Shown piece by piece: positions 1-32,000 of a stretch of 32,000 nucleotides of DNA (within the stretch, counting starts at the first letter, position 1; each line of letters begins with the position of its first letter). The position numbers and the translations under genes are program-made. The notes under the pieces were generated by a model. That model ran no database searches, was not told the origin of the DNA, and was given only the letters and a program-made list of their open reading frames with translations. This DNA comes from an uncultured Chloroflexia bacterium (GTDB lineage Bacteria > Chloroflexota > Anaerolineae > Anaerolineales > Anaerolineaceae). The stretch covers positions 3,000,001 through 3,032,000 of the forward strand of contig OY969938.1 of NCBI GenBank assembly GCA_963704755.1, read 5' to 3'.

Positions 1-1
1 G

Positions 2-118
2 CCGCCTTCCCGGCGGGTCCTCGTGCGGGTCCATCAAAAACCGGGCCTGCTGCCGGCCGAAGAGACTTTCGACGATGACGGCACCCCACGCCGCCTGGTC
101 TTTGCCCTGGAGGCGTAA
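2..118 (+). CDS. 3' end of an upstream CDS entering from the left edge (product unknown)
   Basis: Open frame from the window edge to TAA at 116-118. Third codon positions are GC-rich, as in the other genes here. Only 38 codons are visible and no motif is recognisable. Confidence 0.3.
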   Translation, partial: PPSRRVLVRVHQKPGLLPAEETFDDDGTPRRLVFALEA

Positions 119-1032
119 GGGGGTAAATCACGGAGGCACAGAGTACACGGAGAAGAAATTAGGAAATAAATGTAGCCCGGCTTTCAAAGCCGGGGGGGTA
201 GCTGAGGCTGTGAGGGAAGAATCTGGCTCTTCCCTCCAAATCGGTTTTTGATTTGGGGGGAAGAGGGGAAGCGGGGCAAAGAGCCGGCCAGGCCCGCTAG
301 GCCGGAGTGATGGCGGTTAAAAACCGCATCTACAAGTACACGAAGATCCACCTTCGTGGGTCTCCTTTTCGATGTAGACCGCGTTCAATGGCCGAGATGC
401 TGCCCGGCCAGTGTTTTCTCGGGTTCGAAACCCGAGCTACCCAATCGAGACTGTCCCGGCTTTCAAAACCGGCTATAAAAAGACCCTCCAGGCCGGGTTG
501 AGCCCCACGCAGGTGGGGCTTCGTGTATTTGTTGCCGCGACCTTGGTCGCCAACGCCGGCAGCAAAGCCCGGTAAAACGAATGCCCCATCCGTAATAATG
601 CAGCCCTTACGCCCCCGGCTACGAACAGGGTTTCGCTAATCGCTAACGGCTAACAGACCGACGGTGGGTTACGGGCAGGACCTGGTAGGCCAGGCCGGCC
701 GGCAGTTCGCCGGTGTGCTTAATGAGCCCTGCACCCACCTTACAAGCCGATATTCAATCGGGCATAGGTTTGGGTTGAGCCCCACGCAGGTGGGGCTTCG
801 TGTATTTGTTGCCGCGACCTTGGTCGCCAACACTGGCAGCAAAGCCCGGTAAAACGAATGCCCCATCCGTAATAATGCAGCCCTTATGCCCCCGGCTACG
901 AACAGGGTTTCGTTAATCGCTAACGTCGGTGGGTTACGGGCAGGGCCTGGTAGGCCAGGCCGGCCGGCAGTTCGCCGGCATGCTTAATGAGCCCTGCACC
1001 CACCCTACATTTCTTATGGCTAATAGCCACTC
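119..1032. repeat. Non-coding mosaic of palindromic repeat modules, including a direct duplication (495-744 and 773-1009, period ~278 bp)
   Basis: Solo GTAG-footed hairpin tGTAGcccggctttcaaagccggg at 171-198. Reverse-oriented ctcgggttcgaaacccgagCTAC at 418-440. Module gagccccacgcaggtggggcttcgtgtatttgttgccgcgaccttggtcgcc occurs twice (about 499-552 and 777-830). ccacggaggcac-type module at 121-160. The only ORFs are short and cross the repeats. Confidence 0.85.
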
Positions 1033-1443
1033 TCACTTCTGAGTCAAATCTTCCGGGGTAAACGCCTCGGGGAGCAAATCCCGCAGGGGCATCTCGTGCA
1101 GCAGGGTAGCGTGGTCATCGGCGATGAGCACGCGGGTATCCAGGCCGAACTCGGCCAGCACCTGGCGGCAGGAACCGCAGGGCGAGCCGCCGTTGGCCGT
1201 GACCACAGCGATGGCCTCGAACTTGCGTTCCCCATCCGAGACGGCCTTGAATACGGCTACCCGCTCGGCGCAGATGCCGGTAGGGTAGGCGGAGTTCTCG
1301 ATATTGACCCCCGTGTAAATTTTTCCAGAGGCGGTCAGCAGGGCGGCGCCGACCGCGTAATGTGAATAAGGCGCGTAGGCTTGTTCACGCGCCTGGGTGG
1401 CCATCTCGATCAATTGTGACTGCATTTCAGGGCTTAACGTCAT
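1033..1443 (-). CDS. cdd: Cytidine deaminase (~136 aa)
   Basis: Zinc-site motifs CAERVA and PCGSCRQVLAEF, with an N-terminal YSHYAVGAAL region. I start it at the ATG at 1441-1443 (MTLSPEM...) rather than the longer track ORF. The start overlaps the stop of the upstream gene (TGATG on the minus strand). Confidence 0.9.
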   Translation of the reverse strand: MTLSPEMQSQLIEMATQAREQAYAPYSHYAVGAALLTASGKIYTGVNIENSAYPTGICAERVAVFKAVSDGERKFEAIAVVTANGGSPCGSCRQVLAEFGLDTRVLIADDHATLLHEMPLRDLLPEAFTPEDLTQK

Positions 1444-2705
1444 CAGGGGTTTCCTCGTTTTAATGGTACGGCCTGGCGCAGCGCACGCACAGTGCGGATC
1501 CGCCGGCCGCTGACCTGCTCGACGGCCAGGTCCCAATCTTCGATCCGGATATGTTCACCGCCAATCGGGACGCGCCCGATATTACTATAAATGTACCCGC
1601 CTAACGTGTCGGCCATGTCGGTGACCAGGTGGGTGCCCAACAGCTCGTTGAGATCGTCCAGGCCGATCCGCCCGCTGAGGATGCATTCGTCTTCGGAGAG
1701 CTGCTGGAAGAGCAGTTCCTCGCCCTGGTCGTACTCGTCGCGGATCTCGCCGACGATTTCCTCGACGATGTCCTCCAGGGTCACCAGCCCGGCCATACCG
1801 CCGTACTCGTCCACCACGATGGCCATGTGGATGCTGTGGACCTGCATTTCCCGCAGCAGCTCGTCCACCTTTTTGGCCTCGGGCACGTAATAGGCGGGAC
1901 GCAAGAAGGGGCGGATGTTTTCGGGCTCCTCGTCATCCAGCGATGCGCGCAGCAGGTCTTTGGCGTACAGCAGGCCGATCACGTTGTCGATCGTCTCTTC
2001 GTATACCGGCACGCGCGAATGGCCGGAAATAGTCAGCGCCTGAACGGCCTCCGGTACGGAGGTGCTCGCTTCGAGCGCCAGGATGTCGATGCGCGGGACC
2101 ATAATCTCGCGGCAGAGCGTATCGCCAAAGTGGAAAATGGAGGCGATCATCTGGCGCTCGCCCTTTTCCAGGCCGCCGGCCGGCTGGCCGACCTCTACCC
2201 ATTGGCGCAGTTCGTCCTCGGTCATTTCACTCAGGCTGGCCTCTACTTCGGTGGCCGGGCCGGCCAGCCTCTTCATCAGCGCCGAGAATGGCCGCAGGAG
2301 CGTTTCGAACACCATCAAGAACGGGGCCAGGCCCAACAGCCAGCCTTCCGGGTTGCGACGAACCAGCCTTTCCAGGGCTACTTCCAGCACGATCATGATT
2401 ATGCCGGCTAAAGCTGCTCCCAGCAGGTCCCACCCCCAGGCCAGGGTAAAATATTTACTCAACAGTTCAAAAACGGACAGACCGGCCAGGAAGTGCATGG
2501 ATGTAATGACCAGGCGCATGCCCAGTCGAAAGCTCACATTCTTGACCAGCTTAAAGGCCGTATCCAGGCTGCGCTTGGGCTCCTGGCTGCTCAGCAAAGC
2601 AAGCTGAGTCAGGCGTGCGTTGGCCAGGCTGGCCCGCAAGAGGACGAAGAAGACGTCCACCACGGTTACCAGGGCCAGTGCCGTCCAAATTGTACTGATT
2701 TCCAC
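1443..2705 (-). CDS. CNNM/CorC/TlyC-family protein (DUF21 membrane domain + CBS pair + CorC_HlyC tail)
   Basis: Hydrophobic N-terminal third, then a CBS-pair region (IMVPRIDILAL..., HMAIVVDEYGGMAGLVTLEDIVEEIVGEIRDEYD), then a C-terminal transporter-associated domain. GTG start at 2703-2705. Tightly packed between the GlmU-like gene and cdd. Confidence 0.85.
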   Translation of the reverse strand: MEISTIWTALALVTVVDVFFVLLRASLANARLTQLALLSSQEPKRSLDTAFKLVKNVSFRLGMRLVITSMHFLAGLSVFELLSKYFTLAWGWDLLGAALAGIIMIVLEVALERLVRRNPEGWLLGLAPFLMVFETLLRPFSALMKRLAGPATEVEASLSEMTEDELRQWVEVGQPAGGLEKGERQMIASIFHFGDTLCREIMVPRIDILALEASTSVPEAVQALTISGHSRVPVYEETIDNVIGLLYAKDLLRASLDDEEPENIRPFLRPAYYVPEAKKVDELLREMQVHSIHMAIVVDEYGGMAGLVTLEDIVEEIVGEIRDEYDQGEELLFQQLSEDECILSGRIGLDDLNELLGTHLVTDMADTLGGYIYSNIGRVPIGGEHIRIEDWDLAVEQVSGRRIRTVRALRQAVPLKRGNP

Positions 2706-2706
2706 C

Positions 2707-3756
2707 TTACTTATCCTTCAAACTTTCTCCGGATCTAACCGGTATGGCCTTTCCCTGGCACAAATGCTGGTAGGCGTCTACCTGTTCATTTGTGCCCAAT
2801 TTTGTATCTTCGATCCAGGCGGACTGCACGATGCAGCCGTCACCCAGGTGTGAGTTTTTGATGGTAGCATTGGGGCCGATCTGGCAGTTGGCGCCAATGA
2901 CGGTTGGCCCGCTCAGGTACGAGCCGGGGTAGATGATGGTGTCGGCGCCAATGCGGACGTCGGCCTCGATGGTGACGGAGGGGGGATCGACCAGCGTGAC
3001 CCCGGCCAGCATCCAGGCGGTGTTGATTCGCCGGCGCATGACGGCCTCGGCTTCGGCCAGGTGTTCGCGGGTGTTGATGCCCAGGGCTTCATCCGGATCA
3101 TCCGCGACCAGGGCTTGCACCTTACGGCCTTCCCGTACGGCGATGCCGACCAGGTCGGTCAGGTAGTACTCGCCCTTGGGGGAGAGCGGCACCCGTTCCA
3201 GCGCGGACCAAAGCCAGCCGGCCTCGAAGCAGTACACGCTGGCGTTCAACTCCTGGATTTGCAGGATCTCGGGCGTGGCCTGGGCTTCCTCGACAATTTC
3301 AAGCACCGACCCATCCGCGGCGCGGATCACCCGGCCAAACCCGTGTGAATTTTCCAAAATGACCGTCAGCAGGCTGAGCGGGCCGGGGTTGCCGGCCTGG
3401 GCCTGCACCAGGGCTTGCAGCGTTCCGGCAGTCAGCAGGGGCATATCGCCGGTAATGAGCAGCACCATGCCGCCCTCACCGGCCAGCAGCGGGCCGGCCA
3501 TCCGCAGCGCGTGGGCGGTGCCCAACTGTTCGGACTGCAGGGCAAACCGCGCCCGGCTTTCGAAAGCCCGGCGGATCTGGTCTGCGCCGTGGCCAATGAC
3601 GACCACCGGCGAGCGCGGGGTCACTGCGGCGACCGCCCGCAGGCTGTATTCGAGCATGGGTAAACCCAGGATCGGATGCAAGGGCTTGGGTAAAGCTGAC
3701 TTCATCCGTTTACCGAAACCGGCTGCCAGGATGACAGCGTTCAACTCAGGCTGCAT
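2707..3756 (-). CDS. GlmU-like sugar-1-phosphate nucleotidyltransferase with a short left-handed beta-helix tail (349 aa)
   Basis: From the ATG at 3754-3756: AVILAAGFGKRMKSALPKPLHPILGLPML, GTAHAL, LLITGDMPLL and EYYLTDLV match the GlmU uridyltransferase half. About 100 aa of hexapeptide repeats follow, then the ORF stops. The track ORF extends 33 codons further upstream with no support. Confidence 0.75.
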   Translation of the reverse strand: MQPELNAVILAAGFGKRMKSALPKPLHPILGLPMLEYSLRAVAAVTPRSPVVVIGHGADQIRRAFESRARFALQSEQLGTAHALRMAGPLLAGEGGMVLLITGDMPLLTAGTLQALVQAQAGNPGPLSLLTVILENSHGFGRVIRAADGSVLEIVEEAQATPEILQIQELNASVYCFEAGWLWSALERVPLSPKGEYYLTDLVGIAVREGRKVQALVADDPDEALGINTREHLAEAEAVMRRRINTAWMLAGVTLVDPPSVTIEADVRIGADTIIYPGSYLSGPTVIGANCQIGPNATIKNSHLGDGCIVQSAWIEDTKLGTNEQVDAYQHLCQGKAIPVRSGESLKDK

Positions 3757-3975
3757 AGAGCTCCTTTTGTGTGTACGTTGTATCGATCGATGTTCCCCCA
3801 CCCATCCGAAAATGGAAGCCTGTTTGTGATGGCTCCGTACCGGCTTCTTTTCCACAGGTAGCCAGAATCAAAAACAGGCTTGACCAAACCCTGGAGGCAA
3901 GCCTATCTCTACCATGGTATTTATTAAGATGAGGGTCAGAAGTATCGGAGTCCGAATTCATGGATAACGTTCAGG

Positions 3976-4046
3976 CTGGGGCGCCTGGATTCGAACCAAG
4001 ATCCACAGATCCAAAGTCTGGTGTGCTGCCGTTGCACCACGCCCCA
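3976..4046 (-). tRNA. tRNA-Gln (anticodon UUG), no encoded CCA
   Basis: Minus strand reads TGGGGCG TG GTGC AACGGCA GCAC A CCAGA CTTTGGA TCTGT GGAT CTTGG TTCGAAT CCAGG CGCCCCA G. This gives a cloverleaf with a 7-bp acceptor stem, a U1-A72 pair with G73 (typical of bacterial tRNA-Gln), a TTCGAAT T-loop, and anticodon loop CUUUGGA. Confidence 0.9.
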
Positions 4047-4185
4047 ATGTGGCTGTATAGCCCCAAAGCGCCCCTTATTTTTAACACAAAAATTGAATTT
4101 GTCCGAGGTCTGGTTCACAGGTTGTTAACGGTTAGATTCTTTCCTTGTTTTCTTGGAAATGCTCGGCCCAATGGGTAAAAGCTTC

Positions 4186-4234
4186 GAAATAGAGGTGTTT
4201 GCGAGGGCGAAGCCCTCGCAAACACCTCTATTTC
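4186..4234. terminator. Perfect 23-bp-stem hairpin at the 3' end of the TerC-family gene (putative terminator)
   Basis: gaaatagaggtgtttgcgagggc-gaa-gccctcgcaaacacctctatttc. The stem overlaps the TAG stop at 4228-4230. There is no clean T-tract, so terminator function is inferred from position only. Confidence 0.45.
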
Positions 4235-5133
4235 GGGTACTCCTTAACCGAAGTTCGGGTTGTTGCATTCTCTTCGACCACGGACGCCGGGCGGCGAGTA
4301 AAGATGCGCTTGATCAGCCATACCAGACCGTGCAGCGGATCGAGCGCCCAGGTGATCAAGCCATTCACGTGACCCAGGCCCTGGCTGATCCACAGCAACA
4401 CCGGTCGTAAGAACTGTAAGAAAGGCAGGCGCGCATAGGCAATTGCCAGGGCGATCGTAGCGATCGAAATGGCGAAGCGGCCCCAGTCAGAGAAATCCAT
4501 GATGTGGAACTCTTCCAGCAGCAGCTCGATGGCGATGTTCAGCACCAGAATGTACGCAGCGGTTTTTAACACCGGTAATTTTTCGACGATATAGCTGAAC
4601 ATGCCGGCGGCGAAACGCATGAGCAAAATGCCGATAGCGACGCCCAGCATGACCACCCAGATCTCGTTCGAGAGGGAGACGGCCGCGACGACGTTATCCA
4701 GGCTGAAAGCTAGGTCCATCAGCTCGACGTTGAGCACGGTTATCCAGAAGGTCTTGCGCTTGATCTCGTGCATTCCTTCATTTTCGTCGTCCTCGTCCTG
4801 GCTGGCTCCCAATTCGTCCAGGGCCAGGCGCACCAGGTACAGCGCCCCGATCAGCCTTAGCCAGGGATTGCGAATGATGAAGCTGGCCGCCAGCAGCATC
4901 AACCCGCGGCCCACATACGCCCCCAACAGGCCAACACGCAGCGCGCCCTGGCGCTGGTGCCCGAGCAGTTTTTCCATGTGGATACCCAGCCAGGCCAGGC
5001 TGTGCGGCCAGGGAATGGGCTCGTTTTTGGGCAGCCCGACCACCATCGCCCCCAGGACGGCGGCGTTGTCAATTGAAAGAATCCCCTCTAAAAAGATTAA
5101 TTGAATGACAATAACGACGATCGAAAAATCCAC
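4228..5133 (-). CDS. TerC-family integral membrane protein
   Basis: Multi-pass hydrophobic protein with the duplicated membrane motif LEGILSIDNAAVLG ... DLAFSLDNVVAAV, typical of TerC/YkoY-like proteins. GTG start at 5131-5133, preceded by AGGAGA. Confidence 0.75.
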   Translation of the reverse strand: MDFSIVVIVIQLIFLEGILSIDNAAVLGAMVVGLPKNEPIPWPHSLAWLGIHMEKLLGHQRQGALRVGLLGAYVGRGLMLLAASFIIRNPWLRLIGALYLVRLALDELGASQDEDDENEGMHEIKRKTFWITVLNVELMDLAFSLDNVVAAVSLSNEIWVVMLGVAIGILLMRFAAGMFSYIVEKLPVLKTAAYILVLNIAIELLLEEFHIMDFSDWGRFAISIATIALAIAYARLPFLQFLRPVLLWISQGLGHVNGLITWALDPLHGLVWLIKRIFTRRPASVVEENATTRTSVKEYPK

Positions 5134-5324
5134 AAAGGTTCTCCTGCGTAAGCCAAAACTGCCGGCCGATGTTCAACCCCTAAAAGGGAATTCACCAGGA
5201 ACGAAGGGGAGCAGCAGCAACAATTCTGATTGACAAGGATGTTATACCACATCCAGGCTCCCGCAGACGGGGATCGGTTACAGGTGCCGGGCGGATGTGC
5301 TTTTTGTATTGAACCAACCGGACG

Positions 5325-6482
5325 TTAATCCCGGTCGTGGATGAAGCGGATAATGGCCTGGATGGTCTCTTCGTCCGGCGAGCGGATCACGTAGCCGAAA
5401 TCGCCTATGGCTGCGCTGAACACCCCGTTGATTGGGCCGCTGTAAGCCACTTCATGCGGAAAGGCGTCCAGGATTTCTTGATGGCTGTGGCAGTAAGGCG
5501 ACTGGTAGCGCCGGCCGGCGTAAGCACAGAAATACGGCCGGGTGATTTTGGCTTCGAAGCGGTTGGACACGACCACGTTGGCGTATTCGCGGAAGATATC
5601 GATATCGTTGGCGTAATTCCACATGTCGGTGGTCATCCCGCCGGGCGGGCGCATGTTCACTTCCAACGGCACCAGGCCTCCATCCGGGGTCCGGAAGAAC
5701 TCCAGGTGAAAGAAGCGCTCGCTCAACCGGTAGGCTTTGACGATCTGGCGGCCGGCTGCCAGCAGGTCCGGCGGGATCGCACGGAGGATGTAGTACCAGG
5801 TCTCCAGCCCCAGGTTGACCGTATCCATGATGCCGCTGTAGCGCATGGAGGAATCAAAGACGACGTTGCCGGACTGGTCGGTCAGCCCATCGTAGGTGAC
5901 GATATCCCCTTCGATGAATTGTTCCAGAATATAATCTTCCAGGGGCTTGGATTCGTACAGGCGGGCCAACTCGGTCGCATCGTGCACTTTGAAGGTCCCG
6001 TAGGCGCCTACGCCGATATCGGGTTTGGCCACCAGCGGGTAGCCGAACTCCTCGGCGGCGGCTTCGGCTTCATCCCGGGTCAGGCAGACCCGGCCGGGGA
6101 TGAAGGGCAGGCCGGCTTTTTTGAACATTTTCTTCATCTCGGACTTGCGCTTGATGTGGGCCACCTCGCCGGTGTGCAGCCCGGGGATGTTGAAGTCGGT
6201 CCGCAGGCGCGCATCCGATTCGAGCCAGAACTCGTTGTGAGATTCCAGCCGGTCGATTTTGCCGTAGCGGTGGGTGAAGTAGCCCAGCGCGCGCAGCATG
6301 GCGTCGTAATCTTGCCCGTTCCAGACGTAGTAATACTCAGTCAGGATGGATTTTAGCTCGCCGGGCAGGTCGTCCCAGCGGGTATCGGCCAGCCCGAGGA
6401 CGTTGACGCCCTGGCGGCGTAACTGCGCCCAAAAAGGCAGGTAATTGGGCGGAAAATGCGGAGAAATGGCCACAAAATTCAT
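5325..6482 (-). CDS. ATP-grasp domain protein (carboxylate-amine ligase-like, substrate unknown)
   Basis: IKRKSEMKKMFKKAGLPFIPGR..., FGYPLVAKPDIGVGAYGTFKV, ILEQFIEGDIVTYDGL and HLEFFRTPDGGLVPLEVNMRPPGG follow the ATP-grasp fold order. The N-terminal ~100 aa look like a pre-ATP-grasp domain. Confidence 0.75.
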   Translation of the reverse strand: MNFVAISPHFPPNYLPFWAQLRRQGVNVLGLADTRWDDLPGELKSILTEYYYVWNGQDYDAMLRALGYFTHRYGKIDRLESHNEFWLESDARLRTDFNIPGLHTGEVAHIKRKSEMKKMFKKAGLPFIPGRVCLTRDEAEAAAEEFGYPLVAKPDIGVGAYGTFKVHDATELARLYESKPLEDYILEQFIEGDIVTYDGLTDQSGNVVFDSSMRYSGIMDTVNLGLETWYYILRAIPPDLLAAGRQIVKAYRLSERFFHLEFFRTPDGGLVPLEVNMRPPGGMTTDMWNYANDIDIFREYANVVVSNRFEAKITRPYFCAYAGRRYQSPYCHSHQEILDAFPHEVAYSGPINGVFSAAIGDFGYVIRSPDEETIQAIIRFIHDRD

Positions 6483-6544
6483 TTGGCTTTCCTTTGGGCC
6501 GGGATGATCTTGTCATTGTAGATAAAAAAGGGGCAGAAAGCAAC

Positions 6545-7190
6545 ACTTTATTAGCGGGTAGCTTTTAGCGATTAGCTGTTAGCTTTTAGCTTGTAGGTTG
6601 GGTTGCGGGCTTTTTCAAATTACCGGCGAATTACCGGATTGTGTAAAATTCCAGTCCCTACCCGTAACCCAACTTTATGTTTGGCGATCGCGGTTGTTGG
6701 GTTACGGGCAAGGCTTAGCTTGTAGGTTGGGTTGCGGGCTCATTCAAATTGCCGGCGAATTACCGGATTGTGTAAAATTCCAGCCCCTGCCCGTAACCCA
6801 ACCTTATGTTTGGCGATCGCGGTTGTTGGGTTACAGGCAAGGCTTAGATAACCGAGAATCCTGTTTATGCCCAAGCCTCAATAACGAGCCCGAACCCAAC
6901 CTACGAGGCTGTTAGCTTTTAGCTTGTAGGTTGGGTTGCGGGCTCATTCAAATTGCCGGCGAATTACCGGATTGTGTAAAATTCCAGTCCCTGCCCGTAA
7001 CCCAACATTATGTTTGGCGATCGCGGTTGTTGGGTTACGGGCAAGGCTTAGATAACCGAGAATCCTGTTTATGCCCAAGCCTCAATATCGAGCCCGAACC
7101 CAACCTACGAGGCTCTTCTCCGTGCCTGTGGTTAACTCCGTTCATATTAATTTCTTCTCCGTGCCCTCCGTGCCTCCGTGGTTAACCTTT
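6545..7190. repeat. Tandem/mosaic array of GTAG-footed long-loop palindromic repeats (three copies: 6589-6718, 6719-6847 plus extension, 6923-7051 plus extension), followed by ctccgtg modules
   Basis: Repeated core: cttGTAGgttgggttgcgggc-(~50 nt)-gcccgtaacccaac-(22 nt)-gttgggttacgggcaaggcttag. Copies 2 and 3 add ataaccgag...gagcccgaacccaacCTACgaggct. Preceded by a TTAGC-rich tract at 6550-6590. The same arms recur at 21308, 21544 and 24146. Confidence 0.9.
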
Positions 7191-7197
7191 TCTCCTA

Positions 7198-8256
7198 ATG
7201 ATGTTCTCGCCGGGAACGGATCAGGGTATACTTGAAATGCACCCGGGCAGAAGATCTTGCCCATTTCTCTTCCCGCTTGAGGCCCTATTGAGCTCCCCCA
7301 ACGTCAGCGTCGACCTGGTCATCCCGGTATATAACGAACAGGAGGTGGTACAGCAGTTCCACCTCAATTTACGCACGGTGATCGACGCGCTGCCGTTTTC
7401 CTTTGCGATTATCTACGTGGACGACGGCTCGCAGGACGCCACCCCGGCCAGGTTGGACGCGATCTCGACCGCCGATCCGCGGGTGAAGGTGGTCCAGTTG
7501 AGCCGTAATTTCGGCCACCAGGCCGCCCTGACCGCCGGCATGGACCTGACCCAGGGCGATTACGTCATCACCCTGGACGGAGACGGCGAACACCCGGTCA
7601 CGCTGATCCCTGAGATGATCCGCCTGGCGCAGAGCGGTTACGATGTGGTCCAAACCCAGCGCAGTGATGCCCAGCAGGCTTCGCCTTTCAAGCGCTGGAC
7701 TTCGCAGGCCTTCTACAGCCTGATCAACCGCCTGGGCAACACCCGCATCCTGCCCGGCGGGGCCGACTTCCGCCTGATGAGCCGCACGGTGGTGGACGCA
7801 CTGTGCGAAATGCGCGAATACCAGCGCTTTTTACGCGGCATGGTGGCCTGGATGGGCTATAAGACGGTCATTTTGCCGTATGCCCCCCAGCCGCGCCTGG
7901 GCGGGCGCTCCAAATATTCCCTGCGGCAGATGCTGCGCCTGGCTACCAATGCCATCTTCTCTTTCTCACTGGTGCCGCTGTACATCAGCATATCGATCGG
8001 GGGCATTTTTCTACTGCTGGCCCTGGTCGAGATGATCTACGTGCTCAGCTTTTGGGTCAGCGGGCAGCAGTCCTCGCTGGCGCCCGGCTGGAGCTCGCTG
8101 ATGTTCGTGCTGCTGGTGGTGGGCGGGGCTTTGATGGTCACCCTGGGCTTTGTGGGCATCTACATTGGCTACATCTTCCAGGAGGTCAAGGGCCGGCCGA
8201 TCTACCTGGTTCGCAAGGTTATTTCATCCGCGCGGGACGACTCTGCGCATGATTGA
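7198..8256 (+). CDS. Family-2 glycosyltransferase, polyprenyl-phosphate glycosyltransferase type (GtrB/ArnC/DPM1-like)
   Basis: VDLVIPVYNEQEVV, YVDDGSQDAT, SRNFGHQAALTAGM and ITLDGDGEHP, plus two C-terminal TM helices. The start is uncertain: ATG at 7198, ATG at 7237, or TTG at 7288 preceded by GAGG. Confidence 0.85.
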   Translation: MMFSPGTDQGILEMHPGRRSCPFLFPLEALLSSPNVSVDLVIPVYNEQEVVQQFHLNLRTVIDALPFSFAIIYVDDGSQDATPARLDAISTADPRVKVVQLSRNFGHQAALTAGMDLTQGDYVITLDGDGEHPVTLIPEMIRLAQSGYDVVQTQRSDAQQASPFKRWTSQAFYSLINRLGNTRILPGGADFRLMSRTVVDALCEMREYQRFLRGMVAWMGYKTVILPYAPQPRLGGRSKYSLRQMLRLATNAIFSFSLVPLYISISIGGIFLLLALVEMIYVLSFWVSGQQSSLAPGWSSLMFVLLVVGGALMVTLGFVGIYIGYIFQEVKGRPIYLVRKVISSARDDSAHD

Positions 8257-10309
8257 GACGCTGCGCCGCTGGCTCCGGCGTCCGCTGGATGACCGCCTGG
8301 TTCCATTGTTGCTGCTGGTGCTGGCCTTTCTGGCTTATGGCCTGTTGTTCCTCTGGCAGGGATATTACTGGGACGACTACCCGCTCACCTGGACTGCCCA
8401 TACCTTCGGCCTGGCCGGCCTGGCGCGCTATTTTTCCACCAACCGGCCCTACTGGGGGCTGCTCTACCAGCTTTCCAACAGCCTGTTGAGCGCCCAACCC
8501 TGGCAGTGGCAGTTGTTCGCCCTGTTCTGGCGCTGGGCCGCCTCGGTGACCTTCTGGCTGGCGCTGCGGCGCCTGTGGCCCGGCCGCCGTTCGACCACTA
8601 CCCTGGCGGCGGTGGCCATTTTGCTTTACCCGGGCTTCGGCCAGCAGGCCATCGGCATGGTGTATGGGCATTTCTTCCTGGTGCTGACGGCTTTCCTCTT
8701 TTCGATCTACGCCAACCTGCGCGCCTTGGCCGGACGGCGGGCAGCCTGGGCCTGGACGCTGGCTGCCCTGGCGGCCTCATTCCTCAACCTGATCACCCTG
8801 GAGTATTTTTTTCTGCTGGAGCTGATCCGCCCGGTATGTATCTGGCTGGTCAATAAAGGCGACAAACGCGGGAAAGAACGCCTCAAGTCAGCATTTTGGG
8901 CATGGCTGCCTTACCTGGTGCTGTTCCTCGGGGTGGGCCTGTGGCGGGTCTTTTTCTTTACCTACCAGACCAACAACTATGCCCCCAGCGGACTGGCGAC
9001 GCTCAAGGCCGCGCCGCTGGCCGGGTTGATCCAGTTGATTGGGCGGGTATTCGGCCAGGCAGCCCTGGCCGGTTTCGCGGCCTGGGCCAAACCGTTCACA
9101 TTTTCCTTCCTGGCCGGGTTGGGCAAAGCCAATACGCTCATCTACCTGGCGGTTGGCCTGGCCGGCGCCGCTTTGACTGCCCTGGCCCTGTGGAAGCAGG
9201 CCCATGAGACCGCCGGCCTGGAAGGCCGGCGCCGCACCGCGCTGGAAATGGTTGCCCTGGGGTTATTTATCCTCTTGATCGCCGGCGGCCCATTTCTCCT
9301 GACCGGCCTGCCGGTTAAACTGGTCTTCCCCAACGACCGCTTTACCCTGCCTTTTATGGCCGGGTCGGCGCTGGTGCTGGCCGGGCTGGCCCACTGGATT
9401 CTGCCGCGCTTCAAAGGGCTGCGGGTGGGCCTGCTGGCGCTGCTGCTGGGGCTGAGCTGCGCTTACCTGTTTGCCAACAGCACTTCCTATCGCCGCGATT
9501 GGCTCACCCAGCGGGCCTTCTTCTGGCAGCTCACCTGGCGCGTCCCCCAGTTGCAGCCCGGCACTACCCTGATGTCCAACGACCTGCCGGTGAGCTACTA
9601 CAGCGACAACTCGCTCAGCGCGCCGCTCAACTGGATCTACGCCCCTCAGAACCAGACCGAGGAGATGGACACGATCTTGCTCTACCCCTCCCTGCGGGTG
9701 GGGCTGCCTGAACTGCCCTCGCTCGACCCGGGCACACCCATTCACATCGATTACCTTTCGGCCCAGTTCGACGGCAGCACCGACCAGGTGGTGGCGCTGT
9801 ATTACCAGCCGCCGGCCTGCCTGCGCATCCTCGACGGGCAGGTGGAGGCGGATAACCTGTTCGTGCCCCTGCAAATCCGCTCGGTCGCGGCCAGCCTGAG
9901 TTCGACCCGCTGGATTATCCCCGACCTGGCCCAGTCGGCCGCGCCGATGGCAGAGTATTATGGCAGCGAGCCGGCCCATGGATGGTGTTATTATTACGAG
10001 AAAGCCGACCTGGCCCGCCAGCAGCAGGATTGGCAGCAGGTGGTGACCTTGGGCGACCAGGCCTTTAGCCTGAACGATTATCCCAATGATCCGGCCGAGC
10101 GCATGCCGTATATCGAGGGGTACGCTCACCTGGAGCGCTGGGGGGATGCCCTGGAGCAGACTCGCCTGGCGGCGGACGTTTCGCCGGTCATGCGGCCGGT
10201 ATTGTGCAGCTTGTGGCAGCGCATCGATACCCAAACCGGGGCGAGCGCGCAAAAACAAGCGGCTGTCCAGCAGGTGGATGAACTGCTGGCCTGTAACACG
10301 CAAAAGTGA
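8249..10309 (+). CDS. GT-C-fold membrane glycosyltransferase candidate (ArnT/PMT-like) with a soluble C-terminal domain
   Basis: I place the start at the ATG at 8249 (MIETLRRW...), which overlaps the GT2 stop by 8 nt. About 470 aa contain many hydrophobic helices. An acidic YYWDDYPL motif follows TM1, as in GT-C enzymes. The C-terminal ~200 aa are hydrophilic and helical-repeat-like. The assignment rests on architecture, not a search. Confidence 0.6.
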   Translation: MIETLRRWLRRPLDDRLVPLLLLVLAFLAYGLLFLWQGYYWDDYPLTWTAHTFGLAGLARYFSTNRPYWGLLYQLSNSLLSAQPWQWQLFALFWRWAASVTFWLALRRLWPGRRSTTTLAAVAILLYPGFGQQAIGMVYGHFFLVLTAFLFSIYANLRALAGRRAAWAWTLAALAASFLNLITLEYFFLLELIRPVCIWLVNKGDKRGKERLKSAFWAWLPYLVLFLGVGLWRVFFFTYQTNNYAPSGLATLKAAPLAGLIQLIGRVFGQAALAGFAAWAKPFTFSFLAGLGKANTLIYLAVGLAGAALTALALWKQAHETAGLEGRRRTALEMVALGLFILLIAGGPFLLTGLPVKLVFPNDRFTLPFMAGSALVLAGLAHWILPRFKGLRVGLLALLLGLSCAYLFANSTSYRRDWLTQRAFFWQLTWRVPQLQPGTTLMSNDLPVSYYSDNSLSAPLNWIYAPQNQTEEMDTILLYPSLRVGLPELPSLDPGTPIHIDYLSAQFDGSTDQVVALYYQPPACLRILDGQVEADNLFVPLQIRSVAASLSSTRWIIPDLAQSAAPMAEYYGSEPAHGWCYYYEKADLARQQQDWQQVVTLGDQAFSLNDYPNDPAERMPYIEGYAHLERWGDALEQTRLAADVSPVMRPVLCSLWQRIDTQTGASAQKQAAVQQVDELLACNTQK

Positions 10310-10328
10310 ATTTTTGTAAAAAGAATTT

Positions 10329-10423
10329 AACCACGGAGGACACGGAGTTTTAAGAAATTAATTTGGGAGAGGAATTTTTTAACTAATTCTTTCTTTCCTC
10401 CGTGCCTCTGTGTCTCCGTGGTG
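10329..10423. repeat. Imperfect inverted repeat of the ccacggagg/ctccgtgg family flanking an AT-rich spacer
   Basis: aaccacggaggacacggag (10329-10347) faces ctccgtgcctctgtgtctccgtggtg (10398-10423). Same family as 121-160 and 7115-7188. It lies between the GT-C gene and galE. Confidence 0.6.
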
Positions 10424-10461
10424 TATTTTGTGGTTTATTTTGTCTTTTTTTGGAGGATGTC

Positions 10462-11476
10462 ATGAAATTTTTGATCACCGGTGGGGCGGGGTATATCGGC
10501 AGCACGATCGCATCGGCTATGTTGGATGCCGGGCACACGCCCATTATTCTGGACAGTCTGGCGACCGGCAAGGCCGAGTTTACCCTCGGGCGCACTTTTT
10601 ACCGGGGCGATGTGGCCGATGTGGCCTTATTGGAAAAGATTTTCAGCGAACACCCGGATATCCAGGCCACCATTCACTGCGCGGCCTTGATCGTGGTGCC
10701 CGAGTTCGGTCGAGCGGCCGTATGAGTATTACACCGAGAACGTGGCCAAATCGCTGACCCTGTTCCATACCCTCAACCGCCTGGATTACAAACGGGTGCT
10801 GTTCAGTTCCTCCGCTTCGATTTACGACATGGTGCCCGATTTCATGGTCACCGAAGAAGCGCCGCTGAATCCGTCCAGCCCGTACGCCCGCACCAAGTAT
10901 ATGATGGAAATGATTCTGCGCGATTTCTGCATTGGCTATGGCATGCAGGGCATCGCTTTGCGCTATTTCAACCCCATCGGGGCCGATCCCAAGATGCGCA
11001 CCGGCATCCACGTCGAGCGGCCCTCGCACGTGCTGGGCAAGCTGGTCGATGTGGCCCTGGGCAACCTGCCCTATTTCGAGCTGACCGGAGTCGATTGGCC
11101 CACCCGCGATGGCAGCGGCATCCGCGATTTCATCCATATCTGGGACCTGGTGCAGGCCCATCTGGCGGCTGTGCTGGATTTCGACGGGGCCTTCGCACGG
11201 GCCGGCAACCCGGCCGACAATTACCTGGTCATCAACCTGGGCACCGGCCGGGGGGTGACCGTGCGTGAGCTGGTGACGGCCTTCGAACGGGTGTATGGCA
11301 AGCACATCCCATTGAAAGAGATGCCGCCCCGTCCCGGTGACGTGGCCGGCGCCTACGCCAACGCCGATAAAGCCGCGCGGGTCCTGGGTTGGAAAGCACA
11401 AAAGTCCACCGAAGAAGCCATTGCCGACGCGCTCAAATGGGGCGAAGCCCGCAAGAATATTTTAGGATACGCATAA
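10462..11476 (+). pseudogene. galE: UDP-glucose 4-epimerase, split by a 1-nt frameshift near 10705-10706
   Basis: ATG at 10462 follows GGAGGA. The N-terminus reads MKFLITGGAGYIGS ... HCAALIVVPE and then hits a stop. Removing one T from gagTTcggtc restores PESVERPYEYYTENVAKSLTLFHTL, which joins in frame to track ORF 10742-11476. That part carries SSSASIY, YARTK (YxxxK) and the RYFNPIGA motif. Confidence 0.85.
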
Positions 11477-11492
11477 AACAGGGTATGGAATA

Positions 11493-11547
11493 CCCGGAAA
11501 AGATCAGGCCGCAGCGGCAAAGCCGCTGTGGCCTGATCTTTTCCGGG
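11493..11547 (+). terminator. Long hairpin downstream of galE (putative terminator)
   Basis: cccggaaaagatcaggccgcagcgg-caaag-ccgctgtggcctgatcttttccggg. Stem of about 25 bp with one G-T pair. A T-run lies in the descending arm. Confidence 0.6.
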
Positions 11548-11701
11548 ATACTTTCGCGGGACAATAGCCATAATCAATTATCTGTTGCATCCCCTGGCCA
11601 AATCCATTATCCTTTAAATAATAATCGTAGCAAAGCGTCTTCTGTTTAGCAGAATTGCCAAACAGAGACGCAGACCACCTTGTCCGCGGTGGAGATTAAT
11701 T

Positions 11702-12772
11702 ATGGAAGACAACCGTACCAACATTCAGGTCAGCATCGAGATCGCGTTGGAGCCGCAGGAGGCATTTAAAATTTTCGTCGAAGAGCTCCATACGGCCTTG
11801 CTCCCGGCCGGGATCGTGTTCGAGGCCAGGGATAACGGCCATGTCACGGCGGATCACTTTGAGGTTGGACAGGTATTGGTCTGGAAGCCGGGCGAGCAGG
11901 TGGTGCTGCACTGGCACCAGGCAGAATGGGCGCCAGATGAGACCACCCGGGTGGATATGCTTTTCGAGGTCATCCCTGGCGGGACGAAGGTGACCTTGCG
12001 CCACATTGGTTGGGGCAGTTTGATCGGCGACCCGGGTGAGCTGGCCGGTTGGTTTGCCAGTGAGGTAGCGGCCAAACTGCTCAAATCCACGGCCCCGGTC
12101 GAGCTTGGGGATTGGATCACGGACCGCAGGGCCCGGCGGCCGTCCGGCGCACATTCACGGGAGACCTATCGCGCCCCGTTGTTCCATTACCCCAATTTTG
12201 GCGCAATCCTGGCCGAGATTGCCCTGACCCCCCAGGATTACCTGCTCGAGGTTGGCTGTAGCGGCGGCGCCCTATTAAAGGAAGCCTTGAAAAGCGGCTG
12301 CCGGGCCGCAGGAATCGACCACAGCCTGGATATGGTCCAGCTTGCTCGCTCGGAAAACCATGCAGCGCTGGCTGAAGGACGGCTGGAGATCCGCCAGGCC
12401 AATGCCGACCAATTACCTTTTATCGATCAACGGTTTACCTGTGCCGTCATGACCGGCGTGTTGGGGTTCCTTCCCCATCCGGTCACCGCATTACGAGAAA
12501 TCAGGCGGGTGCTGGTTCCGGGCGGGCGGTTTATGGCCCTGGGCAGTGATCCGCGCTGGCGTGGTACGATGGCCGCTCCCGAGCCAATGGCCTCCCGCCT
12601 GCATTTTTACAGCGATGACGAATTGAAACAATTGGCGACCAGGGCCGGTTTTAGCAAGGCAGTTGTGGTTATGCGTGACGTGGAGCCTTATGCCCGCCAG
12701 GCCGGAATCCCGGAAGAGTACATGGGCATGTTTTCCGGTCCCACCACTCAATTTCTGATCGCATGCAGGTGA
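11702..12772 (+). CDS. Fusion protein: SRPBCC/AHSA1-like domain + class I SAM-dependent methyltransferase
   Basis: The N-terminal ~140 aa resemble the Aha1/SRPBCC ligand-binding fold. The C-terminal half has methyltransferase motif I (LLEVGCSGGALL) and later motifs (FTCAVMTGVLGFLPHP, LVPGGRF). GGAG-type RBS before the ATG. Confidence 0.7.
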   Translation: MEDNRTNIQVSIEIALEPQEAFKIFVEELHTALLPAGIVFEARDNGHVTADHFEVGQVLVWKPGEQVVLHWHQAEWAPDETTRVDMLFEVIPGGTKVTLRHIGWGSLIGDPGELAGWFASEVAAKLLKSTAPVELGDWITDRRARRPSGAHSRETYRAPLFHYPNFGAILAEIALTPQDYLLEVGCSGGALLKEALKSGCRAAGIDHSLDMVQLARSENHAALAEGRLEIRQANADQLPFIDQRFTCAVMTGVLGFLPHPVTALREIRRVLVPGGRFMALGSDPRWRGTMAAPEPMASRLHFYSDDELKQLATRAGFSKAVVVMRDVEPYARQAGIPEEYMGMFSGPTTQFLIACR

Positions 12773-12784
12773 TTGCGGGCTGGA

Positions 12785-13153
12785 TTACAGCCCCCAACTG
12801 ACGACCCGTTTGGGGTGGATGCGGAACATTTCGTTATCAAAGTCGGGACGGACGGTTTGCCCACCGGTCACCAGGACCTCGACTTCCCCACGTACTTCGA
12901 GGCCGCGGGCACGCCAGGGATTGGTCGAGGCCACATCGTCCACCACGAAAGCCACCCTGGGATTGGTTTGCGCATCGTGAAATTTTTTGCGTTCGGCAAA
13001 GTGATGTCCACTGACGTCGATGGTATCCAGTTCAGGATTAAACCGAAACGCGACCGGAACCACGTGCGGTTGGCCGTTCGGACCGACCGTGGCAAGGCGG
13101 CCTAACATCTGGTTTTGTAAATATTCAATCTGGGCAGGAGAAAAAGCGCTCAT
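12785..13153 (-). CDS. PPOX-class (pyridoxamine 5'-phosphate oxidase-like), probably F420-dependent, small oxidoreductase
   Basis: LGRLATVGPNGQPHVVPVAFRF, KFHDAQTNPRVAFVVDD and GLEVRGEVEVL are typical of the split-barrel PPOX family. 122 aa. Confidence 0.75.
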   Translation of the reverse strand: MSAFSPAQIEYLQNQMLGRLATVGPNGQPHVVPVAFRFNPELDTIDVSGHHFAERKKFHDAQTNPRVAFVVDDVASTNPWRARGLEVRGEVEVLVTGGQTVRPDFDNEMFRIHPKRVVSWGL

Positions 13154-13270
13154 GGCAACCTCGTATTTTTCTTTCAGTATAGCCAGACACGCAGCCGAGT
13201 CCTAGCCGGACAAATGGGCAGGGGTGAGATCATTTTATTGGCTGGAAGGTTCACGTAAAGGAGTACAGCG

Positions 13271-13699
13271 ATGGCGGAGTTGAAAACAAAACCTACCGAA
13301 GAAAATGTCGAAAGCTTTCTGAATGGAATTTCCGACGAGAAAAAGCGCCAGGATAGCTTGGTCATCCTGGAATTGTTCAAGAAAATCACCCAAAAAGAGC
13401 CGCGCATGTGGGGCAGCAGCATCGTTGGCTTTGGCCATTACCATTATCATTACGATAGCGGCCGGGAAGGGGATTGGTTCGTGACCGGTTTTTCGCCCCG
13501 CAAGGATGCGATTACGCTCTACCTGGTGTACGGCCTGGAACGTTTCGATGACTTGATGAGCAAATTGGGTAAATATAAAACCGGCAAAGCCTGCTTATAC
13601 ATCAAAAAAGTCGAAGACATTAATCTGGACGTGCTCAGCGAGTTGATCAAGCGATCGGTGGAGACGATGAAGATGAGGCAACTCGGGCTGAAAACCTAA
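13271..13699 (+). CDS. DUF1801 (YdhG-like) domain protein
   Basis: KPTEENVESFLNGISDEKKRQDSLVILELFKKIT..PRMWGSSIVGFGHYHYHY.SGREGDW matches the DUF1801 pattern. AGGAG RBS. The TAA stop at 13697-13699 abuts the first repeat unit. Confidence 0.7.
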   Translation: MAELKTKPTEENVESFLNGISDEKKRQDSLVILELFKKITQKEPRMWGSSIVGFGHYHYHYDSGREGDWFVTGFSPRKDAITLYLVYGLERFDDLMSKLGKYKTGKACLYIKKVEDINLDVLSELIKRSVETMKMRQLGLKT

Positions 13700-14210
13700 G
13701 CGAGTCTCCAGCCCCCCCGGCTTTGAAAGCCGGGCTACATGCTAACCGCGTTTTGGGATGGTAGCTCGGGTTTCTAACCCGAGAGGTATCACCAGGATTC
13801 CGGTTTAACAAAAGCGGATATGCCGGCCGGGATGTGGGCTCGTTTCCGAATCCAAGTGAGTCTCCAGACCACCCGGCTTTGAAAGCCGGGCTACATGCTA
13901 ACCGCGTTTTGGGATGGTAGCTCGGGTTTCTAACCCGAGAGGTATCACCAGGATTCTGGTTAAACAAAAACGGATATGCCGGCTGGAGTGAGGGCTCGGT
14001 TTTAGAATCCAAGCGAGTCTCCAGACCCCCCGGCTTTGAAAGCCGGGCTACATGCTAACCGCGTTTTGGGATGGTAGCTCGGGTTTCTAACCCGAGAGGT
14101 ATCACCAGGATTCTGGTTAAACAAAAACGGATATGCCGTCCTGGAATGGCGGCTCGGTTTTCAATCCCAAGCGAGTCTCCAGCCCACCCGGCTTTGAAAG
14201 CCGGGCTACG
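13698..14210 (+). repeat. Tandem array U: 3 full + 1 partial copies of a ~157-bp composite REP unit
   Basis: Units start at 13698, 13854, 14011 and 14169 (partial, 42 bp). Each begins aagcgagtctccag..cccggctttgaaagccgggCTAC-22 nt-GTAGctcgggtttctaacccgag-aggtatcaccaggattctggtt... The units are near-identical to each other. Confidence 0.95.
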
Positions 14211-14267
14211 CAAATTCCGATCCGAAAAATTGATTTCGGTTTGGTTGGACTAATATAAAATTTGTTT

Positions 14268-14789
14268 ATGTCCAAATATCACCGTTATTATTTGCCTAAT
14301 TCTTCGGTTTTTATCACTACCGTTACACGCAAACGAGAACCTATTTTCGAAACGCCCGCAAATCAAGAACTCTTTCTGCAAGTCGCGGAAAATGTTAAGT
14401 GCCTCTATCCATTCGATTTAGATGCCTATGTAATCATGCCTGACCATGTACATATGTTGCTTTCCCTTTTGGAAGGTTCATCTAATTTCTCTGTGATTAT
14501 CCATAGCCTGAAACGGAACTTCTCTTGGGAATACAAAAAACTATGGAATATTTCAGGCTCCGTAAGGATTTGGCAAGAAAGATTTTGGGACCATTTAATT
14601 CGGAATGAAACAGATTATGAAAGGCATATGGATTACATCCATTACAATCCGGTAAAGCATGGGCAGGTGAAGTCGCCCAGTCAATGGATATATAGCAGTT
14701 TCAATTTTTGGGTCAATAAAGAGGTTTATCCCATGTATTGGGGAGATGATCAAGTGCCAGGAAATCTTAAAGGGGCCGAATGGGGATGA
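14268..14789 (+). CDS. REP-associated tyrosine transposase (RAYT / TnpA_REP; IS200-like Y1 HUH enzyme)
   Basis: HUH motif in VIMPDHVHMLLSL. RAYT-typical C-terminal block WQERFWDHLIRNETDYERHMDYIHYNPVKHGQV, with the catalytic Tyr in YIHYNPV. About 173 aa. Single gene with no TnpB partner, flanked by REP arrays. I prefer the ATG at 14268; the track starts at TTG 14262. Confidence 0.9.
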   Translation: MSKYHRYYLPNSSVFITTVTRKREPIFETPANQELFLQVAENVKCLYPFDLDAYVIMPDHVHMLLSLLEGSSNFSVIIHSLKRNFSWEYKKLWNISGSVRIWQERFWDHLIRNETDYERHMDYIHYNPVKHGQVKSPSQWIYSSFNFWVNKEVYPMYWGDDQVPGNLKGAEWG

Positions 14790-14838
14790 GTTTTGTGGAT
14801 GCCGGAGATCGTTTGGGGAGAGCATAAGGTTGAATCCC

Positions 14839-15476
14839 AAGCGAGTCTCCAGACCTCCCGGCTTTGAAAGCCGGGCTACAAACGGACACGCTATGGAATG
14901 GTAGCTCGGGTTTCCAACCCGAGGGGTATCACCAGGATTTTGGTTTAACAACAGCGGATATGCCGGCCGGAATGAGGGCTCGTTTCCAAAACCAAGCGAG
15001 TCTCCAGACCTCCCGGCTTTGAAAGCCGGGCTACAAATGGACACGCTATGGAATGGTAGCTCGGGTTTCCAACCCGAGGGGTATCACCAGGATTTTGGTT
15101 TAACAACAGCGGATATGCCGGCCGGAACGAAGGCTCGTTTCCAAAACCAAGCGAGTCTCCAGACCTCCCGGCTTTGAAAGCCGGGCTACAAATGGACACG
15201 CTATGGAATGGTAGCTCGGGTTTCCAACCCGAGGGGTATCACCAGGATTTTGGTTTAACAACAGCGGATATGCCGGCCGGAACGAGGGCTCGGTTTTAGA
15301 ATCCAAGCGAGTCTCCAGACCTCCCGGCTTTGAAAGCCGGGCTACAAACGGATACGCTATGGAATGGTAGCTCGGGTTTCCAACCCGAGGGGTATCACCA
15401 GGATTCTGGTTTAACAACAGCGGATATGCCGACCGGAACGATGGCCTGTTTTCCGAATCCAAGCGAGTCTCCAGAC
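14839..15476 (+). repeat. Tandem array D: 4 full + 1 partial copies of a ~155-bp composite REP unit (sub-family distinct from array U)
   Basis: Units start at 14839, 14994, 15149, 15305 and 15461 (partial, 16 bp). Same architecture and orientation as array U. It has its own spacer (aaa[c/t]gga[c/t]acgctatggaatg) and a different REP loop (tttccaac). Confidence 0.95.
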
Positions 15477-15913
15477 TTCGTTCCCCCTTGTTGAAGCTGC
15501 GAAGAATTTTCGGGCCCATCTCCATCGCCATGAAAGAATGGATTTCTAGAAATTCGTCGCGTATCGGGATTTCTTCGCATCCTCGAAAGGGGGAATGGCG
15601 CGTCGTTTCTTGCCCCCTTCGTAAGGGGGGTGGGGGATTCTTGAATTGGCCTGAGAACCAGCCAATTAGATTAAGTGTTCTTTTTTGATTTTCACTAAAG
15701 CCGGGTTGCTGATTTTGAACCAAAACCAACTCTGATTCGACATACCCATGGCGATACCTTTTTGGCGTTTACCGCGTATACATTAAAGTTCCATTAACTC
15801 AGGCTTATGATTCATTTAATGACCGGTTTGGTCATCATCCCATCGGAAGGGTTGCGTTATAATAAAATACGAAGGATGGAGGCAATTGAACCTCCATCGT
15901 TTAGGCTTAAGCG

Positions 15914-16558
15914 ATGATCCAACAAGTCACGGACATGTTACGGGAATTCTGGTTTTCGATGTTGACGCCCCAGGCGATACTGCCCCATTTGTGGCTGTAC
16001 CTGACCCTGGTGGTTTTGGTTATGCTGGAAGGCCCTGTATCCATTCTGGTTGCTGCTGGGGCCGCCTCAACCGGGTTCTTGAACCCGCTGCCGGTGCTGA
16101 TCGCCGCCACATTGGGCAATTTGATCGCCGATGCTTTGTGGTACAGCCTGGGTTATTTCGGAAAAATCGATTGGGTACTGAGCCGCCGCAGGTGGTTTGG
16201 TGTGGACCCACAAAAACTTAAATCATTGAAGGGGATCATCAATCGTTACGCCGTCAGGCTGCTGATCTTTGCAAAAGTCACCAATGGCTTGATCGTCCCG
16301 GTGTTGATCTCGACGGGAGTGGCACGCGTATCCTGGCGACGCTGGTTCCCTATAATTCTGGTTACGAACATTCTGACGAGCATTGCAATGGTGTTGATCG
16401 GATTTTTCATGGCATCCAGCTTACTCCACGTTCAGCAGGGCATTCGTTATGTGGCTATTGCCTCCACGCTGGTTCTGCTGTTAGGCGGATATTTTCTGTT
16501 TCGACGTTTGCTAAGCCGCAGCGACTTGCTCGCCTCGCTCGAAGGCCAGAACCAGTAA
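15914..16558 (+). CDS. DedA/VTT (SNARE-associated) family membrane protein
   Basis: 214 aa with multiple TM helices. LEGPVSILVAAGAASTGFLNPLPVLIAATLGNLIADALWYSLGYFGK resembles the DedA core re-entrant region. Confidence 0.65.
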   Translation: MIQQVTDMLREFWFSMLTPQAILPHLWLYLTLVVLVMLEGPVSILVAAGAASTGFLNPLPVLIAATLGNLIADALWYSLGYFGKIDWVLSRRRWFGVDPQKLKSLKGIINRYAVRLLIFAKVTNGLIVPVLISTGVARVSWRRWFPIILVTNILTSIAMVLIGFFMASSLLHVQQGIRYVAIASTLVLLLGGYFLFRRLLSRSDLLASLEGQNQ

Positions 16559-16576
16559 ATTGTTTTGAGGGGTCGT

Positions 16577-19003
16577 ATGCGAATACTAATTAGCGGGACG
16601 ATGTACCCGCCTGAATTGAACGGCCAGTCGGTGTTTACGGCGAACCTGGCGGAAGGAATGGCAGCGCGCGGCCATCGCGTGCGGGTACTGGTACCCGGTG
16701 CAGGCCGCCAGATTACCTATTCCATGCGCAACAACGTGGAGGTGGTCGAGTTACCTTCGCTCCATTTGCATATCGCTCACCAGGAGCTGAACCTGTCGCT
16801 GTTTACCGAACGGCCGGTGGCCGAACAATTCGACGATTTCCGGCCTGATGTCGTTCACGTACAGGATCCTTCTCCGCTGTGCCAATCCATTATCCATGAG
16901 GCGCACAGGCGCGGTGTTCCTGCGCTGGCTACCCATCACACCGGCCCGGAGATCACGGCGCCGTATTTTTCACTGGCCTCGGCCAGGGTGAAGAACGCAA
17001 TCGCCTGGATCGTCTGGAAAATGCTCCTGTTGTTCCTGAACAATGCCGACCAGGTTACGGTGCCTTCGAACAGCTCGGTGGCTATGCTGGATCAAAAAGG
17101 GCTGCGGAAAAGCGCAGTGCCCATATCTTGTGGGGTCCGCCTGGACAATTTCCACCCGGACGAACGCTTCCAGGCACTGCCCGCCTGCGAGGAGGTCCGC
17201 GAACGCTACGGCCTGAGCCCGGACAAGACCCTCCTGCTGTACGTGGGCCGGATCGATATCGAAAAACGCGTGGACGTACTGGTTAAAGCGATGGCATACC
17301 TGGCCAGCGACAATGTCGAGCTGGCCATCGCCGGTACCGGCGGGATGGAAGCCTCGGTAAAACACCAGATCGCGGAATTTCACCTGGAGAGGCGGGTGCA
17401 TTTGTTGGGCGGGGTACCGCACGAGGAATTGCCGGCGCTGCTCAACTGCGCCGATGTTTTTGCCATGCCGGGCGACGTCAAGTCGTTCAGCATTGCCACC
17501 CTGGAGGCTATGGCCTGTGGCAAGCCGGTCCTGGCGGCCAATTCTTCGGCGCTGCCTGAACTGGTTACCCATGGGGTAAACGGCTGCCTGTTCACGCCCG
17601 GCGACCCGCAGGATGCAGCCAGCCAGATCGAGCAGCTCATCCAGAACCGGGACCAATGGGAAACGATGGGCCAGGTCAGCATGGAGCGAGCCCGCCGTCA
17701 CCGCCTGGATGCGGTGATGGGCAAGTATGAACGAATTTATCAGGCCAGTGTCGCGAGCAAAGCACAACCGGTCGTCGCGCCGGCTACACCGCGGCCGCTG
17801 GCCGGCCTGTCTTTGAACCTTCATTACCCGGAATTCAACCGCAGGATGGCTTTTCGACCGCTGTCCTTTTTAGTGATCTTTGGGTTCTTATTATGTTCGA
17901 TGTTATTCAGCGCAGACAGCACTTACGCTGCTCCCAACCTGCCCAACCAGGATCTCAAGACGATCAACCTGACCAATATCACCAAACTGTTGGTCATCTC
18001 ACCGGATGACGACAGCAGTATCAAGAGCACAGGCGGGCTGATCCGCGCAGTGATTGACCAGGGCGGTCGGGTACAAATTTTAGTGCTGCCAGACAGCGCC
18101 CAGTCTGAAACAGACAGCAATGCTACCGGGACAACCCCGGGTGGAAAGCAAACCTCACGCGCGCTGAGTTCGGCGTTGCTTGACCTGGGCATTCCCCAGG
18201 AAATGGTCGATTACTTCAACGAGCCAGCGGCAGCCCCGGCTGCCGGCCAGAGCGATTCTGGTAAAAAGCTTTCTGGGGCAGGCAATATCGCCGCCCACTT
18301 GAGCCTGGCAAGCCTGGGCCTGACGGAAAAGAATTTTATGCGCCAGTTAGGCGCAATTTTGAAGGACTTTAAGCCGGACACGGTCCTGGTACCGGATACC
18401 CAGAAGCAGGGCAGCACCTCCACCTCGATCGACGACCTGACCCAATTTGCCCTGGCAGCCGGCTATCTGGACGAAAATAATTCCTCTTTCCCGATGTTGT
18501 TCGCCTATCTGGTGAAAGATAACCAAACCGACGAGACTTCGCCAGACGTGAACAGTGTGCCGGCCGAGGTGGTGGACGGGCAGGCTTCCGGCTGGTATCG
18601 TTTCCCGGCCAGTCAGGTGCAAAGCGTCCCCAGTTCCGATAGCACTGCCGTGACGGCCACACCGCCGGCCAGTCAGGGCGACAGCGAACTGTTCTACCAG
18701 GTACCGGTGATAACCCGGGATCTGCTGGACAAGAAGACAGCGGAGCCGTTAACCCTGGCAAAGGTGTGGGACAACAACCCGGTTGTGATCCGCCAGTTGC
18801 GGGTGGAAGACAGCACCTGTTACGCGCTGCAGGTCGCCGGTAGCACCACCAACCCAACCGATTCGGATGGGCACATCCTGGGAGCGTGTATGCAGAAGCA
18901 GCAGGTGGCGGGAGACCGCACGGCCTACTCGCTGGGTTTCTGGAACAGCGGCTCATCCGGAATGGACGTCTGGCGACTGGTATTGATGGCCAATAAAAAA
19001 TAA
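16577..19003 (+). CDS. GT4-family glycosyltransferase fused through one TM helix to a ~370-aa extracytoplasmic domain
   Basis: I place the start at the ATG at 16577 (MRILISGTMYPPELNGQS). Glycos_transf_1 region LLYVGRIDIEKRVDVLV ... EAMACGKPVLAANSSALPELV (EX7E). TM segment LSFLVIFGFLLCSMLF around aa 440. The distal domain contains LLVISPDDDSSIKSTGGLIRAVIDQGGRVQILVL, a degenerate PIG-L/LmbE-like motif. Confidence 0.8.
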   Translation: MRILISGTMYPPELNGQSVFTANLAEGMAARGHRVRVLVPGAGRQITYSMRNNVEVVELPSLHLHIAHQELNLSLFTERPVAEQFDDFRPDVVHVQDPSPLCQSIIHEAHRRGVPALATHHTGPEITAPYFSLASARVKNAIAWIVWKMLLLFLNNADQVTVPSNSSVAMLDQKGLRKSAVPISCGVRLDNFHPDERFQALPACEEVRERYGLSPDKTLLLYVGRIDIEKRVDVLVKAMAYLASDNVELAIAGTGGMEASVKHQIAEFHLERRVHLLGGVPHEELPALLNCADVFAMPGDVKSFSIATLEAMACGKPVLAANSSALPELVTHGVNGCLFTPGDPQDAASQIEQLIQNRDQWETMGQVSMERARRHRLDAVMGKYERIYQASVASKAQPVVAPATPRPLAGLSLNLHYPEFNRRMAFRPLSFLVIFGFLLCSMLFSADSTYAAPNLPNQDLKTINLTNITKLLVISPDDDSSIKSTGGLIRAVIDQGGRVQILVLPDSAQSETDSNATGTTPGGKQTSRALSSALLDLGIPQEMVDYFNEPAAAPAAGQSDSGKKLSGAGNIAAHLSLASLGLTEKNFMRQLGAILKDFKPDTVLVPDTQKQGSTSTSIDDLTQFALAAGYLDENNSSFPMLFAYLVKDNQTDETSPDVNSVPAEVVDGQASGWYRFPASQVQSVPSSDSTAVTATPPASQGDSELFYQVPVITRDLLDKKTAEPLTLAKVWDNNPVVIRQLRVEDSTCYALQVAGSTTNPTDSDGHILGACMQKQQVAGDRTAYSLGFWNSGSSGMDVWRLVLMANKK

Positions 19004-19024
19004 ATCGGCCGTTGGTAGAAGATT

Positions 19025-19077
19025 CCGAATTTAAACAATTTGCGGTGGCATTGCCACCGCAAATTGTTTAAATTCGG
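19025..19077 (+). terminator. 53-nt near-perfect palindrome downstream of the GT4 fusion gene (putative terminator)
   Basis: ccgaatttaaacaatttgcggtggca-t-tgccaccgcaaattgtttaaattcgg, 22 nt after the TAA stop. A T-run (gtgttttttt) follows about 15 nt later. Confidence 0.55.
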
Positions 19078-19312
19078 ATAGGTTTAAAAGGTGTTTTTTT
19101 GCAATTTTTAGCCAAATTTTATAAAGAGATTTTCTATCTGACCGGTATACAGAAAAAATAGGCATTATAATTGGACACCAACAGCCGTAATGTTTGAACA
19201 ATGCCGAAACGGTTTGGGAATACCCCCCAGGGGAATTCATTTTACGGGGTAAACAGGGATAACCTGACTATTTTCTCCCGAGCATCATCCACCATTGAAC
19301 GAGGTCGTTTGA

Positions 19313-20308
19313 ATGTCAGAATTGCTCAATGTACAAGGCCTGGAAACACAGTTTAATACCAGAGAGGGAATGGTCCATGCCGTTAACGGCGTTTCCTTCA
19401 AGCTGGACGAGGGGGAGACTTTAGGCATCGTAGGCGAAAGCGGCTGCGGGAAGAGCGTAACCGTCATGTCTATGCTGCGCCTGATCCCAACACCACCGGG
19501 AAAAATCGTCGCCGGTCAGGCTTTTTTTCAAGGCAAAGACCTGTTAAAAATGTCGGACGATGAGATTCGCCAGGTACGCGGTTCTCAGATCAGCGTGGTT
19601 TTCCAGGACCCGATGACTTCATTTAATCCGGTCATGACAATCGGCCGCCAGGTGGCCGAGCCGCTGGAAGTCCACCTGGGGATGAAACCCAAAGAGGCCG
19701 AACAGCGGGTGATCGAAATGCTGACCAAAGTGGGCATTCCTAATCCGGCCGACCGGTTGGACAATTACCCGCACCAGTTTTCGGGCGGTATGCGCCAGCG
19801 GGTGATGATTGCTATGGCATTGGTCTGCGCACCGCAGTTGCTGATTGCCGACGAACCAACCACCGCCCTGGATGTGACCATTCAGGCTCAAATCGTGGAG
19901 TTGGTCAAACGTCTGCGGGATGACCTGGGAATGGGCATCATCTGGATCACCCATGACCTGGGCGTGATCGCCGGGCTGGCCGATCGCCTGGCGGTGATGT
20001 ACGGCGGTTTCATCGTCGAAACTTCGACGGTGGGCGATCTTTACCACCACCCCTCCCATCCGTATACCCTGGGACTGTTGGGCAGCCTGCCCCGGGTGGA
20101 TAAAGGCGTCAATCAGCGCCTGGTATCCATCGAAGGGCTGCCGCCGGTCTTGTTGCAAAAGCCTCATTTTTGCCCGTTTGCCCCCCGCTGTAGTTATGTA
20201 CGCGAGCGTTGTTGGAATGAAAATCCGCCTTTGATTGAGGTGGAACCCGACCACTATTCAGCCTGCTGGGTAGAGCCTGAAACCGGGAGAGAACGTGATG
20301 CCATCTGA
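19313..20308 (+). CDS. Oligopeptide/dipeptide ABC transporter ATP-binding protein, OppD/DppD type
   Basis: Walker A GESGCGKS, signature FSGGMRQR, Walker [14 protein letters not shown]-loop ITHDL. C-terminal oligopeptide-transporter extension with Cys residues (CPFAPRC...C). Confidence 0.9.
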
Positions 20309-21278
20309 TGAAGCCATCCTGAGGGTCGAAAACCTGGTCAAATATTTTCCGATCTTGCAGGGGATCATTTTCCAGCGTGAGGTCGGGGCAGTCCATGCCG
20401 TGGACGATGTGTCTTTCGATGTTGTTCGGGGGGAAACTTTAGGTCTGGTGGGCGAATCGGGCTGCGGCAAATCGACGACCGGACGGGTGATCTTGCAGCT
20501 TTACCGGCCAACTTCCGGGAATGTCTATTTCGATGGGACCAACCTGGTCACGCTTCAAGGCGAAGCCCTGCGAAAAATGCGCAAACGCATGCAGATGATC
20601 TTCCAGGATCCGTATGCCAGCCTGAACCCACGCATGACCGTCGGACAGATCATTGGCGAACCCATGTTCATTCACGAGTCGATGAGCCGCAAGGATGTTA
20701 AGGAAAAAGCCGAGAACCTGCTGCAACTGGTGGGGCTGAACCCGGCTTACACCTCGCGTTACCCGCACGAATTTTCGGGGGGCCAGCGCCAGCGGATTGG
20801 CATTGCCCGGGCCCTGGCGCTCAACCCGGACCTGATTGTGTGTGATGAGCCGATCTCGGCCCTGGATGTTTCGGTGCAGGCCCAGGTGGTCAACCTGCTC
20901 GAGGATCTGCAAGCCCAGTTCAACCTGACCTACGTATTTATTGCGCACGACCTATCGATGGTGCGACATATCAGCAGCCGGGTAGCCGTGATGTACCTGG
21001 GCGTCATCGTGGAGTTAGCCGCGCGCGATGAGCTCTACGAGCATCCGCTGCATCCGTATACTCAGGCGCTCATGTCGGCCGTGCCCATCCCGGACCCGAC
21101 CGTCGAAAACCGGCGCCAGCGTACCATCCTGGTGGGCGACGTGCCCTCCCCGATCAACCCGCCTTCGGGCTGCCGTTTCCGTACCCGCTGCCCGCTGGCC
21201 GACAAAATTTGCGCCGAACAACGCCCCGAATTCCGCGAGCTCGCCCCCGGCCATTGGGTGGCCTGCCACATGGTGTAG
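20298..21278 (+). CDS. Oligopeptide/dipeptide ABC transporter ATP-binding protein, OppF/DppF type
   Basis: [41 protein letters not shown], and C-terminal [14 protein letters not shown]. The start overlaps the upstream stop (GTG 20295 or ATG 20298). Confidence 0.9.
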
Positions 21279-21284
21279 GGGAGA

Positions 21285-21795
21285 TAGCTTTTAGCGTTTA
21301 GCTGTTAGCTTGTCGGTTGGGTTGCGAGCTATTTTATGGCGCTCGGATATCGAGCGACATCTGGTTTACCGGGCCGTACCCGTAACCCAACGGGGTTAAA
21401 ACGGCTTAGGGCTCTCCCTCACCCCAACCCCTCTCCCAGAAACGGGAGAGGGGCAAGAATGGCGACCAGGGTCGCGGCAACAAATACACAAAGCCCCGCC
21501 TATGCAGGGCTTAATCTCGCCGGCATTAAATTGAATATCGATCTGTAGGTTGGGTTCGGGATCGTCAATAATGATGGCCGGGGACTATGGTGTTAATCGG
21601 CAATGGCCTTGCCCGAACCCAACGTCGCGTTTGGCCATCGTGAATGTTGGGTTACGGGCAAGGCCTGGTAAAACGGAATTGTTTGCTGGCCCCGGCGTCA
21701 TAAAAAAGCCCGCAACCCAACCTACAGGCTGTTGGTTCAGCTACCCCCCGGCTTTCAAAGCCGGGCTACAAGCTAAAAGCTAACCGCTAATCGCT
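21285..21795. repeat. Composite of several of the window's repeat families in one intergenic block
   Basis: - TTAGC tract + gtcggttgggttgcgagc...cccgtaacccaac (21308-21392).
- ccctctcccagaaacgggagaggg hairpin (about 21428-21452).
- Inverted copy of the gcgacc/ggggc module (21460-21520).
- ctGTAGgttgggttcggg...gcccgaacccaac...gttgggttacgggc...gcccgcaacccaacCTACag (21544-21730).
- CTACcccccggctttcaaagccgggCTAC (21741-21770). Confidence 0.9.
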
Positions 21796-21799
21796 CTCA

Positions 21800-22615
21800 T
21801 CACGGTGTCGCCGTGGGACCGGGGGTGTTGGTGGGTACGAGGTTCGGGTCGATGGACCACACGTCCAGGTTGCTGAAATTGATCGTTTCGGGAGAGGAGC
21901 CGCCGGTCCGGGCGAAAACGCCGATTAATCCGCTGCTAAAGACCGGGTCGCTGGTGCGGAACTGCTCATTGCCTTCGATATAAAAGCGCATTTCCTGGCC
22001 ATACATCCACACGCCCAGGTGAACTGTCACCGGCGCGCCTTCGCGAATATCCCCCGAGGGCAGCCAGTCTTGCAACAGGACGATGTAGCCATTTTGCAGG
22101 CGTTCCAGGCGGGTTTGCCCGTCGCAGGTGACTACCCAGCGGTAACCGTTATAGGCATCCGTGGCCCGCAGCAGCAGGCCATAGCTATCCGAATCGCGGC
22201 ACAGGCTGGGACTGGCGGTGATTTCCAGGTAAAAATTGCCCAGTTCCGGTGCGCTGCGCATGCTGTTCAGCAGCGTCTTTTCGCCGGTAATAGCCAGGGT
22301 AAATTCGTTTTTGCCAAAGGCGGCACTGCCCGATGAAACCAGGATCTTTTCCCAGGCGCGGGTATCGCTGAAATCGTCGTGGAGCAGCGAACTGGACTTT
22401 CCCAGCGACAGGGTCGGTTGTGCGGTCGGCGACTGGATGGGTATCCGGGTGGGCGTAGCCGTCATGGGGAACCAGTCGATGGTGGCCGTGGGCGGTAGAG
22501 AGGTGGCCGGGCTGGCTGTGGGTTCAAGCGGGGTCGGGGATGTGGCCTGTAAAGGCGCACATGCCGATACCCCTACACAGAAAACGATCAAAAGCCAGGC
22601 CAGGCATACTTTCAT
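21800..22615 (-). CDS. Putative secreted lipoprotein with a Pro/Thr-rich linker and a beta-rich domain (function unknown)
   Basis: Signal peptide with a lipobox-like VGVSAC. Then a P/T/S-rich ~50-aa linker, then a ~190-aa domain rich in aromatic and Gly residues. The ATG overlaps the purA stop (ATGA). Confidence 0.6.
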   Translation of the reverse strand: MKVCLAWLLIVFCVGVSACAPLQATSPTPLEPTASPATSLPPTATIDWFPMTATPTRIPIQSPTAQPTLSLGKSSSLLHDDFSDTRAWEKILVSSGSAAFGKNEFTLAITGEKTLLNSMRSAPELGNFYLEITASPSLCRDSDSYGLLLRATDAYNGYRWVVTCDGQTRLERLQNGYIVLLQDWLPSGDIREGAPVTVHLGVWMYGQEMRFYIEGNEQFRTSDPVFSSGLIGVFARTGGSSPETINFSNLDVWSIDPNLVPTNTPGPTATP

Positions 22616-23907
22616 ACAGGAACTTCGACGATCTGTTCGCGTTCAGGCCCCACCGATACGTGCCTTACCGGCACACCGCAGAATTTGCTGATGTAATTGA
22701 CGTAGGTCTGGGCTGCCACGGGAAGATCTTCCCAATGCCGTACGCCGGAAATATCTTCTTCCCAACCGGCCAGCTCTTCGTAGACCGGCTCGAAGGGGGT
22801 CAGGTTAGCCGGTCCCATAGGCAGGTCATGGACCACCTCTTCGCCCAACTGGTAGGCCACGCACACGCGCAAATTGGAAAGCCCGCTGAGAATATCCATC
22901 TTGGTCATCACCAGCTCATTCACCCCATTGACCCGCAGTGCGTAGCGCAGCAGGACGCCATCCAGCCAGCCCACCCGCCGCGGGCGGCCGGTGGTGGTGC
23001 CAAACTCGTCCCAGGGGTTCTGGCCGGTACCGCGCAGCCGTTCGGCGGTTTTTCCCAGCACTTCGGTGGGGAAGGGCCCCGCGCCGACGCGCGTCTGGAA
23101 GGCTTTGGTCACGCCGATCACCCGGCTGGCCGGGACGATGCCCAGCCCCAGGCCGGCAAATACACCGGCGGCCGTCGTCGTCGAACTGGTCACAAAGGGG
23201 TACGTACCGTGGTCCAGGTCGAGCAGTGTCCCCTGGGCGCCTTCGGCCAGCACCCGTTTGCCCTCTTGCAAGCCCTGCCAGACCAGTTGGCCGGCGTCGC
23301 CAATGTAGGGCAGGATGTGGTTGGCATATTTCAAATATTCGCGCGCAATCGCGTTGGTATCCAGAGCGTCGGTGTGATAAGTATTCACCAGGATGGCGTT
23401 GACTTCATCGATGTGATGCTGCATTTTGCCAACGAAACCGACTGTATCCAGCATATCCTCCATGCGCAGCCCATTTCGGGACACTTTGCCGGTATAGGCC
23501 GGGCCGATCCCGCGGCCGGTCGTGCCGATCTGGCCCTGCCCGCGGGCAGATTCTTCGGCGTGGTCCAGGGCACGGTGACCGGGAGTAATCAGGTGGGTTG
23601 CGTAGGATATTTGCAGGCGCTTGGGAGAAACGTCGACCCCTGCGTTTTGGAGCATGTCGATCTCGGCCAAAAAGGTGGCCGGGTTAAAGACCATACCGTT
23701 TCCCAAAACCCCAAAGGTGTGCGGGTGAATGATGCCAGAAGGAATCAGGTGCAGTTTGAAGGTTTTTGTCCCCACCGTGACGGTGTGCCCGGCGTTGTCG
23801 CCACCGTTGAAGCGGGCCACGAAATCGGCCTGAGCGGCGAACAGGTCCACGATGCGACCTTTGCCCTCATCCCCCCATTGTGTTCCAATTACGATATCCA
23901 GAGGCAT
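22612..23907 (-). CDS. purA: Adenylosuccinate synthetase
   Basis: N-terminal GTQWGDEGKGRIVD P-loop, GGDNAGHTV, GTTGRGIGPAY and TKMDIL motifs. 431 aa. AGGAGG RBS. Confidence 0.95.
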   Translation of the reverse strand: MPLDIVIGTQWGDEGKGRIVDLFAAQADFVARFNGGDNAGHTVTVGTKTFKLHLIPSGIIHPHTFGVLGNGMVFNPATFLAEIDMLQNAGVDVSPKRLQISYATHLITPGHRALDHAEESARGQGQIGTTGRGIGPAYTGKVSRNGLRMEDMLDTVGFVGKMQHHIDEVNAILVNTYHTDALDTNAIAREYLKYANHILPYIGDAGQLVWQGLQEGKRVLAEGAQGTLLDLDHGTYPFVTSSTTTAAGVFAGLGLGIVPASRVIGVTKAFQTRVGAGPFPTEVLGKTAERLRGTGQNPWDEFGTTTGRPRRVGWLDGVLLRYALRVNGVNELVMTKMDILSGLSNLRVCVAYQLGEEVVHDLPMGPANLTPFEPVYEELAGWEEDISGVRHWEDLPVAAQTYVNYISKFCGVPVRHVSVGPEREQIVEVPV

Positions 23908-24135
23908 GAATTCCTCCTAAAATCAGGTTAGATGTAGTTATGTAACGATATTAGGTTTCTTGGGATTTGTTCAAAATCCACCCGCGTTCGCATAAAAACG
24001 GGCGGGGCGGTAATCTTCAACTCCCCACATTGAACCTGTGAGTTTATTAATTATACATCGGCGAAACGACCAATTTCATTTACGACGCGCCGCGATGATA
24101 TCCATGGCAGAAATCAGGAAATATGTCACGTTGGT

Positions 24136-24290
24136 AGGAGCGGATAGCGGTTAGCCTGTAGGTTGGGTCGCGGGCTCTTTCATAACGCCGGCGTATGGAA
24201 AGGACTTCGTTTTACCGGGCATTGCCCGTAACCCAACGGGATTCGGACGGCTCATCCCCTGGCCCCTTCCCCCAGAACGGGGGAAGGGGA
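24136..24290. repeat. Solo GTAG-footed long-loop repeat plus a cccttccccc/gggggaaggg hairpin
   Basis: gcggatagcggttagcctGTAGgttgggtcgcgggc-(~50 nt)-gcccgtaacccaac (24136-24237), then cccttcccccagaacgggggaaggg (about 24264-24288). These are the same families as at 6589 and 21428. Confidence 0.8.
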
Positions 24291-24350
24291 ATCATCACTT
24301 TTAACCCATGGCCTGGACAAAACCCATGCAAATGGGCAGCGAAAAAAGGA

Positions 24351-24359
24351 TGTTATAAT
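24351..24359 (+). promoter_or_regulatory. Possible extended -10 element (TGtTATAAT) for the LysM gene
   Basis: tgttataat lies 21 nt upstream of the ATG at 24380. No good -35 element or SD is visible, so this is only a sequence match. Confidence 0.3.
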
Positions 24360-24379
24360 CCCTTGAAAGGGTACTCTCT

Positions 24380-25162
24380 ATGCATAAACGCAGCTTCGTA
24401 ATCTTGACAACCGTTGCCGGATTGTTGGGAATTCTTTTTTTGCTAGGTCTACCCCAGGGAGTTTCCCCGCAAGCGCAAATCGTATACCAGACACCTACGG
24501 CGAACGCCGATGGACTCATACAGTACACGGTCAAAGCAGGGGATACCTGCATTAGCATCTCACTGCTTAATCAGATAGACCTGAATGAATTGCGCCTGTT
24601 GAACAACCTGGATGAAAACTGCAGTTTAAATGCGGGCCAAAAACTGTTGCTCGCCACCGTTTCTCCCCAATCTTCCTCCGCGGCGGTTACCCCCTCGCCG
24701 ACCGCTCCGCTTCAATCGCCTACCCCCTTCGAGGGCAATGCCATGGTTTGCGTTGCGCTTTTCAATGACGTCAACGGAAATGCGATGGCCGATACGGATG
24801 AAACAGCCTTGCCTGGTGGGGTGATCAGCCTCACCGACCGGACCGGCCAGGTCTCGCTGACCGGCAATACCTCCGACAGCCTGGCTGAACCCACCTGTTT
24901 CAAGGATATCAAAGAGGGTGACTATAATATCAGCGTAGCCGTGCCCGAAGGCTATAATGCCACGACTCAGTTGAACCAGGCGCTGACCCTGGCGGCCGGC
25001 GACACGACCACGATCGATTTTGGCGCCCAGTTGAGCTCGCAAGCCGCCCCGACGCCGGTTTCGGAAGGTGGCCGTTCCCCCATTCTGGCGATCCTGGGCG
25101 GGTTGGTCATCCTGGCCGGATTGGGAATCGGGATTTATGCACGCCTGTTCAACCGGCGTTGA
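24380..25162 (+). CDS. LysM-domain protein with N-terminal signal/anchor, a beta-sandwich-like middle domain and a C-terminal TM helix
   Basis: LysM motif YTVKAGDTCISISLLNQIDLNELRLLNNL...LNAGQKLLL. S/P/T linker. FNDVNGNAMADTDE... resembles SdrD-B/Cna-type folds. C-terminal ILAILGGLVILAGLGIGIYARLF. Confidence 0.75.
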   Translation: MHKRSFVILTTVAGLLGILFLLGLPQGVSPQAQIVYQTPTANADGLIQYTVKAGDTCISISLLNQIDLNELRLLNNLDENCSLNAGQKLLLATVSPQSSSAAVTPSPTAPLQSPTPFEGNAMVCVALFNDVNGNAMADTDETALPGGVISLTDRTGQVSLTGNTSDSLAEPTCFKDIKEGDYNISVAVPEGYNATTQLNQALTLAAGDTTTIDFGAQLSSQAAPTPVSEGGRSPILAILGGLVILAGLGIGIYARLFNRR

Positions 25163-25246
25163 AAATTATTTTTTCTCGTATTGGCAATAACCTGCCCTGG
25201 CCTGGCGCCAGGGTAAGGATCTCTTCACGATTAATGGTACGCAGGT

Positions 25247-25633
25247 ATGTGCCCTGAAATTTCTGCCGATAGCAGTGAAAGAGTCCGGATTGTGCACATC
25301 ACGGCCGGCCAGCCGCCGTTTCAGGTGGAGGCCAACGTGATGGGCCTGGGGGAAGAGTTTGTGATCACTGCCGGTGACCGGCCGGGCGGCTGCCGTTCGG
25401 TGGCTACCGCGGCCAGTACCTCGCAGGGCATCGATCTGCAACTGCTAACGCCCTCCGGGGTTGTCCTCGACCAACTGGCCAGCGAAGCTGCCTGTCAGTT
25501 AGCCGGCGATTTGAATGCCACGGTGACTTTCTCGTTGGGCCTGACGGTGGATGAGCTGCCGCCCGACGACCAGGATTTGCTCCAGGCCAGCCTGCGCCGC
25601 CTGGTGCGGGAAATCCGCACTTCTTTGCAATAA
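25247..25633 (+). CDS. Hypothetical protein (128 aa)
   Basis: Codon usage looks gene-like and the ORF fills the gap before a convergent hairpin. I cannot name a confident family, and the start codon is uncertain. Confidence 0.4.
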   Translation: MCPEISADSSERVRIVHITAGQPPFQVEANVMGLGEEFVITAGDRPGGCRSVATAASTSQGIDLQLLTPSGVVLDQLASEAACQLAGDLNATVTFSLGLTVDELPPDDQDLLQASLRRLVREIRTSLQ

Positions 25634-25655
25634 GCCATTGTATTCACGAAAAAGC

Positions 25656-25700
25656 CCCAATTGAGACTGGTGCGGCTTCACGGCCCCAGTCTCAATTGGG
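25656..25700. terminator. Hairpin between convergent genes (putative bidirectional terminator)
   Basis: cccaattgagactgg-(15 nt)-ccagtctcaattggg. It lies between stops at 25633 (+) and 25712 (-). Confidence 0.55.
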
Positions 25701-25711
25701 AAATCAACCCA

Positions 25712-26224
25712 TTACCAATGTTCGCGATGGACGATATCGGCGAAGGCGTTACGCCCGCCTTTGCGCGCCGGCCGATTGGGTTGTTCTGGGGCCAGCGGGT
25801 AGCCAAAGGATAAGGCCACCCGGATGTGCCATTCCGGCGGGAAGCCGAGCAGTTCTCTGGCCTGCTCGTATTCGTAAATCGTAGCCGGGCAGGAGCCGAT
25901 CCCAAGCTCCCAGGCTGCCAGTTGCATGTAAGCGGCCGCCTGGCCGGCATCGAACATCACGCTGAAGCGGCTGGCCGGATCGGGGGTGAGAATAGCCACC
26001 ACCAGCGCCGCGTTGGCCATGTGCCCGCCGTAACGGCCCAGGTGCGAAAGCGCTTCGCGTGTGCTGGCATCGGTAATGGTGATGAATTGCCAGGGCTGGG
26101 AATTTTTGGAGGACTGCGCCAGCCTTCCGGCGTTCAGAATAGTTTGGGTCTCTTCGGCGGTTAATGGGCGCTGCTGGAATTCTCGGACCGCCTTTTTGGT
26201 GTGAATTGCATCGGATACATTCAT
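25712..26224 (-). CDS. Nitroreductase-family flavoprotein
   Basis: AIHTKKAVREFQQRPLTAEETQTILNAGRLAQSSKNSQPWQFITI is the canonical N-terminal nitroreductase signature. 170 aa. Confidence 0.8.
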   Translation of the reverse strand: MNVSDAIHTKKAVREFQQRPLTAEETQTILNAGRLAQSSKNSQPWQFITITDASTREALSHLGRYGGHMANAALVVAILTPDPASRFSVMFDAGQAAAYMQLAAWELGIGSCPATIYEYEQARELLGFPPEWHIRVALSFGYPLAPEQPNRPARKGGRNAFADIVHREHW

Positions 26225-26513
26225 TTCGACCTCGCATTTTCCCCATGGTGATCAATCAATGGCCTGAGCGATAAGGCCTGATGACCTGTTTTTTTAACAA
26301 CAGATAATTTTCACACCTGGTCTTTAAAAAGTCAACCGCCGGGGTGAGGGGGGCACCCAGGCGATTGACTTAAACTATAATAACACTAAATTATAAGAAT
26401 TTCATTAAAAAATAGGGAAATTTTTATAATTTTCTTAGAATTTCCTCGAATTTTTTCGTAATTTTGGGTGCAAAAAATTCTGCCCCCGCAAACAACTTCA
26501 ATTTCGGGAACTC

Positions 26514-27563
26514 CTAGATGACATCCTCGATGACCTGGCGCAGGGCCGGTAAGTCGAGGTCTTTCTTGTCCAGGAAGGCGATTGCTCCGGCCTCCAGGCC
26601 CAGGCGGTGAAATTCCCGGTCGGGGTAGGCGCTGATCAGGATGACCCGGATGGTTGGATAGAGCGCCTTGATCTGGCGCGTGCAACTGATGCCATTCTCT
26701 TCACCCAGAACCACATCGATAAAGACGAGGTCGGGCATGGTCTCCTGGATCATGTGCAGGGCCGAGTGGATGTTGTCCGCTTCATAGATCCAGGCGTTCG
26801 GACAGGCCTTGCCGATGATATTCTGCAGCAATTCGCGGAACCGGCCATTATCGTCGACGACCATGACCGAGATGCGCTCGGACTCTTTCACCGGGCCGGC
26901 CGGCTTTTGCGTGGCCTGTTGGCCGGGTATGCCCAATAGCTGGGTGTGGCGTAAGATATAATTCATCGCCTCCAGGCGGCTTTGGACGTTGAGCACCCGG
27001 TAAAGCCGGGTCAGGTGGTTTTCGACCGTTTTGACGCTCAGCCCCATTTCGGCCGCGATGGTCTGGTTATCCTTGCCGTCTTTGAGCTGGTGCAGCAAAT
27101 CTCTTTGGCGGCGGGTGAGAAAAGGCGTGTGGGTGAAGCCGTGCGGATCGCCGATCAGTTTGTTGATAATCGGCGGCGATAGCCAGATTTCGCCGGCCAG
27201 GACGCGCTCGATCGCTCTTTTCAGGTCGTTGAGCGGCTGGTCTTTGAGATGGTAGCCATTGACACCCGCACTGAGCATGCCCTGGACGTAAATATCGTCG
27301 TCGTATGCGCTGACGACCAGGATCTTCATCTGGGGGTAGTCTTTACGAATGCGCTGGATGGCCGATATGGGCTCGAAGTCGGGCATCGTGACGTCGATTA
27401 AAAGGATATCGTAGCTGGCTTTACTGAGGACATCAAAAAGCTGCGGGCCGTTGGCGGCTTCGGTAGCCACCATCATTCCCGGGATTTCTTCAATTGTCTT
27501 GCGAATACCAGTACGGACGACCGCGTGATCGTCAGCGAGGAGAACAGAGATTTGCTCTGGCAT
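26514..27563 (-). CDS. NarL/LuxR-type response regulator with a second, C-terminal receiver domain (REC-HTH-REC)
   Basis: REC1: LLADDH, LLIDVTMPD, VVSAY, YHLKD. LuxR HTH: LTRRQRDLLHQLKDGKDNQTIAAEMGLSVKTVENHLTRLYRVLNV. About 25-aa linker. REC2: VVDDNG, VFIDVVL, ILISAY, AFLDKK. Confidence 0.85.
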   Translation of the reverse strand: MPEQISVLLADDHAVVRTGIRKTIEEIPGMMVATEAANGPQLFDVLSKASYDILLIDVTMPDFEPISAIQRIRKDYPQMKILVVSAYDDDIYVQGMLSAGVNGYHLKDQPLNDLKRAIERVLAGEIWLSPPIINKLIGDPHGFTHTPFLTRRQRDLLHQLKDGKDNQTIAAEMGLSVKTVENHLTRLYRVLNVQSRLEAMNYILRHTQLLGIPGQQATQKPAGPVKESERISVMVVDDNGRFRELLQNIIGKACPNAWIYEADNIHSALHMIQETMPDLVFIDVVLGEENGISCTRQIKALYPTIRVILISAYPDREFHRLGLEAGAIAFLDKKDLDLPALRQVIEDVI

Positions 27564-27757
27564 GTATAATTTATACCACTTCCGCAGTTTATGCTACAAT
27601 GGGATTCCAGGATATATCAAAACCTGTATATGTTCGCAGAAGGTCTGCAGCAAATTTGTTTGGGTTGTGTATGGAAGTGTGCCAGGTGCGTTTCCAAACA
27701 TAACCCATATTTACTAATCGCCAATATTCTCAGGTCGGCCAATCAGGTTGAAATTCT
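27564..27757. promoter_or_regulatory. Divergent control region between the regulator and the ABC-domain kinase gene
   Basis: 194-bp AT-richer spacer. It has TATAAT at 27566-27571 and TGcTACAAT at about 27590-27598 on the + strand. On the - strand, TATAAA ends 6 nt before the regulator ATG, which would allow a leaderless mRNA. These are motif matches only. Confidence 0.3.
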
Positions 27758-28735
27758 ATGGAACCCCTGCTTCGAGTAGTCAATCTTTGCAAACGGTTCG
27801 ATACTTTATCTGCTGTGGAGGGAGTGAGTTTCGACATCAGACCGGGTGAGGTGGTAGGCCTGGCCGGGAATATTGGATCCGGGAAATCGGTGTTGGTCAT
27901 GCTTTTGGCCGGCCTGTATGGGGCTACCCACGGGGATATTTATTTCGCCGACAAGCTGCTGACCTGGCCCTTCAACGCCGGAAAACTGGGTATCGGTGTG
28001 ATCCACCAGAAGCCGACCTTGAACGACGAGATGGATATTTCGACGAGCATCTTTTTAGGCAACGAGCTGGGTTGGCCGGCCGGGTTAGGACCGCTGCGCA
28101 TCCTTGACCGCCGCAAAATGGACAAGGAAGCCAAGCGCATTTTAAATGAGGTGGGCGTAAGCGTTCCCTCGCTGCGTGAAAAAGTAGCCAGCCTTTCCGG
28201 TGAAAAGCGCCAGATGATTGCCATTGCCCGGGTGTTGACCCACCCGGTTCGTTTTGTCTTGATCGATGAAGCCACCAGTTCGCTCACCTATCCTTATCAG
28301 CAAAAACTGTTCGAGTTGATCCAGGAGTGGCGCCGCCAGGGGGTGGCGGTGCTGTTCAGCAGCAATAACCTCGACCATCTTTTCGCCGTCACCGACCGTA
28401 TCATTACGTTGTTCCACGGCCAGAAGATCGCCGATGTGCGCACCGATGAGACCAGCCGGGACGCGATCGTTTCCTATCTGCTTGGCTCCGGCCGGCCGGA
28501 AGGTGTCAGCGCGACCTTGCTGGACCTGGGTAATTACGACCGCATCCGCGAGCAGGCGGAGCGCATGCGTTATTACAAGATCTTGCTGGAAAAAGACCTG
28601 GCCTCCCAGAATGCGCTGAACTACCAGTTGGTGGGGCAGCTTAGCGAGCACGTCCAGGCCGCCGACCGGGCTAACAAAGCCCTGCAGGAGGCTCACCGCC
28701 GGCTGATCTCAGAGCGGGAGCAAGAGCGCAAATGA
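27758..28735 (+). CDS. ABC-transporter ATPase (NBD)-like domain + coiled coil; N-terminal part of a frameshifted histidine kinase
   Basis: Resembles the N-terminal half of RbsA/MglA/GguA sugar ATPases. Walker A GNIGSGKSV, Q-loop IHQ, signature LSGEKRQ, Walker B FVLIDEATSSL. The H-loop His is replaced (SSNN). About 80 aa of heptad-like helix follow, ending ...HRRLISEREQERK, where a HisKA_3 helix normally begins. Confidence 0.8.
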   Translation: MEPLLRVVNLCKRFDTLSAVEGVSFDIRPGEVVGLAGNIGSGKSVLVMLLAGLYGATHGDIYFADKLLTWPFNAGKLGIGVIHQKPTLNDEMDISTSIFLGNELGWPAGLGPLRILDRRKMDKEAKRILNEVGVSVPSLREKVASLSGEKRQMIAIARVLTHPVRFVLIDEATSSLTYPYQQKLFELIQEWRRQGVAVLFSSNNLDHLFAVTDRIITLFHGQKIADVRTDETSRDAIVSYLLGSGRPEGVSATLLDLGNYDRIREQAERMRYYKILLEKDLASQNALNYQLVGQLSEHVQAADRANKALQEAHRRLISEREQERK

Positions 28736-28748
28736 CCTGGCCCGCGAG

Positions 28749-29363
28749 TTGCACGACCAGGTCATCCAGGACCTTTTCAGCATCAATTACCAACTCGAGT
28801 GCCTCGAGGTAGAGCAAGAGATTATGCCGCCACTGCGGGATGAACTGGCGGACGTGCGCACGTCTATCCGCGAGATCGTCAGCAGCCTGCGCCAGGTTTG
28901 CGGTGAGCTGCGCCCACCCACGATTGACAGCCTGGGGCTGGGGGCAGCCTTGCTTTCCTACAGCCGCGACTGGTCGGAACGCAACAACATCGAGGTCATC
29001 CTGGACATCGACCCTAAGCTGGGCCGCCTGCCGGAAGCCACCGAGCTGTCCATTTTTCGCATTGTCCAGGAAGGCTTGAACAACGTCAAGCGGCATGCCA
29101 GGGCCAGTAAGGTGTATATTAAAATGGTCCATACCACCCCGCGGATGTTATCGCTTTCCATTGCCGACGATGGAATTGGCATCGACGAGGGGCTGGATAT
29201 AAACAGCCTGGCCGGTGAACGGCATTATGGCCTGCTCGGGATCAGTGAGCGGGTGGCCTTATTAGGAGGCAGAATCCGGATCACCCGCCAGCCCGAAGGC
29301 GGTGCCGATTTGCAAATTGAAATTCCACACCCACGTGTCAGGGAAAAAGCGCTCTCCGCTTAG
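28749..29363 (+). CDS. HisKA_3 + HATPase_c histidine-kinase core (NarX/DegS/LiaS type); C-terminal part of the frameshifted gene
   Basis: This frame is open upstream to 28731 and reads NDLARELHDQVIQDLF (H-box). N-box IVQEGLNNVKRHA, G1 DDGIGI, G2 GLLGISERV. There is no RBS, TM segment or sensor domain of its own, and the track's TTG start lies inside the H-box helix. Confidence 0.8.
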   Translation: MHDQVIQDLFSINYQLECLEVEQEIMPPLRDELADVRTSIREIVSSLRQVCGELRPPTIDSLGLGAALLSYSRDWSERNNIEVILDIDPKLGRLPEATELSIFRIVQEGLNNVKRHARASKVYIKMVHTTPRMLSLSIADDGIGIDEGLDINSLAGERHYGLLGISERVALLGGRIRITRQPEGGADLQIEIPHPRVREKALSA

Positions 29364-29811
29364 GGGAAATCCCCCTATACCACTGGGGGGAAAAGGGGAT
29401 AAGCCGGCGGACAGCTTTTGTTATACTTCGCCCGTACATGCTCGCTAAATCAGGTACGGAAATGGACTAGTTCAAGTCCGGTCGAAGTGCTGGTTGTGGA
29501 GCGTCCCAATTATTAAATATCTTCTCCAAAAGAAAAAATAAGCGACCCTTTTCGATCTTTTTGCCATTTCCTTTATGGGGGATGAAAAACTGGTGAAAAC
29601 GATTTTCTCTTGTTGTTTCGCTTGTGAATGAAATTTCGGCTGAGCTCGTGGCTTTTCTGTTGGTTACAACATAGTAAGGCTGGCAAGTGCAGGTGATATT
29701 CCATGATGGGAGGAGGTGGTCAATCGAATAAATACGCATCTTCCGACGCCACGTGCCGGATCGTTCCGGCCTGGTAATTCGTCCGCAACCATATTCTAAG
29801 GAGAAGAAAAT

Positions 29812-32000
29812 ATGTCTAAGAAGTTGGTGTACAGCCTATTAGCTGTATTCATGATTGCAGCGACTCTGCTATCTGCTTGCAGTACCCCCGCCACAACTGT
29901 AGCGCCGACGGCTGCATCTGCTGGTACGTCTTCGACCGAGGTTTCAGCGCCCGGTGGTCAACTGGCTGTAGGTATTGTTCTGCCTACCAAAGACGAACCG
30001 CGCTGGATCCAGGACCAGACTCGTTTCCAGGATGCTCTTACCGCAGCCGGATACAATGTGGAGATCCTCTTCAGCCAGGGTGACTCGGCCAAGGAAAAGA
30101 CCAACGTCGAATCCTTGCTGGCCAAGGGCATCAAAGTGCTGATTATCTGCCCGCAGGACGGTAACGCAGCGGCAGCAGCAGTAGAAGAAGCCAAGCAGGC
30201 CGGCGTGAAAGTCATCTCGTATGACCGCCTGATCACCAACACCGACGCGGTCGATTACTATGTGACCTTCGACAGTGTAGCCGTGGGTGAGAAACAGGGC
30301 CAGTACCTGGTTGACCACGCCACCGGAACGGGCAACCCGCTGTACCTGTATGCCGGGGCTGCCTCCGATAACAACGCCTTCCTGTTCTTCCAGGGGGCCT
30401 GGAACGTACTGCAACCCAAGATTGCGGATGGCACCTTCGTGATCAAGAACTCCAGCGCGGCCGTAGCCGTACAGGACAAAGCCGAACTGACTCGTGACGA
30501 AGAAGCCAGCATCATCGGGCAGGTCACCACGAACTGGGACTTCAACACGGCCAAGAACCTGGCCGAGGCCAACCTGACCTCCGCCACCGCCGCGGACAAA
30601 GGCAACGTCTTCATTCTGGCCCCGAACGATGGCACCGCTCGCTCCATCGCGGACGCCTTCGCGGCTGACAAAGACGTGACCAGCTACATCGTGACCGGGC
30701 AGGATGCCGAGAAAGCCTCCGTCCAGTACATCATCGACGGCAAGCAGTCCATGACCGTGTTCAAAGACGTGCGCACCCTGGTCAACGACGCCATCACCAT
30801 GGCCGTCGCCCTGCTGCAAGGCCAGACCCCTGCGACCACCGGCAGCTACAACAACGGTGCGATCGACGTCCCGGCCAAGCAGTCTGAGGTCATCAGCGTG
30901 GACAAAGACAACGTCCAGTCCGCCCTGATCGACTCGGGTTACTACTCCGCCAGTGACTTCACCGGTTTGACCGGCTCCACCACCGAGCCCACCGCTGCTC
31001 CGCAGTCCAACGCCCCCGGCGGTCAACTGGCCGTCGGTATCGTTCTGCCTACCAAAGACGAACCGCGCTGGATCCAGGACCAGACTCGTTTCCAGGATGC
31101 CCTCCAGGCAGCTGGATACGATGTGGAGATCCTCTTCAGCCAGGGTGACTCGGCCAAGGAAAAGACCAACGTCGAATCCTTGCTGGCCAAGGGCATCCAG
31201 GTGTTGATTATCTGCCCGCAGGACGGTAACGCGGCGGCAGCAGCAGTGGAAGAAGCCAAGCAGGCCGGCGTGAAAGTCATCTCGTATGACCGCCTGATCA
31301 CCAACACCGACGCGGTCGATTACTATGTGACCTTCGACAGTGTAGCCGTGGGTGAGAAACAGGGCCAGTACCTGGTTGACCACGCCACCGGAACGGGCAA
31401 CCCGCTGTACCTGTATGCCGGGGCTGCCTCCGATAACAACGCCTTCCTGTTCTTCCAGGGGGCCTGGAACGTACTGCAACCCAAGATCGCGGATGGCACC
31501 TTCGTGATCAAGAACTCCAGCGCGGCCGTAGCCGTACAGGACAAAGCCGAACTGACTCGTGACGAAGAAGCCAGCATCATCGGGCAGGTCACCACGAACT
31601 GGGACTTCAACACGGCCAAGAACCTGGCCGAGGCCAACCTGACCTCCGCCACCACCGCGGACAAAGGCAACGTCTTCATTCTGGCCCCGAACGATGGCAC
31701 CGCTCGCTCCATCGCGGACGCCTTCGCGGCTGACAAAGACGTGACCAGCTACATCGTGACCGGGCAGGATGCCGAGAAAGCCTCCGTCCAGTACATCATC
31801 GACGGTAAGCAGTCCATGACGGTGTTCAAGGACGTGCGCACCCTGGTCAACGACGCCATCACCATGGCCGTCGCTCTGCTGCAAGGCCAGACCCCTGCGA
31901 CCACCGGCAGCTACAACAACGGCGCGATCGACGTCCCGGCCAAGCAGTCTGAGGTCATCAGTGTGGACAAAGACAACGTCCAGTCCGCCCTGATCGACTC
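29812..32000 (+). CDS. ChvE-like (PBP1 family) sugar-binding lipoprotein with tandemly duplicated binding modules; 3' end beyond the window
   Basis: Absent from the ORF track because no stop lies in the window; I translated it by hand. AAGGAGAAG RBS, MSKKLVYSLLAVFMIAATLLSAC lipobox, then GIVLPTKDEPRWIQDQ...VISYDRLI...DYYVTFDSVAVGEKQG...DNNAFLFFQGAW...VTGQDAE..SVQYI..GKQSMTVFKDVR, which follows the ChvE / multiple-sugar-binding protein layout. The module then repeats. Confidence 0.85.
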   Translation, partial: MSKKLVYSLLAVFMIAATLLSACSTPATTVAPTAASAGTSSTEVSAPGGQLAVGIVLPTKDEPRWIQDQTRFQDALTAAGYNVEILFSQGDSAKEKTNVESLLAKGIKVLIICPQDGNAAAAAVEEAKQAGVKVISYDRLITNTDAVDYYVTFDSVAVGEKQGQYLVDHATGTGNPLYLYAGAASDNNAFLFFQGAWNVLQPKIADGTFVIKNSSAAVAVQDKAELTRDEEASIIGQVTTNWDFNTAKNLAEANLTSATAADKGNVFILAPNDGTARSIADAFAADKDVTSYIVTGQDAEKASVQYIIDGKQSMTVFKDVRTLVNDAITMAVALLQGQTPATTGSYNNGAIDVPAKQSEVISVDKDNVQSALIDSGYYSASDFTGLTGSTTEPTAAPQSNAPGGQLAVGIVLPTKDEPRWIQDQTRFQDALQAAGYDVEILFSQGDSAKEKTNVESLLAKGIQVLIICPQDGNAAAAAVEEAKQAGVKVISYDRLITNTDAVDYYVTFDSVAVGEKQGQYLVDHATGTGNPLYLYAGAASDNNAFLFFQGAWNVLQPKIADGTFVIKNSSAAVAVQDKAELTRDEEASIIGQVTTNWDFNTAKNLAEANLTSATTADKGNVFILAPNDGTARSIADAFAADKDVTSYIVTGQDAEKASVQYIIDGKQSMTVFKDVRTLVNDAITMAVALLQGQTPATTGSYNNGAIDVPAKQSEVISVDKDNVQSALID
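29950..32000 (+). repeat. In-frame tandem duplication, period exactly 1065 bp (355 codons), inside the binding-protein gene
   Basis: ggtcaactgg occurs at 29956 and 31021; gactc occurs at 30931 and 31996. My manual alignment of 29950-30935 with 31015-32000 gives about two dozen substitutions and no indels, most of them in the first ~250 nt. Confidence 0.95.

Follow-up and report, generated by a model that had tools for sequence, protein, structure and literature searches.

A RAYT gene bracketed by same-orientation tandem REP arrays in an Anaerolineaceae genome

The window, by which we mean the whole 32-kb stretch of DNA analyzed, comes from an Anaerolineaceae relative of Bellilinea, a new host for the RAYT/REP system. 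It contains one copy of a RAYT gene, bracketed by two tandem arrays in the same orientation (13698-14209 and 14832-15476). The initial annotation had described this arrangement, and both Tandem Repeats Finder (TRF) and a split of the arrays at an anchor sequence confirmed it. The features of the locus are as follows:

13668..13697, plus strand: degenerate unit tail (repeat families reach 13670/13680; tail alignment)
13698..14209, plus strand: upstream array (TRF), with units U1 13698-13853, U2 13854-14010, and U3 14011-14168
14169-14209, plus strand: upstream partial unit, terminating in REP-A
14210..14267, plus strand: AT-rich RAYT leader (31% GC), a 58-nt gap after the upstream array
14222-14239: small hairpin in the RAYT leader
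14230-14259: promoter-like TTGATT-18 nt-TATAAA in the leader, read by eye and not flagged by a stricter scan
14268..14789, plus strand: RAYT/TnpA_REP gene, 173 aa (NCBIfam NF047646, Pfam Y1_Tnp, PDB 4ER8)
14790..14838, plus strand: diverged linker from the RAYT stop to the first downstream unit, ending in the GAATCCC unit-tail motif
14839..15476, plus strand: downstream array (anchor split), with units D1 14839-14993, D2 14994-15148, D3 15149-15304, and D4 15305-15460
15461-15476, plus strand: downstream stub of 16 nt, anchor only, without a REP
15477..15712, no strand assigned: non-repetitive remainder of the lineage-specific block, up to the return of blastn homology to the related contig L093 at 15713
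15484-15506 / 15571-15593: imperfect 23-nt inverted repeat within that remainder

The RAYT protein carries the HUH motif as PDHVHML (H60/H62) and the catalytic-tyrosine motif as YIHYNPVKHG (Y123), and it keeps all 12 columns that are invariant in an alignment of 39 family sequences. It scored 151.1 bits on the NF047646 REP_Tyr_transpos model (cut-off 80) and 31 bits on the NF033573 transpos_IS200 model (cut-off 55), and it matched E. coli TnpA_REP (PDB 4ER8) over residues 1–162 with 39% identity and an E-value of 1.5e−31. The proposal that the protein is a RAYT and not an IS200 TnpA is thus borne out. The identical protein was recorded on one contig (4.87 Mb), as a one-member cluster; RAYTs are characterized by one copy per genome and a housekeeping-like distribution. 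In a rough neighbor-joining tree, with E. coli RayT as the only labeled reference, the window RAYT grouped in a Chloroflexota-centered clade, apart from the proteobacterial sequences including E. coli RayT. The latter belongs to Group 2, and Group 4 has been described as "common in Cyanobacteria, Chlorobia and Caldilineae" (Bertels et al. 2017); membership of the window RAYT in Group 4 is plausible from this taxonomic pattern. The GC content of the gene is 39.8%, and its GC3 is 0.41, versus 0.66–0.72 in the neighboring genes. Because RAYT genes lie below their flanks in GC across the family (by 6 points on average, with a negative difference in 50 of 56 loci), we rejected the low GC as decisive proof of transfer and regard it as weak evidence of a recent one.

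TRF resolved the upstream array into 3.3 copies with a period of 156–157 (92% matches, score 873) and the downstream array into 4.1 copies with a period of 155 (95% matches, score 1151). When unit borders were set by cutting at the anchor AAG[CT]GAGTCTCCAG, the upstream array gave three full units (156, 157, and 158 bp) and one partial unit, and the downstream array gave four full units (155, 155, 156, and 156 bp) and a partial one, the same numbers as first reported. The further claim that both arrays end in the same REP segment fails, because the downstream array ends in the 16-nt anchor without a REP. Likewise, the upstream repeat had been said to start at 13698, but the similarity already begins at 13668, approximately 30 nt before that point and within the DUF1801 gene upstream (13271-13699). 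The final ~10 codons of this gene and its stop come from the degenerate unit tail; the Pfam DUF1801 domain stops at residue 129 of the 142 in the gene product, whose C-terminus diverges beyond LIKRSV. As a side observation, the arrays also produce spurious long minus-strand ORFs.

Each unit consists of two related 23-nt REPs followed by approximately 90 nt of linker. In unit alignments, identity was 88–92% inside the upstream array and 92–98% inside the downstream array, whose units were 81–87% identical to the upstream ones. Furthermore, identity fell with distance along the array, from 98% for D1-D2 to 92% for D1-D4. The spacer between the two REPs is array-specific (identity of 0.96 within arrays versus 0.56 between them), whereas the long linker is common to both arrays (0.89 within versus 0.84 between). 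The two REPs, REP-A (GTAGCCCGGCTTTCAAAGCCGGG) and REP-B (GTAGCTCGGGTTTCYAACCCGAG), each comprise GTAG, a perfect 8-bp stem, and a 3-nt loop; the REP-B stem differs from that of REP-A at two positions, and the changes are compensating. The arrays hold eight exact copies of REP-A, all on the minus strand, and seven of REP-B, all on the plus strand, and neither sequence occurred in shuffled sequence:

13716-13738, 13872-13894, 14029-14051, 14187-14209, minus strand: REP-A in the upstream array (exact match; hairpin in minimum-free-energy folds)
13761-13783, 13917-13939, 14074-14096, plus strand: REP-B in the upstream array (exact match; folds)
14857-14879, 15012-15034, 15167-15189, 15323-15345, minus strand: REP-A in the downstream array (exact match)
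14901-14923, 15056-15078, 15211-15233, 15367-15389, plus strand: REP-B in the downstream array (exact match)

REP-B follows REP-A after 21–22 nt with the GTAG tags facing inward, forming a tail-to-tail dimer. Within 700 nt of the RAYT gene, seven REPs upstream and eight downstream alternate between the minus and plus strands. On either side, the REP closest to the gene is a minus-strand REP-A, and these two are hence direct, not inverted; the nearest inverted pair around the gene consists of REP-A at 14187-14209 (minus strand, 58 nt upstream) and REP-B at 14901-14923 (plus strand, 111 nt downstream). In minimum-free-energy and centroid folds of the unit on either strand, REP-A and REP-B formed separate hairpins, and the single long hairpin that defines a REPIN did not appear; by manual count, the arms of REP-A and REP-B pair at only 18 of 23 positions. 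The doublet is organized as in a BIME, with two REP subtypes in alternating orientation, linkers, tandem reiteration, and well-conserved copies. The resemblance to BIMEs is one of organization only, as there is no sequence relationship to the E. coli Y and Z REPs. At least four hairpins per unit had been proposed, but only two were strong in the folds and the others were weak. An outer stem around REP-A appeared when a downstream unit was folded but was rejected because it is not conserved in the upstream units.

The intervals between the arrays and the gene were given in the initial annotation as 57 bp upstream and 49 bp downstream. The downstream value holds when counted to the anchor (42 nt to the TRF start), but the upstream gap is 58 nt (14210-14267). 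Apart from its last ~8 nt, the downstream linker (14790..14838) has weak similarity to the unit. We looked past the RAYT stop for a remnant of REP-B, whose presence would mean that the gene sits within the A-B linker, like that of the Caldilineaceae locus described below, and rejected the only candidate, a 12-nt match (GTTTTGTGGATG), as too weak. A scan found no excess of promoter- or terminator-like signals over shuffles. In Rfam, only a tRNA elsewhere in the window passes the gathering thresholds and the locus gives two chance-level matches (E ~ 0.6–1), and an explanation by a known RNA was set aside because no match at the locus exceeded the threshold. The non-repetitive remainder (15477..15712) also includes a CCCCCTT...AAGGGGG hairpin.

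Outside the locus, three solo REP sites, all of them extragenic, occur in approximately 30 kb of the window:

172..194, plus strand: solo REP-A, exact, extragenic
418-440, minus strand: solo REP-B with one mismatch, extragenic
455-476, minus strand: decayed REP-A-like hairpin with the tag ATAG, following the solo REP-B at 418-440 in the same orientation
21747..21769, minus strand: solo REP-A with one mismatch in the loop, extragenic

These correspond to the solo hairpins noticed initially at 171-198, 418-474, and 21741-21770. The last of them carries the flank GCTAACCGC, which is also found in the A-B spacer of the upstream array, and it sits in a segment missing from the relative L093. No dispersed A-B doublet occurs in the 32-kb window, only singlets and one head-to-tail pair. 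The exact REP-A 23-mer had no match in 185,579 representative genomes. A degenerate REP pattern searched in metagenomes found 11 contigs, all with the variant GTAGCCCGGGTTTCYAACCCGGG or other non-identical stems, and in two of the 11, the REP variant lay in arrays with a period of ~101 bp.

The related contig L093, whose PurA is 88% identical, has 99 nt at the intergenic site where the window has 2,045 nt; by blastn, homology to L093 halts at 13667 and returns at 15713. The 2,045-nt block is therefore lineage-specific. Furthermore, no copy of REP-A, REP-B, or REP-C occurred in the ~75 kb sampled from four relatives (three 21-kb segments of Bellilinea and 11 kb of L093), and the same ~75 kb held one perfect GTAG hairpin, of unrelated sequence, versus 18 in the 32-kb window. 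The block is most likely a gain of this lineage, as opposed to a loss in several relatives: these REPs are missing from the four related contigs, and the composition of the gene looks foreign. This polarity is drawn from only four related contigs, with sampling limited to one or two regions. The initial idea that the gene was inserted into a single array is only partly supported: the A-B spacers are 56% identical between the arrays against 96% within them, and the whole 2-kb block is absent from the relative.

Long composite amplified units had been taken as the distinguishing feature of the locus, but such units are known from Pseudomonas fluorescens SBW25 and E. coli, and comparable arrays occurred in the loci that we fetched. 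Many of 80 fetched RAYT loci have flanking tandem REP arrays, even a crude scan found 41 of 81 loci to have tagged hairpins both upstream and downstream of the gene, and other genomes show REP arrays of comparable or longer period. REP arrays also occur kilobases away from the RAYT gene (L002, 3666-4414; L010, 7913-8345; L038, 9813-10483). The REPs beside the closest RAYT homologs, in Litorilinea and Caldilineaceae, have the same 23-nt geometry as those of the window. In particular, the Caldilineaceae metagenome-assembled locus L010 (CBDBZO010000006.1), for which we found no description in the literature searched, has the same layout of three upstream and four downstream composite units in one orientation. 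Its RAYT is 46% identical to the window RAYT, and its unit contains two different inverted 23-nt GTAG REPs and an inner hairpin. L010 differs from the window in its unit length of 111–112 bp (155–158 bp in the window), in the position of its gene, which falls precisely within the tail-to-tail linker separating the two REP types, and in having a third array, oppositely oriented and 2.4 kb away.

Among described systems, SBW25 has tandem REP doublets that include flanking DNA, with one cluster beside each of three RAYTs (2011, PMC3116915); the largest cluster has four REPINs and one REP and spans >700 bp (Bertels & Rainey 2011, PMC3116915). The window arrays resemble these clusters in being ordered, tandem, near-identical REP doublets with flanking sequence included and a unit spacing of >150 bp (the next-neighbor peak in SBW25 is 184 bp). 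They differ in the host phylum (Chloroflexota; Anaerolineaceae), in their unrelated REP sequences, in having as doublet the distinct siblings A and B, which fold separately and not as one long REPIN hairpin, and in flanking the gene both upstream and downstream with a common orientation. In E. coli, tnpA_REP is bordered by variable numbers of tandem BIMEs (Ton-Hoang 2012, PMC3333891). The REPtron of E. coli K-12 (yafM/rayT, Y and Z2 REPs; PMC3333891), whose protein is 39% identical to that of the window, likewise has two sibling GTAG REP types in alternating orientation, in tandem beside the gene; its same-locus tandem copies are also well conserved, and the locus is present or absent among related genomes. 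Unlike the perfect 8-bp stems and 3-nt loops of the window, the E. coli REPs are imperfect palindromes of 29–37 nt with a required mismatch bulge, and the repeat unit of the window is longer (155–158 bp) with more non-REP linker. The REPtron Sm of Stenotrophomonas maltophilia ("group 3" TnpA_REP; Corneloup et al. 2021, PMC8266576), in which REP_Sm is cleaved in vitro by TnpA_Sm, has the identical 23-nt geometry of GTAG, 8-bp stem, and 3-nt loop; its REP sequences differ from those of the window, where the Sm CT cleavage site could not be mapped. Finally, REP dimers tandemly reiterated with segments of flanking DNA, and GTAG REPs in Chloroflexi, have been reported (Di Nocera 2013, PMC3733652).

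The best explanation, to which we assign a probability of approximately 0.85, is that the locus is a REPtron, with a RAYT gene among its presumed cognate REPs and with doublets plus linker amplified locally on both sides. The gene has GTAG palindromes, including inverted copies, on either side, in agreement with the initial view of a REPtron-like locus. It is an ordinary example of a known system and not a new kind of element; it extends the well-described RAYT and REP/BIME/REPIN system to an Anaerolineaceae genome. The RAYT is a domesticated Y1 HUH single-strand DNA endonuclease/transposase with REP-A and REP-B as its presumed substrates, and the tail-to-tail doublets, comparable to BIMEs or REPINs, have been amplified together with ~90 nt of linker into arrays. 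From what is known of the TnpA_REP proteins of E. coli, S. maltophilia, and Marinomonas, we infer that the window protein acts on REP-A and REP-B: it would bind the folded single-stranded REP via the GTAG tag and the stem, cleave beside the hairpin, and form a 5′-phosphotyrosine link. By the same analogy, strand rejoining could remove REP units and insert them anew, and it could add further tandem copies near the site of synthesis of the enzyme; models for RAYT-driven amplification have been proposed (PMC3116915, PMC3333891, PMC3733652). Host unequal recombination or gene conversion probably also homogenizes each array, given that similarity is highest between adjacent units and that the arrays share the linker but differ in the A-B spacer.

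It is possible, though doubtful, that the arrays were made and are kept purely by host slippage, unequal crossing-over, and gene conversion, with a RAYT that only seeds or disperses single REPs or is no longer active. The decay of identity with distance, with neighbors most alike, is the classic signature of unequal exchange, and the arrays located kilobases from RAYT genes in L002, L010, and L038 also fit this explanation. However, arrays directly flank RAYT genes on both sides in many unrelated lineages, the E. coli enzyme TnpA_REP builds tandem products resembling BIMEs in vitro (PMC3333891), and the exchange points in the module pattern coincide with the REPs, the expected cutting sites of a RAYT. 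We consider it unlikely that the arrays owe their maintenance chiefly to a host function, such as attenuation or insulation, mRNA stabilization, or gyrase- or IHF-like binding between the DUF1801, RAYT, and VTT/glycosyltransferase genes, which would in any case be compatible with a REPtron. The RAYT and all flanking genes share the plus strand, and any read-through transcript would therefore include 15 stable hairpins; such roles of REPs and BIMEs are documented (PMC3333891), and REP hairpins have been suggested to down-regulate RAYT expression (Di Nocera et al., PMC3733652). Nevertheless, a related species lacks the block at the same intergenic site, the scan found no terminator-like excess, and Rfam had no match above threshold at the locus.

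An autonomous IS200/IS605-type insertion sequence, with hairpins as its left and right ends, would account for the Pfam Y1_Tnp domain, for the direct orientation of the gene-nearest hairpins, as in IS200/IS605 ends, and for the missing 2-kb block in L093. We nonetheless regard it as very improbable, given the 31 bits on transpos_IS200 (cut-off 55) against 151 on REP_Tyr_transpos, the lack of a tnpB-like ORF among the window ORFs, and the record of the identical protein on a single contig as a one-member cluster; moreover, GTAG-tagged REPs also occur without the gene, and instead of unique ends, the gene is flanked by multi-copy arrays. Equally little weight can be given to an assembly artifact, that is, the expansion or mis-joining of a short repeat. 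The Logan contig L001 (ERR11571143) does break 42 nt into the array, leaving the copy number without independent confirmation, but the units differ by specific substitutions and indels, the spacers differ between the arrays, and the same architecture is found in other genomes, including on multi-megabase contigs. In addition, the junction between the DUF1801 gene and the array is present in that independent read set (ERR11571143), with one SNP and one indel relative to the window.

Beyond the REPtron itself, a bolder and rather improbable scenario would be that a Chloroflexota-centered RAYT clade preferentially amplifies long multi-hairpin composite units of 110–160 bp in cis, in one orientation and on both sides of the gene, that it shuffles modules between REP cleavage points, and that the RAYT was recently acquired in the Anaerolineaceae lineage. 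The last part is suggested by the foreign-looking GC3 and the sister taxa without these REPs. If this were true, this genome, set beside its REP-free relatives, would offer a natural before/after view of REP colonization. In any case, the empty-site relative and the window make a clean comparative pair, which could help to date the REP invasion and to test whether RAYTs amplify REP units beside their own gene. For annotation, the lesson of this locus is that such arrays give false ORFs, break short-read assemblies, and, here, rewrote the 3′ end of a neighboring gene.

The REP-associated tyrosine transposase (RAYT) gene lies between two tandem REP-bearing arrays, as the initial annotation had proposed, and this arrangement was confirmed by Tandem Repeats Finder (TRF), by splitting the arrays at an anchor, and by counts of exact REPs. 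We assign a probability of about 0.85 to the locus being a REPtron, i.e., a RAYT gene flanked by cognate REPs; the observations made here comprise the identification of the enzyme with its motifs intact, REPs of the cognate type, the arrays, solo REP copies, and the lineage specificity of the block. The neighbouring DUF1801, VTT/DedA-like, and GT4 genes are ordinary and all co-directional.

172-194, plus strand: solo REP copy
418-440, minus strand: solo REP copy
3976-4046, minus strand: tRNA gene; no other Rfam match in the window reached a gathering threshold
13271-13699: DUF1801 gene
13698-14209: upstream tandem array (TRF period 156-157, 3.3 copies, 92% matches)
14268-14789, plus strand: RAYT ORF, 173 aa, with the motifs PDHVHML and YIHYNPVKHG, between the two arrays
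14832-15476: downstream tandem array (TRF period 155, 4.1 copies, 95% matches)
15914-16558: VTT/DedA-like membrane protein gene
16565-19003: GT4 glycosyltransferase gene
21747-21769, minus strand: solo REP copy
22612-23907, minus strand: PurA gene, 77-78% identical to Bellilinea proteins

The similarity of PurA indicates that the host is an Anaerolineaceae (Chloroflexota) relative of Bellilinea, and the three solo copies bear out the initial observation that the array hairpins also occur elsewhere in the window.

The RAYT protein scored 151 bits against the NCBIfam model REP_Tyr_transpos (cut-off 80) versus 31 bits, below the cut-off of 55, against transpos_IS200, and also matched Pfam Y1_Tnp. 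The protein is therefore a RAYT, as first annotated, and not an IS200 TnpA, and it is very improbable that the locus is an IS200-type element. The solved E. coli TnpA_REP structure 4ER8 matched it with E = 1.5e-31 and approximately 39% identity. In an alignment with 38 homologues, all invariant residues were kept, including H60, H62, and Y123, and the ATG at 14268 was consistent with the aligned N-terminus. The nearest homologues, 48-55% identical, come from Litorilinea, Caldilineaceae, Brevefilum, other Chloroflexota, and Zixibacteria, and a rough neighbour-joining tree grouped the protein with them in a clade centred on Chloroflexota that excluded E. coli RayT. A RAYT group is common in Cyanobacteria, Chlorobia, and Caldilineae (Bertels et al. 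2017, PMC5581495), and the patchy distribution of RAYTs fits transfer and loss (Quentin et al. 2018, PMC6006769). The RAYT gene has a GC content of 39.8% versus 57% in the flanking sequence (a gap of -17.5 points), and a GC3 of 0.41 versus 0.66-0.72 in neighbouring genes. Because RAYT GC was below that of the flanks in 50 of the 56 loci examined (mean, -6 points), low GC is a family trait and supports recent transfer only weakly; gaps were widest (-16 to -19 points) at L006, L018, and L004, the first and last of which are from Anaerolineae. The translated tblastn match ranges of six RAYT loci from other genomes (L006, L007, L013, L025, L043, and L059) contain in-frame stops, which may reflect pseudogenes, frameshifts, or imprecise match coordinates.

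Unit borders were set by splitting the arrays at the anchor AAG[CT]GAGTCTCCAG. The upstream array thus comprises three full units (U1-U3, 156-158 bp) and a partial unit (14169-14209), and the downstream array four full units (D1-D4, 155-156 bp) and a 16-nt stub; 58 nt separate the ORF from the upstream array, and 49 nt separate it from the anchor of the downstream array. On the plus strand, each unit reads as follows.

Part 1: 18-nt lead, AAGCGAGTCTCCAGACCN
Part 2: REP-A as its reverse complement (…CCCGGCTTTGAAAGCCGGGCTAC)
Part 3: A-B spacer, 21-22 nt
Part 4: REP-B, GTAGCTCGGGTTTCYAACCCGAG
Part 5: linker, approximately 70 nt

The linker holds a short stem of the CCAGG…CTGG type and the palindrome CCGGCCGG, as well as a hairpin that resembles a decayed REP (GGCTCG…CGAG) and continues into the lead of the next unit. 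The arrays contain eight exact copies of REP-A (GTAGCCCGGCTTTCAAAGCCGGG), all on the minus strand, and seven of REP-B, all on the plus strand; shuffled sequences gave none of either. REP-A and REP-B are built alike, each with 23 nt comprising GTAG, a perfect stem of 8 bp, and a loop of 3 nt; they differ at two stem positions, each compensated on the opposite arm, so they are sibling REPs. Exactly the same 23-nt geometry is found in a REP of S. maltophilia (Corneloup et al. 2021, PMC8266576). The GTAG tags of the two REPs point toward each other, an arrangement that Di Nocera et al. (PMC3733652) call a tail-to-tail dimer. In DNA folds of the unit, the two REP hairpins were the only strong elements on either strand (z about -3.4 to -3.6), and a single long REPIN-type hairpin was obtained on neither. 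Three minus-strand ORFs (13647-14012, 14595-15044, and 15100-15729; 121-209 aa) that cross the arrays, with repeated peptides as their products, are almost certainly repeat artefacts and could be mis-annotated as hypothetical proteins.

Unit identity was 88-92% within the upstream array, 92-98% within the downstream array, and 81-87% between them, and it dropped with distance (D1-D2, 98%; D1-D4, 92%). The A-B spacer was 96% identical within arrays versus 56% between them, and the long B-to-A linker 89% versus 84%; some linker-tail variants are common to both arrays (U1 with D1/D2, and U2 with D3). This modular pattern is consistent with local amplification and homogenisation in which the REPs are the points of exchange, and we infer that RAYT may make these exchanges. 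By analogy with the enzymes of E. coli, Stenotrophomonas, and Marinomonas, RAYT would recognise folded single-stranded REPs via the GTAG and stem and would cleave beside the hairpin through a 5'-phosphotyrosine intermediate, and the strand transfer could then excise, reinsert, or tandemly add units near the gene. Cleavage and strand transfer in vitro have been reported for E. coli TnpA_REP, together with models of RAYT-driven amplification (Ton-Hoang et al. 2012, PMC3333891). RAYT and host recombination may both have contributed to array growth; that it was the work of host recombination alone, without RAYT, we consider possible but rather unlikely. That the arrays are an assembly artefact is highly improbable, because the gene-array junction was present in an independent read set with its own SNP and indel.

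An empty site was found in L093, an ENA metagenome contig whose encoded PurA is 88% identical to that of the window. In this contig, the DUF1801 gene directly adjoins the VTT gene; blastn homology stops at 13667 and restarts at 15713 of the window, with 99 nt in L093 versus 2,045 nt in the window. The arrays, the RAYT gene, and a further 236 nt (15477-15712) therefore form a lineage-specific block. The two DUF1801 proteins align through …LIKRSV and then end in ETMKMRQLGLKT-stop in the window and ATKRESQS-stop in L093, diverging exactly where the DNA homology stops. Since the Pfam domain stops at residue 129 and the DNA of the last ~10 codons, at the 3' end of the gene in 13658-13699, looks like a unit tail, the window protein owes its C-terminus and stop codon to a degenerate first unit (13668-13697). 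No copy of REP-A, REP-B, or the separate repeat family REP-C was present in the 11 kb of L093 or in the 21 kb from each of three Bellilinea loci; these sequences together held a single perfect GTAG hairpin, unrelated in sequence, versus 18 such hairpins in the window. The other REP-bearing intergenic regions of the window (21279-21799 and 24158) likewise lie outside the L093 homology blocks. In this small sample, parsimony favours gain and expansion in the lineage of the window. In the non-repetitive block tail (15477-15712), an imperfect inverted repeat of 23 nt has arms at 15484-15506 and 15571-15593 that are 78% complementary, and the hairpin CCCCCTT-CGT-AAGGGGG lies near 15612-15630. The GT4 glycosyltransferase, a single 812-aa ORF in the window, corresponds to two calls in L093 (155 + 648 aa).

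When 80 RAYT loci of representative genomes were searched with TRF, REP-unit arrays were found immediately beside the RAYT gene in many lineages.

L005: period 42/84 bp
L008: periods 81 and 52 bp
L023: 78 bp x 7.8
L043: 51 bp x 9.7 and 199 bp x 2.7
L054: 61-67 bp x 3
L072: 52 bp x 11.7
L073: 30 bp x 9.4

Longer-period arrays of alternating REPs occur in Litorilinea (L002, 161 bp) and a Legionellaceae MAG (L038, 224 bp), and on environmental contigs there are ~101-bp arrays whose REP variant is intermediate between A and B. The plan of the window recurs in the Caldilineaceae MAG CBDBZO010000006.1 (L010; RAYT 46% identical), with three upstream and four downstream units in one orientation, each of 111-112 bp with two different inverted 23-nt GTAG REPs and an inner hairpin. 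A third array of the 111-bp composite unit (7913-8345, 3.9 copies, opposite orientation) lies 2.4 kb downstream of this RAYT, so that the whole unit also occurs away from the gene. There are published precedents as well: each RAYT of P. fluorescens SBW25 has an adjoining cluster, the largest being four REPINs and one REP over >700 bp (PMC3116915); the REPtron was defined as tnpA_REP with tandem BIMEs in variable number at its borders (PMC3333891); and GTAG REPs in Chloroflexi, and dimer clusters reiterated in tandem with flanking DNA, were reported by Di Nocera et al. 2013 (PMC3733652). Thus, the initial reading holds as to the RAYT and REPtron but fails as to an unusual organisation: with 7 + 8 REPs within 700 nt, the window is the REP-dense end of a continuum and no separate category. 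What the locus adds is that its host belongs to the Anaerolineaceae, that the site is empty in a relative, and that the C-terminus encoded by a neighbouring gene derives from the repeat.

A second lineage-specific segment spans 18982-21802 (2,821 nt) versus 6442-6591 (150 nt) of L093 and contains two oligopeptide-type ABC ATPase genes (19313-21278) and an intergenic region laden with REP-C and REP-A. REP-C is an unrelated GTAG-tagged family (GTAGGTTGGGTTGCGGGC ... GCCCGTAACCCAAC) at 6550-7114, 21290-21730, and 24158-24175, with 11 matches observed versus 0.05 expected; no RAYT for it was found in the window. Its long, imperfect hairpins (~70-80 nt) are combined into composites, both tandem and inverted, for which TRF gave periods of 129 and 204, and every copy lies in a segment missing from L093. 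Short TTAGC/AGCTTTT-rich runs (e.g., ttagcgggtagcttttagcgattagctgttagcttttagctt) at 6550-6592, 21290-21312, and 21770-21795 directly adjoin REP-C elements and the solo REP-A at 21747-21769, and GCTAACCGC also occurs within the A-B spacer of the upstream array.

Follow-up and report, generated by a model that had tools for sequence, protein, structure and literature searches.

The locus described here is an ordinary, well-preserved REPtron with BIME-like arrays, a repeat system already known from bacteria. In all likelihood, its single intact RAYT gene is embedded amid its cognate REPs, which form a BIME-like tandem array on either side. RAYTs (TnpA_REP) are HUH/Y1 single-strand DNA endonuclease-transferases. 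A REP is a palindrome of 20-50 nt that folds as a stem-loop and carries a conserved 5' tetranucleotide, usually GTAG; in a BIME, REPs and inverted REPs alternate across linkers, often in tandem; and a REPtron is a tnpA_REP (RAYT) gene immediately flanked by cognate REPs. Every testable feature of REPs, BIMEs, and REPtrons is present at the locus, which lies in a 32,000-nt stretch of DNA (the window). Genomic context and homology suggest that the REPs are substrates of the RAYT, and we treat them as putative substrates throughout.

A RAYT gene between two tandem arrays

Tandem Repeats Finder (TRF) and an analysis of repeat families revealed two tandem arrays that bracket an intact RAYT gene in the window (Table 1). 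The preliminary description of the unit at 14839-14993, which proves to be the first full unit of the downstream array, proposed a layout of two GTAG-footed hairpins per unit. Seven units indeed read, on the + strand, hairpin A followed by CTAC, a spacer of 21-22 nt, and GTAG followed by hairpin B. The three upstream units have a 22-nt spacer and T as the loop base, and the four downstream units have a 21-nt spacer and C as the loop base. Consecutive dimers are joined by a tail of 88-90 nt, measured from GTAG-hairpin B to the next hairpin A-CTAC. Alternation of REP-A on the - strand with REP-B on the + strand, linkers of 21-22 and 88-90 nt, and 3.3 and 4.1 tandem units together make up the arrangement of a BIME. 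The pair had been called head-to-head; the arrangement stands, but with GTAG on the inside it is a tail-to-tail (TT) dimer in the published nomenclature (PMC3733652).

Table 1. Repeats and genes at the RAYT locus and dispersed REP copies in the window
Feature	Position	Strand	Details
DUF1801-family gene, upstream neighbor	13271..13699	+	Pfam PF08818
Upstream array	13698-14209	+	TRF period 156-157, 3.3 copies, 92% matches; units 156-158 nt
REP-A, upstream array	13716-13738, 13872-13894, 14029-14051, 14187-14209	-	Exact pattern matches
REP-B, upstream array	13761-13783, 13917-13939, 14074-14096	+	Exact pattern matches
RAYT / TnpA_REP gene	14268..14789	+	173 aa; NCBIfam NF047646, Pfam Y1_Tnp, 4ER8
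Downstream array	about 14796-15476	+	TRF 14832-15476, period 155, 4.1 copies, 95% matches
Degenerate, decayed half tail opening the downstream array	about 14796-14856	+	Followed by 4.1 regular 155-nt units
First full unit, downstream array	14839-14993	+	Lead AAGCGAGTCTCCAGACCT, hairpin A-CTAC, 21-nt spacer, GTAG-hairpin B, ~70 nt of next tail
REP-A, downstream array	14857-14879, 15012-15034, 15167-15189, 15323-15345	-	Exact pattern matches
REP-B, downstream array	14901-14923, 15056-15078, 15211-15233, 15367-15389	+	Exact pattern matches
Dispersed single REP-A	172-194	+	Pattern match; GGGGTAG after
Dispersed REP-B, loop base G (third variant)	418-440	-	Pattern match
Decayed REP-A-like hairpin without GTAG, adjoining dispersed REP-B	455-473	+
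Dispersed REP-A variant, central loop base G	21747-21769 (element 21741..21769)	-	Then GGGTAG; in the spacer after an oppF-like gene

The two arrays repeat each other in direct orientation, and their outer borders share a phase: the upstream start and the downstream end both fall in AAGCGAGTCTCCAG. The upstream array stops exactly at the CTAC of its last REP-A (14209), 58 nt before the RAYT ATG; this unpaired eighth REP-A closes the array and has no B partner. The downstream array begins ~10 nt or less past the RAYT stop codon and terminates within a tail at 15476 (...AAGCGAGTCTCCAGAC). The genes around the arrays are ordinary chromosomal genes. The first partial repeat unit takes in the last ~18 nt of the DUF1801 gene together with its stop codon (13680-13699), as judged from the alignment of repeat family D3, which reaches 13680; thus, either the repeat rewrote the 3' end of this gene or it was seeded from that end. 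The 3' part of every 88-90-nt tail contains a decayed REP-B-like stretch, e.g. CTCGGTTTTCAATCCCAAG at 14153-14171, which has 3 mismatches and lacks GTAG, suggesting that the unit was built from older REPs.

The RAYT open reading frame scores 151 bits (cutoff 80) against the NF047646 equivalog model 'REP-associated tyrosine transposase' and 31 bits, under the cutoff of 55, against the IS200 model. Its product aligns full length with the crystallized TnpA_REP of E. coli (4ER8, E=1.5e-31), the aligned residues including HVH and DY(I)HYNPVKHG, and retains an intact HUH motif (PDHVHML) as well as an intact catalytic Tyr (HMDYIHYNPVKHG). HUH motif, catalytic Tyr, and a score over the family threshold place the protein in the RAYT family, and this identity, together with the arrays close on either side, argues that the locus is a REPtron. 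The preliminary description had not cited the gene beside the hairpins.

RAYTs are typically present in a single copy per genome and show housekeeping-like inheritance. The GC content of the gene in the window is 0.40 vs 0.57 for the window as a whole, and its GC3 is 0.41 vs 0.65-0.71 in neighboring genes. RAYT homologues elsewhere also lie 5-15 GC points under their own loci, the one in the window being the most extreme. Judged by composition, the atypical GC3 would argue against a long residence of this RAYT and may reflect a recent arrival by horizontal acquisition, its tie to all REP copies being uncertain in that case. Its protein cluster has one member, on one contig. The best named relatives of a conserved ABC ATPase encoded in the window are Bellilinea, Thermanaerothrix, and other Anaerolineae, at 76-84% identity, which places the host near the first two.

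Two REP types with compensated stem differences

REP-A reads GTAG-CCCGGCTTTCAAAGCCGGG and always occupies the - strand in the arrays, and REP-B reads GTAG-CTCGGGTTTCYAACCCGAG and always occupies the + strand. The pattern GTAGCYCGGSTTTCNAASCCGRG has 17 exact matches and one match with 1 mismatch in the window and 0 in dinucleotide shuffles. All window copies (18/18) comprise GTAG, an 8-bp stem, and a 3-nt loop, as REPs do. The particular REP consensus of the locus is CYCGGSTTTCNAASCCGRG.

A and B differ at positions 2, 6, 11, 14, and 18: stem pair 2:18 changes from C-G to T-A, pair 6:14 changes from C-G to G-C, and one loop base changes. The earlier claim that two compensatory swaps and a loop base are the only differences is thus borne out. 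Both stem differences are from Watson-Crick to Watson-Crick pair, with no G·U intermediates seen among the window copies or in the 25-REP alignment described below. By a rough calculation, the chance that 4 random stem substitutions on 16 positions give two restored pairs is 28/1820 x 1/9, or ~0.002.

DNA folding leaves GTAG unpaired in both REP-A (-9.4 kcal/mol) and REP-B (-8.1 kcal/mol), each of which forms a stem of 8 bp closed by a 3-nt loop. The stem length had been put at 8-9 bp; the folds settle on 8, since a ninth pair would leave a 1-nt loop. Single uncompensated changes lower the stem stability to -6.0 and -7.1 kcal/mol, compared with -9.4 and -8.1 for the natural stems. The entire unit folds as two separate hairpins on either strand, in both the minimum free energy (MFE) and the centroid structure, in agreement with the fold expected earlier, and our recount of the long A-B hairpin gives the same 5 mismatches, in 23 positions. 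Thus the two inverted REPs do not pair as one long hairpin in these folds, as the REPs of a REPIN do. The natural A/B dimer is predicted to form two hairpins with GTAG free (-17.8 kcal/mol), whereas a hypothetical A/A dimer would form one 23-bp hairpin that buries GTAG (-29.8 kcal/mol). This comparison suggests that, at this locus, the two swaps keep both predicted substrates recognizable.

Compensated stems could also reflect structure in RNA: the hairpins may be selected mainly as 3' mRNA stabilizers, terminators, or RNase targets, with the RAYT incidental. The arrays do lie downstream of the + strand DUF1801 gene and of the RAYT gene itself, Di Nocera et al. (PMC3733652) argued for transcription of many REPs and for a role of these as RNA elements, and E. 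coli REPs are reported to affect mRNA turnover (PMC3479197). Nevertheless, we consider selection mainly at the RNA level very unlikely. GTAG lies on opposite strands in A and B, so that no single transcript bears both in GTAG-hairpin form, which points to DNA-level, strand-symmetric recognition. Moreover, the direct Watson-Crick exchanges noted above do not favor RNA, and Rfam has no match over the arrays. An intrinsic terminator is a GC-rich hairpin followed by a T-run; neither REP hairpin has a T-run after it, and the terminator scan does not single out the REPs. Terminator-like sites occurred at the frequency expected from shuffles. We rejected a reading of the repeats as intrinsic terminators or promoters.

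Conservation between arrays and dispersed copies

Copies inside one array are 92-98% identical, so most of them are not independent. The pattern that had been described for 'every unit' holds, but its weight as evidence was overstated, as the units are tandem duplicates. Comparison between the two arrays is more telling. REPs with their GTAG are identical at 45/46 nt, the sole difference being the B loop base; the 88-90-nt tails are 82-90% identical; and the 21-22-nt spacers between CTAC and GTAG are 55-59% identical. A binomial estimate of p ~0.01 for at most 1 difference in 46 nt at ~14% tail divergence argues that the REPs are held more strictly than the surrounding sequence. Spacers of head-to-head (HH) dimers, with GTAG outside, are conserved and those of TT dimers, with GTAG inside, are variable in the GTAG superfamily (PMC3733652). 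The window follows this rule, with a conserved tail (HH) spacer and a variable short (TT) spacer.

Counted as independent copies, the window offers the two arrays plus three dispersed REPs at 172-194, 418-440, and 21747-21769; all intact copies are coupled at the stem pairs. The four separate REP loci in 32 kb are intergenic save for the overlap with the last DUF1801 codons. Between the dispersed REP-A (172) and REP-B (440) lie 223 nt that bear no relation to the array tail.

These data bear on a reading without selection, in which slippage or unequal crossing-over has produced a young satellite, and the apparent conservation of the hairpins reflects no more than recent copying or homogenization by gene conversion. 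High identity and mostly non-independent copies within an array, as well as array borders in the same phase (start and end in AAGCGAGTCTCCAG), would suit such a satellite. However, a satellite does not account for conservation that is this uneven between arrays, for dispersed copies at three other loci with the same coupled stems, or for the GTAG-hairpin format, with different stems, at the unrelated RAYT loci described in the next section; we regard it as extremely improbable.

GTAG hairpins at RAYT loci of other organisms

The closest homologues of the window RAYT are 51-55% identical and lie mostly on short metagenomic contigs; none is close. We fetched the DNA around about ten RAYT homologues of other organisms (L116, L118-L125, and L128) and scored eight loci (L116 and L118-L124); L125 is a near-duplicate of L124, and L128 was read by eye. 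A GTAG with a perfect 7-8-bp hairpin lies directly beside the RAYT gene at every homologue locus examined. By the scored measure, GTAG with a perfectly paired hairpin (7 bp or more) lies no farther than 150 nt from a gene end in the window and in 8/8 loci; the background rate of 0.0105 GTAG-hairpins per kb, from 764 kb of unrelated loci, predicts ~0.004 per 360-nt flank.

Most RAYT loci examined hold two REP types with compensated stem differences, for example GTGCGAT/GTGCGGA (L119), GGCGCGT/GTCGGGT (L122), GGCAGGT/GTCAGGT (L120 and L123), and GTCACGT/GCACGTG (L128). Tandem arrays like those in the window are present at two of the loci. At L119, from a Chloroflexota MAG (JBCCHB010000135), 157-nt tandem units lie on both sides of the RAYT gene (2550-2872 and 3537-4079), and the order of parts in the unit is the same as in the window. 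The L119 RAYT is 47% identical to that of the window, and its gene sits exactly in the short-spacer position, between hairpin A'-CTAC and GTAG-hairpin B'. At L128, from an Anaerolineae MAG, ~60-nt units run into the contig end, indicating that unit length is not a constraint. We rejected the idea that the ~155-nt unit is a module common to the window and L119, because the tails score 16 against each other and shuffles score 13.3 +/- 2.4.

The 25 distinct REPs from the window, the homologue loci, and metagenome matches were aligned for a covariation analysis. All 7 stem pairs vary on both sides, with a covariation score of 0.743 compared with 0.147 +/- 0.033 for shuffles and at most 0.105 for slid partners; as REPs were gathered by requiring GTAG and a perfect stem, 100% pairing is given by construction, and the informative parts are the diversity of pair types, the conservation of the loop, and the position beside RAYT genes. 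In the loop, all 25 REPs have T12 and T13, and 24/25 have C14. The metagenome scan, with a pattern whose two variable pairs could take any of 16 combinations, gave 15 exact matches on 11 contigs, 15/15 fully paired; most are a third type, CCCGGG...CCCGGG. One metagenome contig (L110) ends in a RAYT fragment. A viral scan gave 0 matches.

The preliminary description had also proposed that these REPs are RAYT substrates and that the single-stranded hairpin is the selected state. Three observations speak for this assignment, which is probable on sequence grounds: an intact RAYT adjoins the hairpins, GTAG hairpins lie at every RAYT homologue, and 7 stem pairs covary. A scan of unrelated genomes for the degenerate hairpin core without GTAG returned essentially arbitrary hairpins, a negative control against which the association with GTAG can be judged: among the matches listed, GTAG is present in 1/106 and 47% are fully paired.

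The homologue loci also bear on what drives the A/B difference. Di Nocera et al. (PMC3733652, 'Organization of REP dimers') proposed selection against long perfect palindromes, which could form cruciforms, be cleaved by SbcCD, or stall replication, so that heterodimers would persist because homodimers are unstable rather than because of RAYT recognition. The predicted -29.8 kcal/mol hairpin of an A/A homodimer and the differing REP stems at most RAYT loci examined are in line with this proposal. Yet perfect homodimers, with a 23-bp hairpin as their fold, persist at the Kuenenia locus L118, and for the L119 heterodimer, too, folding predicts a long hairpin, though one with interruptions. The proposal also leaves unexplained the perfect self-complementarity of each variant and the conservation of GTAG. 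Selection against palindromes is therefore unlikely to be the main driver; it complements recognition of REPs by the RAYT rather than replacing it. Given the fold of L119, we rejected the notion that heterodimers always block a long hairpin; with this fold and the homodimers of L118, heterodimers that keep GTAG single-stranded are not general.

Other repeats in the window

A second, unrelated repeat family is present at 662-940, 6596-7105, 21315-21722, and 24161-24238. Its elements of ~85 nt have 14-16-bp terminal inverted repeats with outer ends GTAGGTTGGGTT[ACG]CGGG ... CCCG..AACCCAACCTAC and give 23 matches vs 1.6 expected, with tandem copies at 6586-7114. The family is GTAG-tagged but has a ~50-nt loop, and another RAYT-like enzyme, encoded elsewhere in the genome, may act on it. 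Short runs of TAGCTTT/TAGCGNT heptamers (6550-6596, 6908-6929, 21285-21311, and 21765-21783) adjoin its copies. By eye, a sequence of ~50 nt (…GGCGACC[A/T][A/G]GGTCGCGGCAACAAATACAC[A/G]AAGCCCC…) is found inverted at two distant intergenic sites, 501-555 and 21462-21510. HIP1 (GCGATCGC) is not enriched in the window, with only 3 sites, all within another repeat; a cyanobacterial host, which such sites might suggest, was rejected on this ground and on that of the ABC ATPase relatives.

The window spacer after oppF (21278-21800) is repeat-filled. In two Bellilinea-like MAGs, the syntenic opp-transporter loci (L126 and L127) lack both GTAG hairpins and copies of the second family, consistent with a lineage-specific expansion. 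At least three small contigs of the Calditrichota MAG Dive96_bin3.123 (L018, L039, and L055) each carry the hairpin core CYCGGSTTTCNAASCCGRG, and a repeat family is probably present there.

A model for REP recognition at the locus

Published work on TnpA_REP offers a framework for how the parts of the locus may work together. TnpA_REP binds only the folded single-stranded REP strand, not the inverted REP, and cleaves at CT/CA (PMC8266576). GTAG is crucial for E. coli TnpA_REP activity (PMC8266576), which agrees with the importance the preliminary description had attached to it, and in Marinomonas GTAG helps to choose the CT or CA cleavage site, like the guide sequence of IS608 (PMC8266576). 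Each unit in the window presents two REP types on opposite strands, each with a 5' GTAG, a perfect 8-bp stem, and a 3-nt loop. By homology with TnpA_REP of E. coli, S. maltophilia, and Marinomonas, each REP would fold alone in single-stranded DNA. The RAYT would bind the hairpin strand-specifically, recognizing GTAG in its unpaired state together with the TTC conserved on the 5' side of the loop; it would then cleave at a nearby CT or CA and rejoin the strands, and REP dimers could thereby spread, be deleted, or be reiterated. The two A/B swaps would keep both hairpins intact and prevent the 23-bp inter-REP hairpin that buries GTAG at this locus. The conserved loop TTC of the clade would fit a loop-reading enzyme.

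A broader reading is that REP dimers of this RAYT clade are usually heterodimers whose differences were selected so that each REP folds alone and leaves its GTAG guide unpaired, a 'split-hairpin' organization as opposed to the long hairpin of the Pseudomonas REPIN, served by a group-2-like protein acting on short, perfect, group-3-like REPs. We offer this generalization tentatively and consider it rather doubtful.

The locus leaves the current picture of REP and RAYT biology unchanged. Its value is that of a REPtron that is clean and wholly intact, from Anaerolineae, a lineage that has received little study. The putative substrates have a very simple design, with perfect stems, a length of 23 nt, and two stem variants that occur naturally. 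The locus is therefore well suited to asking how hairpin shape, loop, and GTAG foot are read by RAYTs, and whether heterodimeric REP pairs exist to keep GTAG single-stranded.

Relation to known systems

The elements found here have been described before: GTAG-tagged REPs, sub-families with complementary stem changes, heterodimers, tandem dimers with flanking DNA, REPtrons, and GTAG repeats of Chloroflexi (PMC3733652, PMC2817692, PMC8266576, PMC5581495). The E. coli REPtrons and BIMEs, with their Y, Z1, and Z2 REPs (Ton-Hoang 2012; Messing 2012; Corneloup 2021, PMC8266576), likewise have an HUH/Y1 RAYT flanked by its own REPs. They share with the window the alternation of REP and inverted REP with linkers, tandem reiteration, which is frequent among BIMEs (PMC8266576), a 5' GTAG foot, and dimers of two REP types. 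The proteins are also alike, since the window RAYT aligns end to end with E. coli TnpA_REP (4ER8), sharing its N-terminus and the length of the segment that follows the catalytic Tyr (50 aa). However, E. coli REPs are longer, imperfect palindromes in which a bulge is required, whereas the stems in the window are perfect, with 8 bp and a 3-nt loop. In addition, the unit in the window is long, 155-158 nt, with a conserved linker of 88-90 nt, and the host belongs to Anaerolineae (Chloroflexota) rather than to the enterobacteria.

The conserved doublet of two inverted REPs beside a RAYT recalls Pseudomonas REPINs, which adjoin a single-copy RAYT (Bertels and Rainey 2011; PMC5581495). A REPIN, however, forms one long hairpin, which in the window is disfavored by the 5 mismatches between the REPs.

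In geometry, the REPs of the window match those of group 3, represented by S. maltophilia REP_Sm and Marinomonas REP_Mb (PMC8266576): REP_Sm has 23 nt, with GTAG, an 8-bp perfect palindrome, and a 3-nt loop. Group 3 enzymes require a perfect stem and specific loop bases (PMC8266576), and covarying stems and the conserved 5' loop TTC are found in the clade of the window RAYT. In contrast, the absence of an N-terminal extension relative to E. coli TnpA_REP and a C-terminal tail of E. coli length are group-2 traits (PMC8266576). The group traits of the window RAYT are thus mixed, group-2-like in the protein ends and group-3-like in REP geometry, as read from these features.

The GTAG superfamily, for which Di Nocera et al. 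2013 (PMC3733652) compiled 24 published families, also accommodates the locus. Its members share with the window the GTAG tag, stems of 6-9 bp, short loops, sub-families with complementary changes, heterodimers with different stems, and dimers reiterated in tandem with flanking DNA. GTAG repeats have been reported in Chloroflexi as well, such as the largely clustered GTAG-23 of T. roseum (PMC3733652).

Follow-up and report, generated by a model that had tools for sequence, protein, structure and literature searches.

In Escherichia coli, the transporter homologue UhpC of the UhpABC system is the receptor for the HisKA_3 kinase UhpB, and in PstSCAB-PhoU-PhoR and MalK-MalT the nucleotide-binding domains (NBDs) of importers relay transporter status to regulators. 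In Bce-type modules such as BceRS-BceAB of Bacillus subtilis the kinase senses via an ABC transporter, which is referred to as 'flux sensing' (PMC4513084, PMC10314905). The SLC5/STAC histidine kinases CbrA, CrbS and RpuS carry a transporter module fused as input domain (PMC9100948, PMC7096432, PMC5715377). Binding-protein-dependent kinases are represented by ChvE-VirA of Agrobacterium, where ChvE also acts with GguAB, and by XylFII-LytS, LuxP-LuxQ and TorT-TorS; the review of these systems makes no mention of NBD- or ATPase-mediated relays (PMC8050422).

We analysed a stretch of 32,000 nucleotides from a Chloroflexota genome (the window), in which a kinase has no membrane sensor and appears to use instead a catalytically impaired version of the motor domain with which a sugar ABC importer binds ATP. 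On balance, we favour the reading that the locus is a two-component system in which the degenerate NBD serves as kinase input, docks on a CUT2 permease and relays binding-protein occupancy. As in the Bce modules, the kinase lacks a sensing domain of its own, an ABC transporter complex would detect the signal and the target would be the transporter operon. However, BceS spans the membrane with two transmembrane (TM) helices as a protein in its own right and contacts BceB, a permease of the FtsX type, the active ATPase BceA is likewise a protein of its own and the Bce substrates are antimicrobial peptides with no binding protein, whereas the present kinase is soluble, fused to a degenerate NBD and linked to BPD_transp_2 permeases and Peripla_BP_4 proteins. 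A covalent transporter module as input is shared with the SLC5/STAC kinases, but there it consists of a symporter membrane domain (secondary, sodium/solute) connected via STAC, and here of an NBD, the cytoplasmic part of a primary ABC importer, which still requires a separate permease. As with ChvE, a ChvE/XylF-type Peripla_BP_4 protein apparently works with an importer as well as with a two-component sensor, although in ChvE-VirA, XylFII-LytS, LuxP-LuxQ and TorT-TorS the binding protein contacts an extracytoplasmic domain of a TM kinase, which this kinase does not have. A non-transporting transporter paralogue as receptor for a NarL-class (HisKA_3) kinase recalls UhpABC, where, unlike here, UhpC is an MFS protein, UhpB is membrane-embedded and no NBD is involved. 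In the Pst and Mal systems, PhoR (a kinase) and MalT (a transcription factor) read the conformation or occupancy of an importer NBD, but that NBD is a catalytically active part of the transporter to which a separate regulator protein binds, while here the NBD is degenerate and part of the kinase polypeptide. The original prediction knew of no characterised NBD-fused histidine kinase, and no such precedent was found in the literature consulted either.

All four parts of the original prediction were recovered at the positions it gave. As assembled, ORF 27758-28735 (plus strand) encodes 325 aa and terminates at a TGA, and the kinase core resumes in another frame in ORF 28749-29363. Dropping one base at 28730-28736 yields a kinase of 534 aa (27758-29363, plus strand, stop codon 29361-29363) with the domain order ABC_tran, coiled coil, HisKA_3 and HATPase_c. 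All three Pfam matches exceed their gathering cut-offs (PF00005, 81 bits, residues 21-174; PF07730, 54 bits, 323-387; PF02518, 39 bits, 429-525) and follow one another on one polypeptide as had been expected. The core (28724-29363, plus strand, as assembled in a frame other than that of the NBD) comprises HisKA_3 (28724-28919), with the phospho-acceptor His codon at 28752-28754, and HATPase_c (29043-29333); UhpB is among its NCBIfam matches and its H, N and G boxes are conserved family-wide. Hydropathy agrees with the earlier claim that this core has neither a TM nor a periplasmic sensor, as no transmembrane segment was found in the kinase and the Kyte-Doolittle 19-residue maximum of 1.56 is located at the P-loop strand. 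The NBD is joined to the DHp helix by a family-specific helical linker, a predicted coiled coil (28490-28723, plus strand) with helices predicted at residues 259-277 and 285-317 (pLDDT low in the monomer model). The linker holds a conserved post-NBD motif, with the family consensus P.iW..DsY.r.Re.aE in the conservation profile, and as a query in an exhaustive search it retrieved only 28 representative clusters at E<=1e-10.

The fusion of NBD and kinase is real, since these domains occur together on an uninterrupted polypeptide in more than 230 protein clusters from Chloroflexota metagenomes. The search of databases for the same domain order returned ABC_tran and HisKA_3 on a single polypeptide of 529-572 aa in 119 of the 120 best clusters, nearly all of them also with HATPase_c, and an identical architecture in a second subfamily of about 118 clusters. 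All genome loci (80/80) are from Chloroflexota, with matches spanning query residues 1 to ~527-534, and the reading frame is uninterrupted in 79 of them, the exception being the frameshifted L027. The kinase belongs to a large uncharacterised Chloroflexota family.

The N-terminal domain (27758-28489, plus strand) is a single ABC NBD of the CUT2 N-half/single type, as Pfam (PF00005, 81 bits), NCBIfam, the AF2 fold and Foldseek agree, in line with its earlier assignment as a sugar-type NBD. Residues 1-243 match the N-terminal half of the CUT2 ATPases XylG, AlsA, AraG, RbsA and GguA, the NBD blocks of the AF2 model mostly have pLDDT 70-94, and the top Foldseek matches are ABC NBDs (TM 0.76-0.85), with PhnK, which docks on C-P lyase, among the fold matches. 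Its motifs, all on the plus strand, include Walker A (GNIGSGKS, 27866-27889), the Q-loop Gln (HQ, 28007-28009) and Walker B (LIDE, 28253-28270), which are present, and SSNN (28358-28369), which replaces the H-loop His. This much of the original prediction held, but its description of the NBD as complete did not, because the signature, which it had missed, is also degenerate (LSGEK in place of the canonical LSGGQ, 28193-28207). Among the kinases of the loci, the Walker A Lys, Q-loop Gln and Walker B Asp are each retained in 65/65, and the first two in 117/119 and 119/119 clusters respectively; the conserved stretches of the NBD include the Q-loop and a CUT2-typical 'NIFLGNE' segment. No kinase NBD has the H-loop His (Asn in 61/65 locus kinases), which is present in 35/35 N-halves of the adjoining tandem ATPases, and the second Gly of the signature is Glu in 64 of 65 kinases and Gly or Ala in all neighbouring ATPases. 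In subfamily 2 the catalytic Glu is lost as well (113/118). With the nucleotide-binding motifs kept, the H-loop His gone and the signature Gly replaced by Glu, the NBD appears to bind ATP but to hydrolyse it little, if at all. ATP binding itself may not be essential, because some distant family members such as P0138 have lost Walker A, which weighs against the favoured reading.

A response regulator of 349 aa (26514-27563, minus strand) is transcribed divergently from the kinase and contains Response_reg twice (142.8 bits) with a GerE domain (54 bits) in between, which bears out the matching NarL/LuxR regulator that had been described. This REC-HTH-REC order is unusual. In 55 orthologues of 330-380 aa, the DD pocket, phospho-acceptor Asp, Ser/Thr and Lys are kept in both REC domains. 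By the ORF map, the divergent intergenic region spans 194 bp (27564-27757); no repeats were found in it, and it has a single weak promoter-like site, at 27620-27591 of the minus strand.

Linkage of this kinase type to sugar-transporter genes, a point on which the original prediction hinged, is strongly conserved. At a distance of up to 6 kb from the kinase, a BPD_transp_2 permease occurs in 39 of the 44 related loci with at least 5 kb on both flanks, a Peripla_BP_4 binding protein in 38 and a REC-GerE-REC regulator in 35, and none of the 44 is devoid of all transporter parts; independent gene calls with precomputed Pfam matches give the same picture. In about 34 loci of the window type, the binding-protein gene is followed by a tandem ATPase (~506 aa) and then a permease (~394-414 aa), a series of ATPase and permease that is fully resolved in about 20 of them. 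The kinase operon of about 30 of the 80 loci includes a permease of 320-361 aa for which it supplies no ATPase, and the permease is frequently accompanied by a binding protein whose gene precedes that of the kinase by 3-4 nt. The closest relative, P0001 (locus L087, 71% identity), has such an ATPase-less permease paralogue and binding protein directly upstream of the kinase, and some of these loci, e.g. L007 and L087, are flanked only by an ATPase-less CUT1 operon. In a neighbour-joining tree the kinase-operon permeases form a clade apart from the transporter permeases, and they have a conserved cytoplasmic loop, RYIYaLG.sErALlvsGV, where transporters have RyiYAvGGNpEAAelsGI. The seven residue positions that discriminate the clades are evenly spread and not clustered in the presumed coupling region, which counts against docking. 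In clade 4, a single-NBD ATPase (~256 aa), a permease and then the kinase gene form one operon, and in clade-5 loci one binding-protein gene lies between the transporter operon and the sensor operon.

As the family consistently sits beside sugar-importer genes, it is probable that the kinase senses how much sugar is available, through attachment to the membrane subunit of an importer. The binding proteins are lipoproteins and the kinase has no TM helix, so any extracellular signal needs a relay across the membrane. Most likely, the NBD docks on a CUT2 permease, a physical contact that we infer, and passes binding-protein occupancy to the kinase; this idea gains support because the genes directly upstream of the kinase in many relatives are those of a permease paralogue and a binding protein, with the ATPase missing. 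The kinase dimer would offer two NBDs to the cytoplasmic face of a CUT2-type (BPD_transp_2) permease, at the place of the importer ATPase, and a sugar-loaded ChvE/XylF-like lipoprotein would bind this permease from the extracellular side. The conformational change that normally triggers ATP hydrolysis (NBD closure) would then pass from the permease to the NBD, which would bind ATP with poor or absent hydrolysis, and its motion through the coiled-coil linker to the DHp helix would alter autophosphorylation. Transfer of the phosphoryl group to the REC-GerE-REC regulator would control the adjacent sugar-importer operon; here we infer both the direction of signalling and the regulatory targets. 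In many relatives the partner would be the dedicated ATPase-less paralogue from the kinase operon. The window arrangement includes no such paralogue, which would leave its kinase dependent on the permease of the adjacent ChvE-type importer, expected shortly after 32000. A point against this is that in the ~34 window-type loci the adjacent importer has a full tandem ATPase, so the kinase NBD would have to compete for the permease or share it.

That tandem ATPase also fits an alternative which we consider unlikely, namely that the NBD is purely cytoplasmic and has no permease contact, either sensing the energy state (ATP/ADP) or acting as a dimerisation switch that depends on ATP, the transporter genes being targets only. 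The retention of nucleotide-binding and loss of catalytic motifs suits a nucleotide-dependent dimerisation switch, and non-transport ABC NBDs on soluble partners exist, such as PhnK on C-P lyase. However, this leaves unexplained both the ~30 of 80 loci in which an ATPase-less permease and a binding protein stand upstream of the kinase, the kinase occupying the gene slot of an importer ATPase, and the conservation of the Q-loop Gln and the CUT2-type segment following it. A still less probable proposal is that the fused NBD mainly acts on transport, as a hydrolysis-dead pseudo-ATPase that competes or pairs with a real NBD and throttles uptake, with the kinase part secondary or reporting. The Gly-to-Glu change and the lost H-loop His would impair both ATP sites of any NBD dimer that it joined, and in the clade 4 operon the kinase gene comes after that of a single-NBD ATPase. 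But the neighbouring single-NBD and tandem ATPases are fully canonical in their motifs and require no further partner, and L007, L087, L022 and L032 have permease, binding protein and kinase with no other ATPase, leaving nothing to throttle. The high conservation of the kinase core and partner regulator argues for signalling as the selected function.

Whether docking or otherwise, any mechanism of the family would be compatible with a loss of signalling in the window copy alone through a real frameshift, which we regard as rather unlikely. At 28730-28736 (plus strand) the window reads AAA TGAC CTG and relatives read AAA CAC/CAT CTG; three-frame translation and codon-level comparison with seven relatives identify one extra base, which creates the TGA at 28733-28735 inside the H-box, and the family consensus across the junction is SEREQERKHLARELHDQ. 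The window gene is interrupted as assembled, its reading as a single polypeptide rests on the one-base correction and the intact relatives, and the in-frame stop after the frameshift counts against the sensing reading. A true pseudogene would also fit the lack, between the window regulator and kinase, of the permease and binding-protein genes found there in the closest relatives, and no close dedicated-permease orthologue from the window's 4.87-Mb contig is among the 120 best matches (61-77% identity), which also counts against the sensing reading. Against this, there is a single indel, both halves are otherwise stop-free, every catalytic box is intact with 60-71% identity to intact relatives, and the ~34 loci with intact kinases have the identical order of regulator, kinase and binding protein. 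Moreover, errors of this sort do arise in comparable data: L027, from a related long-contig metagenome assembly, shows several clear indel frameshifts, both in this gene and in adjacent ones. The break may be an error of sequencing or may reflect inactivation in the very recent past, and an assembly indel is more likely than a true pseudogene. Although the assembly shows two ORFs, it is hardly credible that they are independent genes, one for a conventional transporter ATPase and the next for a kinase unrelated to it: the stop lies inside the conserved H-box, the second ORF starts one codon before the phospho-acceptor His without most of DHp helix 1, and neither the H-loop His nor a canonical signature is present in the NBD. 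We rejected this reading on these grounds together with the junction consensus and the relatives, where the ORFs are one polypeptide and split copies occur only in frameshifted assemblies (L027 and the window ORF).

Downstream of the kinase, a 448-bp intergenic region (29364-29811, from the ORF map) is presumed to be the regulated promoter region of the binding-protein gene. It has no Rfam match, and no operator-like inverted repeats or convincing repeats were found in it, which counts against the sensing reading. The gene itself (29812-32000, plus strand) runs beyond 32000 and is truncated by the window end; it encodes a ChvE/XylF-like CUT2 sugar-binding lipoprotein with a lipoprotein signal (…LLSAC, lipobox Cys codon 29878-29880). 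The duplicated ChvE-like lipoprotein of the original prediction was recovered as two Peripla_BP_4 domains in a single ORF (313.8 bits in two stretches), with the ChvE model, at 269 bits, below its equivalog cut-off of 460 bits and XylF next. The tandem copies (29947-30933 and 31012-31998) share 97.5% DNA identity over 987 nt in self-BLAST, and orthologues of the doubled binding protein occur in at least 12 other genomes.

The kinase gene of the window is interrupted as assembled. An open reading frame of 325 aa (27758 to the TGA at 28733-28735, + strand) encodes the ABC nucleotide-binding domain (NBD), and the kinase core follows in another frame to 29363. The TGA falls within the H-box, where the first frame ends in …SEREQERK and the stop, and the second frame reads NDLARELHDQVIQ. 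Deletion of one base yields a 534-aa protein with Pfam matches to PF00005 (81 bits against a cut-off of 25 bits), PF07730 (54 bits) and PF02518 (39 bits), and hence the expected succession of these three domains on one polypeptide holds after the one-base correction but not as assembled. In the NCBIfam comparison of the corrected protein, residues 1-243 aligned to the N-terminal halves of the CUT2 sugar-importer ATPases XylG, AlsA, AraG, RbsA and GguA, with scores far under the full-length equivalog cut-offs, and the C-terminal part aligned to NarL-class kinases such as MctS, UhpB, LiaS and NarX. The kinase core has the conserved boxes LARELHD, QEGLNNV, DDGIG and GLLGISERV, and no membrane-spanning hydrophobic segment was found in the protein.

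The relatives of the kinase run through the H-box in an uninterrupted frame, which the window copy fails to do. At the junction the relatives read AAA CAC/CAT CTG GCx and the window AAA TGAC CTG GCC, so the window holds exactly one extra base, and the family consensus over the junction of NBD and kinase is SEREQERKHLARELHDQ. In the protein search, 119 of the 120 best clusters combined ABC_tran and HisKA_3 in a single polypeptide of 529-572 aa, and HATPase_c was present in nearly all of them; they are 59-71% identical to the corrected window kinase and originate from Anaerolineae/Chloroflexota metagenomes. The lone exception was the window's own 325-aa frame, on a 4.87-Mb contig. The fusion of NBD and kinase is real and the break is local to the window copy, as had been proposed in treating the two frames as one gene. 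Two ordinary separate genes are effectively excluded, since the second frame would begin one codon before the phospho-acceptor His, which would not leave two functional genes. A true pseudogene, in this copy only, with the frameshift as a recent mutation and not an assembly error, we regard as unlikely. The nearest relative of the window kinase is 71% identical and nothing near-identical was present among the collections searched. In a long-contig metagenome assembly, the orthologous kinase (L027, 10001-11700) and the adjacent permease, among the neighbours, bear several frameshifts typical of indel errors; such errors do occur in data of this kind, which bears on how the window frameshift is judged.

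The N-terminal domain is an ABC NBD by profile and by fold, in agreement with the original prediction. The best structural matches of its model in Foldseek were solved ABC NBDs (TM 0.76-0.85). The AF2 monomer was confident just for the NBD (pLDDT mostly 70-94) and parts of the kinase core, and its helical linker was poorly defined, as expected of a dimeric coiled coil. The window NBD has the motifs GNIGSGKS (Walker A), HQ (Q-loop) and LIDE (Walker B), together with LSGEK in the signature and SSNN in the H-loop. We aligned the motifs of 65 locus kinases with those of the adjoining ATPases, of which 35 are tandem proteins, taken as separate N- and C-halves, and 23 carry a single NBD. Walker A Lys and Q-loop Gln were retained in 65/65 kinase NBDs as in the N-halves and single NBDs, the C-halves having Arg (32/35) and Glu (34/35) at these positions, and Walker B Asp was present in 65/65 kinase NBDs and 92/93 neighbouring ATPase domains. 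The catalytic Glu was kept in 59/65 kinase NBDs, in the N-halves and single NBDs, and in 30/35 C-halves. In the H-loop the kinases have Asn (61/65) and never His, against His in 35/35 N-halves and 22/23 single NBDs, and the second Gly of LSGGQ is Glu in 64/65 kinases against Gly/Ala in 93/93 neighbouring domains. The alignment thus agrees with the earlier description of intact Walker A, Q-loop and Walker B with a lost H-switch His; the domain had also been called complete, which does not stand, as the signature is degenerate too.

The same motif pattern was found in 119 clusters of the subfamily to which the window protein belongs (subfamily 1). A second large subfamily, ~44% identical to the window protein and of the same architecture, has the catalytic Glu replaced by Asp/Asn in 113/118 clusters and Asp in the H-loop in 115/118; the second signature Gly is Glu in 113/119 subfamily-1 and 118/118 subfamily-2 clusters, and the H-loop His is absent from every family member aligned. 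Subfamily-2 members include the clusters P0271-P0388, P0139 and P0144 and the loci L082, L084 and L086, and they have the same genes around them, for the REC-GerE-REC regulator, a binding protein of the doubled type, a tandem ATPase and a permease. Hydrolysis by the closed ATP sandwich of ABC ATPases depends on the H-loop His and the signature glycines, as exemplified by HlyB H662A and CFTR G551D. With these residues lost and the other motifs retained, the kinase NBD is predicted to bind ATP with little or no turnover. A recent copy of a neighbouring ATPase was rejected as its source, since the kinase NBD is only ~28-37% identical to the single NBDs and N-halves and ~24% to the C-halves.

To describe the surroundings of the kinase, one genome per GTDB species was scanned, and in the resulting 80 loci reading frames were called and clustered and the representatives confirmed by Pfam. 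All 80 loci belonged to Chloroflexota (Anaerolineae, Caldilineae, Ardenticatenaceae and Roseiflexaceae), and every one matched the window kinase over residues 1 to ~527-534; L029 comes from a metagenome-assembled genome assigned to Anaerolinea thermophila. Within 6 kb of the kinase, the 44 loci whose two flanks each extend for at least 5 kb encoded a BPD_transp_2 permease in 39, a Peripla_BP_4 binding protein in 38, another ABC ATPase in 36 and a REC-GerE-REC regulator in 35 cases, and none of the 44 was devoid of all transporter parts. By our own rough estimate, chance alone would give ~10% in a genome encoding a few dozen permeases of this kind. The linkage to binding proteins and permeases that had been anticipated is therefore conserved.

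Gene order tracks the kinase phylogeny. In clade 1 (~34 loci, the whole series resolved in ~20), which has the order of the window, the regulator is divergent from the kinase, which is followed by the binding protein, a tandem ATPase (~506 aa) and a permease (~394-414 aa; in L079, for example, at 7276-8460). Clade 2 has a divergent regulator, then a permease (~324 aa), the binding protein and the kinase, and downstream of the kinase comes a second, complete importer or an operon of the CUT1 importer class. In clade 3 a permease (~340-360 aa) and binding protein precede the kinase and adjoin a complete ChvE-type importer. The kinase ends the importer operon in clade 4, after the binding protein, a single-NBD ATPase (~256 aa) and a permease (~413 aa), and in clade 5 it follows the regulator and a permease (~340 aa), often divergent from an operon of binding protein, ATPase and permease. 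Independent gene calls with precomputed Pfam annotation gave the same patterns in three subfamily-2 loci and in that of P0001, the closest relative of the window kinase (71% identity). The P0001 locus (L087) encodes BPD_transp_2 (324 aa, 872-1846), Peripla_BP_4 (330 aa, 1879-2871), the kinase 4 nt downstream (2875-4479) and then the binding protein of a CUT1 importer; gene calling on this 6.5-kb contig, whose two end genes are without Pfam annotation, yielded no ATPase.

The regulator of the window (26514-27563, - strand, 349 aa) is divergently transcribed from the kinase, as first noted for a NarL/LuxR-type protein, and consists of Response_reg, GerE and Response_reg domains. In 55 orthologues from L001-L080 the order was always REC, LuxR/GerE HTH and REC over ~350 aa. 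Both REC domains of these and of the window protein retain the acidic pocket, the phospho-acceptor Asp, Ser/Thr and Lys, so that both may be phosphorylated, and the second could take a further input or act as a phosphate sink. Downstream of the kinase, the binding protein (29812 to past the window end at 32000, + strand) is a lipoprotein (…LLSAC) in which two near-identical Peripla_BP_4 modules are fused head to tail in a single frame. It had been assigned to the ChvE family: ChvE is indeed the best model (NF040907), but its 269 bits lie under the equivalog cut-off of 460 (XylF, 199 against 390), so the protein is ChvE/XylF-like and not a ChvE equivalog. The doubled form occurs in at least 12 other genomes (L017, L019, L021, L057, L061, L062, L065, L068, L074, L082, L084 and L086), and the orthologue nearest to that of the window is the clade-1 doubled type of L021 (82% at the protein level). 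The module copies within a gene are 90-99.9% identical in DNA and orthologues between genomes are far more diverged, which suggests repeated duplication or gene conversion. The binding protein of L050 may have three Peripla_BP_4 copies. A 646-aa frame antisense to the binding-protein gene (29944-31884, - strand) was discarded as a GC-rich artefact, and the same antisense frames (family F9) recur opposite the orthologous genes of other loci. Neither intergenic region flanking the kinase contained inverted or shared repeats, and promoter and terminator scans of the locus were near background.

The permeases offer a route by which the kinase may receive its signal. In a neighbour-joining tree, the 22 permeases whose genes immediately precede that of the kinase, with no ATPase of their own, formed one group, apart from the permeases that come after an ATPase gene. 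These dedicated permeases share a conserved cytoplasmic loop, RYIYaLG.sErALlvsGV, the counterpart in the transporters being RyiYAvGGNpEAAelsGI; its position is presumably that of the EAA-like NBD-coupling loop of RbsC-type permeases, to which we give low weight. The binding proteins associated with the dedicated permeases bear lipoprotein signals and the kinase is soluble, so an extracellular signal would reach it only via a membrane protein. Within their operons, the sole NBD available to these permeases is the kinase's own, which is the strongest argument that the kinase NBD docks on the permease. Seven positions separate kinases with and without a dedicated permease, and they do not cluster in the Q-loop or helical subdomain.

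We consider it reasonably probable that the kinase NBDs, placed on a CUT2 permease, relay the state of the sugar-loaded binding protein to a regulator of sugar-uptake genes. The NBDs of the kinase dimer would be seated on the permease dimer, the sugar-loaded binding protein would induce their closure, the movement would travel via the coiled coil to the DHp domain, and the REC-GerE-REC regulator would then govern the neighbouring sugar-uptake genes. More tentatively, at somewhat below even chances, the whole importer scaffold may have become a transmembrane receptor that no longer transports. An extracellular binding protein, a dedicated paralogue of the permease and a hydrolysis-dead NBD would together form this receptor, a general 'ABC receptor' module for signal input, in which sugar on the binding protein would close the NBDs and act mechanically, through the coiled coil, on the covalently attached histidine kinase. 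A purely cytoplasmic sensor of nucleotide or energy would also accord with an NBD predicted to bind ATP, but it is hard to square with an ATPase-less permease and a binding protein in the kinase operon, and we hold it to be quite improbable. An NBD of little predicted turnover might also act as a pseudo-ATPase that throttles transport, a role we find very doubtful.

Relay from a permease to the kinase would take a particular form in the window itself. Its kinase is by sequence nearest to clade 2 (70-71% to P0001, L001 and L011) and its locus by gene order belongs to clade 1, with a gap between regulator and kinase of 194 bp only. The best 120 matches to the dedicated permease (61-77% identity) included no orthologue from the 4.87-Mb contig, and the window contains no CUT2 permease, the remainder being housekeeping genes. 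Solely from the relatives of the same order, a tandem ATPase (~506 aa) and a permease (~394-414 aa) are predicted to lie beyond 32000. Should the window kinase be functional, it would have to partner with the permease of this adjacent ChvE-type importer, which in the same-order relatives also has its own tandem ATPase.

The linker segment alone retrieved, in an exhaustive search, 28 representative clusters at E<=1e-10, a compact family, and the weaker matches of this search included NBDs fused to other outputs. Two proteins (P0159 at L081, and P0188) join a related N-terminal ABC domain, with still more degenerate motifs, to GAF-HisKA-HATPase_c. Another, P0151, joins it to MalT-type TPR and a LuxR HTH and would be a one-component regulator; it keeps an LSxEQ signature and has no H-loop His. 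P0138 is a kinase whose NBD is without Walker A. Together these fusions suggest that the NBD is a portable signalling input. P0151 is a singleton on a 2-kb contig (the contigs of P0151 and P0159 are 2-2.5 kb) and may have arisen by rare recombination or be chimeric.

Transporter-coupled sensing is known by two routes, namely a separate kinase contacting a transporter (Bce, Pst/PhoR, Uhp) and a fused membrane domain of a secondary transporter (CbrA/CrbS). Similar logic is found in UhpC-UhpB, with a transporter homologue as receptor, and in PstB/PhoU-PhoR and MalK-MalT, where importer NBDs inform regulators. We rate the present system as a member of transporter-coupled two-component sensing, a variant with the NBD fused to the kinase. 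The flux-sensing logic of Bce-type systems is alike (PMC4513084, PMC10314905), a likeness in logic only, as these comprise a two-TM intramembrane-sensing kinase, the FtsX-type BceB permease and the BceA ATPase, whereas here a TM-less kinase occurs with BPD_transp_2 permeases. The SLC5/STAC kinases are the sole known case of a transporter module covalently joined to a kinase (PMC9100948, PMC7096432); these have an N-terminal SLC5 symporter and STAC domain, and the window kinase has neither, its Pfam domains being ABC_tran, HisKA_3 and HATPase_c only. In VirA-ChvE and LytS-XylFII the binding protein works through an extracytoplasmic kinase domain, and a 2021 review of binding-protein signalling does not mention an ATPase- or NBD-mediated relay (PMC8050422). 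No report of a histidine kinase fused to an NBD emerged from our full-text literature search, in line with the original statement that no characterised example was known.

If true, the ABC NBD-fused kinase would be a third route of transporter-coupled sensing, the conformational coupling of permease to NBD in ABC importers would be usable for signalling in place of hydrolysis, and the ABC-receptor module would represent a signalling principle so far undescribed. The family would also provide a natural experiment, in which the retained Walker A, Q-loop and Walker B Asp and the lost H-loop His and signature Gly distinguish what an NBD requires for coupling from what it requires for catalysis. 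Kinases of this family are abundant in Anaerolineae and related Chloroflexota. These bacteria have been little studied genetically and play a major part in carbohydrate degradation in sediments, soils and digesters. Public databases annotate the kinases only in general terms ('ATP-binding cassette domain-containing protein' or 'signal transduction histidine kinase'), and the finding therefore indicates a probable sugar-sensing regulator of many loci for ABC-type sugar uptake in Chloroflexota.

Elsewhere in the window, a secreted or membrane-anchored protein with LysM and SdrD_B-like domains is encoded upstream of the locus (24380-25162, + strand), with no evident link to the signalling system. 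Two adjacent oligopeptide-type ABC ATPases (ABC_tran and oligo_HPY, 331 and 327 aa; 19313-21278, + strand) follow a GT4 glycosyltransferase, and within the window neither a permease gene nor a gene for a binding protein adjoins them. The sole Rfam match in the window is a tRNA gene (3976-4046, - strand), none being near the kinase locus. The region 13000-16000 has a GC content of 45-51% against ~58% elsewhere and includes an IS200-like (Y1_Tnp) transposase frame (14262-14789, + strand), and hence may be a small insertion.
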